DNA of 64,000 nucleotides, taken from Rhynchobatus australiae. Its lineage: Eukaryota. Positions 1 to 64,000 of this stretch are shown here, piece after piece. The notes below the pieces were generated by a model. That model made no database searches. It saw only the letters and a program-made list of their open reading frames with translations, and was not told the origin of the DNA. The position numbers and the translations under genes are program-made. The stretch covers positions 48,999,036 to 49,063,035 of the forward strand of contig JAUZTB010000076.1 of assembly GCA_034780895.1 (NCBI GenBank), read 5' to 3'. Positions within the stretch are counted from its first letter, which is position 1; the number at the start of each line of letters is the position of its first letter.

Positions 1-47
1 AGTCACTGATGGTCGTGCCGTGCTGGTGAGTGTGGGTGATGAGTGAT
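1..47 (-). CDS. Mucin repeat exon, truncated by window edge (NHSSPTLTSTARPSVT...)
   Basis: Acceptor ttcttccaacag ends at 48; homologous to the other units. Confidence 0.75.
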
Positions 48-3000
48 CTGTTGGAAGAACAGAAGTGTGAGGAGCAATGCCATCCCAGAAAAGACAGCAG
101 CCACAGTCCAGGCTTTGTAAAGAGTTGGGAAGGAGTGGATATCACCACTCCCTTTGCGATCGATTTTACTGAGGTTGTCACCAGGGTTTCTGAAGATACT
201 GTGAGTATGATCTCTTTAACCAAAAATCAGATATGACAATACATTGCAGCCATTTGCTTTGGAAGCATTCTGGTTTATATACAAAAAGCCGAGATGTTTC
301 TTTCGACCTACTTGAAACAGTAGTGAATGAAGTAGTCACTGATGGTGGAGCCGTGCTGGTGAGTGTGAGTGATGAGTGATCTGTTGGAAGAACAGAAGTG
401 TGAGGAACAATGCCACACACAAAAAGACAAAAGCCACAGCCCAGACTTTGCTATGAAGAGGGCCAGAGTGCATTACACTATTCCCTTTACAAGTGAGTTT
501 ACTGAGCTTGGGGCACCGAGGTTTCTGAAGATGGATTGAATTTGATGTCTTTAACTGAGAATCGGATTTTACAATACATTGCAGCCTTTTGCTTTGTAAA
601 CAATTTGATTTAGAAACAGAAAGCTGGGGCACTTCTGTGGACCTACTTGAAGCATTGGTGAATGAAGTAGTCGCTGATGGTGGAGCCATGCTGGTGAGTG
701 AGAGTGATGAGTGACCTGTTGGAAGAAAAAGTGTGAGGATTAATGTCACCGCAGAAAAGACAGAAGCCACAGTCCAGGCTTTGCAATGATGTGGGCAGGA
801 GTGGATATCGTCACTCCCTTTGCAATCAATTTTACTGAGGTAGCCATCAAGGTTTCTGAAGACAGAATGAATTTGATCTCTTTAACCGAAAATCAGATAC
901 GACAATACACTGCAGCCATTTGCTTTGTAACTGTTTCGATTTACAAGCAAAAAGCCGAGATGTCTATGTGGACCTACTTGAATCATTGGTGAAGGAAGGA
1001 GTCACTGATGGTGGAGCCGTGCTGGTGAGTGTGAGTGATGAGTGATCTGTTGGAAGAACAATAGTGTGAGGAACAATGCCACATATTGAAAGATGGAAAC
1101 CACAGCCTAGGCTGCGATATAAAGTGAGCAGGAGTGGATTACACCATTCCATTTCCAAGTCATTTTATGGAGCTTGTCACCAAGTTATGTAAACATAGAC
1201 TGAATTTGATCTTTTTAACTGAAAATCAGTTAAAACAATATATTTTGGAAACATTTTGATTTACAAAAAGCTGAGTTATTTCTGTGGACGTACTTGAAGT
1301 TGCAGTGAATGAAGTAGTCACTGATGGTGGAGCCGTGCTGGTGAGTGTGGGTGATGAGGGGTCTGTTGGAAGAACAGAAGTGTGAGGAACAATTCCACCC
1401 CAGAAAAAAATGTAGCCACAGTCCAGGCTTTACAATGAAGTGGGCAGGAGAGGATACCACCACTCCCTTTGCAATCGATTTTACAGAGCTTGTCACCAAA
1501 GTGTCCGAAGATATATTGAATTTGATCTCTTTATCCGAAATTCTGCTATGAAGATACATTTCAGCCATTTGTTTGGGAAACATTTTGATTTACAAACAAA
1601 AAGCTGAGGTATTTCTGTGGACCTACTTGAAGTTGCAGTGAATGAACTAGTCACTGATGGTGGAGCCGTGCTGGTGAGTGTGGGTGAGGAGTGATCTGTT
1701 GGAAGAACAGAAGTGTGAGGAACAATGCCACACACAAAAAGACAAAAGCCACAGACCAGACTTTCCTATGAAGAGGGCGATAGTGCGTTACACTATTCCC
1801 TTTACAACTGAGCTTACTGAGCTTGGTACCAAGATTTCTGATGATGGATTGAATTTGATGTCTGTAAACTGAGAATCAGATTTTACAATAGATTGCAGCC
1901 TTTTGCTTTGTAAACAATTTGATTTAAAAACAGAAAGCTGGGGCACTTCTGTGGACCTACTTGAAGCATTGGTGAATGAAGTAGTCGCTGATGGTGGAGC
2001 CGTGCTGGTGAGTGTGAGTGATGAGTGATCTGTTGGAAGAACAGGAGTGTGAGGAATGATGCCACCCCAGAAAAGACAGAAGCCACAGTCCAGGCTTTGT
2101 AATGAAGTGGGCAGGAGTGGATATCACCATTCCATTTGCAATCAATTTTACTGAAGTTGTCACCAAGGTTTCAGAAGATATATTGAATTTGATCTCATTA
2201 ACCAAAAATCAGTTTAGACAATACACTGCAGCCATTTTTTGAAACATCTTGGTTTAAAAACAAGATTCTGGGGTTTTTCTTTGAACCTACTTGAATTTGC
2301 AGTGAATGAAGTAGTCACTGATGGTGGAGCCGTGCTGGTGTATGTAAGTGATGAGGGGTCTGTTGGAAGAACAGAAGTGTGAGGAACAATTCCACCCCAG
2401 AAAAAAAAGTAGCCACAGTCCAGGCTTTGCAATGAAGTGGGCAGGAGAGGATACCACCACTCCCTTTGCAATCGATTTTACTGAGCTTGTCACCAAGGTT
2501 TCTGAAGATAGGTTGAATTTGATCTCTTTAACCAAAAATCAGATATGACAATATATTGCAGCCATTTGCTTTGGAAACATTCTGGTTTATAAATGAAAAG
2601 CCGAGATGTTTCTTTGGACCTACTTGAAGTTGTAATGAATGAAGTAGTCACTGAGGGTGGAGCCGTGCTGGTGAGTGTGGGTGATGAGGGATCTGTAGAA
2701 AGAACAGAAGTGTGAGGTACAATGTCACACACAAGAAGACAGATGCCAAAGTCTTGGCTTTGCTATGNNNNNNNNNNNNNNNNNNNNNNNNNNNNNNNNN
2801 NNNNNNNNNNNNNNNNNNNNNNNNNNNNNNNNNNNNNNNNNNNNNNNNNNNNNNNNNNNNNNNNNNNATGAAAGACAGAAACCACAGCCAAGGCTTTGCC
2901 GTGAACAGGGCAGGAGTGGATTCCACCATTCCCTTTTGAAGTGATTTTAAGGAGTTCCTCATCAAGTTATGTAAACATTGATAGAATTTGATCTCTTTAA

Positions 3001-6000
3001 CCAAAAATCAGTTAAGACAATACATTGCAGCCATTTGTCTTGTAACCATTTTGATTTACAAACAAAAAGCTTGGGTATTTGTGTGGACCAAATTGAAGTT
3101 GTAGTAAGTGAAGGAGTCACTGATGATGGAGCCGTGCTGGTGAGTGTGGGTGATGAGTGATCTGTTGGAAGGACAGAAGTGTGAGGAACAATGCCACACA
3201 TGGAAGACAGAAGCCACAGCTCAGGCTTTGATATAAAGTGGGCAGGAGTGGGTTACACCACTTCATTTGCAAGTAATTTTTCTGAGCTCGTCACCCACAT
3301 TTATGAAGGTTGATTGTATTTGATGTCTTTAAACTAAAATCAGATAGAACAATACATTGCACCCTTTTGCGTTGCAACAATTTTCAGATACAAATAAAAT
3401 ACTGGGGTTTTTCTGTGAACCCACTTGAAGCATTGGTGAATGAAGTAGTCACTGATGGTGGAGCCGTGCTGGTGAGTGTGAGTGATGAGGGATCTGTTGG
3501 AAGAACAGAAGTGTGAGGATCAATGCCACACACAAAAAGACAGAAGCCACAGTTCTGGCTTTGCAATGAAGTGGGCAGGAGAGGATATCATCACTCCCTT
3601 TGCAATCGATTTTACTGAGCTTGTCACCAAGGATTCCGAAGATAGTTTGAATTTGATCTCTTTATCCAAAATTCAGATATGACAATACATTGCAGCCAGT
3701 TGTTTTGGAAACATTCTGATGTACAAACAAAGAGCCGAAATTCTCTGTGGACCTACTTGACGCATTGGTGAATGAAGGAATCACTGATGGTGGAACCGTG
3801 CTGGAGAGTGTGGGTGTTGTGTGATCTGTTGGAAGAACAGAAGTGTGAGGAACAATGCCACACACAAAATGACAGAATGCACAGCCCAGGATTTGCAATA
3901 AAGTGGGCAGGAATCAATAACACTTTTCCCGTTGCAAGTGATTTTAAGGATCTTGTCACCAAGGTTTCCGCAGATAGATTGAATTTGATCTCTTTAACCG
4001 AAAATCAGTTAATACAATACATTGCAGCCATTTGTTTTGTAACCATTTTGATTTACAAACAAAAAGCCAGGGTATTTATGTGGACCTACTTGAAGTTGCA
4101 GTGAATGAAGTAGTCACTGATGGTGGAGCCGCGCTGGTGAGTGTGGGTGATGAGGAATCTGTTGGAAGAACAGAAGTGTGAGGAACAATGGCACACCTGG
4201 AAAGACGGAAACCACAGCCCTCGCTTTGCTGTGAAGAGGGCAGGAGTGGATTACACCATTCCTGTTACATGTGATTTTTTGTATCTTGTCACCTAGTCAT
4301 GTAAGCATAGATTGAATTTGATCACTTTACCTGAAAATAGGTTAAGTCAATACATTGCAGCCACTTGTTATGGAAACAATGTGATTTAAACACAAAAAGC
4401 TGTGGTATTTCTGTGGACCTACTTGAAGCTCTGGTGAAGGAAGTAGACATTGATGGTGGTGCTGTGCTGGTGAGTGTGAGCGATGGGTGATCTGTTGGAA
4501 GAACAGAAATGTTGATAAAAATACCACACATGAAAAAACAGAAGCCACATTCCAATGAACGGGGCAAGAGTGGATATCGCAACTCCTTTTGCAAGTGATT
4601 TTACTGAGCTCGTCACCAAGGTTTCCAAAGATAGCTGAATTTTATCTCTTTATTCAAAGTTATGCTGCAACCATCCATTGCAGACATTTGGTTTTGGAAA
4701 CATTTTGATTTACAAACAAAAAGCCAGAATGTATCTGTGGACATACTTGAAGTTGTAGTGAATGAAGTAGTCACTGATGGCGGAGCCGTGCTGGTGAGTG
4801 TGAGTGATGAGTGATCTGCTGGAAGAACAGAAGTGTGAGGAACAATGCCACGCATGGAAGGCAGAAGACACAGCCCAGGACTTCGCTATGAAGAGGGCAG
4901 GAGAGGGTTTCACTATTCCCTTTACAAGTGAGTTTTCTGAGCTTGGCACCAAGGTTTCTGAAGATGGATTGAATTTGATGTCTTTAACCGAAAATCAGAT
5001 ATTACAATGCATTGCAGCCATTTGCTTTGTAAACAATTTTATTTTAAAACAGAAAGCTGGGGCACTTCTGTGGACCTACTTGAAGCATTGGTGAATGAAG
5101 CAGTCACTGATGGTGGAGCCGTGCTGGTGAGTGTGAGTGATGAGTGATCTGTTGGAAGAACAGGAGTGTTGGTAAAATACCACACACGAAAAGACGGAAA
5201 CCACAGCCTAGCCTGCGATATAAAGTGGGCAGGTGTTGATTACACCATTCCATTTCCAAGTCATTTTACAGAGCTTGTCACCAAGTTATGTAAACATAGA
5301 TTGAATTTGATCTCTTTAACTGAAAATCAGTTAAGATAATATATTGTGGAAACATTATGATTTACAAACAAAAAGCTGAGTTTTTCTGTGGACCTACTTG
5401 AAGCATTGGTGAATGAAGTAGTCGCTGATGGTGGAGCCGTGCTGTTGTGTGTGAGTGATGAGTGACCTGTTGGAAGAACAGAAGTGTGAGGAACAATGCC
5501 ACCCCAGAAAAGACACAAGCCACAGTCCAGGCTTTGCAATGAAGTGGGCAGGATTGGATATCACCACTCCCTTTGCAATCGATTTTACTGAGCTTGTCAC
5601 CAAGGTTTCTGAAGATAGATTGATTTGATATTTTTATCCAAAATTCAGATATGACAATACTCTGCAGTCATTTGTTTTGGAAACATTCTGATTTACAAAC
5701 AAAAAGCCAAAATTCTCTGTGGATCTACTTGAAGCATTGGTGAGTGAAGTAGTCACTGATGGTGGAGCCGTGTCGGTCAGTGTGGGTGTTGAGTGATCTG
5801 TTGGAAGAACAGAAGTGTGAGGAACAATGCCACACATGGAAAGTCAGAAACCACAGCCCAGGATATGCAACAAAGTGGGCAGGAGTCAATAACACGATTC
5901 CCTTTGCAAGTGATTTTAAGGATCTTGTCACCAAAGTTTCCGAAGATAGATTGAATTTGATCTCTTTATCCAAAATTCTGATACGAGAAAACATTTCAGC

Positions 6001-9000
6001 CATTTTTTTGGAAACATTCTAATGTAAAAACAAAAAGCTGGCATACTTCTATGGACCTACTTGAAGCATTGGTGAATGAAGTCATCTGTGATGGTGGAGC
6101 CGTGCTGGTGAGTGTGAGTAATGAGTGATCTGTTGGAAGAACAGAAGTGTGAGGAACAATGCCACACATTGAAAGATGGAAACCACAGAATAGGTTTTGA
6201 TATAAAGTGTGTAGGAGTGGATTACACCATTCCCTTTGGAGGTAATTTTACAGAGCTTGTCACCAACATTTATGAAGGTAGATTGAATTTAATGTTTTTA
6301 ACCTAAAATCAGATATGAATATGCATTGCAGCCTTTCGTTTTGTAACCATTATGATTTACATACAAGATGCTGGGGTTTTTCCGTGGACCTACTTGAAGC
6401 ATTGGTGAATGAAGTAGTCACTGATGATGGAGCCGTGCTGGTGAGTGTGAGTGATGAGTGATCTGTGGAAGAACAGAAGTGTGAGGATTAATGCCACACC
6501 TGAACAGAAAAAAACTACAACCTACACTTTGCTAGAAAGTGGGAAGGAGGTATCTACACCGTTCTCCTCCATAAAGGGTTGTCAACACACTTTAACTGAC
6601 CTTATCAGCACAGACCAAACTGCCTGGAAATGATTTTAATTTTTATCTTTAAAGGAAAATTAGACACAGGCAATGCATTGTTGCCACTCCTGAAGGATTT
6701 TAAATGAAAATGAAAAGCGAGTGCATCTCTGCGGACATACAGGACCCTGTTCAGAATGAAGTCGTCACTGATGCTGGAGTGTGATTGAAGAGTGGAAGAA
6801 CTAAATTGTGAGTGGTGCATGCCACATCGCATCGGAGAGAAACCACAGTCTGGATATTAGACTGAATCTTCAGATACATTGTTGTTTCCTAAAAAAATTG
6901 GGGTTTGGATGACTGTCCTTTTTCAATGTGATTAGCCCAATTCGCATAAATCTTTATTTGAAATTAGGCAAGATATTACTATTTTTGCAACTTAAAACCC
7001 AGCTCTTTTTGGAGCCGTTCATGTTAGATTTCCATCAAAGCAACACTGACTATGAAAACAAGGAAATTCAACCTGAATTGCTGCTGCCTCTGTGAAATCA
7101 ACGTGACCACAGAGAAACGGCAGGGGAATGGGACTATTTAAGCAGTTCAGACAAGTAGCTATGGCTCCTCAACTGGATGAAATGAGTTTCTTGGAGCTGT
7201 ATCACTTTTTATGATTCTACCATCATTCAATATGAATCAGATAATATCAACACATTATGGGAATGTGATTTGTAGCCATTCTGACTTTATTCAAAAGGCT
7301 GGTTATCTCCAATGGACATACTTGAACCTGTTGCTTTTGAAGTCGCCACTGTTTGAGCCGTGCTGGTGGTTGTGAGTGAAGATTGATCTGTTGGAATAAC
7401 AGAAGTGTGAGGATTAATGCATAGCACATCTGAATATATAGGGACCACAGGTGAGGCTTTGCTGTAAATTCAGAGAGAATGGCTTAAAACATTCACTTTG
7501 AGAAAGAGAATCATCGTCTGATTCTTCCGAAGATTGTTTGACTTTCATGTCTTGAAAGGAAAATCAGATACAGTCAATACATTGCTAGCATGTATTTTGC
7601 AAATCCTTTGACTGAAAAACAAAATGCATAGATATTTCAGTGGGCATGTTTGAACCTTTTGTGAATGATGCAGTCCCTGATGGTAGAGCTGTGCTGGTGG
7701 GTGCAGGTGGTATGTTATCTAGTGGAAGAACAAAAGTGTGATGCATGCCATACCTCAATAGGTGGAAACCAGAGCCAAGGATGTGCTAGAAATTATTAAT
7801 GGCTAACACCATTCTCCTNNNNNNNNNNNNNNNNNNNNNNNNNNNNNNNNNNNNNNNNNNNNNNNNNNNNNNNNNNNNNNNNNNNNNNNNNNNNNNNNNN
7901 NNNNNNNNNNNNNNNNNNACTCCTTACAGGCAGCGGTGGGAATCGAACCCGGGTCACTGGCGCTGTAATAGCGCCGTGCTAACCACTAAGCTATGTGCTG
8001 TGCCTTACAAACCAATCTCTATTTGGCATTAGAAAGTGTATTTATTTCTCATATTAATTATTTTTAACTTGTATCCTATCATATGAAGGAATCCTCCATT
8101 TTATATTTCCATCAAAGAAACATTGATAATGAAAATGGAGAAGTTCAGCCTGAATTGCAACCGTCTGTGCTCAGAATGAGGGTGACCATGGGGAAAGAGT
8201 AGAAGAATGGGATATTTTTAGGCAATTTGAACAAACAGCTGCTGATTCACAATGGGATGAAATTATTTTCTCAGTGCTTTATCATTCTCTACGATGTTAC
8301 CATCATTCAGAGAAAATGAGATCCAGGCAATACACTGTGGGAATGTGGTTATGGTTTATATCCATTTTGACTTTAAATCAAAAAGTTGTACATCATTATG
8401 GATGTACTTGAACCTGTTGTGAATGAACTAGTCACTGATGGTGGAGCCATGCTGGTGGATGTGAGTGATGAGTGATCTTTTGGGAAGAACAAACGTGTGA
8501 GAAGTAATGCCATACCTGACAGGACAGAAGCCACAGCTCAGACTTCACGATAAACTAGGAAGGAAAGGATGACACCATTCTCCTTGAAAATGGTTGCCCA
8601 CAGACTTTAAGTGAGCTTGTCAATTAGATTCAATGCAAGTGTGAGCATGGCAAACTGAAGGGAAGCTCAACAATCCGACTGAAGAGGCCCCCACAGTCAG
8701 CAGAGTAAGGATTAAGCACAATTAATGTAAATCACGTTAAGGTCATTGCATGGTTTATCAATAGAGTTTGCATCAAGCACAGAAATATTTCAAACAGTAT
8801 AAAGCCCAAAACATGTAAAAGTGAGTGATCTCAATTTATATATCTACAGATGCGAGAGCAGTAAATGCTCAGCCATGCTGTTCAGCAGAATCCAGAGGTC
8901 ACTTGCATTCAGAACGCATATTGCTTCCTATGAGTAAACCTATACAAAAGGTGACAATTCTTCAAATGGCGCACAGGCAAAATGAAAATGACATTGAACT

Positions 9001-12000
9001 TTCTGCCTCAAACCATTTCATTCCATTTGTATCAAGACAAATAGAACATTTTGTTCACATTTTGAAGAGAGATCCAAGCAGGATCACTTAAATTTGAAAT
9101 CAAACTTTAAAGTAGTATTTAAACTTTAGGTACATTTATTGTTGCTTGAAGAATTGGAGTTTGGATTACCATTCCTCTAACAACGTGGTCAATTCAATTC
9201 ATAATTTCAAACAGGTATCTATTTCACATTGGATAATATATTTTTTTACAACTTAAAACCCGTCTTGTCATGGAATCCTTCATTTTGGATTTCTGTCAAA
9301 GAAGCACAGACAATAAAAATGAGGAAATTTGGCTAGAGTTGCAGCTGCATGGGGAAAGCAGAGAAGTGGGATTATTTAAGGAGTTAGAATAACAGTTGCA
9401 ATGAAGCAATGGGATGAAATGTATTTCTCAGTGCAGTTTCTCATTCTCTTTGATTCTGCCATTGTTCAGTGAAAGTCATGTACTGCCTGGCATTTTGTAT
9501 TTTATATCGAATTTCTAGTGTTTTTCTTTTGGGTTATAACTTATTAATATTTTACTTACTTCTGAATGAACAGGGCTTAAGTTTTACAGAGATGTACTAA
9601 CAATAGGGGCAATTTGATTCATGTCTGAAGGTGATTCCGAAGTATGTCGACCAAGCAGAGATTGTAATCCCACAATTGTTGGGGATCCGACTATCTTTAC
9701 TGCATCCTATGGATTTCAGAACTTAATGGAGTATTTGTGGAAGCCAGGAGCAGTTGGTCTGGTTCAATGACTTAGCTATATAGCTCAGCAGAATTCAGGA
9801 GGTGAGATCATCCTTGTTCATAAAGTATACCGTATGAAAAATGTGCCTCATACAGGAAAACATCTATGGAAGTCAGAACATCACACCTGGTCCTCCAGGC
9901 AGGATTAAGACAAAATCGATCTATTTTGCCCAATCACTTCCATTCCACTTGCTCTGGCATGTGAAGTCTTATTTAATGATGCATGAGTGCTGGGGATGCT
10001 AGTAGTCACTGGCTCAGTAGACGTGCTGGTGAAATCTGCTGTTGGATGAAACTGAAGGACTTTACGGTTGGAACCAAAAGTGCATTAAGTAAAATAACTT
10101 GTCCTATCACACTCAAAAACTTCCTGTCACACTCAAAAACTTTTTACCCTTGTTAAAAAGGATGAATATTCCCTCTTGACGATATTCCAATCCAAATCAT
10201 TGAGCCTTAGTTTGTTCACAAGTGTGCTGTTTGATATATTATTGTCCATATGATCACTTGTGCGATTGCAAGAGAAACAAATCCTTCCAATTTATGTTTT
10301 GCTGTCTCAGGGAACTTCCATTCCCAGTGGAAAAAAATGATCAAATGTAATTGCTTCAAGACAAAATTCACCAATACATTGACGGAATTTCGGTGAATTT
10401 TGTCCAGCAGAGAAACAATGATATTTGACGCTGAAATTGTTACTTGATTTTGCAAGAAGGCATGGAAGTTTTAAAGCTATTGAGTTCACTGCAGTGTTCA
10501 CTCAAAACCTCCAAAAGAAATACATACAATTTTGATTTAAAATCTTGCCTGTTTCCTTGGTTTTATCATGAGAATTAACAACATCCAGGAACTTTCATCT
10601 ATGGTTCTGATGATGTTGTTCTTTTAAGAAAATGATTTTGTTTTTGCTTGTCATTTATTTCATTATGAAAATGGTGTAACACTTGCTGCTGTATGGTTCC
10701 AATTGATTTCCTTTCATGTGTTATCTTGAGTGAAATGAGCCAATATAAAGGCATATATTTGGCTTTGCTCAACAATAATGTTCACAGATTGCCAAGAGAG
10801 ATCACTCAATAGCTATGACAAATAGGTATAGTGATTGATAACTTCTCTACTGGGACAGGCTAATAATGGTGGTCCCACTGCTATATCATCAGCTGAAAGT
10901 TCCCAAACAGAACCTGGGGCCCTGTACACTTCAGTACTGCTCCAGGCAATGCAATAACTCAGTAACTTTAGGTCAGCTTCATTGAAATCTCCATAGCCAC
11001 TGCTGGTACTGCATCCTTTTGATAATTTCTTGGTTCATTATTCCTTTAAAAATAGGGTAAGATTGGGCACTGCAAGTATTCTCCAGGTAGAAAGATGTTA
11101 CCATCCACATTGTCTCAGGAACAAATATCAGGTACCAATGATGCTCACACTGGATTTTGTAACAAATGTATGGATTTCCAACATATTTTAAGACCTTGTT
11201 CTTTAGCAGCAAGAAGAAAAAACATCATCTTAGTTTCTCCTTGAGAATGCTACTAATGCTGTGTTATGACATTTAAAAGTAGAAGATGGACCATCCTTTT
11301 AAGATGTGTGCATCGATCTAATGAGGAAAGTCTGGGAATATAACTCAATGGTAAATCTGTGCTGAGTTTGAAGGGTACATTCTAGCTCAGTGCAAGTGGG
11401 GATTGCCTCATCAGCTGCCAGACAAGAAGGAGCTAAAAATCTATCCCCATATTTTCTATCCAGGCACATCCTGCTGGCAAGCAGTAGTAGTAATACAACA
11501 CAAGATGGTTAATGCTGTTTGATGCCTGAATTTGTATTTCTTATTTTGTGGTCAGCAGAATTTCTACTTGAAGTGTCAGTGGAAAAAAAAATGGATAGAT
11601 TGAAATTTTGGAAAAAATATTAACTGAGGTTTGGAACTATCAGGAATGCAAATTGCATTCCAACATCAATGTAATCCTACTGTTACAATACAGCAGTGAT
11701 GCTAATGCACAACTTACCTTGATAATTATTACTATTTGTTAATATCCAACTTATTTACGGTGGCTAGGGGCAAGAGGCAGCTGAATCATGACGTGTTGCT
11801 TTCATGGGTGGGTGGGTGACAGTCATAAGATTGTCAAGAGGTTTATGGTTAAAAAAATCCTTAAAAGAACACCAAATCCCCATATTAGACAATAGGCTTA
11901 ATCTATGGGAAGCTGGCGTGTGAAAAAAAAATAAAAGGGACTTTCTTAACTTCATGGATCCAACAGTCATTTACTCACATTGCAATTGGCTTTGGCAAAC

Positions 12001-12506
12001 TGTCAATCAAAGAACTGGAAAAACATCCAAAAGTTTAACTGAGCAGTTTAACATTGTTCATCTTATTGTTTAACGAGCACTTTTGCAGAAGGCCAAAGGA
12101 GCTTTTTTTGGTTTTGATACAATTCCCAGTATTAATTATTTATGCAGATTGTTCGTCAATGAATTTGTTATTTGGCAACAGACCTGTATCTTTGAAATAA
12201 TTAAAGCATATTTTTTAACTCAGATCAGAAAAGTTGTTATGAAACACATAATNNNNNNNNNNNNNNNNNNNNNNNNNNNNNNNNNNNNNNNNNNNNNNNN
12301 NNNNNNNNNNNNNNNNNNNNNNNNNNNNNNNNNNNNNNNNNNNNNNNNNNNNATAATGACAGCATTAAACAAGCTGGGACTTCAACTTTCTGTTAGACAA
12401 AGCATACAATACCCATGCACTGCATACAGAGTAACTGTATCTGATTTGAGTGAAAGGTATTTACTTGGGTACTTACTCGCATTTGTAGGAGATGAAGTGG
12501 ATGAGC
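1..12506 (-). CDS. Multi-exon N-terminal region of a mucin-stalk (S/T/P-rich) glycoprotein gene, partial and continuing beyond position 1; CD45/PTPRC-like layout (candidate only)
   Basis: More than 20 short exons with pyrimidine-tract/AG acceptors and GT donors on the minus strand. All are multiples of 3 and open in phase 1, encoding S/T/P-rich peptides with N-glycosylation sequons. Confidence 0.8.
312..380 (-). CDS. 69-nt mucin repeat exon NHSSLTLTSTAPPSVTTSFTTVS
   Basis: ttcttccaacag|exon|gtaggt, phase 1-1. Confidence 0.82.
647..715 (-). CDS. 69-nt mucin repeat exon SHSSLSLTSMAPPSATTSFTNAS
   Basis: caacag|exon|gtaggt. Confidence 0.8.
978..1046 (-). CDS. 69-nt mucin repeat exon NHSSLTLTSTAPPSVTPSFTNDS
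   Basis: caacag|exon|gtaggt. Confidence 0.82.
1294..1362 (-). CDS. 69-nt mucin repeat exon NPSSPTLTSTAPPSVTTSFTATS
   Basis: caacag|exon|gtacgt (variant donor). Confidence 0.78.
1627..1695 (-). CDS. 69-nt mucin repeat exon NHSSPTLTSTAPPSVTSSFTATS
   Basis: caacag|exon|gtaggt. Confidence 0.82.
1961..2029 (-). CDS. 69-nt mucin repeat exon NHSSLTLTSTAPPSATTSFTNAS
   Basis: caacag|exon|gtaggt. Confidence 0.82.
2291..2359 (-). CDS. 69-nt mucin repeat exon NPSSLTYTSTAPPSVTTSFTANS
   Basis: caacag|exon|gtaggt. Confidence 0.8.
2624..2692 (-). CDS. 69-nt mucin repeat exon NPSSPTLTSTAPPSVTTSFITTS
   Basis: ttctacag|exon|gtaggt. Confidence 0.82.
3093..3161 (-). pseudogene. Pseudo-exon copy of the mucin repeat (donor GT mutated to TT)
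   Basis: Plus strand reads gaccaaattgaag instead of gacctacttgaag; acceptor and frame are intact. Confidence 0.75.
3425..3493 (-). CDS. 69-nt mucin repeat exon NPSSLTLTSTAPPSVTTSFTNAS
   Basis: caacag|exon|gtgggt (variant donor). Confidence 0.72.
3757..3825 (-). CDS. 69-nt mucin repeat exon NHTTPTLSSTVPPSVIPSFTNAS
   Basis: caacag|exon|gtaggt. Confidence 0.8.
4090..4158 (-). CDS. 69-nt mucin repeat exon NSSSPTLTSAAPPSVTTSFTATS
   Basis: caacag|exon|gtaggt. Confidence 0.82.
4423..4491 (-). CDS. 69-nt mucin repeat exon NHPSLTLTSTAPPSMSTSFTRAS
   Basis: caacag|exon|gtaggt; putative branch motif ctcac altered. Confidence 0.72.
4747..4815 (-). CDS. 69-nt mucin repeat exon NHSSLTLTSTAPPSVTTSFTTTS
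   Basis: ttccagcag (NAGNAG)|exon|gtatgt. Confidence 0.8.
5080..5148 (-). CDS. 69-nt mucin repeat exon NHSSLTLTSTAPPSVTASFTNAS
   Basis: caacag|exon|gtaggt; putative branch motif altered. Confidence 0.75.
5398..5466 (-). CDS. 69-nt mucin repeat exon SHSSLTHNSTAPPSATTSFTNAS
   Basis: caacag|exon|gtaggt. Confidence 0.8.
5729..5797 (-). CDS. 69-nt mucin repeat exon NHSTPTLTDTAPPSVTTSLTNAS
   Basis: caacag|exon|gtagat (weak donor). Confidence 0.65.
6061..6129 (-). CDS. 69-nt mucin repeat exon NHSLLTLTSTAPPSQMTSFTNAS
   Basis: caacag|exon|gtaggt. Confidence 0.8.
6394..6462 (-). CDS. 69-nt mucin repeat exon NHSSLTLTSTAPSSVTTSFTNAS
   Basis: ttccacag|exon|gtaggt. Confidence 0.82.
6741..6800 (-). pseudogene. 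Degenerate mucin exon copy (homologous acceptor lost, in-frame TGA)
   Basis: Reads ...CCAGCATCAGTGACGACTTCATTCTGA...|gtatgt; the homologous caacag acceptor is missing. Confidence 0.65.
7322..7387 (-). CDS. Diverged 66-nt mucin exon NQSSLTTTSTAQTVATSKATGS
   Basis: ttccaacag|exon|gtatgt; exactly one codon shorter, frame preserved. Confidence 0.75.
7650..7718 (-). pseudogene. Diverged mucin exon copy NNIPPAPTSTALPSGTASFTKGS with dead donor (GT>AC)
   Basis: ttccactag acceptor; exon end TTCAA is followed by acatgc. Confidence 0.6.
7919..8004 (-). mobile_element. tRNA-derived V-SINE 5' head
   Basis: Reverse complement has A/B-box-like tagcttagtggttagc...gggttcgattccc followed by ctgtaaggagt, as in the full copy at 47025. 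Confidence 0.85.
8408..8476 (-). CDS. Diverged 69-nt mucin exon NHSSLTSTSMAPPSVTSSFTTGS (weak splice sites)
   Basis: cccaaaag|exon|gtacat; open frame. Confidence 0.5.
9949..10038 (-). CDS. Candidate 87/90-nt mucin exon (T)DFTSTSTEPVTTSIPSTHASLNKTSHARA, distant paralog of the repeat exon
   Basis: Acceptor ttcatccaacagcag (NAGNAG). Shares CACCAGCACG and CAGTGACTACT with the repeat exons. The donor is uncertain (A|gtggaa keeps phase 1). Confidence 0.6.
12477..12506 (-). CDS. 30-nt phase-1 micro-exon xSSTSSPTNA
   Basis: ttttctttcag|GCTCATCCACTTCATCTCCTACAAATGCGA|gtaagt; strong sites, S/T-rich, length divisible by 3. Confidence 0.8.
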
Positions 12507-14235
12507 CTGAAAGAAAATTAATGCAATTTGATCAGAATCATCCATGTGTAAACTAAGACATATTTTTTACAATGCAATACACTCACATGTAGCATTTTGG
12601 CTCATTTCCGAGTTTGTAATCTCACATTCCAGTTTAAAAGTCTGTTTGATATTCTTCATAACCATGAAATTTTCACCAGCTTAATTACACATAAGAGGTC
12701 AGAAGGCTTCCTATTATCTGCCCACAAAGCCAATCAAATTGATTAGCTACAAGTTTGTACCTTTCTTAAAAACCTCCTAACATTATTTTTCAGTAATTGG
12801 AGAATGCAATAGTACCTGACTTCTACAACATTTTATTTCAATTAAAGTCAATGGAAACTCAAAATATTGAGAGAGATAAAACAAACTGTTATCACACTAT
12901 CTTATTTGGTTTACACAGAGATAAGATCTCCTTAGGTCAGATATCTCATTTGGTGCCTACTGCACATTTGCCCATTTGTATTGCTAACCTTTTGCCTGCA
13001 CAATTATCTGGATACATTAGAACTGAAATGAAAGTTGGTTATGTGGAACCAGAGAAAATTAGAACGGTAACACCCAACAATTTAGAATCTTTTAAGTTCT
13101 CACGATCATGGTTAAATTGTAATGATTTTCAAGTTATTGCATTTTGCCAAAACAACAGATGCAGGTGTTGGTTGATATGCTCTGAAACTCCTGTTTAGAC
13201 AAACATGACAGCAACTCCTAAAACTGCAATATCTACCATCAAAAGGGATTAGGAGAGCAGACACAGAAAAATATGACAACTTCTCAGGTCCCCTTTGAGT
13301 GACACACCTTCTGACTTAACTAATGCTGTTCCTTCATCATTACTGGGTTAAGCGCTCCCTCTGTGCTTCACTCAAATCATCAGGATCACACTTTTACTTA
13401 ATATTGAATCTTTTTTTTAAATTTTCTGTCATTTACCTTAATTGAACTAATAATAGTCTCTGGAGCTAATTGAAGGTGAGTGCTGATTTTGTGAACCTCA
13501 CAGAAACATTATATAGACTTGACAATCACCTATATTATCTCTGGGGTTACATGGGATTTATATATGGAAACAGACCTCGTGGCCTATTGCATTTATGCTC
13601 CACTCAAGCCTTTTCTGTCAGTTCCACCCTTAGCTCCCTTTCCCTCGTGTGCTCATCCAGCTTCTCCTTAAATGCATTTATACTATTCACTTCAATCACT
13701 CTCTGTGATTGCAAGTCGTTGGAAAGCCAAGTGGATTGCTGTTAAAACTGGCACAGAAGAAATCTGGTGAAAACATTGTGGCTTCTCCTGCCCCCTTGTG
13801 GGTTTTAACCAATGGTGCATCAGTGACACTAGAACAACAGCTGCAGCAATCGGTAGCTAAAGGCATGTCGCTTTCAACATATATTTAGTTCTTTGTACAT
13901 ATGGTAATTGCACAGCAACTGTCCTTCTTTGACCACGGCTTAGGATACTGCAATAAGCCCAGTGAGTTTCAACAATCTTTCACCTGAAATTTTCATGTTC
14001 TGGAACACAGGATCGTTGTTCTGGAAAAGTTTGTTTGTTGTACCCTTCTGCTACTTTCCTCTGAGGTTGGGAAACCCAGAAGAAAAGATTTCTCAATTGT
14101 CCCATAGAATTTAAATGGAATGCTTCTCTGACTGGGGATGACACCTACAATTAGCTTGATAGACAAGCTAGAGATCTTTAGTGCTTCATTAGGACAGCAT
14201 ACTTCATTGGAGAAATAAAAGGAATTTTGGGGTGA

Positions 14236-14346
14236 AAAAACACTGATGCTGGAGGAGCTCAGCAGACCAGGCAGCATCTGTGGAGAAAAGCAACATCATA
14301 GTGTTTTTCATCCAGATTCCAGCAGCTGCAATGCTTTGTTTCTCTA
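14236..14346. mobile_element. Penelope-type terminal-repeat remnants (collapsed head-to-head pair)
   Basis: gatgctggaggagctcagcagaccaggcagcatc is joined to ttttcatccagattccagcagctgca. Confidence 0.65.
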
Positions 14347-14864
14347 GGAATTTTGGGGTGGCAGGGGATGGGGTAGTGGTTGAGTGAGCCTATCTGGAGA
14401 AAGGTGTCTGATTTTTGGAGAGGGTACAAGTGTGAGGAGGACCACTTAAGGAGGAGGTACATAGCCTCTGGTAGAACATGGTTATCACTACAGATTTGCA
14501 AGTCTTAAATGAACTGACTGGTGTTTTCAGCCAGAAATCACTCAGGAAAATTCTGCCTAGTTCATCCTGGAACCTCTAAGCTCACTGTACACACTCAGGC
14601 CACCATCTTAGCTATTCTGGTTTCAAGTAGGTGATTTGAAACACAACAGCAGGACACAAACACAGAAGTTCCTACGTCCTCAAAACGGAAGGAACAATCA
14701 TTGACACTGCCTCACTCATTGGCCCCAGTTGATATTTCTTCAATCAGCTTTGTACAAACGAGTGAAGCTTGAGATCGCAGACCCAATCAGTTTGGTTTTT
14801 GGTTTACAAATATAATGGACTATCCTGAGCTCTGAAAAGCACCAAGAATGGTGTTGGGATTGAT

Positions 14865-15618
14865 TCAATGGTGTTGACATTGACTTCAGGAAGGGGGCGG
14901 TGCACATGCTCCTGTCTCCATCAATAGTGCTGAGGTTGAAAGGGTGAGAGCTTCAAGTTCCTCAAAGTGAAAATCATCAATAACCTGTCCTGGTCCAACC
15001 ACATAGACCCCATGGCCAAGAAAGCTCACCAGCACCTCTACTTCCTCAGGGAGCTGAAGAAGTTTGGCATGTCCCCTTTGACACTCACAAATTTTTATTG
15101 ATGCACCATAGAAAACATCCTATCTGGATGCATCACAGCTTGGTATGGCAACACTCTGCCTGTGACCACAAGAAACTGCAGAGAGTCATGGACAGAGCTC
15201 AGCACATCAGAGAAATCAGCCTCCCCTCCATGGACTCTATCTAAACTTCTCACTGCCTTGGTAAAGCAGCCAGGATAGTCAAAGACCCCACCCAGCCTGG
15301 ACCTTCTCTCTTCTTTCCTCTCCCATCAGGCAGAAGATGCAAAAGCCTGAAAGCACATACCACCAGGCTCAAGGACAGCTTCTCTCCTGCTGTTATAAGA
15401 CTCTTAAACGGTTCCCTAGTATGATGACCTCACAATCGACCTCGTTATTACTTTGAACCTATTGTTTACCTGCACTGCACTTTCTCTGTAGCTGTGACAC
15501 TTTATTCTGCATTGTACGACCTCAATACACTGTGTAATGAATTGATCTTTGAACAATATGCAGGACATGTTTCTTACTGTACCTCAGTATAGGTGACAAT
15601 AACAAACCAATTCCAATT
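14865..15618 (+). mobile_element. Rex1/Babar-type LINE 3' end
   Basis: Translates to KKAHQHLYFLRELKKFGMSPLTLTNFY*CTIENILSGCITAWYGN, the typical C-terminus, followed by 3' UTR and ccaatt tail. Confidence 0.88.
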
Positions 15619-16049
15619 GCTCAGGCTTCTCCTCTACCTAGCAGCTTATGTGGGCTGCAGTCTTCCACGAGACATGTAGGCACCTAAATTTTGTATCCAT
15701 ATCCCAACGAGTGAATATCTTGTGAACCACACAACATGAAGAACATTTTCCTCTGGTCCAGAAGTGTACACAACCGAACAATTCTCAATTTACTTCAAAC
15801 TTCATAATGAGTAACTTAAGATTGTCAGGAATTGATTTTCTTCACTTAACAGTGTGCTTCATTCCATCTCTGCACAGTAGAGATCTGAGGGCTGTTTAAA
15901 GGAATTATCAGATATCAGGCCGCAAACATTCACCACAGGAGGGCCATGGGTTTCTCAGCTAGTCCAAAGGCTTTTGGCCCCCTGATTTGCACAGAATGAG
16001 TTGGCCAATTATCACATCAGGACACCATCGATCCTGGATATCTACAACA

Positions 16050-16559
16050 CATGATGCACACACAAGGTCTGCAGAATCATAGATGACCCCTCTCATCCCT
16101 CCCACGACCTATTTGTCCCACTGCCATCTGGCAAGCAGTACCGGAGCATCCGGGCCAGAACTACTGGACGGCACAGCAGTTTTTTTCCAGCAGGCTGTCA
16201 GGCTCCTGAATACCCTGGAGACATTTGCAGACTAATGCCGCGTCAAAAGCCCTGATTTGCACAATGGCGTATAAGAACTTTGGCTGCTGCTGAACATGTT
16301 TATACAATTAGTGTAACACACCGAGTTCTGTATTTTCTTCGTCCATCTTTGTTTTGCACTAACTCTGCACTAAATTTGTATTCTGTATATACTGTTTTAT
16401 GCACTACTTGTACTTGCACTATTTTTTTGTCTGTGTTTATTGCATATCTTCTGTTTTATGCATGTCCTCTGTTGTGTGAGTTTAGGGGAAAACGACATTT
16501 CGTTCCTCTATGTGTTTTTATAACATATGGGTGAATGACAATAAAGTAACTTGAACTTG
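16050..16559 (+). mobile_element. Rex1/Babar-type LINE 3' end (second subfamily)
   Basis: RIIDDPSHPSHDLFVPLPSGKQYRSIRARTT...FFQQAVRLLN; ends with aataaa followed by an (acttga)n tail. Confidence 0.85.
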
Positions 16560-18049
16560 GCCACTGGCTGGATGCACAGAGTAACCTACTTTGTACCGAA
16601 TGAATAATATTGATTTGTTCCTTTGTAAGCATGGTGCAGTCTTGCACACCAAGTGCATGCAAAAGAAAAGCAATTGCATGGGATTATTCAATAGAATGCA
16701 AAGGAAAACGCGTCTGGTTCTTGGAAATTTGGGATAGGAAAACAGAAAATGCAGGGAATAGATACAGCAGGCCAGTTAACACCTACAGAAAGAGCTAGGT
16801 CAGGTTAATTTTAATCAGAATAAGGAATTACTGCAAGGTGTCAAACTTTGTTCTTCAGGCTGGTGGTATCTTCCTTAACTATTCAACAGAGGTTCATCAA
16901 TGTGGTAGAATTTTACCAACAATGATACATTGTAGAAATCCATTTTTGGCAACAGAAAAAGAGCAAAGAAATAGCACTTTGAAACAGAAGTCACCCTGAA
17001 TGCACTATCAGTTGGCGATGGCAATGAATGATAACTTAAGGTTGGTCAACTATGTGGCAAATGTTGGTGCATGTACTCTGGCATAATTGCCATGTTCAAT
17101 ACAGTGTTGTAAGTCAAGTAGTTAGTGCTTTGCTGTCACATAATCTCCATATGTTTTACACTCCTTCAATTAATCCACTTAATTATGACCTAGAATCTAT
17201 TTTTTCATTAAGAGTTATTGGTCTGGAATTCATTGCCTTAGCAACATTGATCAGGAATGATCATCTGCCCCACCAACCGCACCCCCCCCCAACCAAGTCA
17301 TCCCACAACAAATCTCCACCAACATTTAATGGAGAACTGATTAAAACATGCCAGCAGCAAGATGGGACATAGCCAATGGCATCTGTGAATGCATGTTGAT
17401 TGTCAATTTCTATAATCTCAATCCCAATCTTACTATATTTGGGCATGGGCTGAGTCACTTACTACACCTTTCCTGGAACTAATAAAGGCACATGCTATTG
17501 TGGTACAATTTTCCAGTCCTGCTCTGAACTGCATGATTTTCCTGCTGTAATTTTTTCTTTCCTTCCCACATAGTAGTCGTGTTCTGTAGCAAAATAAGAC
17601 GATTAAATTTTGTTTTGATCGCTAAATTCTGAGCTGTTAAAGAAAACAGCAGACTTTTTTCATTAATATATTCCAGCATGTGTGGTTTAATTTCAGCTGC
17701 AGGGTTTGTGGAAGTTTATACCATATAGACCATTTGTAGAATTAGATGCAAATTTTTGAAGGTACCCAATTAATTTCTATTATCTCTCACACCAAGTCTT
17801 AGTAAAATCCAAAACTAATTGTATGATGTTAACCTAATAACAGAATGCCGAAAGATGGGTTCCTGTGCAACATATGGGACTAATGTAATACTTTGGCACC
17901 ACTTATCTGTCTGAGATTTTGCTGAACTTGTAGATAGGCATGGCAAAACATATTACTGTTAAGCATGCTGCATTTTCAGAAAAGATAACAGCACAAAGCC
18001 CTGGGTAGAGCTCATCTGGAGAAATATCAGCATCATAGTTTGAAAGTAA

Positions 18050-18430
18050 TACATCAGCATTAGAGGGAGCACCATGTAGATTTACCAGACTCTAAGGGTT
18101 AAATTATCAGGAAAGATAGCATAAACCAGGATTATTTGATCTGGAATTTAGAAGGTTGAAACAGGAATTAATTGAGGTTTGAGATCTGTAGAGATAGTGA
18201 TATTTCTGCCAATTGTCAGTCGGGGACTAGAGGGCACAGTAGAAGATTGACAGCCAGAACTTTTGGGAAATGCAGTTAGGAAATACATCTAATCCAGAGG
18301 GTGATGGAAGTGTGGAATTCTCTTCCACAAATGACAAGTAGTTTGAGATCAAATGTTAACTTTAAACCTTTGATCAATAGATATTTGTTAGCCAAAAGTA
18401 TTAAGTGATTTGGAGAATAAGTGTCATATG
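18050..18430 (+). mobile_element. Degenerate CR1 LINE 3' region
   Basis: CR1 hallmarks gactagagggcacag...agagggtgatggaagtgtggaattctcttcca. Confidence 0.7.
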
Positions 18431-18477
18431 GAATACGCGTTTGCCACACAATCAGTCTCTTTGACTATGTGGCAGAC

Positions 18478-19300
18478 ACTGGCAAGGCCAGCATTCGTTG
18501 GCTATGTCTAATTTCCCTTGAGAAGATGGTACTTGGTTCTTGAACTGCTGCAGTAACTGAAGGCACTCTCACCATGACAAAGAGAATCTAGGATTTAGAT
18601 TTAGCGGTGAAGAAGGAGTTGCAAGGTATTTCTAAGTCATGCTGGCATGCGACATAAAAGGGGAAATGTGCAGGTGATCATGTTTCCATACACCTGCTGT
18701 CTTTGTCCTTGTTGATCTAGAGATTAAGGATTTGAGGTATGTTATTAAACAATGTTTGTGAGTAATTGCAGTGCATTTTGTAGATGGTACGCTGCCAAAT
18801 GCATAAGTGGTGGGGAGAATTAATGTCTGAAATGGTGACTGGAGGGGCAATCAAACAGCTACTTAGTTCTGCATAGGGTCAAGCTTTCTAAGCATTATCA
18901 GCTGCACTCATTCAAGCAAGTGGAGAGTATTTCTGTATTCCTTAAAATGAGATTTTGGGGAATCGGATGCTGGTGACTTACTGCAATAGGTCAGCCCCTG
19001 GCATGCTCTTGTGGTCATTGCACTAAGGGCGAGTTCAGTTAAATACTGAATTAATGCCAGGACAATGATCGAGGGAGACCTGGTGAAGATAATGCCACTG
19101 AATTGGTAGGTGATTAGACTCTAATGTTGGCGGTGGTCATTTCCTAGCGCGTATATGACACAAATGTTACTTGCTACTTATTGTCGCATGCTTGATATTG
19201 CTCATGATTTGCTGCAGGCAGGCATGTGTTTCTTCTTTTCTGAAGAATTGCAAATGGACTTCAATATTGTGCGATCAGTGAGTACTTCTACTCCAATTTC
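18478..19300 (-). mobile_element. Old L2/CR1-clade LINE remnant (same family as 25200-27060 and 51680-53380)
   Basis: Shared 3' motif ggcaaggccagcatt...cccttgagaagatggt and internal blocks across the three copies. Confidence 0.65.
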
Positions 19301-20344
19301 GGAGAACTAAGGGTCAACCACTTAGAGTCGTGCAACAGACCACACCAGATAATGCACAGTAAGAAACCAGATGGGTTTTCCCACAGCCAGGAACTTCATG
19401 GTTACCATTACTAAGACAATTTTAGCTTAAATTTCAGATTGCTTAATTCCCGCAGATTCTGTGGTAAGATTTGAATTCATGCCCTCACATCATTACTCCA
19501 GGCCTCTGCCTCACTGGACTGCCAACTTAATCTTGACATTACCATTCCCTTTACTTTAAAATGGTTTACTCCCGCTGCTGCCTGCAAGTTTAAAAAAAAG
19601 ACAATCTTACAAGAGCTTACGAATGTGCTTGCTATATCCTTTCAGTCATCTTCTGATATACTATCGCTCTCTCAACATTTCTATAACCTCTTTTTTGCAT
19701 TCTTTGACACCCATTTATCTTAGTTCTTATTTTTGTCGACAATGTTTTTATGAGCCTTCCATTTTTTTTCTGCTTTTATTAAACAAGGCCCTTAATGTGA
19801 CACCTTTCCGAAATTATAGATCAGGAATCGAAATTAAATTAGAAACTACAATTTGGTGTGTCACACTGATCCTGTTGGAAGTTTTTCTTCCTATTATCAA
19901 GTAGTTTCTCTAATAGAACCATTAAAAGAGGCTTGCCTTCCTTTTAATTGCACACCACTGTTAATCCTGCACTAATAATGTGTATATCCTAGCACCTGAC
20001 ATACTCCAGTCAAAGAGGAATGCATTGTTTCCCAGAAGTACGTTGTATTTAAGACAATAATACTTATTATATCTCCAAGCACCATTAAGTATTCAGGTCA
20101 GGTCATTTTTAAGTTTCTGCTGCATTATGCCAAGGCCTTCAAGAACTGAAAGTGAACAATTCTATGTCAAAAATTTCCTGATCACTGATAATTACAAATT
20201 AATTCAAGGGTCGAGGACTGGATGCAGCCACTTGAAGTTTAGTTCCTCAAGAGTCTACCCCTCCCACCATATTTGGCATGAACTGGGCCCAGATTACAAC
20301 CTAGCCAAATCTGTAATAAGTTAACTGGGTTCTTTCTGATTGCC

Positions 20345-20585
20345 ATTCAGCTGAAGGCTAGCCATTGCATGACAGACAAAGCACACAGTAACAGGTTCCG
20401 GTTGTGGTTTCTCCTGCTTCTGTTTACTTTTTTTCTTCTTTTGAAAACTTGCAGAGAAGGAAAGGGTGCAGTGCAATGTGGTTGAGAATTTAAATTATTC
20501 AAATAGCGTAACTTCTGTGTTACTATAGTGATCATCTTACTTGCTTATCTATATCATTGCACAGATAAACCACAGCTTCCCCAGA
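20345..20585. promoter_or_regulatory. Candidate haematopoietic enhancer (E-box, ETS, 3x RUNX, FOX, 2x GATA, PU.1-like)
   Basis: CAGCTG 20348; TTCCGG 20396 next to TGTGGTTT 20403; TGTTTAC 20421; TGTGGTT 20477; CTTATCT 20544; AGATAA 20563 overlapping AAACCACA 20567; GCTTCCCC 20575. Confidence 0.55.
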
Positions 20586-22669
20586 AGAAGCCATCAGTTC
20601 CTCAGTGACAAAATACAATTAAAAATTTAACATTCTGCAATAGAAATTAAAGACATTCAGTGCATTAAATTTTTATTATTTCATCATTTTTTCCCTACAT
20701 GTAGCCACGACTGAGCCAAGAGTTTCATTCTTGCTGTAAAAGACGTCCAAAATGTGTTATTGGAAGGTGGGGGAGTAGAGCTGGAAATAAGGCCCAAGGC
20801 AACAACTCTCCAGGGTTGATGTCAACAGCTATTTCCCTCAATCACATAGAAATACTATAGATTGAAAAAAAAAATTACATGCCAAAAACAGGTTTGTCAA
20901 AAGTTAATTTTAGGGGCCTAAAGACTGGATTCAGTTCAAACTGGGTCATGCTTCCACTGTAGTTCATACTCCTCATAAGTTATCCTGGAAATTTAGGCCA
21001 CCAATCTCACTAGGCTATTACTCCGAAGACATGAATGGGCCTGTAGCCAATGGCAGAATGCAGAGCGGTACACTAGGCACTATCCAAAAGCTTGCACAAG
21101 GAGAGAAGGCAATCAGGAGTCAGTGAGCAGTGGCTAACATGTACTGAGAAGGCGGGAGGAGCAAGCTCTCTCTGGCACAACACATTAATTACAGAAGTTC
21201 AAACCTACCTTTCACATGGCAAACACCAGTGGTAATGTCAAGGATCTGTGGTTGGACTGCTAAAGACATGTAATGGGCCTAATATCCATTTTAAGTGCAT
21301 GCTCCTAATGGTCTTTCATGGGGTTATAGAATGTGGGCAGAATAAAATGAGATAAGAGTAGGATTAGTGTAGATAGATGCTTGATGAGCAGTGTGGAAAC
21401 AGGCCCTTCAGCCCACTGAATCCAATTTGTTAACTCTGTGATGTCTATGGCTCTGTGGTCATAAGCAGTGCAGCTCTGATATAAAGTGAACGTGCTGTGT
21501 CAAACCCCTAGGCACCCTTTTACAATTTCCATGTGGACAAAGATGGGACAAAACACTGAAGTGGTTCTGAAACCAACGGCCGCCAACATGAAGTTAAACG
21601 TTGAGCCACAGATGGCATCAACTTCCTAGACTAGATGCCGAGAGAAAAGGGACATAGATGGACACAGGAACAAGACAACCTGAAGGAACTGCTACATAAT
21701 GTGTAGTAGCCCTGTTATAAAAATGCATTTGAGTGAGGCTTACGGCATGGTAGAAAGGTGTGTGCCATGCAATCTCAATCATGCATTAACATAGTAGCAA
21801 TATATGATAACTGAGAAGACCAAAGAGAGGGGGAAGTATTCATGGGTTATTATGAAGTGAGATCCAGGAGGGTCCAGCAAAAAGCTGCAATTTAGAGCCA
21901 ATCTTTATGGTGGTTTGATTTAATGACTTTGGATTCTTTAGTAAGATACCGATCAAGCAAATCAAAAATAATTTACATGCCATCATTTAGTTTCACATAA
22001 ATGAGACTTGTGAAGAAGCATGTACACACAGAAAAAAAATCACAATCACAAGCTGAGCGGGCATAAGTGACAGTGCATGGACATCTTTCAGAGAACCCAT
22101 CTGAAACATGAAAGAAAGTAAGCTAAAATGCAGATATGTGTTGTTTCAGACTTCCTGTGTTTCTACTTTAAATTTTTTAATTGAAAGAAGGAAGTTAAAA
22201 CTAAGATTCTAAAAGGGGTCAGAGCAATCCATGAGTAATAGTGGAAGAAACAAACAAAAGAGAAAAACAAACTAGTGAAAGGTATGGTGGAAGCTTAAAC
22301 ACATTAATGGACTTCATAACTGACATGTAAAGATCTGCATACCTAGTTTTTGCACACCTGCACATTTTGTCTTTTGCGGTCATAACTTTCATGTGACACC
22401 ACCTTGAATATATAAAAACATAACTAACTGCAGTCAATCACTATTGTTTCCATTCCTCCTTGAAGGAGAAGTAGCTCTCACAGAAAGGTAACAAGTGATT
22501 GTATTCCATTAACTAAAAGATTGTATTCCATTAACTATGATCATAAAAGTTTTCAAAATACTCTTTACTGGGGCTGGGCATTTCAGCATTCACAACAGTG
22601 CCCAGAAAAAACACACAAATCACACAGTATTTATTCTCTAAGACCAAGTGCCCAGAAAATCTCAAACCT

Positions 22670-22870
22670 TCTACCTCGTTATGGCCTTGCACCTTATTGT
22701 CTACACTTTCTCTGTAACTGTAACCCTTTATTCTTCATTCTGTTATTGTTTTCCCCTTATACTACCTCAATGCACTGTTGTAATGAAATGATCTGTATGG
22801 ATGGCATGCAAAACAAAGTTTTTCACTGTACCTCAGTACTTGTGACAGTAATAAACCAATTTACCAATTT
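22670..22870 (+). mobile_element. Rex/Babar-type LINE 3' UTR fragment
   Basis: Matches 15430-15618 (acctcgtta...cactgtacctcagta...aaaccaatt). Confidence 0.75.
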
Positions 22871-23139
22871 ACATATCGATACTGAAGCAATTATGATGTT
22901 GAACCTATTCCTGATATCAATACGGAATTAGCTACAGGATCTCAGAACAGCAGTGAGGTAAGTCAAGAGGCTGCGAGTTTCTCAGTTCCAGGAACCAGAA
23001 CAACATTAGAGACAAATACACAATTGAAGAGATCAAATAGGCGAAGGATGCCAGTCAACAGATTGAATAAGTAATGACTCTCTATAACTGTGAAAAAGGC
23101 AGAAACAGTATTTTTTTCCCATATATACTTAAAAATGTA

Positions 23140-23452
23140 GCAGTAGGCTATTTTGCCCATTGAGTCTGCAGAGCAATCCCATACACCACTAATTTTCCCA
23201 GTAACCTATTCTCCCCACATTCCCATCACCTCCCCCGGATTCTACCAGTCACCAACACACTAGGGGAAATTTACAGTGGCCAATTGACTTTCCAATCCAC
23301 ACATTTTGGGATGAGGGATGAAACTGCAACATTGGGGAAAACCTGCGGGGTCATAGTGTGAACATGCAAACTCTACACAGATATCACCTTAGATCAGGAT
23401 TGAACCTGGGTTTCCGGCGTGGTGAAGCAGTACTCTGCTAGATGTGCCACTA
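23140..23452 (-). mobile_element. V-SINE
   Basis: Reverse complement of V-domain (aaactctacacaga...ggattgaacctgggt) plus CR1-like tail. Confidence 0.75.
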
Positions 23453-23540
23453 TCTTGTGTACTTGTATATTGTATACAGAGGACACAGCAATGCCAGGGT
23501 ACACATATATTTTATGAAGTAAACTTTACATATAGGAATT

Positions 23541-23635
23541 GAAAAACAAACTGCTGGAGGAACTCAGCAGGTCAGGCAGCAGCCATGGAGGGAAAGAACA
23601 GTCGACGTTTCAGGTCAAGACCCTTCATCTGAACT
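23541..23635 (-). mobile_element. Penelope-type terminal repeat with degenerate hammerhead core
   Basis: Reverse complement agttCAGATGAagggtcttgacctGAAACGTCgactg...gctgcctgacctgctgagttcctccagca. Confidence 0.75.
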
Positions 23636-24659
23636 ACATATAGGAAATTCCTTATATTTAAAATTAGAAATAAACACCCTTATTTAAAGTTCTGATGTCT
23701 TCTGTTATTACCAGAACCCCCCACCACATCTGATGTCCACCTTCGGATACATTATAATAGTGAAAGATCAAACTAATTTATATTAAAGTAAAAAAAAAGT
23801 CATATAAGAAATTTTTACTTGCAGTGCATGACACTAGTTGTCACATATTAAATCATCTCAGACTCACCTAATTGAAACTTCCTCGATTTTTAGGCTAAAT
23901 CTATCCTTTAAACTTCCCTGTGATTTGATCCAGTTTACTTTTCAACCTTCTTTTTTTGTAGTGCACTGGAACTGTATTATTATTCACCTAAATATTCTCA
24001 TGCAAAATCATGTTCCAGTAATGTGATCAATGATTTATTCATGAGCATGCAAGGGGAGGGCCTGTGAAGTAGTCTAGCTGCCAGAGTAATAATTAAACTA
24101 TTACTGGTTCTCTCTGCAAGCTGACTGGAAGCAAAATTCTGCAGAACGGTTTAAAATGATAGCTTGCAGTTTTCAGCTTGCCAATGTCTATATTTTCTAA
24201 TGAGTCGCCTAGCTCTGCAGTGCTGGATCATATCCAACAACTCTTAAAGCACATCCGTGCAGTCAGCAGAAATGTGCACTTGATGCCATTCGTGATCTGA
24301 TGCAACAAATTTTTTACATGTAAAAAAATTTGATCACGCAGTTAATTTAACCATGACAGTATTAAAGCGGAGGCAAAAGGAAGTATGACTGCAGATGACC
24401 CACACTACCTCAGGCCTACTTTTAGGGTCAATGTCCTTCAACTTCCACTTTACTTCTTAGACTGTAATTGAACCATTCGATATAAAAGAGCTGCATGAGT
24501 AAAAAAAGTGCTATGTTCAATGTCTAGTCAAAATTGAGCAGAGCAATAAAACCAAAGCTGATTGGGTAACCTTTTTTAAAAACTTGGCCCAATCAAATTT
24601 CTAAGACTTAATATTTGGGGAAACTCAAATGCAAGGTTAAACAGTAATTGCTGAACCAA

Positions 24660-25070
24660 GAGAGCTGGAGTAAACTCTATATTAAAGGAAATATTTGTTT
24701 AATCCATTTGTGCTGATGCTGGCACAAATGTATGGAAAGTAATCAAAAAGGAAAATTGAATATTCGTCTCATTGTAAAATGGAGGACAAAAAGGAAGTGA
24801 TGTTTCAGAAATGCAAAACCCTGGTCTAATTCCCCATCTACAATACCACATTTAAAATCAAAAAGTGATTAATTAAATATAATAATACAGAGAAACTATT
24901 TTCTTTGGTGGAGGAATCCAGAATAAGTGGGTATAATTATAACATTAGAAGTAAGCATTTATAAATGAAATTGGGCAGCATTTGTCCACAGAAAGGGAAG
25001 TGAAAGTATGGAATTCTCTCCCCAAACAGAGATTGAGTCATGGAGTTTTTAATGTAAGACTGAATAAATA
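24660..25070 (+). mobile_element. Degenerate CR1 LINE fragment
   Basis: aggaagtgatgtttcag...ctggt and agaaactattttctttggtggaggaatccagaa...tggaattctctccc. Confidence 0.6.
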
Positions 25071-25199
25071 CTACAAAAGCCAAATACTGGGGAGGCCAGA
25101 TGTCTGAGATATCAACAGAAAATGCTATATTCAACAGGAAAATCTGGAAGAAAGGATCAGAATTAACCTTTCAGGTATTTCTGTATTTATTCAATTTTC

Positions 25200-27060
25200 A
25201 GGATGTAGGCCTTATTGTCCAGACTTAGTAGTCCTTGAGAAGATGGTGGTGACCTGCCTCGTTAAATTGCTATAGTACTTTTGGTGAAGGTACGTCCACA
25301 TTGTTGGAGGGTAGGAAGTCCTAGGATTTACTCTTACTGACATTAAAGGAACAATAATATACTTACAACTCAGAGTGGCGTGCAACTTGGAGGGGGACAT
25401 GCACCTGTTTCCTTTGCCCTTCTTCGTGTAGAGGTCATGGTTTTGGGTAGGGCTTTCACATTGGCCTCAGTGCGTGACTCTTTGCATTTTGCAGATGACA
25501 AACCCTGCAGCCTTGGGGTGCTGACAGGTTTGAATGAATTGTTAGAGAAGTGACTGCTTTGTCCTGCATACTGTTGTTTCAATTACCCAGGCATGTGAAA
25601 AATATTCCATCATGCTCGTAACTTTTATGTTATGGATTGCAGGTAGGCTTTGGGGTGTCAGGAGGTGTGTCACTTGCCACAGGATACCCTGTTCTTATAG
25701 CCGCAGTACTTATATATCTACTATAATTCATTTCCTGTGGCTTCCAGGATGTTGATGGTGGGGGTCTCAGAAATGGTAATCTGTTGAATGTTATAAGTAG
25801 GTAGTTAGACTCTTTTTGGAGGTGGCCATTGTCTAGCATTTAAAAGCATGAATGTTACTTACCACTTGACAGCTCCACCTGACTGCTGTCCAGATCTTGC
25901 TGCATACAAGCACGGACTACTACATTTGCTGAGGAAATGCAAATGGAATTGAACATTGTTCAATCATAGGAAAATATCCCCCCTTTTGACCTTATGGTGG
26001 AAACAAGGTCATTGATAAAGATGGTTTTGTTACAGCAGTGCCCTGAGGTGATCCTGTGGCAAAATCCTGAGGCTGAATAACCATTTCCTTTGTGGAAAGT
26101 GTGATACCAACCATTGGAGTGTTCTACCCTTGATGCCCATTGACTTCAGTTTGAGCTCTTTGATATCATATTGAGTTAAATGCTGACTTGATGTCACTTC
26201 ATCTTTGTAATTCAACTCTGGTCTGTGTTTTATTCAAGGTTTACTGAGGTGGAGTGATCCTGGCATAACAGAAACTGGGCATTGGTGAACAGTAGGTGAC
26301 ATTTATTTGCATTGTTGATGACATCTTCCATCATTTTGTTGATGATTGAGAAGAGGTTGATTTGGATAATTAGCCAAACTGGATTTGTCCTGATTTTGTG
26401 AATAGGACATACCGGGGCAATTCTCCCTTTGTGTAAAAACATAAGAAATCAGAGTGGGAATAGGCCTTTCAGCCCTTCATGCCTTGCTCCATCACTAGAA
26501 GATTGTGGCTGTTCTTTTACAGTGCTGCTTTCCTGCACCAACCCCATATCCTTTGATTTCCTTAATGTCTAAATATCTATAAATCTGCCATGAATGTACT
26601 CGGGGACTGAGTCTCCACTGCCCTCTTGTGTAGTGAATTCCAATGATTTCCCACTCTCTAGGAGAATCTCTGTCCTGAATGGCCCATCATTATTTTGATT
26701 GCATTGTTGAAGCTACTGAAACAGTATGGTTAGAGGTGTGATAGGTCTTCAATACCATCCCCAGGATATTCTTCTGGAACGATGGTCTTTGCTGTACCCA
26801 GTGCTCTCAGTCATTTCTTGATATCATTTGGAAATTGGCTGAAGACTGGCTTTTGTGATGGTGGAGATCTCAGGAGGAAACCAAGATGGAACACTCACTC
26901 AGCACTTCTATTTGAACAGGGTTTCAAACACTTCTGAATTGTCTTTAGAATTCACTTGATTGTTCCCACCATCATTGAGGATGAGGATGTTCTTGGATCC
27001 TCCTCCTCCTCCTCTTTGCTCCTTAATTATCCACCACCATTCACGATGTGGCAGAACTGC
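25200..27060 (-). mobile_element. Old L2/CR1-clade LINE remnant, interrupted by a CR1 3' fragment at ~26440-26700
   Basis: RT-like pieces in minus ORFs (KLKSMGIKGRTLQWLVS; IAPVCPIHK...INLFSIINKMMEDVIN). Confidence 0.75.
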
Positions 27061-27269
27061 AGAACATTCATCTAATATAGAAACAGAAAATACTGGAAAT
27101 ATTCAGCAGGTCAAACCATGAAAGAGCAGCAGAGTNNNNNNNNNNNNNNNNNNNNNNNNNNNNNNNNNNNNNNNNNNNNNNNNNNNNNNNNNNNNNNNNN
27201 NNNNNNNNNNNNNNNNNNNNNNNNNNNNNNNNNNNCTGTGTCATTCTCTTCATAATCTTAGGATGGGTT

Positions 27270-27545
27270 CTAGAGCCAATGAAATTATTTAGAAGTGTAA
27301 TCGCAGATGTAATGTGGCAAACACGGCAGCCAATTAAAGAGGTAGCAAAGGTCCCACTGATGCAATGAGGTAAAAGATCAGGTCATCCACTTTCTAGTTT
27401 TTGGTTCAGTAACAAATATTGGCCAGGATGACAGAACACTCCTCTTAGCAGTTGTGTGGGATCTTTTCCCTTCAGCTCAGAAGAATTGAATGACTTCAGA
27501 GGAACCAAATGTGTGGGAGCCAAGCACAACTGGGGCCAATGCTCC
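27270..27545 (-). mobile_element. DeuSINE-like remnant
   Basis: agccaatgaa...gaagtgta...gtaatgt...gcagccaatt...gcaaaggtcccac (Deu-domain reverse complement). Confidence 0.6.
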
Positions 27546-27729
27546 ATAACTTCTTTGAATAATAGTGAACTTTTGTTTATAATTATCATTTTCCTGACAG
27601 ATTGAATAATTGTTTGTAAAAATCAACATTCAGTGTGACAGCATTTATTAATTATCTCACAGTAATGGAACATAGAATGTTAATCTAACCCAGGTAAATT
27701 GCTACCTTCAGTCCAGATATAACAACAAG

Positions 27730-28390
27730 AATATGATTTAAGAACAGGTTTAGGTCTCTTGACCCTTTAAGCCTGTTTCATCATTCAATAAGATTACTGT
27801 CCATCTTATTATACCCTCAACACCACATTCCTGCACACCCCAGGGTAACCTTTCACCTCCTTGCTAATCAAAAGTCAGTCTACCTTTGCCTTAAAAAAAA
27901 CATTCAAAGACTCTGGTTCCATCTCCCATTGCAGATGAGAGTTCCAAAGACTCATGACCCTCTGGCAGAAAAGAATTCACCTCATCTGCCTTAAATGGAT
28001 GACTCCTAGTTCTAGATTTGCTCACAAGAGGCAACATCCAATCCTTATACATTCTGTCAAGACTCCTCATGATCTTACATGCTTCAAATCAATTTATATA
28101 TTTACATGCTTCCTTAAACAAGGAGACCAGTACTGCACACAGTTCTCCAGTTATAGTCTCACCTATACCCTGCAGAACTGAAGAATAACTTCACTGCCTT
28201 TATATTCAATTCCTCTTGGAATAAACAATGAATGCCATTAGTTTTTCTAATTACTTGAAGTATGTGTATACTAGCCTTTTGCAAATTGTGGTACCAGAAC
28301 ACTCAGGTCCTTGTACATCTCATGTGCAACAACCTTTCATCATTTGGATAATATACTTCCTTTTTATTTTAGTTGCCAAATGGACACTTT
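27730..28390 (-). mobile_element. CR1 LINE 3' remnant
   Basis: gagttccaaagactcatgaccctct...agaattcacctcatct; gaccagtactgcacacagttctcca. Confidence 0.7.
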
Positions 28391-29582
28391 GCTAGTGAAC
28401 CATAAAGCTAGGCCAATTTGAGCACTTTGTTGCAAGAGCAAATGGAGGAGAAATCGAGGACTGATCTATCTGCACCAAGAAATGTCATCTCCAAATGTTG
28501 GGATTAAGAGCATCATTGAAAAAGGCCTTTGAATAAAAGTAATGCTAAACCTCACAGTCAATGGTACATAAGAATAGGTCTTAAACAGATGTGAGCAAAT
28601 GGTTTTGAAACAGAGAAGTAAAATTCTAAACAAAAATGGAACTGTATGGGTGTCAGAACTTCTGAAATGGCACAGGATGTGTGCTATTTCACAACCGAAA
28701 GTTTAGAAATATTTATTCATCCAATGAATCACCATGTGATTCAATTTATGTTTGGATGTCACAGACTTCAGGCAAAATACTCATCAAGATTAGTTTTGAC
28801 TTAAAGGGTGCAAAGGTGTCTAAAGATGAAGATTAAAATATCAGGGTCAATTTCACATAAGGGGCCTCACAAGTTTTCAACTTCAAAGTCTTTGTGCTAA
28901 TCAAATTGTTTTTGCCTTTAAATGTTACAGTGTGAATATTGTGACATTATTTTTGAACTAGATGATTAATATCCCATCTGGTCATGTTTGCACATTGCAT
29001 AATTTCCTACTTAACTAAATGGTAGGGAGCACAGTGACTGCCCACTGTAATACAACTTCATGTCTTAACCTGTGCTATAACAACCAATGCTTTGAACTGC
29101 CATCTTGGAACAATTTGCTGATGCAATATTTTGTCAGAGGAAGTCATGTCCACAACAGTCCAGAACTTTTTCTAAGTAGACTAATGGTTTCAAGACTTTT
29201 GTTCATTGGTCTTTGATTTTTAATTTTTAATAACACTGGGCTGTAATTTCAGGCAAGAGAATCAAAAGAATATTTGTCAGGGTATCGTTTAAGAACTAGG
29301 ATTGGTTTAGTGTAAAATATTAATGTCATGTTTAAGATTACAAATGCACTGATACTTTATCTAACATTAAGAACATAGACGGCATTTTGCACATCTGTGA
29401 TCATATCTGTCGCTATTGTAATCCATGCCCTGAAATCCTGAAGATTCATCCTCTCAGCTCCATCAGCTAAATGGAAAACAGTNNNNNNNNNNNNNNNNNN
29501 NNNNNNNNNNNNNNNNNNNNNNNNNNNNNNNNNNNNNNNNNNNNNNNNNNNNNNNNNNNNNNNNNNNNNNNNNNNNNNNNNN

Positions 29583-29644
29583 GGCCTTCATTAGTCGGGG
29601 TATTGAGTTCAAGAGTCGCGAGGTAATGTTGCAGCTCTATAAAA
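29583..29644 (+). mobile_element. Young CR1 LINE ORF2 fragment between gaps
   Basis: Translates to AFISRGIEFKSREVMLQLYK with CpGs retained. Confidence 0.85.
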
Positions 29645-30059
29645 NNNNNNNNNNNNNNNNNNNNNNNNNNNNNNNNNNNNNNNNNNNNNNNNNNNNNNNN
29701 NNNNNNNNNNNNNNNNNNNNNNNNNNNNNNNNNNNNNNNNNNNNNNNNNNNNNNNNNNNNNNNNNNNNNNNNNNNNNNNNNNNNNNNNNNNNNNNNNNNN
29801 NNNNNNNNNNNNNNNNNNNNNNNNNNNNNNNNNNNNNNNNNNNNNNNNNNNNNNNNNNNNNNNNNNNNNNNCATATTCAAAGAACAGTTTAAATGCTGTG
29901 TTTCCAAGACACCTCACCAGCAAACAATTAACATTTGATACCAAATCATATAAAGTGATTAAGTAACCAAAAAGTTGGTCAAAGAAATGCCTTAAATAAG
30001 GAGAGATAGGTCGAAGGATTTAGGAAGAGAATTCCTAAGGACTCCCTTTTTTAAAAAAA

Positions 30060-30290
30060 CACAAAAGGTGGTGAGTAAATGGAACGAGTTACCAGAGGAA
30101 GTGGTAGATACTGTACAATTATGATATTTAAAAAGGCATTTGGACACAGTCACATGGATAGGAAAGATTTAGAGGGAAATGGGCCAAACTCATGGAAATG
30201 GGACCAACTCAGTTAGACAACTTGGTCAGCATGGACATGTTGGACTGAAGGCCTGTTTCCATGCTGTATAACTCTGTGAATCTATAATTA
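30060..30290 (+). mobile_element. CR1 LINE 3' end
   Basis: tggaacgagttaccagaggaagtggtaga...catggacatgttggactgaaggcctgtttccatgctgtataactct. Confidence 0.8.
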
Positions 30291-30879
30291 TGATTCTATT
30301 AAATATATCCTGAGATTTGTAGAATTTCCATCACTCCACAAGAATCTTATGTTTGCACATGTTGACACCACACTGCCTATTTCTTATAATTCCTTATAAG
30401 ACTCTGAAAAATATTAAAGCACTGACCATCTTGAACAATAAATTGAAAAGCTGGTACGATATGAGCTGCAACATTCCCTAAGTAGGCAAGTCATATGTGA
30501 ATGGCATGCCCTTTGGAGGGAGAGACCCTTGCATTTCCATTACTCCTTGTGTAAAAATATGCTTCCTAAATTCAGGCCAGAACGACCCAGCTTTAATGTT
30601 AAGATTTGTTCTGCCTTTTTCTGAATTCGCATTTTCTGGATTCCAGTTGAGTAACCCTTCAACCATAAAAACACAGGGAAACACAAGCCAAGTTTTCTCA
30701 TAATTGTACCCATTTTACTTGGTCCAAGGCCAGTTTATCTTTTCTGAGATGTAGACCCAAGAGGAGAAAACTCCAGGTGAGGTCCAACTGAGGTTCTGTG
30801 TAATAAAAATATAATTTTCTCCTCTTTCTATTCATTCTAACCCCCCTCGAGCTGAAGATCAGCATACAATTAGCCTCGA

Positions 30880-30980
30880 ACAAAAACAGAAAATGTTGGA
30901 AACACTCAGCAGGTCATGCAGCGTCATGGAAAGAGGATCAGGGTTAACATTTCAGGCTGCTGACCCATCATCAGGCTGCT
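30880..30980 (-). mobile_element. Penelope-type terminal repeat with hammerhead core
   Basis: Reverse complement cagcCTGATGAtgggtcagcagcctGAAAtgttaaccc. Confidence 0.65.
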
Positions 30981-31985
30981 GAGAGGCAGAGTGAAGAGTA
31001 GATCAATTACACAAGATGACCAGGAGCAATGGAAGAGTCTATCTCTAACATCTCGCAGGATATGGTGCAGGGCAACAGGGCATTATTGTTACCCTTAAGC
31101 TGATACACACTTCTGTGCTGGGCACCGTCAACACAGGAACAACACAGAGAGTGACGGAGCAGGTTTCTGCTTTGTTGGGAAGCACAGATACAGTCACCTG
31201 AGGTCTGCTAACTGTGAGCCAGCAGCAGGTCAATCGCCAACACCAGCAGACTACTAGTTAGTGGGAAGAGAGGGTATTTCATGAACTTCAATGCTGCTGG
31301 CAGAGAACAGGGGGTGTTTGCCCAGTTGTTATAATGATTGCTTGTGTCAGGCAATTTATTGTGAACACTGTACAACCTGGATCTCAGCAGCTTTCGAGAA
31401 ACAAAAAGCTGCCGGTGCTGGAAATTCAAAATTCTGTCACAAACCAACACAACACATTTTCCCTTGCCTCCTACCCGACTGGAGCCCATTCATGCTGGGT
31501 GCCCCCAAGGAACTGCACCAATCTAACCTCTGTTCTGCATTCACAATGTCAGAAGCTGAGTTTTTCTGCCGTGGGCTCTTCACCTTTGGAATCCTCCTCC
31601 TTGGCGTGGAGGTTTAGGAGTGGTGAGGGACTCACCTGGTGTGCTTGAAGTGGTAGGAATGGAAACAATAGCATGGCAAATACTGCATGTGTTGGCTTTT
31701 AGTGGAATGTGTCCACTTAAGATAAAAAGACTATTTCAAAGACGGAGCAATTGATGTGGAAGATACGAAGATACTTGTAAACCATGAGATCCGAGGGTCT
31801 GAAGAAAGTTCATCAGCCCTCCACAGATGCTGCCTGACCTGCTGAGTTCCTCCAGCATTTTGTTTGTTGTTCCATTAACCTGAAGCATTTACTCTGTATC
31901 ACCCTCTACAGATGTTGCCTGACCCCTTTTCCGTTTCCTGGTCTGGTGAAATTCTTGTGGCATTGACAATGATGAAGGACTTGTC

Positions 31986-32537
31986 CTTCCTCAGGACCAT
32001 CAAGATTTCTTCTTTTTCCACAGCCCTAACTCTCTGCTCTCAGCTGTGTGCCACACCCAGCCTTGCTAGATCAGAGTGACTCCTGGTGCTTTCCAGCAGT
32101 CAGTGGCTGCTCTTTCGAGGCTAAGAGTTTGAATGAAAAAGAAGTTCAAATGTTGGAGGAACTCAGCAGGCCAGGCAGCATCCATGAAGAAAAGCCTGTG
32201 GTCAACATTTCAGGTTAGGACTCTGCTCCAGGACTGAAGATAGGAAAAAGGGGAAGCTATCTTTCCCCGGCTTGGAACTGGGCTTCCCCTTTTCCTTCTT
32301 CAGTCCTGAAGAAGGGTCCTGACCCAAAACGTTGGCCGCCTGCTTTTCTCCATTGATGCTGCCTGGCCTGCTGAGTTCCTCCAGCATCATCGTGTTTTTC
32401 ATTCGAACTCTTACCCTCCAAGAGCAGCCACTGACTGCTGGAAAGCACCAGGAGTCGCTGTGATCTAGCAAGGCTGGGTGTGGCACACAGCTGAGAGCAG
32501 AGTCTTAGGGCTGTGGCAAAAGATGGTCCTGAGGAAG
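31986..32537. repeat. Long inverted repeat (~260-270-bp arms, 24-nt loop) centred on head-to-head Penelope-type terminal repeats
   Basis: 31986-32257 is the reverse complement of 32282-32537 (e.g. ctcagctgtgtgccacacccagccttgctagatca / tgatctagcaaggctgggtgtggcacacagctgag). Confidence 0.95.
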
Positions 32538-33944
32538 TTTTCCATCCAGATTCCAGCATCCGCAGTCCTTTGTTTCCTCGAGGGTAAGAGTTCATTTGGA
32601 TAACCAATAGAAACTTCTGCTTCTCCCACCACAGCAACAGAGCTGCCTCCCAGTTACCAGGCAACAGCTACTGCAACATAGTGGTCAAGCCATGAGGCCA
32701 ACACAGAATCCTAGTCCAATGAGAAGGCACGAGGGTTTATTACATAGATTAGAAGTTGTTCAATGTTTCCTTTATATATTATTTTTAGATAACTCAAAGG
32801 AAAGGCATTTCATACCCAGATATTAATCATGTACATTTCATATTTTATGCTTGCATTTAGCCATTACAAATTATATAAACTTTGGAGAAAATAGGTGGAG
32901 GCACTCAACAGACAAATTCATTGTACATCACAGCTATACTGTAATTCAAAGCACCAGATTCAGCCCTCGCAACCTGGGAATAGGCGACAAAGTGCCAAGA
33001 TACAGGCTTGGAGCCACATGCATTCCTCATAATAAATGGCATGGCTAAAACTCAGCTGTGAAGGTGGCACTGTGATCAGTGTCTCCTCAGTGCCCACTTA
33101 TGCAGCGGTACAGTTGTTTCTTGTTGCAGGAGGATGCAGAAGCTTAACCACCCTCGCAGAAGGTCCAAGTTTTTCTACACTAGCATAAACCCTGTGCCTT
33201 TGTCCCCACCAGTGGCTCCATTAGCAATGGACGTTCACAGCTTTCATAAGAATTTAATGTACGGATGTTAAAGTGGCCTTATACCTTGTCGCTACAGAAG
33301 TAAGGATACGAATGTAGATGCATACTATTCAGAGAGGCCCACATTGTAAGGTGTTCATGCTTTTTGCAGAACTCCTTACCACTGGAATAATAGGCTTTCA
33401 AAAGCATGTGCTCCAGATCCATGCATCACAACAATGGCTTCGCTACGATCATGGTTCCGGCATTTAGGTTTTTTTCTCCAAGAGGATGGTCAAGCATTCA
33501 AAGGTTAGCGTCTGCCGAACATCCATATTAGTGGACCCAAGAAAATATTGCCTTTAAATGCAACTCTAATGAGCACAAGGTTCATCTATTTCCCATAAAA
33601 CTCCTATGACCACATCTTAGGTACAAGCATGCAAATTGTTTTTCAGAATGGGAAAGCTAAAGTTTCAATAAGTCTAAGGACTTTGGCTCTAAGTTTAAAT
33701 GATCCTTTGCATTTAATAGGGTTAAGTACTTTTCAGTCGAAGGGATCAATATTTGCCCATTATGCTTCAGCATTGCATTTAATCTACCAGAGAAATGAAA
33801 GTACTATTGCATCCGATCACATTGGCTATCTGTTTATTAGTGCAATTGCCCTTGGCAACAGATTTATTGAGCCAATTGTTTGCAAACCTCTTAAAAGTAT
33901 CCCAGATGAACAAAATCTACAAGGCAGGATAATGGAAGGACTGT

Positions 33945-34290
33945 TTGTCCGATTTGTTTTTACCTGTACTACCTCAATGCCCTCTGTACTAACCCAATGT
34001 AACTGCACTGTGTAATGAATTGACCTGTACGATCNNNNNNNNNNNNNNNNNNNNNNNNNNNNNNNNNNNNNNNNNNNNNNNNNNNNNNNNNNNNNNNNNN
34101 NNNNNNNNNNNNNNNNNNNNNNNNNNNNNNNNNNTGTACTGTTATTGTTTTTATCTGTACTACATCAATGCACTCTGTACTAACCCAATGTAACTGCACT
34201 GTGTAATGAATTGACCTGTACGATCTGTATGCAAGACAAGTTTTTCACTGCACCTCAGTACAAATGACAGTAATAAACTAATACCAATAG
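33945..34290 (+). mobile_element. Rex/Babar-type 3' UTR, duplicated across an N gap
   Basis: ctgtactaacccaatgtaactgcactgtgtaatgaattgacctgtacgatc occurs on both sides of the gap. Confidence 0.7.
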
Positions 34291-35239
34291 GAAATTATTA
34301 TGGTGGGGCTAGAACCACTGGCTTTGAACATTTGATTTCTATAATGCATGTTGTCCCAAAGGTTAAGCGTTCTGCAAAGGGGATGAGAGATACCAGCATA
34401 TGGATTCTTTCACCATTAAAAACAACAGGTATGATCCACTATGATAATATGAATGTTGCCTGACATTTTAAGCAGAAGGAGCCATTGTGGTTTGACTCTA
34501 ATTGAAACAAATTACATTCTCTGCACATTCTACTCATGTTTGGGTCTATCACAATCTGCCTGGCAGAATGATTTCAATTCTTCCGCCACAGGCTACAGAC
34601 TGGGAAGGTAACTGTGGAGTTCAGGCAGGGAGCGAGCCTGCAATTTCAAAAATATTTCTCAGTACCTTGGAGAATGCGAAATACACCTTGAGATGAGGCC
34701 AACGCCCCTTAGCACTAACACAGAGATGTCTGTTATAGTGGCTGATGTCTATGAGTGGCCATTGTACTTTGTATGTCATGAGAATCTGTGGCTTATTGGA
34801 CCGTCCTTGACAGCTTGTCAGAGAGGGTCTCCCTAGTGCACTGTATGTCATTTGATTCTCCCAATGGCACATGCTGTGGGTGCTGTTGATGATGACCCAC
34901 CCCCCTTTCATGCTTATTATCTTTCTCTTTGCCTGATCACATTGTGTTTATTGCGGCTCCCCTTCTTGCTGGATGCCCTCAGTTGAGGACTCTGCCAGCC
35001 TGTTTGCTCGGTTGTGCAGTAAGTAGCAGATGACAAAGTAGGAGTCCATATCTATTGAGAACTGAAAGGAAACTTTGAGTAGTGTAGGCAGCAAAATCAC
35101 ACTTTAACAAGGCTGCTTGCGCATGGTGTTCCTTTTGTTGGTGTGGCTTCCATTGGACTGCAGGAACTGGGAAACGCACATAGGTGAGAAGTCATGTAAG
35201 AGCAGGAGGGACACAAGAGACTGCAGGTGCCGGGAAATG

Positions 35240-35340
35240 GAGCAAAAAGCAAACTGCTGGAGGAATCTGGTGGGTCAAGCAGCAGCATCTGCAGAGGCAA
35301 AGGGATAGTCGCCGTTTCGAGCCAAGACCCTGCATCGGGG
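35240..35340 (-). mobile_element. Penelope-type terminal repeat fragment
   Basis: aaactgctggaggaa...gcagcatctg...gtcgccgtttcgagccaagaccctgcatc. Confidence 0.65.
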
Positions 35341-38300
35341 AAGGGAGGAGGGGTGGCTTGTTCTTGTATCCAAAATCTATGGATCCGAGCCCCTCTAAGA
35401 CAGTCACAGATATGTATCGGTGATCATCTTAGAATTAAGGAGTTCTGCTGGCTTCAGGATAGCTTTCATTGATCATGAGAAAGTTCCTCTCAGTGTTTAC
35501 CACAACCTGATCATTCAAGCCCTTGTGATTCATGAGGAACTCCAGATCCTGAACGGGAGGCTTCAGTGGCTATGTGGGTGCAGTCTGTGATAGCCTAAAC
35601 TGGAAAACCTGGCAAATCCACACACCTCTTGTGCCACACCTCCTGCAGTAAAGAACAGATAGAAGTCACATCTCTTGGAAGATACGGTATCAGTGACCTC
35701 AGTAATTTGGTGAGTGGCAAACTCTTAAGGTGTGGTACAGGTTAACCACAGCCCCCTGGAAGGACCTTGGAGTGAGGTAGCTGAGCGTGGGATTGGCTTT
35801 AATATTGATTATTGGAGCAGTCTACACTCAGGACTACGGATGGAGAACATCATAAGTGGATGTTGTTTGTTTCACTCCCAGGGAAAAATTAATTTCCAGC
35901 CAAGTAATGCCGATATTAAGATATTGCATGATCAAGTTTCTCAGCTTCAATTCCTTCACCAACAGTGATATACAAGGAGAATAGCAAAAGTTGCATTCCA
36001 GTTAGAATATCACATGGCATATCTCCCTTTATCCCTCCCATTTGTCTCCTCCCCAGTCATCCAATTACCAAACAATATCACAAGACTTGAAATCTGTCAA
36101 TCTGATAGGGCCAAGAGATGAATCCTACCCCACATGGATGATTTTATTACCATTCAGTCCAGACATGGCCCTTAAAGTTTAAAAGTTTGGCCTGGCATTC
36201 CTACAGCACAGAGATATACTGGTAAAAATGGTGACCACTGCTTGCACTCAACAATGCAGCAGAAATTATTTTATGCAAAATTCAATGAAAAATCCGATTT
36301 CTTAACATTACTATCCCACGGAAATCATGAAAGAAAGCATTCTTGATGACTACAACTTTCCAAACATTGAATTTTGAATTATTATTTGCGTAATTATAGA
36401 GTGGTAGAGCAATGGCAAATTATGCTCTAAATAATTTCCAAAAGGCTCATTCTTTGCATGACCCATAGGACCAGGTAGTACGTGCTATGTGCCCTTCAAA
36501 TGGAAACTATTTATTTTATGCAGTGACTATCACAAAGAACCAAAGTGGGCTGTTAACCCACAAATCATAGGAATCTGGTTGCTACATCAAACCCTGGATT
36601 GTGTCAGGAAAAAAAAAGTGTATGAATCGCTACAGTGATGCCTTTGTGGTTCAGTACTATTGGCGCAGGTACAGGCAAATGTAGGAAATAGTTATGGTAT
36701 GTTGCGAAAATGGAATAAAACATCTCTACATCACTGAACAGACCTTCCATTGTGCTTAGGAATTAAACATTTTTTTCCTTTTGGGCAGCATCCATTGTCA
36801 GTGTCAAGCTATTCCTGGTCAGGTATAACATTCAAATTAAAGTGCCTTCTTTCCTCAGCTACAGGAGCATGTCATAACGTTAAATTCACAGCAACTTCCT
36901 GCTTCCAACCGGTTATCCTGGGGTGGTTTACCTCATTCTACCAATGGGGTTCGGTTTACCCCGCGACTCCACCAACGCCAGCTATCTGCGCAGTCAATTG
37001 CATCACCTCGAACTTTGTTCCCTTTCAATCAGGGCACCCTTACCCCCAATGATGACGGATTACCTCAACACAATGGAAAAACTAACCTCCTTTAAATTTA
37101 CATGCTGCAAAATTCAGATGTAAATTGAAAGGTCTCCTGACTCTAAGCAATATTGTTTGGGATGTGGAGGGATGGCTGGAGAACAGCTTTAGAACAAAAA
37201 ATACCTGAGATTTTCCAATGAGCATAAGATAGTTGGAACAAGTCATGCCCTACTTGTGCTGCAAGCAGAACTTTGCAAGAACTCTTTGCAATTCATTTAT
37301 TTTTGCTCAGAGTGTGCTTCTGAAATTCTTCAATTGATAACTACAAGCAGTACTAACTTTCCACCAGTAGATGCTGCACAGGACTATGAAAAACATACAG
37401 GAGCAGTAAGTGTGCTGCACGGAAATAGGATCAGTCCTCATGTACATGGATCTGCTTGTGGGGTTCAGTTTGATGCTTCCATTAACCTTACCAAAGCATA
37501 AAATGGTACAAAATGTAAATACAAACAACCTTAGTGGTGCCAACTGTACCATCTCTTAGGAAATAAAGTATCTAAATTCTATACCAGTGGCTGGAGGAAA
37601 AGGACATGTGAATGTAAATAGGAGTGATCAGGTCACTCAGCAACTTGACCCCTCCTGCCTGCTTTACTGCTCAATAAGATTGCGGCTGATCCAACGATCC
37701 TCGAGCCCACTCTCCTGTTTTGTCCCATAATCCTCGATTCCCCTCCTGACACCTGGTCCTCACTCCCGTTATCCAAATAGGTCATCCTCTCCTGTATTAT
37801 CCCTTATACCATCATGTATTGCCGATTCTGACCTTCTCCCCACTCTCACTCCTGTAACCAAATGGTGTCCAAACCCCATCAACCCCAAACCACAGCCCAT
37901 CACCTCATCTGTCCTTCTCAAGCTGCTTTTAGATGGTTGGCTGCAGAGTGCATCCAGAATTGTGGGGCTGTCATTGGAGGTTACCTGCTAACTACCTGCC
38001 TTTTGTGATGTTCATGCTGGTTGGTTGGCTCAGAATCTGGGATGAAAGTTGATTTTTTAGTTATTTAAAATGTCATTCAACTGCTTCCTGACAATTCTGA
38101 TGATCAAAGCTATCTGAGTTTGGGGCCTTCCCCTCCACTACCTGTGGTCCAGCCGCAAATGGTGAACGTGACCATGCTCTAGAATGAGGAAGAGAGTTGG
38201 GGGTGGGAAGGGGTAAAGCAAGGGTCCTTGCCGTGCAGCCAATTGCCTTCAATCTGTTGTTTATTCAGTTTCAGCAAGACTGGCTCTGGACATCGACCAA

Positions 38301-40039
38301 GCAGCATGAACAGCATGTTTGCGAGGCACGCAAGGCAGAGCCGAGTGTCGCCAGCTTGAATGTGAAACAGGTCACTAGCCGCTGACAAGCTGCATGTCGA
38401 TCAAAATTCGATGGGAGTCAGATATACATCCTGGAGAACTCCAGATGTAATAATGTGGGAATGAGAAGAGAAACTTGGCAGCGGATTGGTTGCAATTCAA
38501 TAGATAAGAATTTCACCAGGCAAGTTTATTTCCACTCAACTGAATATCGGACGAGAACTGCAGAAAAATAGTGTCAAATGTTGCAGGCAGGCTGGTTAGA
38601 ATGAGGAAGGATAGTACAGAGGAGACACCCTGAATGTGACTTCTGACTTTGTAAGGTCTACAAGAGGTGCAGAAACCTGACACGAGGCTCTGAAGCGTGG
38701 CATCATGGGAAAGATGGCCATGGATCTGGGAGGTTCAGGGACTTAGAGGAGATGAGAGTTGAAGATGGGGCAAGGACAAAGGAATCACGGGTTATTCTGC
38801 CAAAAAAAACACCATAAATGCAAGTTCTTGAATCAGCACACAGTTGGCCATCTGTTAGTTCTAACAGTGACCAGCTACACCAGTTGCCAAAGACCAAGCA
38901 AGATGTTTGAGGTGGTCAAGTGTGTGAAGCAAATATCACATGGTAGTGTTTTTTGCTCCCCCAAGAATCACAGCAAAGTCCTTCTTTATGTGAATTATTA
39001 ATGCCAACATTGAAATCGGGATCATTGGCTTTATACACTAATGAAATGAGTAGATAGAATTAAAAGGAAAAAAGAAGTTAGACTTTTAGATGCCATTTTG
39101 AGAACATATTACATGAACCTGAATGATATTATTCTTTTTTTTCCAGGGCTAGTTTGAAATACAGTTTGAAGATTTGTTTTTGGCCTTTTGTGCACTGTGA
39201 AAAGCAAGTTAATTCACCAACCAAAAACTCAGTGTTCTTTCTTCAAACCTCTTAGAAATGTAGTTCTTTCTGCATCCGTCATTGACAAGCATGACCCACT
39301 TACCTCCAACAGGAAATACATACAGATCTGTGGCTTTGGTAGAAGCTCGTCATGGGGATGGACCTGCTAAACCACCCATGCTAAGAAGTGCACTGTGTGT
39401 TGCTGCAAGCTTAAGCATGCTGCAGAGCTCAGATAAAAAAAACACCCACATCCGGTAAAAATTCACTGAACTCAGCCTGGAAATGAAGAATATGTTGTTT
39501 CGAGTCTGTTTGGGCCCAAAGCAAGACTAAAACTTAATAGAAAGCTTAACCTTCATTGATAAATTAACTCATCATCATGCATTTCCCATTATGGCAAAAA
39601 AATAGAATCAAAATGTGTTTAGAGCTCGATATTCAAGTCCTTGAACTTCAAATGGCTTGCCAAGTCCACACCAGCAGGAGAGCAGAGAAACTTTGTGCAC
39701 AGGATAGTAAGGATGTGGAGCTCACCATCACAGACAAATACCACAGATGTATTTAAAGAGACATTTGATAACTGTGTCTGGAGGTAAAAAAATAGAAGGA
39801 TGTGGTTGATAAGGTTTANNNNNNNNNNNNNNNNNNNNNNNNNNNNNNNNNNNNNNNNNNNNNNNNNNNNNNNNNNNNNNNNNNNNNNNNNNNNNNNNNN
39901 NNNNNNNNNNNNNNNNNNNNNNNNNNNNNNNNNNNNNNNNNNNNNNNNNNNNNNNNNNNNNNNNNNNNNNNNNNNNNNNNNNNNNNNNNNNNNNNNNNNN
40001 NNNNNNNNNNNNNNNNNNNNNNNNNNNNNNNNNNNNNNN

Positions 40040-40080
<41 letters not shown>

Positions 40081-40145
40081 ATGCGTGCATGGGCATGCAC
40101 GTGTGTATGTGTCTCCATGTGCATGTATCTGTATGTATGTGTATA
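40040..40145. repeat. (TG)n/(CG)n purine-pyrimidine microsatellite next to a gap
   Basis: tgtgtg...gcgcgcgcacatgcgtgcat. Confidence 0.95.
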
Positions 40146-41279
40146 AGGAAGAGAGAATAAGAGAAACAAACTTAACAGTTGTTGCAGCGGCACACACATG
40201 CTCACACCCACATACTTATAAACGCAGCAGGAAGAACTTTGTTTAAACACTGACCAACACTGAGTAACTGTTACCTCCGCTGTCTGATCTAAACTTAATT
40301 ATTAAACTAGTTTTTGAAAACCAGTTGGAAGGAAGATAATCTCATTGCACAGTTGAGACCAGATGAAGTGAGCTCCAAATAAGGAAAAAAATGGGCAGAT
40401 CTCAACAGGGATTTAAAACGATTGAGTTGTTTGGTCAATACTACTTTTTATAAATATTGGGCTCAAGTATAAACTGGCCTTCCCACATTAATTAAAATGG
40501 ATCTGATAATGTTACTTATCTGTATAACCCCTGTGTGAACAAAGCACAGGTGTCTGAGGTGAACCAGGAATTTTTCTCTCTGATGCCAGTGTTAGCAAAT
40601 CACAATGGAATCTTCATACAAGTGAAACCGATCCTAAAAACCTTCATATCACACAAAGTAAGGAGCTTTAACTTTTGTGAATGGCTGAGGAGGTGGTCAA
40701 AAGCAATAAGGCAACAGCACACTGAAAACTCACTGCTAACCCGTCAGCTTCTACAGTGAACCTCTGCCTGAGGGCAGAAAATCCTCTTGGGAGAAGCAGT
40801 TTGCTGACCTCAAACCCATTGATGAATGACATTAACTGGGCACTCGCAGGTTTCCCTGCGTCTCACCAATGAAACTTGGGCCAGAGCAGAACAGTACTGG
40901 AGAAGACAATAAATTGACCCAGAATTTGGCAATAAACACAGCAGCCTCACAGCAACCATTGAGTATGACATTCTGTGCAGTGTTGGTTGCTTATTTCGGG
41001 AGTTTCAGAACAAGCTGGTATGGTTTAGCGCTCACTTTTAAGACTTTGGAGCTGCCCACTTGTTCACTGCTTTGCGCCATGTTGCTGCGTATACTTTGAC
41101 ACCAGATCACAGTGCAAGCAGCAGCTACTTTTGGTGTGGATGTGGTGGGCTGAATGAACTGCTTCCATGCTGTACGACTCTAAGACCGTGAACAACTGCG
41201 AGAGCCTCAGGAGCAGCAACAGGTACAGAAGAAGAGAGTGGATCCAGTACACAGATCTGGCTTGCAGCAAGGTACTGCC

Positions 41280-41600
41280 GCATGAAGGATCTACAGCAGG
41301 AGTGGAGCTTCCTTCACACAGCTGAACACCAGTGCCAGAGGAGGTTGGGTGGTGTGCAGATATTTTCAGTACCTTGGAACCGGACCCAGTGGACCCGACG
41401 GCCACCCTCGGACAGCTGCTGTAAATTTGGCCACCCGCTTCTGTCACGACCTTGCATCTGGCCAAGCACAGGCGTAGCAGGTTTTCGGGGGGGGGGCCAG
41501 TCCTTTCCACTTTGACACTGGGGAGGGCAATGGGGATGAATGGGTTGCTCAAGGCTCTGTCTGGCTTCGCTGAGGGATGGGAGGTACCCGACTTCTGGCT
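41280..41600 (+). mobile_element. Degenerate PIF/Harbinger (HARBI1-like) transposase 5' remnant
   Basis: Frameshifted pieces RIY../WSFLHTAEHQCQRRL and GHPRTAAVNLATRFCHDLASGQAQ resemble the Harbinger N-terminal motifs SFLxMSExQCxRRL and GHxLPVAVKVTxALNFFASGSFQ (motifs recalled, not searched). Confidence 0.5.
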
Positions 41601-41664
41601 GACCTGAGGGCACCCTGATGGCATCTGGACCTCGAAGCAGCTACAGATCAGCAAGAAGTGGAAA

Positions 41665-41875
41665 TAAAACAAAACTGCAGATGCTGGAAATCTGAAATAT
41701 AAAGAGAGAATGCCAAAAACACTCAGCAGCTCTGTCAGCATCCAGGGAAAGAGAAAGAGAGTTAACGTTTCAAGTCAAAGACCCGTTGTCAGAACTGAAG
41801 AAGGTTCTTGGACCTGAAGCATTAATTCTCATTCCCCAGATGCTGCCTGGCCTGCTGTGTGTTTCTCTTTTCAGA
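41665..41875. mobile_element. Head-to-head Penelope-type terminal repeats
   Basis: actgcagatgctggaaatctg...aacgtttc...gaccc (minus) then ctgaagaagg...gacctgaa...gatgctgcctggcctgctg (plus). Confidence 0.7.
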
Positions 41876-41897
41876 TTAGCCCAGGAATAAAGCTCCC

Positions 41898-41965
41898 AGC
41901 TCATCAATATGTGGGTGGTTAGCTCATCAATATGTGGGTGGTTAGCTCATCAATAAGAGGGTGGT
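41898..41965. repeat. 23-bp minisatellite, 3 copies
   Basis: agctcatcaatatgtgggtggtt twice plus a diverged third copy. Confidence 0.9.
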
Positions 41966-42679
41966 ATGTAACTATATGAAGGTCTTTCTGCTGGTATGCA
42001 CAAGACTCCTGGATTCATGCCAATAATTCCTTCATGCCATTCATGCTACCTGATTCATTCACACCTGTAAGCGAACCCATAGGCTGGCTGCTCGGATTCA
42101 AATGATACCAAGTTAAAGCATCACAGATATCATTCTTGAGGAATCTAAGCAAAGGACCTTACCATTCTGCACAAAGACGAGCTTCCAGTCAGAAAGTGAT
42201 GTCAATCAACGATATATCTCTGAATCCAAAGGACTGAAATACAGGCCTCTGGTGATATGTAAAAGACTTGTATGGACACCTTTGTATGACTACCAATAGG
42301 TAGGAAGAAAAGAGAGATGATTTATTTCTCTTCTAGGAATAATCACATCACTTCAGGTTGAAACAAGCAACCCAGACCCCAGCTCTGAGAGCCGATGTAT
42401 TCCTGGTTGATAACCTGTGTGTTGTGGAATTGCTGAAGTCCATATTCCCTGCCACAATCAGCCCTCCCATGGCCCTCCAGCAGTTCTGCACTGGGCTGTT
42501 ATGCAGCTGCTCACTCGGGTGTTGAGTGGCTGAGGCTCGGGTACCAAGCATTACAGGTGGCTATCAGAGTCCGCAAGGCCCCAGTGAAGACCTGAATTCA
42601 CCCTGTGATTGCAGTGCTTGATGTTCCTTGCTGGCCATTCTTCCTACAAACAAAGCAATCATAAAGACACCCCCCACTG

Positions 42680-42819
42680 TTCTCTCCACCACTAACCTCT
42701 CTGCAATTTAAAGCACATTTGTTTTCTCACATTTCCAGTTCTGATGTAGAGTCATCGACCTGAAACGTTAACTGTTTTCCTCTTCTTTGACGCTGCATGA
42801 TAGGCTAAGTATTTACACC
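42680..42819 (+). mobile_element. Penelope-type terminal repeat with near-intact hammerhead fold
   Basis: cagttCTGATGTagagtcatcgacctGAAACGTTaactg at 42736-42774. Confidence 0.7.
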
Positions 42820-43374
42820 NNNNNNNNNNNNNNNNNNNNNNNNNNNNNNNNNNNNNNNNNNNNNNNNNNNNNNNNNNNNNNNNNNNNNNNNNNNNNNNNN
42901 NNNNNNNNNNNNNNNNNNNAGGCTAAGTATTTACACCAACTACTGTTTCTATAATCAGAATTCCAGTATCCGTAGTTTTTGATTTTCACATCTTCAAAGT
43001 ACACTGCGTTCATAAAGCCATCATCACGACAGACCCCTCCAACCTATCTGCATATGTGCACATTAAAATGGACGCCTGGTGGTACAATGTACTTCCTTCA
43101 CTGTTGCTACAATGATACCATGTTGTTTGGTGGTCTGTGAGGTGCAGCATCTGCATCCAGCTAAGCAGTGCTTGGAGTGCCCTGCACCATCCCTCTCACT
43201 CCCTTTCTCCACCCTCTGCCCTTGTGCATGGGATATGTTAATCACCCACTGAAAATTTAACCATGTTCTTACTGGATCTACAGGGATATGATTAACTTAG
43301 CTGATGGCAATATGGTACACGAGTTTTGTGATGGTTCACCCTTCAGACCAAGGCTTCATCATCATCCTAAACTT

Positions 43375-43650
43375 TGACCCATCCCCTGGTGGATCTGCTC
43401 TCCCCTCCTCACCCACACCTGCCTATCCTCATCTCTCACCTGCATCTACCTATTGCCACCTTGTGCCCATCCCACCTCCCCTCTTTTGTCCACCTATCAC
43501 TGCTCTGCTTTTCCCTCCTATATACTGGGCTTCCCCTTTTCTTATCTTCAGTCCTGAAGAAGGGTCCTGACCCAAAACGTTGACCATCTGATTTTCTCCA
43601 CGGATACTGCCTGGCCTGCTGAGTTCCTCCAGCATCATCGTGGATTTCTT
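43375..43650 (+). mobile_element. Penelope-type terminal repeat (long, young copy)
   Basis: Pyrimidine-rich leader, then cagtcCTGAAGAagggtcctgacccAAAACGTTgacc...ctgcctggcctgctgagttcctccagcatcatcgtg; very similar to 32282-32400. Confidence 0.8.
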
Positions 43651-44254
43651 CATCATCATTCTCCCGCCACACATGCACCAGCATTTGGAAGACCTCATGT
43701 AATGTTAAAGATCTGAATTAAAACTACCTGGTTTATGGTTACCATAATTCATGAAAGCAAATTTTTCATTCTTGGACGACTTTATTGGCTTGAGTGCGCG
43801 CTTGAATAACGTTGCTGTCACCAGATGCACATCACCCACTCTCAGATGGCTGGCCATACTGTTGTCCCGGGCTGTTTCCTCCACAGATGCAAGTTGAGAG
43901 GTTACTAGAGAGTCATCTCCATTTCTCTGTCCCTCCCTAATGTTCTGCAGCTGTGCCCCCTTGCAACAGGGAATAGAAGACACCTACGAGAATAACTGCA
44001 CATATTGAATAGACGGAGATCATTTGTTTAGGGCAACCACAAGGGAGAGGCACATCGTTCCATAACAGAGGTCAAACATCATTGGTGGCTGGACCAATGG
44101 AGATGTGAGGCAGTGTAATGGGCAGAGGGATACGAGGGTAGCAACGAGGTGAATAAATGTGAGAGGCAGCATGCTAGATCTAAGAGGGCAGATGTAGTGA
44201 GTCAGAAGTAATACAGGAACCAGGCTGTGGGCCAAAGTGCCATTGCGTTCCCTT

Positions 44255-44420
44255 TCCCTGATCTTTAACCCACTTGAGGCACCAGATCCTAGCTTGGGGA
44301 GAGCCACACTCTTGCTCCTGCTGATCACCACTGCATCTGCCTCCTGCCACACCTTCTTGAGTTTCCCTTCCTATCAGCAAGGAATACAATGTCTCCAATA
44401 AGAGGAACACCAAGCAATGC
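44255..44420 (-). mobile_element. Possible degenerate Harbinger Myb/SANT-like ORF remnant
   Basis: KKVWQEADAVVISRS plus frameshifted ARIWCLKWVKD resembles WxEVAxxVSxxSxxxRTWxQCxKxFNDL. Confidence 0.35.
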
Positions 44421-47024
44421 ACCACTGAGGTGAGGGACAGCACCCAAAAGCTATTTTGTCCCCTTTCCTCTGTTTGTGCAGTTGGCACCAGAGTCCATCA
44501 AATGGCCTGCCTGCCATGTCCTTTAATTGAAGGATCTGCAGTTGGGTCCGACTGATAGCCAATTCACAAGTATTACATTGAAGGCCTTGCTTGTGATAAA
44601 ACAGCACCAACACAGTGCAGAAAACATCAGAACACCCTCTCATCTGGCACCCCTTCCAATGCCCACCCCTACCACTCCCACCTCAACAGGATATTCAAAT
44701 TAGGCCCAAATTGCTTATTACTTCTAGTATAGAAAAGGGAAGTTTGTCTATTCTTTCTTGCTATTTGAGGAAACCACCTCTGAAAACAGGTGTTAGGGAA
44801 TGGAACTTGAAACTGTTTAAAAATAGCCCGCGGTAGGGTGGTCAGCAACACGGTGAATATCCCAGCTCATACCAGCTGCCGGCATCGCGACTTCATTCCA
44901 TCCAACTGACCCCACAATGAATGAGTTGTGACAGGATTCGGAGGAGGATTCTTCTGCTGGTTATGACAGGAAGGACATGAGCCATGCAGAGCAGGAAATT
45001 CCCACGGTCTATCATCGCTGAACCATGAATTTGCTTACTTCATTCGGGGTGGTGCCAATTAGTGTCAACATTGGGGACAGGAAAAGTACATTCGAGCCAC
45101 AAGCATTGAGATGACAGCAAAGGGGATTTTTGGAGAGGGGAGGGAAGAGGATCAAAGGTAGAGTGAAATAAATGGGTTTTTAGAGAGAACAAGATGGGCA
45201 GAATGTAGGGGTACAGGGTGGTGCAGCAGAGAAGAGCAGTAATCTGGAGGATGAGGAGCAGAGAGGTAGGCAGGGTGGCTGAAGATGATCACTACTGGAG
45301 GATGGAGTGAGATCCTGGGAGAACTAGAAGATAATGATCTTGAAAGCAATTTTCTGATATTCTGGAGCACTATGAGGTTTGGTTTTCGATCCCTGTCTGG
45401 GGTGGCCTATGAGCCCCAGAAGTAACTAAAGACCAAGGTTGTGCGGTTTTTGAACAAACTTACAAATCTATTTCCATATGGCAGTGTCCCATTCTCCAGC
45501 TTCCCTAAACTTGAACTCTGCTGCTTGTAGTCCCTCATTCATTAATCAGCCTCATGCTTCCTGACACGATCTGCCCAATAAGGCAATGTTACGACTGTAA
45601 CATGCTCATCCTTTCAACATTGCTTTGGATTGTCCCACCAGAGGAAAGTGTTGGTCTGATCAACCCTTTCAAAATCACTTTTGAAAACCCAACCTGGACT
45701 GCTATTTCATCTTCAAAAATTCAAGAGAACTTGCAGCAAGTTTATGAAGCCTGCCTTTTATCTAGAATCTAGGGGAGTTAATGAGAATGTGAGGAGAATA
45801 AAAACTGAGAATAATGTAGGATTGGTAAAGAATTGGTGGTTGATGTTTGTCATAGATTCTGTGGGTTGAAGGGTCTGTGCACTGTATGGCCTTTATAATT
45901 ATGGGTACTAATCTGATCAAACAAAATGAATTGGTTGATGGAAATAATGGTTATTGCAGTGTCAGAATAATTTTACAGCCAAGTGAACAGGAGAGAAAAG
46001 AAATGATTATCCCACCTTATGTTCAAATTTCAGTTATAAAAGAGCAATGGGAAAGACCTAAAAGAAAAAAATGTACTGGGCTAGAGGCATATTATCATTT
46101 TAGTAGAGTTCTGTATCAAAAGTTTCAGAAATCATTTTAGTTTTCTTTGCTTCATATACTTTTCATTCTGTATACGTTTCTCAACATTAAAGTGGTAGGG
46201 TGTCCATGCATAACAAGAATAAAGATTCTTTGGCGTGAGAGAATTACTAGAGCTGTGTGCGTATGCCTAGTTCTTGGTTGTCACCGGTTTAATCCTTTCC
46301 ACAGTACTGTGGAAAGGACTAAACAGAGATCATCTTCCTCTTTAGAGGAAGGGGAAGTGTGAGGGTAAATTTGGGTGTAGGGACTCTTTACATCTGGGCT
46401 GGAGACTGGCTGAACAGGAACAATATTTAAAGCCTGGCAATGAGACACCCACCCAGCATCTTTCACTGGAGAGACACGAGTGAGTAGGCATTTGTAGCCT
46501 TGGAAATAATTGTGACTTTCTCATATTGTCAGGCTACCTTAAGCAACACTTGATAGGATAGAAAACTTATTGATAGAGAGAGGCATCTGAATTCAAACTT
46601 GCGATGATGCCAACTAGTAAAAAGAACAAAATAAGTACAAAGTATTGTTGACTGCCTGGTGTGAGCATTTCCCAGGGTGGTTCAGAAAGTGCAAAGCCTC
46701 TAAGCTGCAACAAGATAGCAAAACTGAAAGCCATTATATATTTGAGGAACCAATTATAGCAGGGGTTGCTGAGACACAGAAAAAACAGGGCTGGGTATTA
46801 AATATTGCACAGTATGACATTATTAGGAAAGATACAGGGGATAAAGGGAAGATAGAGTTGCTGTACCTATTAGAATCAAGATCATTGCAGTAGAATTAAT
46901 GATATAACAGTCATGTAAAACAAGTTACAGCTATACAGTGGTGCAGCAGTACAGCAGTTATCATGTTCGCTTGATATGCTGATGGTCCCCAGTTCAGTCC
47001 TGGTCAGGAACATAATTTGGGGCA

Positions 47025-47315
47025 GGCATAGCAGTGTAGTGAATAGCGTAATGCTATTATAGCGCTGCAACCCCTGTCTGTCTCAATTCCGGCTGCTGTC
47101 TGTAAGGAGTTTGTATGTTCTCCCCACGACTGTGTGGGTTTTCTCCGGGTGCTCCGGTTTCCTCCCACATTCTAAAGACGTACGTGTTAGGAAGTTGTGG
47201 GCGTGCTGTGTTGGCGCCAGAAGCAGTGACTATATCGGGCTGCCCCCAGAACACTCTGCGCAAAGATGCATTCACTGTGTGTTTCGATGTACATGTGACT
47301 AATAGATATCTTATT
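47025..47315 (+). mobile_element. V-SINE, near full length
   Basis: tRNA-like head plus V-domain tgtaaggagtttgtatgttctcccc...tctccgggtgctccggtttcctcccacat plus tail. Confidence 0.9.
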
Positions 47316-47768
47316 AGTAAGATCTCAAACTTCTGATAGGTCTTTAAAGTATGGAAGATTTCACAGAATAGATACAGGGAGACTGTTAACATTTGTGTGG
47401 CAAAGGAAAGCCAGTGACTGTCAGTATAATTATCACAAAATCAAAAGTTCAACAAAAATGTCTTTACCCCGAGAGTGGCGGGAATATAGAATCTGTTACT
47501 GTGGGAATCAGTGGAAAGGAATGGTTTTGATGAACGTGTGTATGTGTGTGTGGGGGTGGAAGGGAGAGAGTTGATAAACATAGAAGGGCAGAAGAAATAG
47601 TTTCTGCTGATAAATAAGGAAGTACAGTGTGCATTGATTGGCCTATATTTTCACTTATACTGATCTTTGATCCAGGAATTGTGTGTAATCAACAGACCAT
47701 CTTGCAAAGTGAACAGGTAGAGAGAGGTCTCCTGGCAGGATCAATTAGAATCAACTACAGGGGAGAAA

Positions 47769-47856
47769 CAGCACTAACTGTTTCTCCTCTGGGTCACTGA
47801 CTTCGTAGGGGCCCGAGGCCAAAATCAGTGACCAACAGGAGAAGCAGGTGGTGCTG
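47769..47856. other. 88-nt imperfect hairpin (pre-miRNA- or MITE-like)
   Basis: cagcactaactgtttctcctctgggtcactgactt pairs with aaatcagtgaccaacaggagaagcaggtggtgctg. Confidence 0.75.
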
Positions 47857-49899
47857 AAAAGAGAGACAAATCATTATTCACAAAGGACGAAAATTATACA
47901 AGGGTTTGAATACCAGGTTCATGGTTGAGCAATTGGTTGTGCTCAATGTGTCCACTAACCACTTATATTTTCAGTGCTTGGTACCTAAAAATGTCTTGAT
48001 GTAATCCTGGAACAGAATATGACATTGTGACATCAGAATCTCCCACATCACGACTTCATAACTACGTACAAGTATCTAGCCGAACTAGGAAGACTGGATG
48101 ACTGATTGCAGGAATACACGATACTGCACATCCTTACCATGGTATGATTCTGATTTTTTTTTTCTAATACTTTTGTTCAGTGTGAACACTCTATTGGATG
48201 CTTTCCTTTATAGTCTCCAGATGTAGAGATGCTGATACATTGATTGTGTGAATTCATAATTTTATATGAGAGAATCTTACAAAGTATTAAGTCCTATGCC
48301 CCAACTCTCAGGTGGACTGTACCTGTAGGGCCTCTGAATGTCTGATGAATTTGTCCTCTGCAAGACCTTATAAAGTGGCAGAGGAAAGGGACCTAGGCCA
48401 CCCTGATGTGGGTTGTAGCTTTGAAGTGAAGTATTGACTAAGTACAGCATCTCCAAGCCACATTCTTTCCAAAGTAGCAGATCCTAAGGTATGTTGGATG
48501 ATTATTACTTTAGCATGGCTGTACATTTAAATTTATCATAGATTATTGGGTGAGTTTTCTTGCAAAGTAGAGTCTTGCCATCACTTTAGAGATTTGAATA
48601 CTACATCAGAATTTGACCAGGCAAACTGGTCTAACACTCCAATGTGNNNNNNNNNNNNNNNNNNNNNNNNNNNNNNNNNNNNNNNNNNNNNNNNNNNNNN
48701 NNNNNNNNNNNNNNNNNNNNNNNNNNNNNNNNNNNNNNNNNNNNNNCAAAGGAAATAGAGATTGGACAGGGAAGTAAGTAAAACCAGCTGATCAGTTCTG
48801 ATCTTATTGAACAACATAACAAACTTGAAGGGACAGAACAGCCTCGTCCCTCAATTTTGCTTCCTTTATCTTTTATCCTTGAATCAAAACTCAAGAAGAT
48901 GTACTTGTCTTATCCATTCTGCACAGAAATTGAGCACAATACTCAGAATGTTTTGAAAACCAACATGCCATGCCAATTGCTTATCACATGCTTATAGTGC
49001 ACCTCCTTGAACAATGTTGCAGTAGGAAATGGAGACTGACCAATTGATATCCTTGCCAAAAGATTAACTTCCTTAAGGAATTGCATTGTTAACCACATCA
49101 ATAAAGATATTTCCAACTTTACAATCATAATTAGATTTCTAAAATATTTCATGTACATAGAGGCATGCGCTTTGATTGTAAAAGACACCATAAAAGTGCA
49201 AGCTCTTGCTTTACTGGGCCCATTTTCTATCTACTAACCAATCTGTACCCTGAAAAACAGCACAATGGATCGAGGAAAATGTTTGGGGAAAAATAAATCT
49301 GACCATTGGAGAAATGGTANNNNNNNNNNNNNNNNNNNNNNNNNNNNNNNNNNNNNNNNNNNNNNNNNNNNNNNNNNNNNNNNNNNNNNNNNNNNNNNNN
49401 NNNNNNNNNNNNNNNNNNNAATGATTGAAACAAAAATAAATCTGACCATTGCCCAAAGTTTATTAGACTCAACATTCCAACAGCTTGGGTTTCCACCCAG
49501 ACAAATGTTTTTGAATCAGGGTCCTGTCCCACCTAAGGACCCTGATGCATCAGTGTCATGTAAAATCTAAACTTTCACAATCTCAGAGGACCTCAAATAA
49601 CTGAAAGCCAATGAAATAATGGAAGAAGAGTCCATAAAAATATAATTATACTACAAAAATGAAATTTTCTTGTTAAATTTTTATTGGATCTCATGGTTTC
49701 ACAGTCTCCATCTTCCACTCGGATTTGCCTCTTCCCCATTTAAATACTCCCTCACTGGTTGGCCTCACAACAGATTCACTGAGATTCCTATCTCTGCGGT
49801 GGAAGAACACATTTCTTTTGCTTATTGAGCACGGGTACCTACCCAATTCCATTCAAGTGAGGATAAAGTTCAAAAAACTTTGACACCTCTCATACCAGC

Positions 49900-50225
49900 T
49901 CGTAAATCTGCCACCTGATATCCCCAGTGAACCAGGTTCAATGCTGACCTCTGGCACTGCCCACATGGAGTTTTCACGTTCTCCCTATGGGTCTCTTCTG
50001 GGTGCTCTGGTTTTCTCCCACATCCCAAACACATGCGAAGTGGCAGATTAATTAACCAGTATAAATTGCCCCTAGAGTGCCAATGAGTGCTAGAATCTGG
50101 GGATGGTTGAAAGGAATGCAAGGAGAATGAAATGTGATTAGTGTAGGATTAGTGCAAACGGGTGTTTGATTGTCAACATGGACGGTAGGCTGGAGGGCCT
50201 GTTTCATCCAGTATGATTCTGATTC
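49900..50225 (+). mobile_element. V-SINE
   Basis: ggagttttcacgttctccctatgggtctcttctgggtgctctggttttctcccacatccc...aaattgccccta. Confidence 0.8.
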
Positions 50226-51679
50226 CCATATCCCACTAGGCAGATGGTGCACTCACTCTTTCCACCCCACAGCATCACCAAACTTCAACTCCTTCTCCTC
50301 CCCTAATCTGTTTTGACTGAAATTCGCCACAACTTAAATTAGAGTCAGCGGTATTACAGTTGTGATAGTGAAGAGCTGATTAGCTGGCTCGAAGATTGTG
50401 GCTTCCACATCTAATCAAGAACTAAAATCAAGATGTTGCTGATGGAATAATTTAAGCTTAAACGGTAGGATTACCAGATCCAGCTGCTGCAGGACACAGA
50501 GTGCCTGTGCGCTAAAACAAAAATTTCACCAGAAATCAAATGTGCACTATTAGAGAAGCAGATGTTGAAAATTAGAATGGCCAAAGTTATGGTCTGCCTT
50601 TATAGACTAATGCATACATCATCAATGAACACTTCCAAGCTCAATGTCCTTCACTAATTTTCATACTCGCAGGAAGTATCAATAAATTTCCACCCATGTT
50701 GAGTCTGCCATTGTTGTTCTTTTGAAGGTGCAAATGATTACCAGTGGTTAACCACTGCCTTAAAATGGAAAAACAAAGTAATTGTTTCCAAGATGATTAA
50801 TTATTGAAAGCGCAACTGAAACCACTGCAGGCATCAATGAAAGATTGCAAATAGTGATCTGAAATGCTTTCTTGCATATTACAGTCAACTACGTTGTGAA
50901 GAACTTGCCAACAACCATGGATCGTTGACGACTTGTGCAACTTATCCATAAAGATACATTATTTGCTGCTTCCCTTTCATTTTGTGCCCTGACTCCCCAG
51001 TGCTGACATAAACTGTTGCACTCTTCCTCTGCCAAGAAGGCTAGATTGTCCAAGCCACAACCTGATGCTGACACAGTCAAATGCCTTTCAATGATAAACC
51101 AGTAAGAATCCCACTTTCACCAAGTAATTTATTCTTCCCAGAATATTCTGTCACTATCAGAAACTGCACCTCCAGACCAATCAGCCCTTGTACAAATATT
51201 TAATGAAGGTTGAAATTGGCAGTTTGCTTCATTGGAGTCATATTTTCCTGCAAAGATCTTAATAATAAAATAGCATGGCATATGTGACTTACGAGTAAAA
51301 GGGATTGGCTTTCCTTTACGAAAATGTGGTTGAAATATTGCCAAGGCCATCATTTACTACCTTGGACAGGAGCTTTCATGATGGAAGCTTCCAACTTTGC
51401 TTTGCGTTCCCAAGACCAAAAGGAAAATAAAAACAAACAAGGTGAACCTCAAAGGCAGTGTGGTCTTGGAATCTCTGTAAGGAAGACTGTTTGTGAGCTT
51501 TGAGAACAAAAAAGATACTTTTTATTTAAAAGCTTTACTCCTGTTCCAAACTTCTGAAATGATGCACACTTTAAAATCATCTAAACATGATGGGAAATGA
51601 ATGTTTAAGAACATTTGATAAAATAAAACAGCAGTTCATGCTAAAGGTTTACCCAGGACAATTTTTCTTCATTTTTCAG

Positions 51680-53380
51680 ACATCACTGACAAGGTCAGAA
51701 TTTATGGCCCATCCATAAATGCCCTTCAGAAGATGACGATGAGTCACCTTGAACCACCCTGGTCCTTCTGGTGAAGGTGTTCCCACAGGAGTGCTGGGGA
51801 TTAGCTCCAGCAACGACAAAGGAATGAGAGTATACTTCCAAGACAGAACTGTGACTTGGACGGGAACATGCTGATGGTGGTGTTGAATGGTAGAGGTCAT
51901 GGGGTTTGGGAGCTGCTGTCAGAGAAGCCTAGGTGAGTAACTGCAGACCATTATGTGGACGATGCACACTGCAGCCACCGTGGAGAATGAATGTTCAGGA
52001 TGGTTGATGGGACAAGTGGAGAGTGTTCCACCCCACACTTGGCTTGTGCTTCATACATCACCTGCAGGCTTTGGGGTGACAAGCAATGGGTAACCTGTGC
52101 AGGATTCCTGTAGTCACAGTATTTATATGGTTGATTTGTTTGAGAATTTTGATCAATAGTGACCCACCCAGGAAGTCAAAGGTGGGGAATTGATGATGGT
52201 AATGCCATTGAATGTCCAGTGCAGGTGGTTAGGCATTTTCTTGTTGGAAATGCTTGTTACCTGGCATCCTTATGTTGCTAATGTTCTTTGTCATTTAGCA
52301 GCCCATGTCTAAACATTGTCTTTGTCTTGCTGCATCAATTCCATTTGTAAATGCTCAGTGTGAAGGATGGAATTGGCAGATGGCTGCATCAAGTCACTGA
52401 AGTCACATTATCCTGCAAGGATCTTAATGCTTATAAGTCACATGCGCTGTGCTAATTTGTTATTAAGATCTTTGCAGAACGACTTGATGTAGCCATCTGT
52501 CAATTCCAACCTTCATGCTGAGGAGGTACAAATGGAATTGAACGTAGTGCAGTCATCAGTGAATATCCCCACATATAATCATGTGCTGGAAGGAAGGTCA
52601 TTGATGAAGCAGTTTAGGATGGTTGAATCCAGGTTACTGCCCTGAAAGACTTATGCTGTGATGTCCTGTGGTGGGATGATTTATCTCCAACAACTACAGC
52701 CATCTTCCTTTGTCTGAGTTATAACTACAGCTATAGGAGTGATTGCCCCTTGATGTCCACTGACTTCAATTTTACCAGGATTCCTTGATATCGCACTCAT
52801 TCAAATGCAGCATCAATACATCCACGTTTCAAGACTAAGTGATGAGGTCTTGTGCTGACAAGATCCAAACAGGGCATCAATTAAACAGATTGTTGGTGAG
52901 TAAGTTTTGCTTAATAGCTCTATCAATGACTTTCCATCATTTTGCTGGTGTTTGACACAAAAGTGATTGTGTGGTAATTAAGTGGAATGGAGATTTTTTT
53001 GGACAAGAATCCCTGACCATACATTTCCCATTAACTGTTTATAAGTCCAGCGCCATTTATGACTAGATGTGATGGGACTGCAGAACTTTGGTCTGAGTGA
53101 TTGGTTGTGAGATCACTTCGTTCTATCTATAGTATGTGATTTATGTATAGATCTACACCAGCTTGCATATGATTTTTAGGTATGCTGTTGCTGCTCTCAG
53201 AGCCCTTCTGCATGCTTCATTGAACCCCTGGCTTCATAGTAAAAGTAGAGTGAGGGATGTATTGGGCCATGAGCTTACAGATTTCTGCAGCAGCTGATGG
53301 CTCATGGGTGCCTGTTTATGAGATGCCAGATCTGTTCTGATTTTATCTCATTTGGGATTATTATAGTGTCACAAAACACA
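51680..53380 (-). mobile_element. Old L2/CR1-clade LINE remnant containing an internal palindrome
   Basis: Colinear with 25200-26440 (gtcattgatgaagcag, cccttgatgtccactgacttca, caaatggaattgaac). Confidence 0.7.
52335..52541. repeat. ~207-bp inverted repeat/hairpin
   Basis: tcaattccatttgta..ctcagtgtgaaggatggaattggcagatggctgcatcaagtc..ctgcaaggatcttaat versus attaagatctttgcag..gacttgatgtagccatctgtcaattccaaccttcatgctgag..tacaaatggaattga. Confidence 0.9.
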
Positions 53381-56300
53381 ATGAATTTTATCAAGGCAAG
53401 TTAAAAATAAATCATGAGCAAAATGCAAGATCCGCACTTCCAATTATTCAGTTACTTCTTTGTAAACAAATAAGAATAGAGTAGTTTGTAAATTGATTGA
53501 AATGGAATTCTGTTTTTAGCCGCAATAAACTACCATGGGCTCGCATTTATACAAAAGTCCCCGAGGAAGCAACTTATAAATTTTGGCAAGATTTCTACTG
53601 GCATTGCAGATGTCATAGAGAATATTTAAAAAAAAAAGCAGAACCTGGAAATCTGAAAATAAAATGCTGGAAATGCTCAGTCAGGCAGTGTCCGTGGAGA
53701 GAGAAATGCTGAAATTACTTTTTGCTCACTTTGCTGCTATTTGTGAGAGCTGCCCGGACACAGATTGATTGCCACATTCCCTATGATACACTGGTTATTG
53801 TGCTGCAAAAGTCCTAAACTAGCTGTAAAGTGTTCTGGGGCTTGCCAAAGTTATAAAAGGCATTGTCTGAACACAAGTCTTTCTTACGTTATTCTCAAGG
53901 TGCTTGCAGACCTTTCCGCTGCAAATCACAGCATGGAGCTATTGAATCCAAAATGGCTCCACCTGCAACTGTCAGAGGTCCATAGTACTCTGTGTCACAG
54001 CACCTCTTATATCCAACACTGGGAGCAAACACCAACTATCCCAGCTTTCACTGAAGGTCAGATAAGCACAAGATCAGTCATATGACAATCTGCAAAGTGC
54101 TGTGGAAAAATAGCAGGCAGTTTTGAGGCCAGTGAAACTAAGGTGCCATCTTCATTTGTCTTACATGCTCTTAGCAGGCAAGAAACAACATTGGTTTTCA
54201 TACTGGTGAAGTAAGGTAATGATCTAGAATAAGTGGGAGTAGGATTAGTGCAAATCAGCAAGAGTGCTCAATACAGATGAGTGGTTAATTGCTTTGGATG
54301 TTAAAGTTGAACTCCAAACAGGCAGTAAGTGTGGACTATTTCAGATATTAGTATTAACTATTTTAGCTGCACTTCACCTGGTATTTCTGGGCTTGAGAGT
54401 CATAGTGATTTTATGAAAGCAAGCCCCACATCATTCATTATACTACATCCGACCCCGGCCCTTCCAGAACTTTCATCCTTTGCACTCTACTTCTCCACAA
54501 TTTCCCCACATTACTTTAACACTTCCTTCTCAGGAGATATTTGCAGTTCAGTCCTATGAATTCTGTCTGAGTGGCTACTTATGGTTAAAACATTTACAGT
54601 CTACCAGCTGGAAAAAAACCTTCCTAGCTCACTGCTTTCAGCAACTTGCTCTAAACTCAAGTTTACCCACTGCATTACTAAGTTACTGATCAGTGGAAAT
54701 AGTCCACCATGTTCAGTAGTTCAGATCCTTTTATCGTCTTGATCACTTTGAGCAACTGACCTTCACTATTGTCCTCTAATGTTCCCATGTCTCTCTCATA
54801 ATATTTAAGTAGTTTGCCAATATTAAATCCATTACAGTGTGTGAATTTTGTGTATAAAGCAGCTGGAGATGTTCCTTGAAGCCACACTGAAACTAAACAT
54901 GAATGGAAATCTTTCCTTTTATTCAAATGTCCAAAATCTACACAGTCCAGCAGGCCCAAAATCCACATGGAACTTCGGCTTCACCGATGTCCTGTACCAA
55001 TCCCGCAATGCCTCCACTGCCCTTGTATTAAATGCCTCATGTAAAACCCTGAATCCTTTTGTTCTTTTATGTCTGCTATTGTATATTTAAAGATCATAAG
55101 GAAAAATTACTTTCCTTCACCAATTAGATGATGAAACTGGCAGAACAAACAGCCTAACATATTTTTGCTTCCATTAATATCACTGGGAGTTTTAATGAAT
55201 TACAAGTGATTTTTTTTTTAAACAAAGTGAGATTCCCTTTGCTTGCATCTCATTAAATGCTCAGTTATGCTATACCCACATCTACTCTTGAATAAATTTC
55301 CTACAGCAGATGGTCTAAATTTCCATGGTTTTTGCCTTTCCTTGCTATCTTCAAGTCAATGCCTCAAATCATATTTACCCTTCAATGGGTAGGATTATGT
55401 TTAACCTCCATTTCCAGAGTGGTCATTCCCCTACATTTTCTGAGGTTGAATGCACACTGTATTTTCCAGGGTGACAATTTCTCTGCAATTCCATGGGTGA
55501 CAATTACCCTCCATTTAAAAAAATCTCTCTCCTCAGCCAAATTATTGGTCAATAGTAATAGTGTGGCTGCAGTGACATTTTCCATTGTTGTCTTTGGTCA
55601 ATCATCAAGTAGAAACAATGATTTATGCTTTCTGTTAAATGACATCAAAGTAATCCCATGAACATTCACTTTGTGTTTGATTGACAGGTGCCCTGAGCCA
55701 AATGTATCAGGTTGTGGTTGATTTTCAATGGCCAATAAAAGTCCTAAATCTTGTTCATTACTATCCAGGAGAAAACAGCCTACTTGGGTGAAACCTGATC
55801 TTCTATATTCACAATTCCCTCACTAGCGATGAACCATGGCTATTATGTTTATCATCTACAAGATGCACGGCAACTTCATCAACATTAAATCCCTGAGTGT
55901 ATCCGTGTGTCTGTAAGAACTGTGTGAACTATGTGGTTTGACCTGTTGTATCCAAACATTACTGTTTAGTGGAGAGCTATTGCCTTTTAAGTAATAGTTT
56001 TGTTGATGGTCTTTCATCTTAGCAACCTGCAAAACTAAAGAGTTTACAGAAAGTCCCCGAGAAAGAAACTTCCAGCAAATATGATGGTTCCCATTGGCCT
56101 CAGACACATGGGGGCAAGACCATGGAACAGTCCTGCTGGGATACCATTCCTGTGGTAGAATCAAACAATAAGAATATGGGATTGAGAACGTTGAACTGCC
56201 CCTACTGCATATAACTGGGGATGTTAAGAACCATACAGCTAAGGGCAACTTATTGATTGAGGAAGGAACTTTTAGAAGGTACATTAAGACTTCAGCAAGA

Positions 56301-58414
56301 CAGGAAGTATATCTAAATTAGCTCACTCATTTTGCATTGACACAGAGCCAAATGGTGTTAGGCACAAATGCAGGAGGGAACTTCCAAGCTATATTGGGAA
56401 GGGAACTGTTTGCTGGCCAGTGGAGACAGAGGGGCCAAGTAGTCTGTCGTGATTACGGACATGGATTGAAACATTCGGATTAGGAGACTGTGGTTTGAAA
56501 GGATCACACTACTGAGATCCAGAAGCCATTCACATTTCAGGGTTCACTGTCCTTGCCCAAAAAGACACAGGCCAAGAGGGCCTGCAGTGGAGACCATCAG
56601 ATTGAAAGGCAAGCCTGCAAAGTGAGATACAAGCAAACCAAAGGATCAGACCAGGTGATGTGTCCCAGAAAGAAAAGATGTCCCAAGTCCAGGGCCAATG
56701 AAAGGCAATCCTTCCTGGCTTGACTTGGTACAACAGGACTACTCACAAACCCTCAATGGGAACCACTTCAGAGAAAGAGCGTGCAACCTGTCTAAGCAGC
56801 ACAAAAGCCAGTTCATAGGAGTTTCAGAACAATAGCTGGAGCATTACTAGTACACAAAACAAGGAGAGAGGCAAATGGTTCAACACGAGGTGATACGAGT
56901 TGAATTTGGCACAAACAATACTGGTGGAGAAAATAGGACTGCACAAATTCTGATGAATAGTTCAAGTGTCCAAATGACTTTGGTTGTTTAACGAATTGCT
57001 GAGTTGCCTGAATCAAATGCAGAATGAGTTGAATGCTTGCAGAGAGAATCGCATTGCAATATGGCAGAACTTCAAAGGCTCCAAACGTCCCTAGTTGGAC
57101 TCACAAATGCCAGCCCAACACAGCGTGTAATAAAACAGACTGAAAACATGGGTGATATTACTTTGTATGAACACCATTGTTTCTGTGCCATTGGTGTGNN
57201 NNNNNNNNNNNNNNNNNNNNNNNNNNNNNNNNNNNNNNNNNNNNNNNNNNNNNNNNNNNNNNNNNNNNNNNNNNNNNNNNNNNNNNNNNNNNNNNNNNCA
57301 ACCAGGGTAGAGTTAAAAGTTTTGGAGATAATCCAGAAAGGGAGAGTCAGAGGATAGGACCTTGTGATTTAAAAAGATAAAGCAGGAAAGAGGGAAGATC
57401 TACTGTCTACAAGGAGTCAGAGTGCAAGTCAGAAAGCAAGATGGTATGAAGGCAGAGTCATGGAGAGCCTTAAGAAGCAACCAAAGTAGAAACTAAGTTG
57501 AATGAGTTCATAGAAATTGGTAATGGACCAAATACAATGCTTAACTGTAATTGCTCCAGTGGTTAATTAGAGTTATTTGCCTTGTGTTAAGCTTTCATAA
57601 GAACCCTTCGATGTACGCAGGTGACATCTTGAAAATGGTTGTCAAGAACATGTAATCCAATACGTTAATAATCATGAAGACCATTGTGTGAAAGTAACAA
57701 TTTCACAACTGTTGGTGGAACCTGGTAAATATAAAGCCTATCTGGGGAAGTGAGCTTGTGGAATTATCAGTGCCCTGGAGGGCAGACTTCTGGAGATATC
57801 AAGTGCAGTTTGCAGTGAAAAGTTCATTCAACTAAACACCAGGCAAATGAGTGAATGTATTGTTTATAACTATACTTTAATGTAAATAGTTGATGTCTTG
57901 TTAGGATTTATTACTTGTTTTTGAGGAAGAAATGCAGAGTACCTTTAAGAACAGAGTGCAACATATGTTATGACTTCTGATGCATTGTTGTAACAGACTG
58001 CTGTTAATTAAGAGTTTTTGCCTCCAATAAAAGAGTCTTTTAACTGTTCTACCTGTTATTTGGCTTTGCAAGCAGCAACACCAAAAAGCCTCCAGACACC
58101 ACATTTCCTATGACATCAACAACCAAAAGAGGCAGCAGGCTTATAAAAAGTCCACCATCTCCAATTTCCCCACCAGGTTGCACATTGTTCAAAATGAAAA
58201 TGTATGACCATTCCTCCATCATCATTAGATCTGGAAGTACCTTTGCCAAGCTAACTGCAACGACTCTGGAAGATTTCTCACCTTCTCATTGCAGTTAGTG
58301 ATGAAAAATAATGCTTATTTTTTTATTTTCATCCTATGTATAAAACAAATTCTAGTTAAATTTTATCCCAAAAAGAAATAATCCCATGTATTTTCGAAGC
58401 ACCTTCTGTTGTCC

Positions 58415-58765
58415 CAGCTCACGAGGTACTTTTAAACTATAGCCCCATGGTAATGTTAGAAATGCAGCAGCCATTTTGCACAGAGCAAGTTCCCACAAAC
58501 AGCAAATGGTCATCACCAAACTTTCTTTTTGTGATGTTGATGAAGGGATACCAGGGACAGTTATTCTATCTTCAAAATCCTGAAATAGGATCTATCATGC
58601 CCACATGAGGAGGCAAACATGGACTCGGTTTAACATCTCTATCAAAAGCCCACACCCTTAGCAGTGCAGCACTTCCTGAAACACCAGCCTAGATTTCAGA
58701 TACTCAAATCTCTGGATTGAGGATTAGACAATCTTCTGGTGCAGAAAGGATAATCTTACTAAGGA
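58415..58765 (-). mobile_element. DeuSINE-like element
   Basis: gaaatgcagcagccattttgcacagagcaagttcccacaaacagcaa...ctcggtttaacatctc...cagtgcagcac. Confidence 0.75.
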
Positions 58766-60391
58766 AACCACAAGAAGACACCATAAAATGAATGGATGTT
58801 GGACATCCGAGTCAGATATTTATGGGTGTTATTTTGTCTTTTTTTCCATTCTAGATTTTTTTTGAGATTCAGCTTTTCAGATCCCCGTCACAAATGAGCT
58901 CTGACTTTACAAATCCCAAAGGGTTTGTACAGTTGATTATTTTTGTTCTAGGTCTGGGAAACCCATTTTGTTTTGGGTATCCAATAGAAACCCATTTTGT
59001 TTTGTTTCAACTTGCCAGCTTTATCATGTCATCTTATCAAGAGTAGCAGATTAACACTATACTCGGCTGCATCTCATATTTTTAAATGGATAAGGGAACA
59101 AATTCACCATCAGACGATATCTCTTAATCTTAATTAGTTCCTTAGATCAATAGAAACTGTTGTGAATACAATATTCTAATAACATTCATGTGATGTCTTT
59201 ACTAATGGATAACAGCCACAGTATTTCACAGGAGCATTATCAAAAGTCAAATACCAAGCCTCATAACAAGATGGAAACAAAAAAAAAATCTGGAAATACT
59301 CAGTAGGTCAGAAGGAAATGTTCAAACAAAGGACAAGAGATGGACTTTACTTAATATTCTCACTATCCACAGAGATTCGCAGGCCTGAGTAAATAGAAAC
59401 ACAGACACAAGAGTAGTCCATTTGAACCTTGGGTCTGTTCTACTATTCCATGTGATCTTATCAGAGACCTACTCCATTCATCAGTCTTAATACCGTTGAT
59501 TAACAAAATCCATCAATCTTGAAAATAAACCATTGCTTTAACATTAATTATCATTTGTGGAAGGATGCTCTAAAGATCTACCAACATTGCATAAAGAAAG
59601 CTTCACTCCTGAAAAACCTGATCCTAATTTGTATGTTCTGCCATTGTATCTTTGGCTCCTCAATAAATGGAAACCGTTTCTCCCTATTTTTCCATTTTCG
59701 TTCAAATCAACCCCTAACGTTCTAAGTTCTAGTAATGTTTGAAAGGCTCAAACCACATTTACTATTTTAATAAATCTCTCATAAGACATTTTTAATAAAT
59801 CTCTCATAAATTCCTAGAGAACAGTCAAATAGAAACTTCATAGGAAACATCCATAGCTCCTAACACAAGGGCCTGACCTTGGCAAGTAATTGGTAGCACG
59901 TGTTTTAAGGCAACGTTCCTGTCATTTATTGTAGGACNNNNNNNNNNNNNNNNNNNNNNNNNNNNNNNNNNNNNNNNNNNNNNNNNNNNNNNNNNNNNNN
60001 NNNNNNNNNNNNNNNNNNNNNNNNNNNNNNNNNNNNNTGTAGGACCTTGGATTATCGGAGCTTCATAATCCATAGAATGTCAGTGGGCTTCTCCAGTATC
60101 CATAACAGATTACATCCATCAACAAGTTAACCAATCACTCCATGGATTACTGTCCGAGATCTTGCAATTGAAGTTTTGCTCCATTTGCCTACAAAACAGC
60201 GGTGACAATTCTGCAGCACTTTTAAGCCCTCATAAGACTCTAGCAAAATATATTTAGCTAGAATTAGAACATCATGAAACTCAGTGCTCGTATTATCAGT
60301 TTTCTTTCTTTGACAGTAATTCCCACCACTCCAAACCAACCCAACGGGCCAAGGCTGATTCTTGGGAAACATTTGTTACGACATTTATAAC

Positions 60392-60730
60392 AGGGTGGCA
60401 CAGTGGTGTAGCAGGTGGTACTGCTGCTGCACAGTGCCAGAGACCAAAGTTCAATGGATGCGTTACGTGTGGAGTTCGCAAATCCCTCCTGTGACCACAC
60501 AGGTTTCCCTGAGTGCTCCAGTTTCTTCTCACATTCCAAAAAAATGCTGATTGGTCGGCGAACTAGCGACTGTAAATTACCCCAAGTGCAGGTGGGTGGC
60601 AGAGGATTCAAGAGTGAGCTGATGGACATGTGGGAGGGAATAGGTTATGGGGAACTAAGCGGAGGAATGGGATGGATGGAAATGGTCTGAGAGCTGGCAT
60701 AGACGAAAAAGGGCTGAATGATTCTCTGCT
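60392..60730 (+). mobile_element. V-SINE
   Basis: gggtggcacagtggtgtagc...gtggagttcgca...gtgctccagtttcttctcacattcc...gtaaattaccc. Confidence 0.85.
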
Positions 60731-63299
60731 ACATTTCATCATTATTAGTCTCACTGTAACATTAATAAATGATGCAGCTGTTGCTGGTGATTATTTGAGA
60801 GGATTATTTAGTTACTTAGGAATAATGATAAATAACACCATGGTCTCAACAACAGATAGCTAAGACGGACAAGGGGTACAAATGGTGCAGTCATATTTGC
60901 AAGCAATCCCTCATAAGATTTATCAATTCATCAAATCAATTGCATGATGCCCCTTTATTATAACCTACTCATGGCTTGGGATTTACTCCCAAATATGTTC
61001 TCCCTGTACTCAGCTTAAAAATAAATCTTTTAAAGAGGTGATTTGGTCTGCATTCCTTTATCATTTTCATTTCAGCATGGCAGAAATCAGTTTGATTCCA
61101 ACACAACTAACTTCACTGGTGACATCTCTTATCTTGAGATTGTGGGCTTGGGCCTGCTCCAAACAGTCCTGGTGATTAGAGAGAAGAATTCCATTCACTG
61201 AATACTGTGTTGCTATCCAATAGGATTGTTAGGTCCATGGGAAGCAAAAAGGGCCTACTCACAGTAGTTCTGAAGGGCAGAGGACCTGTGACCAAGGTTT
61301 TAGTTAGTGGGGTGATGGAAACGGAGCGTTAAACGCTGGCCCGTTCTTTCCAGTCAAGCCAATACCAAAATAGGGTCTTTATCGTGGAAGCACACAGATG
61401 ATCTATTCATCGGATGGAAGAAGCAGTGATACAAAATGGGTTGCTTTATAGCATGAATCATTGAGTAGAGTGAAGCACGTGTTGCTACTATCTGGTGAAT
61501 TCATCTAAAATATAATTTACGGAGTAAAATAGATCCAGTCCTTTCCAGAATCCACTGATTATCCCAGCCACTTATTGTGACTTTACTGTTTCAGTTAAAG
61601 AACAAACAAGAGTAAAGGCTAACAATATGCGGTAAACTTCAAAAGCAATGGAGTTGAATGCACCCTTTCAAGACCACTTCCTTTGTCGTGATCAGCCGTT
61701 CCATCAAGAAAAATATTTCTCTATCACCCACAAAAAGTAACACCCGTGGTTAACATTTTGCTTCAAGCCTTCTTCGCCTCTCCATGAAACTGTAGCACAA
61801 TGATTATCTGTCAATGTTTGCAATGCAACTTCTACAGACGGAAGAGAAGTTGAAATTCCAATGTCGATCAGCAAAAATTCAGCTTATCAATCAGGATCTA
61901 ATGGTGGGGCAGGTTCAAAAGGCTGAATGGCCTGCTTCTGCTCCCAAACTTCTATTCAAGGACTAGAATTCAATCTGTTTCTTAAATTAGTTCATCGCAA
62001 GGAAACAGAATGGTAGAGTAACAACACCAAGCTTCCTGTAACATGGAGGCAGCAGAACAACAGAAGGCAGACAAGAGGAAGTATATCAGAGTAGTCATCT
62101 CACAAACTTGATTCTGGTGATTGCTAACCCTAATCCTAAGGCATAGGGTAGTTTGGAGGGGGGAGTGAATTTTCTAGCCTTAGAGTCACCCCCAAAACTA
62201 AGCTTATTGTTTTACTTTGCTCGATAGTTATGATATCAAGGGATAGTACTTTGTTCTCAACAAAAAAAAGGCTTGTTCTATAATTATCTATTTGCTATTG
62301 AATTTTTGTTTTGAGATGGTTGGGAACTAACCCTTGCCGCAAATTCATTTTGGGGTTACCCACCTAAGACACAGATAAGGCAATTTTTTTGTTCCCTCAG
62401 GTGGTCATAATTTTTGGAAATTCTTTTCCTCAAAGGGCAGTGGGAGCAGAGTTACAAATATTCTAACAAGGCCAAATAGTTCATATCAGGCAAAATCAAA
62501 ACTGTGTGATTTTGAGCAACTGTATTGCATGTCAAGAAAGTTGGATGTTTAATCTCCATCTCTACATTAAGTTAATTAATCTTGGTTAGCAGTCAAAATA
62601 AGACCCCGACAATTAGTTTTTTTTTACTGTGGATCAGGAAAGGAAACAAAAATGTTTCCTGCTCCTGATCTCCAAAATGAGACTCCCAACAGTGGTGTGT
62701 AAAGGAGGATAGGATCAGATGGTTCAGATAAAGACCACAGTCATACAACATGAAGTTAATCTTCGCCCAAAGTACTAAATATGTTCTCAGCGTCCCCTTT
62801 AGAAAAGAAGAAGCAGCAAAATGTAAAATAGGTTACTGACTCGTGGAGCAATCTTCTTGCTACAATGATAGGCTAGTTTCAGCCTCAGCATTCGAACATT
62901 CACTAATAAAAAACATGTATGTAAATTAGCCACTTGGCCAAAGTACCTGTGGACAATAACAATCCCTAACGAGGGTAACAATGTTTCAGAATAGGAGAGG
63001 AGAATATGAATTGCTTCTCACTCATGAGCTTGCAAAAGCTAAAAAAAAAGCATTTCTTCCATGTGTCATACCAAAGCAAATGCCCTTTCTCTGAGAAATA
63101 AAAGTTCGACACTCAGCTTGCCTTCTTGCAGTAGCAGTTTCTGTCACCTGATTATGCAAAACACCAACAGTAACTGCAAAGAAATTGTATTGATTTACAA
63201 GGAAAGTACAGCAGGGCCCATTGCTCAAGCCTCCTTCCTCATCTCAAACTATCAATACAGCCTTCTACCCCCTTCTCCCTCATTGGTGCATTTTTAGGT

Positions 63300-63690
63300 T
63301 CCCCTTAAATGTACCCATGCTGCTCACCCAAACTACTTCCTGTGGTAGCTCGTTCCACGTTCTTACCGTTCTCTGGGCAAAGAAGTGCATTTCTGAATTC
63401 CCCATTTCATTTTTGCAACTATCTTACATTGGTGGCATCGAGTTGTGTTCTTTCTCACAAGAGGAATCATAGCTGTGTCATTACTTTAAAGCCTCTGCTG
63501 TGTCACCCCCTCAGCCTCTGCTTTTCAAGAACAAATAATCCCAGCCTGTTCATCCTTTTCCAATAGGTGTAACTAGTATCATGCTTGCAAAAAAATCTTT
63601 TTTGTTTGCAGTCTATCCAGTGCCTCTAAATCTTTTTATGATATTGTAAGCAGTATTCCAAAGCGTGGTCTGGCTAAGGATTAAAAGGTT
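63300..63690 (-). mobile_element. CR1 LINE 3' remnant
   Basis: actacttcctgtggtagctcgttccacgttcttacc...tcacccccctcagcctct-like block...cccagcctgttca. Confidence 0.7.
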
Positions 63691-64000
63691 TAGCACATTC
63701 ACAGAAAATTTGCTTTTAAATCAAGAACACCATTAAAACTTGAGACATGTCAGAGAAATGTGCTACTATTAAAATTAGCTTCTAAAAATGTTCTTAATCA
63801 TTTGCAACTCAAACTAGCAGAAATGGACAACTGGAATACAACTGCTGTACCTTCCCAATTTTTTAACTTATTCAAAGTCTAGATTTCAGTGAAAAAACAT
63901 GCAAATCCTCCATTACCAAATCTCCTTATGACTAAGTTGTCAAAATGGCTTACTTCTTTTTTCCACAATATGTCAGTTGACTATTTTATAGTTGCCTCAC

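Follow-up and report, generated by a model that had tools for sequence, protein, structure and literature searches.

Cassette-exon arrays in the ectodomains of surface receptors are familiar from CD44 and Dscam. The variable exons of CD44 are not tandem copies of one unit, and those of Dscam are mutually exclusive, encoding folded Ig parts of which one is taken per mRNA via docking/selector pairing. In classical mucin VNTRs, the repeats lie within one large exon. Closer still is CD45 (PTPRC), whose mammalian variable exons 4-6 (RA, RB, RC) are rich in serine, threonine and proline (S/T/P) and are used combinatorially, thereby setting the length of the mucin segment from 41 to 202 aa (PMC6170634, PMC3384337), the upper value being that of the longest isoform, CD45RABC (PMC6170634). 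In fish, channel catfish CD45 is reported to have thirteen exons that are alternatively spliced (Kountikov et al. 2004, PMID 15236932).

We analysed a window of 64,000 nucleotides from the ray Rhynchobatus australiae (contig JAUZTB010000076.1, positions 48,999,036 to 49,063,035), whose locus has S/T/P-rich exons in the same gene and at the same position as mammalian CD45 exons 4-6, and like CD44 and Dscam has its cassette-exon array in a receptor ectodomain. Unlike mammalian CD45, with its three exons, the ray has at least 26 intact cassettes, of which about 20 arose recently by tandem copying of one 332-bp unit. An expanded set of exons, alternatively spliced in catfish and predicted to be so in the ray, is shared with the catfish gene, although the exon number reported for catfish is about half that of the ray (PMID 15236932). 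The same HSSLT..STAP repeat is present in the PTPRC models of Pristis, Rhinoraja, Narcine, Hemitrygon, Mobula, Hypanus, Chiloscyllium, Mustelus, Pristiophorus and Carcharodon, but these differ from the ray in having only about 2-13 repeat starts in the longest model listed (a rough pattern count on protein models, so that genomic copies may be higher). The ray repeats further differ from those of a classical mucin VNTR in not being contiguous in one open exon, and probably from Dscam exons, in that the CD45 models of relatives include many repeats together.

Given the catfish report and the shark and ray models, expansion of the CD45 variable exons is a known principle, and the novelty is mainly one of scale. 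What appears from the sequence to be new is the exon number (about twice that of catfish), a satellite-like array in which copies are born and decay, and predicted N-glycosylation sites that form where exons join. Among the matches listed in a literature search covering mainly non-subscription journals, none dealt with an exon array in elasmobranch CD45. The explanation that we favour, with a probability of roughly 70%, is that this is the variable N-terminal region of CD45, where tandem amplification has multiplied an ancestral 69-nt exon together with its intron, and that the copies are likely alternatively spliced cassettes that would lengthen a predicted O-/N-glycosylated stalk by about 23 residues per step.

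Identity of the gene

CD45 had entered the original prediction as a mere analogy, and this proved too modest, in that comparison with known proteins identifies the locus as the CD45 (PTPRC) gene itself. Sawfish CD45 aligns in collinear order between -6.6 and -78.5 kb (negative values lie left of the window), and the Cys-rich/FN3 region, transmembrane segment and both phosphatase domains are found 15-78 kb away on that side, downstream of the mucin region. Within this interval, the Cys-rich/FN3 ectodomain and a single transmembrane segment occupy -20.9 to -46.5 kb, collinear after the mucin region (the fn3 domain being recognised on the sawfish CD45 query), followed by tandem cytoplasmic PTP domains nearest to CD45. 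The D1 exon has CD45 as its best PDB match (1ygr, E 1e-24; runner-up E 1e-16) and ray PTPRC as its top named homologues, and the cytoplasmic matches reach at least 87% identity to sawfish CD45 (645/742, with intron overhang counted in). CD45 is marked by an intact D1 catalytic motif and an acidic insert in D2; here the catalytic motif is intact (VVHC and SAGVGRTG, in adjacent exons at -58.8 and -60.0 kb), and an acidic stretch corresponding to the D2 insert is located at -66.6 kb.

The frame-symmetric, S/T/P-rich exons are placed as CD45 variable exons are, between a short constant exon and the Cys-rich domain. On the 5' side, a 30-nt phase 1-1 exon (12477..12506, minus strand, as are all exons described below) is placed where the CD45 of relatives, judged by their N-termini, has a short constant exon next to the signal peptide. 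A further constant exon is located at -18712..-18647. A search for a signal-peptide exon in the window, in the 200 kb to its right and, with one query, in the genome gave none (364 kb covered, with many gaps); a weak KYLA-like match at 42953 was rejected, its sequence running on as non-coding across a gap. An Rfam scan for synteny markers in the 100 kb left of the window gave 0 matches.

Anatomy of the array and its older neighbours

What looks like a 332-base satellite is one small CD45 exon with its intron, copied at least 20 times in tandem. The tight array occupies 1..6549, with a period of 332-333 bp and 77-78% matches in a tandem-unit scan; the longest open reading frame within it is at most 181 aa, each repeat being a separate exon. 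It contains 19 complete 69-nt phase 1-1 exons (312..6462; 55% S+T, 12% P), located at 312-380, 647-715, 978-1046, 1294-1362, 1627-1695, 1961-2029, 2291-2359, 2624-2692, 3093-3161, 3425-3493, 3757-3825, 4090-4158, 4423-4491, 4747-4815, 5080-5148, 5398-5466, 5729-5797, 6061-6129 and 6394-6462. A 20th (1..47), its acceptor intact, is truncated by a 4,367-N gap that borders the window on its left side. All 19 complete exons, and their peptides, differ from each other, and the phase-1 frame is free of stops in 19/19, as compared with 15, 2 and 14-19 of 19 in the other five frames. The gap-free introns (18/18) measure 247-266 nt and carry 18 distinct indel events. A simple higher-order structure was rejected for the array: a few clades joining units that are not adjacent have support in the intron tree, but 8/15 inner branches are open.

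Between 6549 and 10050 the copies are older and more widely spaced. An intact 66-nt cassette at 7322..7387 has as its counterpart a variable block in sawfish RefSeq isoforms, and an intact 69-nt cassette lies at 8408..8476 (AAG / GTACAT). The copy at 6741..6809 has decayed, having lost its AG acceptor and gained an in-frame TGA, and that at 7650..7718 has a broken donor (AC). An 87-nt relic or cassette at 9949..10035, with a tandem CAGCAG acceptor and a weak donor, is doubtful, and a contig of another organism (E) skips this stretch, with a joint at 8692-10636. With the older flanking copies included, the assembly contains 26 intact cassettes (589 aa) and five copies that have decayed; the intact count leaves out the doubtful 9949-10035 and two frame-shifting copies, at -12251..-12154 (98 nt) and -7077..-7023 (55 nt).

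Both gaps likely hide further copies. The 100-N gap at 2768..2867 is flanked by parts of two different units and so conceals at least one more, and the tight array may continue inside the 4,367-N gap at the left edge of the window. Three further units are found on an unplaced contig, C39449, and no stretch of the assembled sequence is more than 82% identical to them.

Most of the structural claims made from the window alone stood: 19 complete exons of exactly 69 nt with no stop or frameshift in phase 1, introns of 247-266 nt bearing indels, and a most diverged intact copy shorter by exactly 3 nt, which is the 66-nt copy. Others needed narrowing. The amplification of at least 24 units is matched by 25 homologous units in 1-10050 when decayed ones are included, but only 20 belong to the tight array. 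The AG/GT boundaries hold for 20/20 acceptors and 18/19 donors in the array but fail at 3093-3161, whose mutated donor (TTTGGT, with TT in place of GT) likely leaves the exon dead at that site, and in the decayed copies at 7650-7718 and 6741-6809. The array, predicted to run past the window edge, may do so within the 4,367-N gap, as the C39449 units suggest, but beyond it there are only spaced older copies.

Constraint on the exons

If the locus were non-coding satellite DNA or an expansion produced by assembly, the gaps in and beside the array and the fragmented state of the assembly would be expected. However, array units are pairwise 74-95% identical (mean 81%) with no pair above 95%, annotated CD45 isoforms from many elasmobranchs contain matches to the repeat peptide, and the array sequence occurs in the DNA of other organisms. 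Among four read-assembly sets, whose contigs cover introns and hence represent DNA, contigs of two other, related species contain array-type pieces and back-jumps, and array-type sequence is retained in a species whose flank has diverged by about 7%. The presence of the array in two related species, with 19/19 distinct exons, shows that the array is no assembly artefact, and the coding and splice constraint inside the unit rules against a non-coding satellite; we regard this explanation as largely refuted and extremely improbable. One set, X1, matches the window exactly in unique stretches, may be its source, and was not counted as independent. Contig depth was rejected as a measure of copy number: the array stands at about twice the flank (11.5 vs 5.1 in X1, 10.9 vs 5.9 in X2), but summed contig depth is not a copy number.

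The array exons are purged of indels and stops, while amino-acid change is free. The comparison of exons with introns that the original prediction had proposed gave 0 indels in the 19 exons, where about 5 are expected (P about 0.007), vs 18 events in the introns, and a divergence of 0.13 vs 0.21, falling to 0.02 in the last intron columns. Likewise, 0 stops were found in 19 copies vs 6.5 expected at intron divergence (P 0.0006, by simulation treating copies as independent), although the deficit conditioned on the exons' own lower mutation count reaches only P 0.064. Bias toward S/T/P in the exons is not significant (P 0.37), and the pN/pS of 1.33 gives no significant positive selection on the array exons, its interval (0.78-2.4) spanning 1. 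Synonymous sites are conserved too, with a pS of 0.106 (CI 0.06-0.16) that is below intron divergence. Because pS is this low and pN/pS is not reduced, the homogeneity of the exons could in part reflect gene conversion or RNA-level constraint and not protein selection.

These last values bring in another reading, that the expansion is merely tolerated: the region would be skipped in most mRNAs, units would multiply near-neutrally by unequal crossing-over, few copies would be used, and conversion would keep the exons alike. A pN/pS that is not below 1, a pS below intron divergence, the decay of several copies, the weak stop deficit under the conservative null and an off-locus copy that is 83% identical overall and near-identical across the exon all agree with it. 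It accounts poorly for the absence of indels from 19 exons against 18 events in introns, for the retention of 18/19 donors and 20/20 acceptors despite 21% intron divergence, and for the persistence of array-type sequence where the flank of another species has diverged by about 7%, and we consider it unlikely.

Predicted splicing and length of the stalk

Splicing of the ray array is predicted from 10 shark and ray species whose RefSeq models (11-35 cluster members per species) both include and skip homologous exons; these X-isoforms were modelled automatically, and where they chain many near-identical exons, the chains may be stitched from short reads. In 8/10 species, the last 1000 aa are common to all isoforms listed and the N-terminus differs by 113-271 aa. 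The ray array is located between the counterparts of sawfish variable blocks, where the sawfish models hold two same-sequence exons. In sawfish, 7/8 blocks are variable in 15 of 20 isoforms, the shortest skipping all seven; in these 15 models at most 5 of the 7 cassettes are included at once, and two pairs of blocks never occur together. The central prediction, that an exon-plus-intron unit was turned into skippable mucin cassettes, is thereby well supported, by splice sites, by selection against indels and stops, and by inclusion and skipping in relatives.

Splice sites that are near-identical and consensus-like in most array copies would also suit one very long CD45 that always includes every intact exon; however, the models of relatives leave out the exons corresponding to the flanking ones, the extreme being an R0-like form, making a constitutive stalk highly doubtful. 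Slightly less doubtful, but still improbable, is a function in diversity and not in length, in which one or a few array exons per mRNA would vary peptide and glycans against pathogen CD45 ligands or mucin proteases. The 19 differing peptides, a pN/pS at or above 1 and the sawfish block pairs that never co-occur in 15 models fit such a function, as does positive selection on the mammalian CD45 ectodomain, though this is stronger in constant than in variable exons (PMC4379584). Against it, the pN/pS interval includes 1, and up to about 13 repeats are chained in one protein in shark and ray models.

On the favoured reading, a regulated and variable stalk, one ancestral 69-nt exon with its intron would have been amplified by unequal crossing-over, and regulated inclusion would follow the cell type or its activation state, in the way known from mammals. 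The variable exons of CD45 carry CA-rich silencers bound by hnRNP L/LL (PMC3384337). hnRNP L-type motifs are at 0.079/nt in the exons vs 0.017 in the introns, the array copies not being independent, and their enrichment in one exon against a codon-shuffle null was not significant (P 0.42). Full inclusion of the 26 intact cassettes would add 589 aa, compared with the 202 aa of the whole CD45RABC mucin segment; extrapolating from the 22-40 nm that mammals span (PMC6170634), each exon would contribute about 2.6 nm, for about 85-90 nm at full inclusion. Stalk length may in turn affect ectodomain height, exclusion of the phosphatase from contacts, and lectin binding.

The kinetic-segregation model gives the size of the CD45 ectodomain a central role, and the mammalian range is only 22-40 nm (PMC6170634); with a natural series of at least 26 near-equal steps of 23 residues, the effect of stalk length and glycan load on receptor triggering could be tested. 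The array exons would also provide isoform markers for cartilaginous-fish leukocyte subsets. More speculatively, and less probably than not, the 26 to about 40 cassettes could be used in many combinations as the most tunable CD45 known, leukocyte subsets setting stalks as short as an R0-like stub or as long as 600-900 residues (by extrapolation, about 90-120 nm), splicing writing N-glycosylation sites at exon junctions, and a repeatedly re-amplified exon forming a birth-and-death family within one gene across sharks and rays.

The locus catches the birth, homogenisation and decay of an exon array in progress, although the principle is not new. The PTPRC models of Narcine and Hemitrygon contain lineage-specific two-exon units.

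The locus and its repeated exon

Phosphatase-domain exons lie 57–77 kb left of the window on the same strand as the array, and one of them has CD45 as its top PDB match (1ygr, E 1.3e-24; runner-up 1.3e-16) and ray PTPRC proteins as its nearest named homologues. Sawfish (Pristis) CD45 (P0122) aligns in collinear order, from the older cassettes through exons for the Cys-rich and FN3 parts and the transmembrane segment to D1 and D2. Its cytoplasmic part is at least 87% identical to the one encoded here, compared with 71–75% for other rays and 65% for a bamboo shark, which places the genome among the rays; none of the 12 cytoplasmic segments examined contains a stop. The original prediction had cited CD45 as an analogy; by the PDB match, the ray homologues and the collinear sawfish map, the locus is identified from its sequence as CD45 (PTPRC) itself. 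A signal-peptide exon was found neither across 364 kb of gapped sequence nor by genome search.

In assembly G000 the window covers C76:48999036–49063035. Tandem Repeats Finder reports two arrays, 1–2767 (period 333) and 2868–6549 (period 332), with a 100-N gap between them. On the minus strand, every unit runs from a pyrimidine tract and AG through 69 nt to a donor. The feature is real, and its reading as an amplified exon+intron unit is right in outline. All 19 complete exons (312–6462, minus strand) are exactly 69 nt and stop-free in phase 1, as had been claimed, and all are mutually distinct in both DNA and peptide (55% Ser+Thr, 12% Pro); a twentieth (1–47, minus strand) is truncated. Stops occur in 15 and 2 of the 19 exons in the other sense frames, and in 19, 19 and 14 in the antisense frames. 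The expected GT donor is present in 18 of 19, the exception being 3093–3161 (TTTGGT). The 18 introns without a gap span the predicted 247–266 nt.

Units are only 74–95% identical to one another, and array-type pieces occur in contigs of two related species, organism B (flank identity ~97–98%) and organism E (~93%, with back-jumps between units), which argues that the array is not an assembly artefact. Its presence in both makes it likely that the array predates the splits from these organisms.

Older copies and copy number

Spaced copies on the minus strand flank the tight array. In the window, intact older cassettes lie at 8408–8476 and 7322–7387 (66 nt), broken copies at 7650–7718 (AC donor) and 6741–6809 (AG absent, plus a TGA) and a doubtful copy at 9949–10035, with a 30-nt phase 1-1 exon (12477–12506) upstream of them. 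A 1.9-kb segment (8692–10636) that includes the doubtful 87-nt exon is absent from a contig of organism E, and 7919–7995, within the variable region, is a short interspersed high-copy repeat of tRNA-like look (very high depth in 4/4 runs).

The array had been predicted to continue past the window edge. Further cassettes are indeed found leftward, but the edge adjoins a 4,367-N gap, beyond which the copies are spaced. Counting bases left of window position 1 as negative (i.e., downstream along the gene), intact cassettes lie past this gap at -4863..-4795, -6736..-6668, -9328..-9275 (54 nt), -11952..-11884, -13918..-13862 (57 nt) and -15590..-15519 (72 nt, with an apparent GC donor inferred from alignment with the sawfish block), together with two relics of 55 and 98 nt, lengths that shift the frame; a 66-nt exon (-18712..-18647) lies past the leftmost cassettes.

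Intact cassettes assembled in place number 26 (18 + 2 + 6), or 589 codons. An unplaced 986-bp contig (C39449, L019) holds three additional intact 69-nt units, whose identity to assembled sequence nowhere exceeds 82%; they likely belong in a gap of the array. At least one unit is hidden in the 100-N gap inside the array, and the 4,367-N gap could hold ~13 if it is array throughout; about 30 copies are thus seen, with a ceiling of about 40. Elsewhere, two 100-N gaps (window 42820–42919 and L009:3650–3749, the latter in a stretch fetched from the assembly) have identical letters on both flanks, which means that a gap of this kind can stand for an overlap and need not hide any sequence. A 23-bp unit is repeated three times at 41898–41965 (95% identity).

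An off-locus copy of the -4863 unit (L020:4834–5734; contig C64 of assembly G000, ~54.883 Mb; 83% identity over 946 bp) differs at a single position across the exon and the 30 nt that follow. At its end it further resembles window 7031–7154 (92%), and it sits on a 2.7-kb contig flanked by N gaps; it may be part of the CD45 locus assembled in the wrong place, or else a duplicate that underwent conversion.

Constraint on the exons and their likely use

Comparison of exon and intron rates gave a divergence between copies of 0.13 for exons vs. 0.21 for introns, and 0 vs. 18 distinct indel events (0/19 exon copies affected). At the intron rate, ~5 exon indels would be expected (P about 0.007), and simulation at intron divergence predicts 6.5 stop-bearing copies where none is observed (P 0.0006); at the exons' own rate, with distinct variants counted, the lack of stops has P 0.064. 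Final intron columns are near-invariant among units. Synonymous sites are also conserved (pS 0.106), pN/pS among array exons is 1.33 (CI 0.78–2.4) and exon changes show no significant bias to S/T/P residues. Taken together, the indel-free exons, open frames, retained splice sites and pN/pS value indicate that exon length, reading frame and splicing signals have been preserved, with residue identity only loosely constrained. The homogeneity of the exons may also owe something to gene conversion or to exonic splicing elements; CA-rich hnRNP L motifs (as defined in PMC3384337) are denser in exons, though not in excess of the codon expectation for one ancestral exon (P 0.42).

Ten shark/ray clusters contain 11–35 members each, almost all annotated PTPRC isoforms, of which at most 15 listed members per cluster were compared. 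These RefSeq isoforms, which are automated models, have length ranges of 110–271 aa over the ten species, differ by entire copies of the HSSLT..STAP repeat, and in 8 of 10 species share their last 1000 residues across all listed isoforms. Seven of eight sawfish blocks are variable among 15 listed isoforms, none of which includes more than five of the seven. Four variable blocks and the constant block match flanking exons here, a fifth variable block matches the 66-nt exon at 7322–7387, order is kept, and the tight array occupies the place of two array-type exons in sawfish. By analogy, these models provide good, indirect support for use of the array exons.

We suggest that unequal crossing-over multiplied one exon+intron unit, that phase 1-1 symmetry would leave the gain, loss or skipping of any copy neutral for frame, and that a copy losing a splice site would decay. 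Inclusion of an exon would lengthen an unfolded, O-glycosylated stalk: CD45 mucin segments of 41 and 202 aa are given as 22 and 40 nm (PMC6170634), from which one exon would add about 2.6 nm by extrapolation, effective height increasing less than length (PMC6170634).

Predicted junction glycosylation and comparison with other CD45 genes

The junction codon (last base plus the next exon's first two) is Asn in 323 of 361 exon pairings; from the peptides, 12 of 19 exons are predicted to gain an N-x-S/T site at the 5' junction, and 10 of 19 have an internal one. Among the listed isoforms, 7 of the 10 relatives have pairs distinguished solely by Thr-Asp vs. Asn (or Thr-Gly vs. Ser) at a junction, a tandem-acceptor pattern that, by analogy, would switch an N-glycosylation site on or off. 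Within the array, the upstream AG is kept only at 4747–4815; tandem CAGCAG acceptors occur there, at 9949–10035 and at -13918.

This is a known gene with a known kind of variation: three variable exons are described in mammals (PMC3384337) and in salmon (PMC6362898), and the mammalian ectodomain is reported to be under positive selection (PMC4379584). No paper on a shark/ray CD45 exon array was among those that the literature searches listed. What is distinctive is its scale, ~2x the largest count found, and a satellite-like architecture in which copy birth and decay are visible; the cell may make use of this capacity. Bass RefSeq models have their own tandem repeats in the corresponding region, and the amplified units differ among lineages (two-exon in Narcine and Hemitrygon, single in Mustelus, 35-aa in bass; P0078, P0007, P0032, P0080), which suggests repeated independent expansion in this region of CD45.

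Follow-up and report, generated by a model that had tools for sequence, protein, structure and literature searches.

In mammalian CD45 (PTPRC), the alternatively spliced, mucin-like exons 4, 5 and 6 (RA, RB and RC) follow a small exon 3 and precede the exons of the folded ectodomain. Expanded, alternatively spliced N-terminal exons are also a feature of CD45 in a bony fish, the catfish. Kountikov et al. reportedly announced 'thirteen alternatively spliced exons' of channel catfish CD45 in a title of 2004 (PMID 15236932) and activation-dependent isoform use in another of 2010 (PMID 20547174), and the catfish gene sequence that they described in 2005 is said to hold 18 such exons. The human stalk comprises 41 (RO) to 202 (RABC) residues, with 22-40 nm overall, and in mammals RO and RABC are described as differing only modestly in effective height (PMC6170634). 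Exon skipping in mammals is ascribed to hnRNP L/LL acting at CA-rich silencers (PMC4730250; PMC3823766). A literature search that covered few subscription papers found no paper on an exon array in elasmobranch CD45.

The stretch of 64,000 nucleotides analysed here (the window) is the 5' part of PTPRC/CD45 of the rhinopristiform ray Rhynchobatus australiae on the minus strand, as supported by the exons that follow it and by the gene models of relatives. Its variable exons share gene and position with mammalian exons 4 to 6 (Table 1). They differ from these in number, with at least 25 intact-looking serine/threonine-rich candidates (array and flanking single exons) compared to three, in their near-identical 69-nt units within a 332-bp tandem array and in a potential stalk of ~600 residues. 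In comparison to the catfish, the gene belongs to a cartilaginous and not to a bony fish and contains more units; the likeness between the two is one of description, not of sequence homology.

Table 1. Features of the PTPRC/CD45 locus in the window (positions counted on the forward strand)
Feature	Position	Strand	Remarks
Upstream intron, as far as visible	12507..64000	-	Signal-peptide exon may lie under N
30-nt phase-1 micro-exon (SSTSSPTNA; xSSTSSPTNA)	12477..12506	-	Acceptor tttcag, donor gtaagt
Decayed repeat remnant	9991..10050	-	No in-frame donor seen; E 0.54
69-nt repeat exon, open frame, possibly usable	8408..8476	-	Weak acceptor AAAG, donor GTACAT
Dead repeat unit	7650..7718	-	Donor GT lost
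66-nt S/T-rich exon	7322..7387	-	In P. pectinata models, its orthologue is the first optional exon
Decayed repeat unit	6729..6826	-	Without acceptor AG
Tandem array, 20 units of ~332 bp (69-nt phase-1 exon + ~263-nt intron)	1..6549	-	Repeat and exon scans
First array exon (HSSLTLTSTAPSSVTTSFTNAS), 69 nt	6394..6462	-	
Array exon first bases, units 1-10	6462, 6129, 5797, 5466, 5148, 4815, 4491, 4158, 3825, 3493	-	
Array exon first bases, units 11-20	3161, 2692, 2359, 2029, 1695, 1362, 1046, 715, 380, 47	-	
Array unit with altered donor	3093..3161	-	Donor TT, not GT; possible in-frame donor 33 nt further on

A first-pass annotation of this DNA had suggested a chondrichthyan CD45/PTPRC or a similar leukocyte sialomucin and had pointed to the region left of position 1 for the remaining domains. 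The minus strand there indeed carries Cys-rich and FN3-type exons, a transmembrane (TM) exon, the CD45-specific wedge exon and the tandem PTP exons D1 and D2. Against the PDB, CD45 was the sole match listed for the wedge exon at E ≤ 1 (n = 1), it scored 90 bits with the D1 exon where the next PTP reached 63.5 bits, and it was top-ranked among solved relatives for a D2 exon. Searching 50% clusters for the wedge exon gave 52 matches, the best of them a ray CD45, and a homologue search with an FN3 exon returned no candidate. D1 retains the HCSAGVGRTG catalytic motif and the WPD loop and is predicted from its sequence to be active, whereas D2 is degenerate. The acidic loop of D2, described as unique to CD45 (PMC2213029), is present as SENQSDEELSSDESDDEES. 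All 14 translated exon stretches of the cytoplasmic part are open, and 582 of their 613 residues (95%) are identical to PTPRC of Pristis pectinata. The Cys-rich and FN3 region (d1-d4) yielded seven exon matches to P. pectinata residues 226-526 with 35-66% identity. Pfam fn3 matched one half-domain exon with an E-value of 1.9e-4 and 22 bits, which is under the 25-bit cut-off, and two other exons gave no Pfam match. N covers the beginning of the first Cys exon, and some PTPRC exons lie under N in the assembly.

PTPRC of mammals is found in synteny with ATP6V1G3, the miR-181 pair and NR5A2. In the ray, a miR-181 pair lies on the opposite strand, ~122 kb beyond the last exon, and ~90 kb to the right of the window there is a divergently oriented V-ATPase G gene. 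Thus miR-181 and a candidate counterpart of ATP6V1G3, both named in the first-pass annotation, flank the gene. The idea that C64 might hold another copy of CD45 was rejected, as the repeat unit alone matches within 60 kb.

The micro-exon was recovered as annotated, and the serine/threonine-rich phase-1 exons that had been assigned to 6394..12506 are present at 8476-8408, 7387-7322 and 6462-6394; the array extends beyond this span to position 1. Judged by its sequence, the micro-exon is the orthologue of exon 3 and the first exon after the signal peptide, in agreement with the earlier equation with mammalian exon 3. It matches DSSTLSPTSE, a peptide that all 15 of the listed P. pectinata isoforms contain, and together with the first serine/threonine-rich exons it matches exons of the P. 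pectinata models residue for residue and in the same order. Upstream of 7387, a scan of the whole window picked up no other S/T/P-rich phase-1 candidate. The conserved elasmobranch signal peptide had no match in 12507-64000, nor in the 100 kb that follow, where N runs are frequent, and tblastn with five elasmobranch signal peptides against 344 kb of joined sequence, together with a genome search, found nothing. The missing match fits the long upstream intron that had been proposed, but the N runs could hide the exon, and thus only the visible extent is given. A decoy at 37590-37492 with good splice sites, an ATG, MVQLAPLRLFVFTFCTILCF and phase 1 was rejected because it is unlike the conserved MSKFACLKYL... 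peptide. The ETS/RUNX cluster, reported in the same annotation without motifs or coordinates and taken there to fit leukocyte expression, could not be confirmed, and the argument drawn from it is not supported. With patterns of our own, the best 300-bp cluster in 6601-64000 comprised 3 sites, a number reached or exceeded in 163 of 200 crude shuffles; since this shuffle null under-counts sites (54 versus 109 observed), the test favoured the finding of a cluster.

The array has a period of 332-333 bp with 77-78% matches over 1-6549. It adjoins a 4.4-kb run of N, and its unit at 47 is truncated by N at the edge of the window, which leaves 19 complete units. The acceptor AG is intact in 20 of 20 units and the donor GT in 18 of the 19 complete ones. 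These 19 exons contain neither stops nor indels, whereas an alignment of 18 introns has 16 gap blocks; the absence of stops does not reach significance (1.6 expected, P ~0.19). They consist of 55% S+T and 12% P, and N-X-S/T sequons are created at 11 of 18 unit junctions, with 11 more inside the exons. CA occurs 14.2 times per array exon; synonymous recoding gives 8.1 ± 2.1, and the observed number is attained in 9 of 5000 draws. The specific high-affinity hnRNP L/LL motifs (CACA, CANRCA and CANNRCA) are not enriched in the array exons, which is a further difference from mammals.

Divergence among the array units is slower in exons and acceptors than in introns. Departures from the commonest letter amounted to 104 of 1311 cells in exons, 588 of 4054 in intron cores and 22 of 537 in the last 30 intron bases. 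The corresponding maximum likelihood rates were 0.73, 1.15 and 0.45 (2ΔlnL 34.7, 2 df), with P values that are not strict because the units are related and mosaic. Within the exons, 13 synonymous and 36 replacement variants (pN/pS 1.33) follow the site ratio of 19.3/46.7 and hence give no hint that the amino-acid sequence is under selection.

The array-unit tree is poorly resolved; exon distances correlate with those of the adjoining introns at rho -0.21 and divergence with spacing at rho 0.00. Two units of ~0.9 kb, which form a pair of their own, differ from each other at 1 of 69 exon bases and 75 of 743 flank bases. Gene conversion centred on exons could mimic constraint.

A look-up of RNA data sets listed none with a match to window positions 1-8600, which speaks neither for nor against expression. 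The isoforms of relatives considered here are RefSeq predicted models and not observed transcripts. The PTPRC models of P. pectinata (XP_051866866-86 series), Mustelus asterias, Mobula birostris, Hemitrygon akajei, Narcine bancroftii and others contain the same xHSSLTxTSTAPxxVTT repeat with the same pattern of skipping and inclusion, and the repeat forms clusters of 12-35 members per species. In the 15 listed of 20 P. pectinata isoforms, exons orthologous to those of the window are skipped or included in many combinations, with at most five optional exons at once. The flanking single exons have one-to-one orthologues in these models; the 20 array units of the genome analysed here stand against two array-type exons in the listed P. 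pectinata models, which are gene models and not a genome. Among the listed isoforms of eight shark and ray species, the shortest have a stalk of 15-112 residues and the longest one of 145-378, the latter maximum in Mustelus. As the models of these eight other species skip or include homologous repeats, the array exons are likely cassettes. The lineage-specific expansion that had been suggested agrees with the grouping of repeat copies by species across the sharks and rays compared; the repeat type itself, however, is common to sharks and rays.

The array might instead be a recent tandem amplification within the same gene that is mostly silent or hardly spliced, with few exons, for instance the orthologues of those used in Pristis, reaching the mRNA and conversion keeping the others intact-looking. 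Such a history would accommodate a pN/pS of about 1.3, the two rho values, which are as conversion predicts, the mere two array-type exons in 15 of 20 P. pectinata isoforms and several older flanking units that are plainly dead. We nevertheless regard it as rather unlikely, given that acceptors and exons change more slowly than any other part of the unit, that the splice dinucleotides are nearly all intact at ~23% intron divergence and that the models of Mustelus, Mobula and Narcine chain many repeats. A module from which one exon is chosen (Dscam-like, mutually exclusive), or which is always included, in place of additive cassettes is very unlikely. Mutually exclusive clusters are usually laid out as tandem near-identical exons of equal length and phase, just as this array is, and many P. 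pectinata models contain zero or one array-type exon. However, P0131 contains two in a row, Rhinoraja four and Mustelus more, the shortest models contain none or few, and introns of ~263 nt do not force exclusion sterically.

The TM exon encodes a single helix, ALIGFLAFLIIATTIALAIVLY, which is identical to that of Pristis and is followed in this assembly by an in-frame TAA; the P. pectinata protein carries Tyr at that site. The codon would be accounted for if the CD45 allele were broken or null, with a product that ends just after the helix and an array drifting functionless; no second CD45 locus was found among 40 scored candidates, and lineage-unique replacements are slightly commoner than in Pristis (11-17 versus 7-11 over eight outgroups). 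Yet this excess is not significant (17 versus 8, P 0.11), the cytoplasmic exon stretches are open and nearly identical to those of Pristis with the catalytic motif intact, and the loss of CD45 in mammals is reported to impair the activation of T and B cells (PMC4730250). Two contigs of one sequencing run, possibly from the source sample, agree in every letter with L005, the sequence around the TAA codon, but stop to its left and right (3348-3568 and 3571-3800 of L005), and none of the 8 listed contig pieces of that run bridges it. The codon is more likely to stem from an assembly error or from heterozygosity, and a null allele deserves scarcely any weight. Endomucin, the CD34/PODXL family and adhesion GPCRs, which the first-pass annotation had kept as options, are virtually excluded. 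Serine/threonine-rich exons alone do not define a family, but here they match PTPRC models residue for residue and in order, FN3, TM and tandem PTP exons come next on the same strand instead of SEA, EGF, GAIN or a short tail, and the synteny fits PTPRC.

We therefore consider it likely that the frame-preserving 69-nt Ser/Thr-rich exons of the array behind the micro-exon serve as optional cassettes and set stalk length and sugar load. Going by the gene models of relatives, each array exon could be skipped or included, and splicing would adjust the outer stalk and its sugar load in steps of ~23 residues, from a CD45RO-like form with ~40 stalk residues to ~600 residues if all 25 intact candidates were used. 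By analogy to the mammalian pathway, the array exons would be O- and N-glycosylated, and a longer stalk may be more strongly excluded from close TCR/BCR contacts and change signalling thresholds. The CA-rich exon sequence may, as in mammals, bind hnRNP L/LL-type repressors, which would explain a constraint on silent and replacement sites alike. The mosaic pattern suggests that the array grew and was reshuffled by unequal crossing-over or gene conversion. A more far-reaching reading is tentative and on balance doubtful: that the locus is among the largest CD45 variable-exon repertoires, with 25 to ~40 modules if unplaced and gap-hidden ones are counted, and acts as an activation-controlled graded ruler of ~2.6 nm per exon and up to ~85 nm (extrapolated from human RO/RABC), kept by selection on splicing signals and not on protein and turned over in each shark and ray lineage.

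The gene itself is an ordinary one, and the principle of expansion was known already from catfish and from RefSeq shark and ray models; the window adds the size of the array and a sign of constraint acting on nucleotides. The array shows that gene models built on limited RNA can under-count such exons. The kinetic-segregation model of lymphocyte activation gives a central place to the length of the CD45 isoform, a variable for which mammals offer only three optional exons. If the cassette reading is true, a natural series of at least 25 equal modules would provide a graded test of stalk length versus signalling, and the isoforms would serve as markers for leukocyte subsets of sharks and rays.

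The mucin-like exons of the window belong to PTPRC/CD45 of Rhynchobatus australiae, as the first-pass annotation had proposed from their layout. The gene search was conducted on the window, positions 48,999,036-49,063,035 of contig C76, together with 180 kb to its left and 100 kb to its right in a genome of 2.23 Gb. Matches to PF00102 were located 57-77 kb left of the window, on the same strand as the window exons. Human CD45 was the single PDB match of the juxtamembrane exon, an exon of the first PTP domain (D1) scored 90 bits against CD45 versus 63.5 bits against the next PTP, and CD45 also ranked first for an exon of the second domain (D2). The D1 exon was 100% identical to Pristis pectinata PTPRC across the aligned 95% of the query, and mapping of this protein onto the locus recovered in order the expected Cys-rich/FN3, transmembrane, D1 (HCSAGVGRTG), D2 and terminal exons. 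Fourteen cytoplasmic exon stretches shared 582 of 613 residues with Pristis and were 77-82% identical to those of eight other elasmobranchs, a result that puts this ray close to the sawfishes yet distinct from the P. pectinata record. Part of the predicted synteny was recovered as well: a V-ATPase G gene is located ~90 kb to the right of the window, and the other strand carries a miR-181 pair ~122 kb beyond the CD45 3' end. Mammalian PTPRC is flanked by both in the same order. D2 contains the acidic loop described as a CD45-only feature (PMC2213029). Other PTP-domain genes on this contig (19.88-19.92 Mb and 105.35 Mb) are unrelated to the CD45 locus.

An in-frame TAA follows directly after the transmembrane helix, where Pristis encodes Tyr. 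It may represent an assembly error, a heterozygous nonsense allele or a null. The affected locus was the only CD45 locus found, with no second one among the 40 scored of 142 candidates in a stricter first look. Since the rest of ray CD45 exhibited no significant decay, loss of the gene appears less likely than an assembly error or heterozygosity for the stop.

The micro-exon, equivalent to exon 3, and the S/T-rich phase-1 exons after it were found as annotated. These exons lie inside the interval first assigned to the feature, but the feature itself is larger and its array reaches the window edge. Tandem Repeats Finder reported two arrays of 332-333 bp with 77-78% matches. Together they hold 20 units with one 69-nt exon each; all but one are complete, the exception being truncated by N where the window ends. 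The acceptor AG was present in 20 of 20 and the donor GT in 18 of 19 units, and the exons contained neither stop nor indel. In total, 25 optional exons on the contig appear intact (8476, 7387, 18 array units and five exons left of the window), and would add 566 residues if every one were used. This count leaves out the -15519 exon, the truncated unit, the GT-less unit, three units on the unplaced contig C39449 and one on contig C64. A run of 4,368 N adjoins the array and offers room for 13 more units; the C39449 units, at most 86% identical to those of the window, probably belong in a gap of the array. The C64 unit, on a different chromosome-scale contig, ends at an N run with no other CD45 exon within 60 kb and is likely mis-scaffolded, possibly transposed. 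The exon at -15519, whose orthologue is used in Pristis models, has a GC donor; either its intron is of the GC-AG type or the exon was lost recently. NAGNAG acceptors (cagcag) would gain or drop one residue; at the -13859 exon, Pristis models include the TDNSS as well as the NNSS variant.

Features of the ray CD45 locus and related sequences (window positions; exons named by first base, negative numbers lie left of the window)
Feature	Position	Strand	Remarks
Micro-exon	12506-12477	minus	30 nt, phase 1, SSTSSPTNA, tttcag/gtaagt
Optional exon	8476	minus	S/T-rich, phase 1; weak acceptor; in the 25
Optional exon	7387	minus	S/T-rich, phase 1; in the 25
S/T-rich exon	6462	minus	phase 1
Arrays	1-2767; 2868-6549		332-333 bp
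Optional exons	-4795, -6668, -11884, -13859		in the 25
Optional exon	-9275		weak donor; in the 25
Exon	-15519 to -15590 (L002)		GC donor
Decayed older units	7718, ~6790, 10050, -7018, -11168, -12154		
NAGNAG acceptors	4818-4815; -13859		
Unplaced contig C39449	L020:1-986		986 bp, three intact array units
Orphan CD45 mucin unit	C64 ~54.883 Mb (L019:4833-5733)		~0.9 kb, 85% identical to -4795 unit
In-frame TAA	L005:3571-3569 (C76 ~48,952,605)	minus	
Exon-like stretch	37590-37492	minus	strong splice sites, ATG, hydrophobic frame of 20 residues with phase-1 end
(TG)15 microsatellite	40040-40069		in intron
23-bp triple repeat	41898-41965		in intron, perfect-looking

The proposed long upstream intron is plausible, and no signal-peptide exon was found upstream in the window, in the next 100 kb or in a genome search. 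The candidate at 37590-37492 was rejected as the conserved signal peptide because it does not match the conserved sequence; it is a chance occurrence or an alternative first coding exon. The ETS/RUNX cluster, taken earlier as a sign of leukocyte expression, did not exceed chance.

The comparison of divergence among array units covered 19 exons and, after removal of one intron that contained N, 18 introns. Intron cores departed most often from the commonest letter (14.5%), followed by exons (7.9%) and the last 30 bases of the introns (4.1%), with 16 gap blocks in introns and 0 in exons. Partitioned maximum-likelihood rates for 18 units were 0.73 for exons, 1.15 for intron cores and 0.45 for acceptor ends (2dlnL 34.7, 2 df), the P values of such tests not being strict in a mosaic array with possible conversion. 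Two larger units, compared separately (-4795 and the C64 fragment), differed at 1 of 69 bases in the exon versus 75 of 743 in the flanks. The simplest reading is that constraint acts on splicing information. A pN/pS of 1.33, with variant counts matching the site ratio, counts against a protein-level reading, and the absence of stops is statistically unremarkable. Distances between exons were not correlated with those between the adjoining introns (rho -0.21), and unit divergence was unrelated to spacing, which indicates a mosaic; conversion could therefore make part of the constraint signal. CA dinucleotides numbered 14.2 per exon versus 8.1 ± 2.1 after synonymous recoding, and the array exons revealed no enrichment of the specific hnRNP L/LL motifs (PMC3823766). 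N-glycosylation sequons are created at 11 of 18 consecutive unit junctions, and 11 further ones lie inside exons.

In relatives, isoforms are predicted gene models rather than cloned cDNAs. The micro-exon orthologue was present in all 15 P. pectinata isoforms examined (of 20), and the models skip or include orthologues of 7387, the array type, -6668, -9275, -13859 and -15519. The shortest form among the matches listed (1141 residues) has none of the optional orthologues. Across eight species, the shortest form had a mucin-like stalk of 15-112 residues and the longest one of 145-378 residues, based on 12-15 isoforms per species from clusters of 12-35 members. Among repeat cores, selected with a pattern that overlooks some units, 18 of 19 from the window and 35 of 49 from elsewhere had their nearest neighbour within the same species. 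This is the pattern of a repeat type shared by the sharks and rays compared, with separate turnover. Expansion of optional CD45 exons has been published for catfish (Kountikov et al. 2004, PMID 15236932; Kountikov et al. 2010, PMID 20547174) and is visible in RefSeq models of sharks and rays. A search of mainly open-access literature found no paper on an elasmobranch CD45 exon array. The ray array is unusually large; its type of expansion is already known.

Ray CD45 carries a series of S/T-rich exons that are equal in size and keep the reading frame. Splicing would set the number of units included, as for mammalian exons 4-6, which are reported to be skipped upon activation via hnRNP L/LL (PMC4730250). 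The human stalk is given as 41 residues and 22 nm in RO and 202 residues and a 40 nm span in RABC (PMC6170634). By extrapolation, each ray unit would add ~2.6 nm and all 25 ~63 nm. Effective height differs less than length among isoforms according to the same source (PMC6170634), and each exon may therefore contribute little in functional terms.
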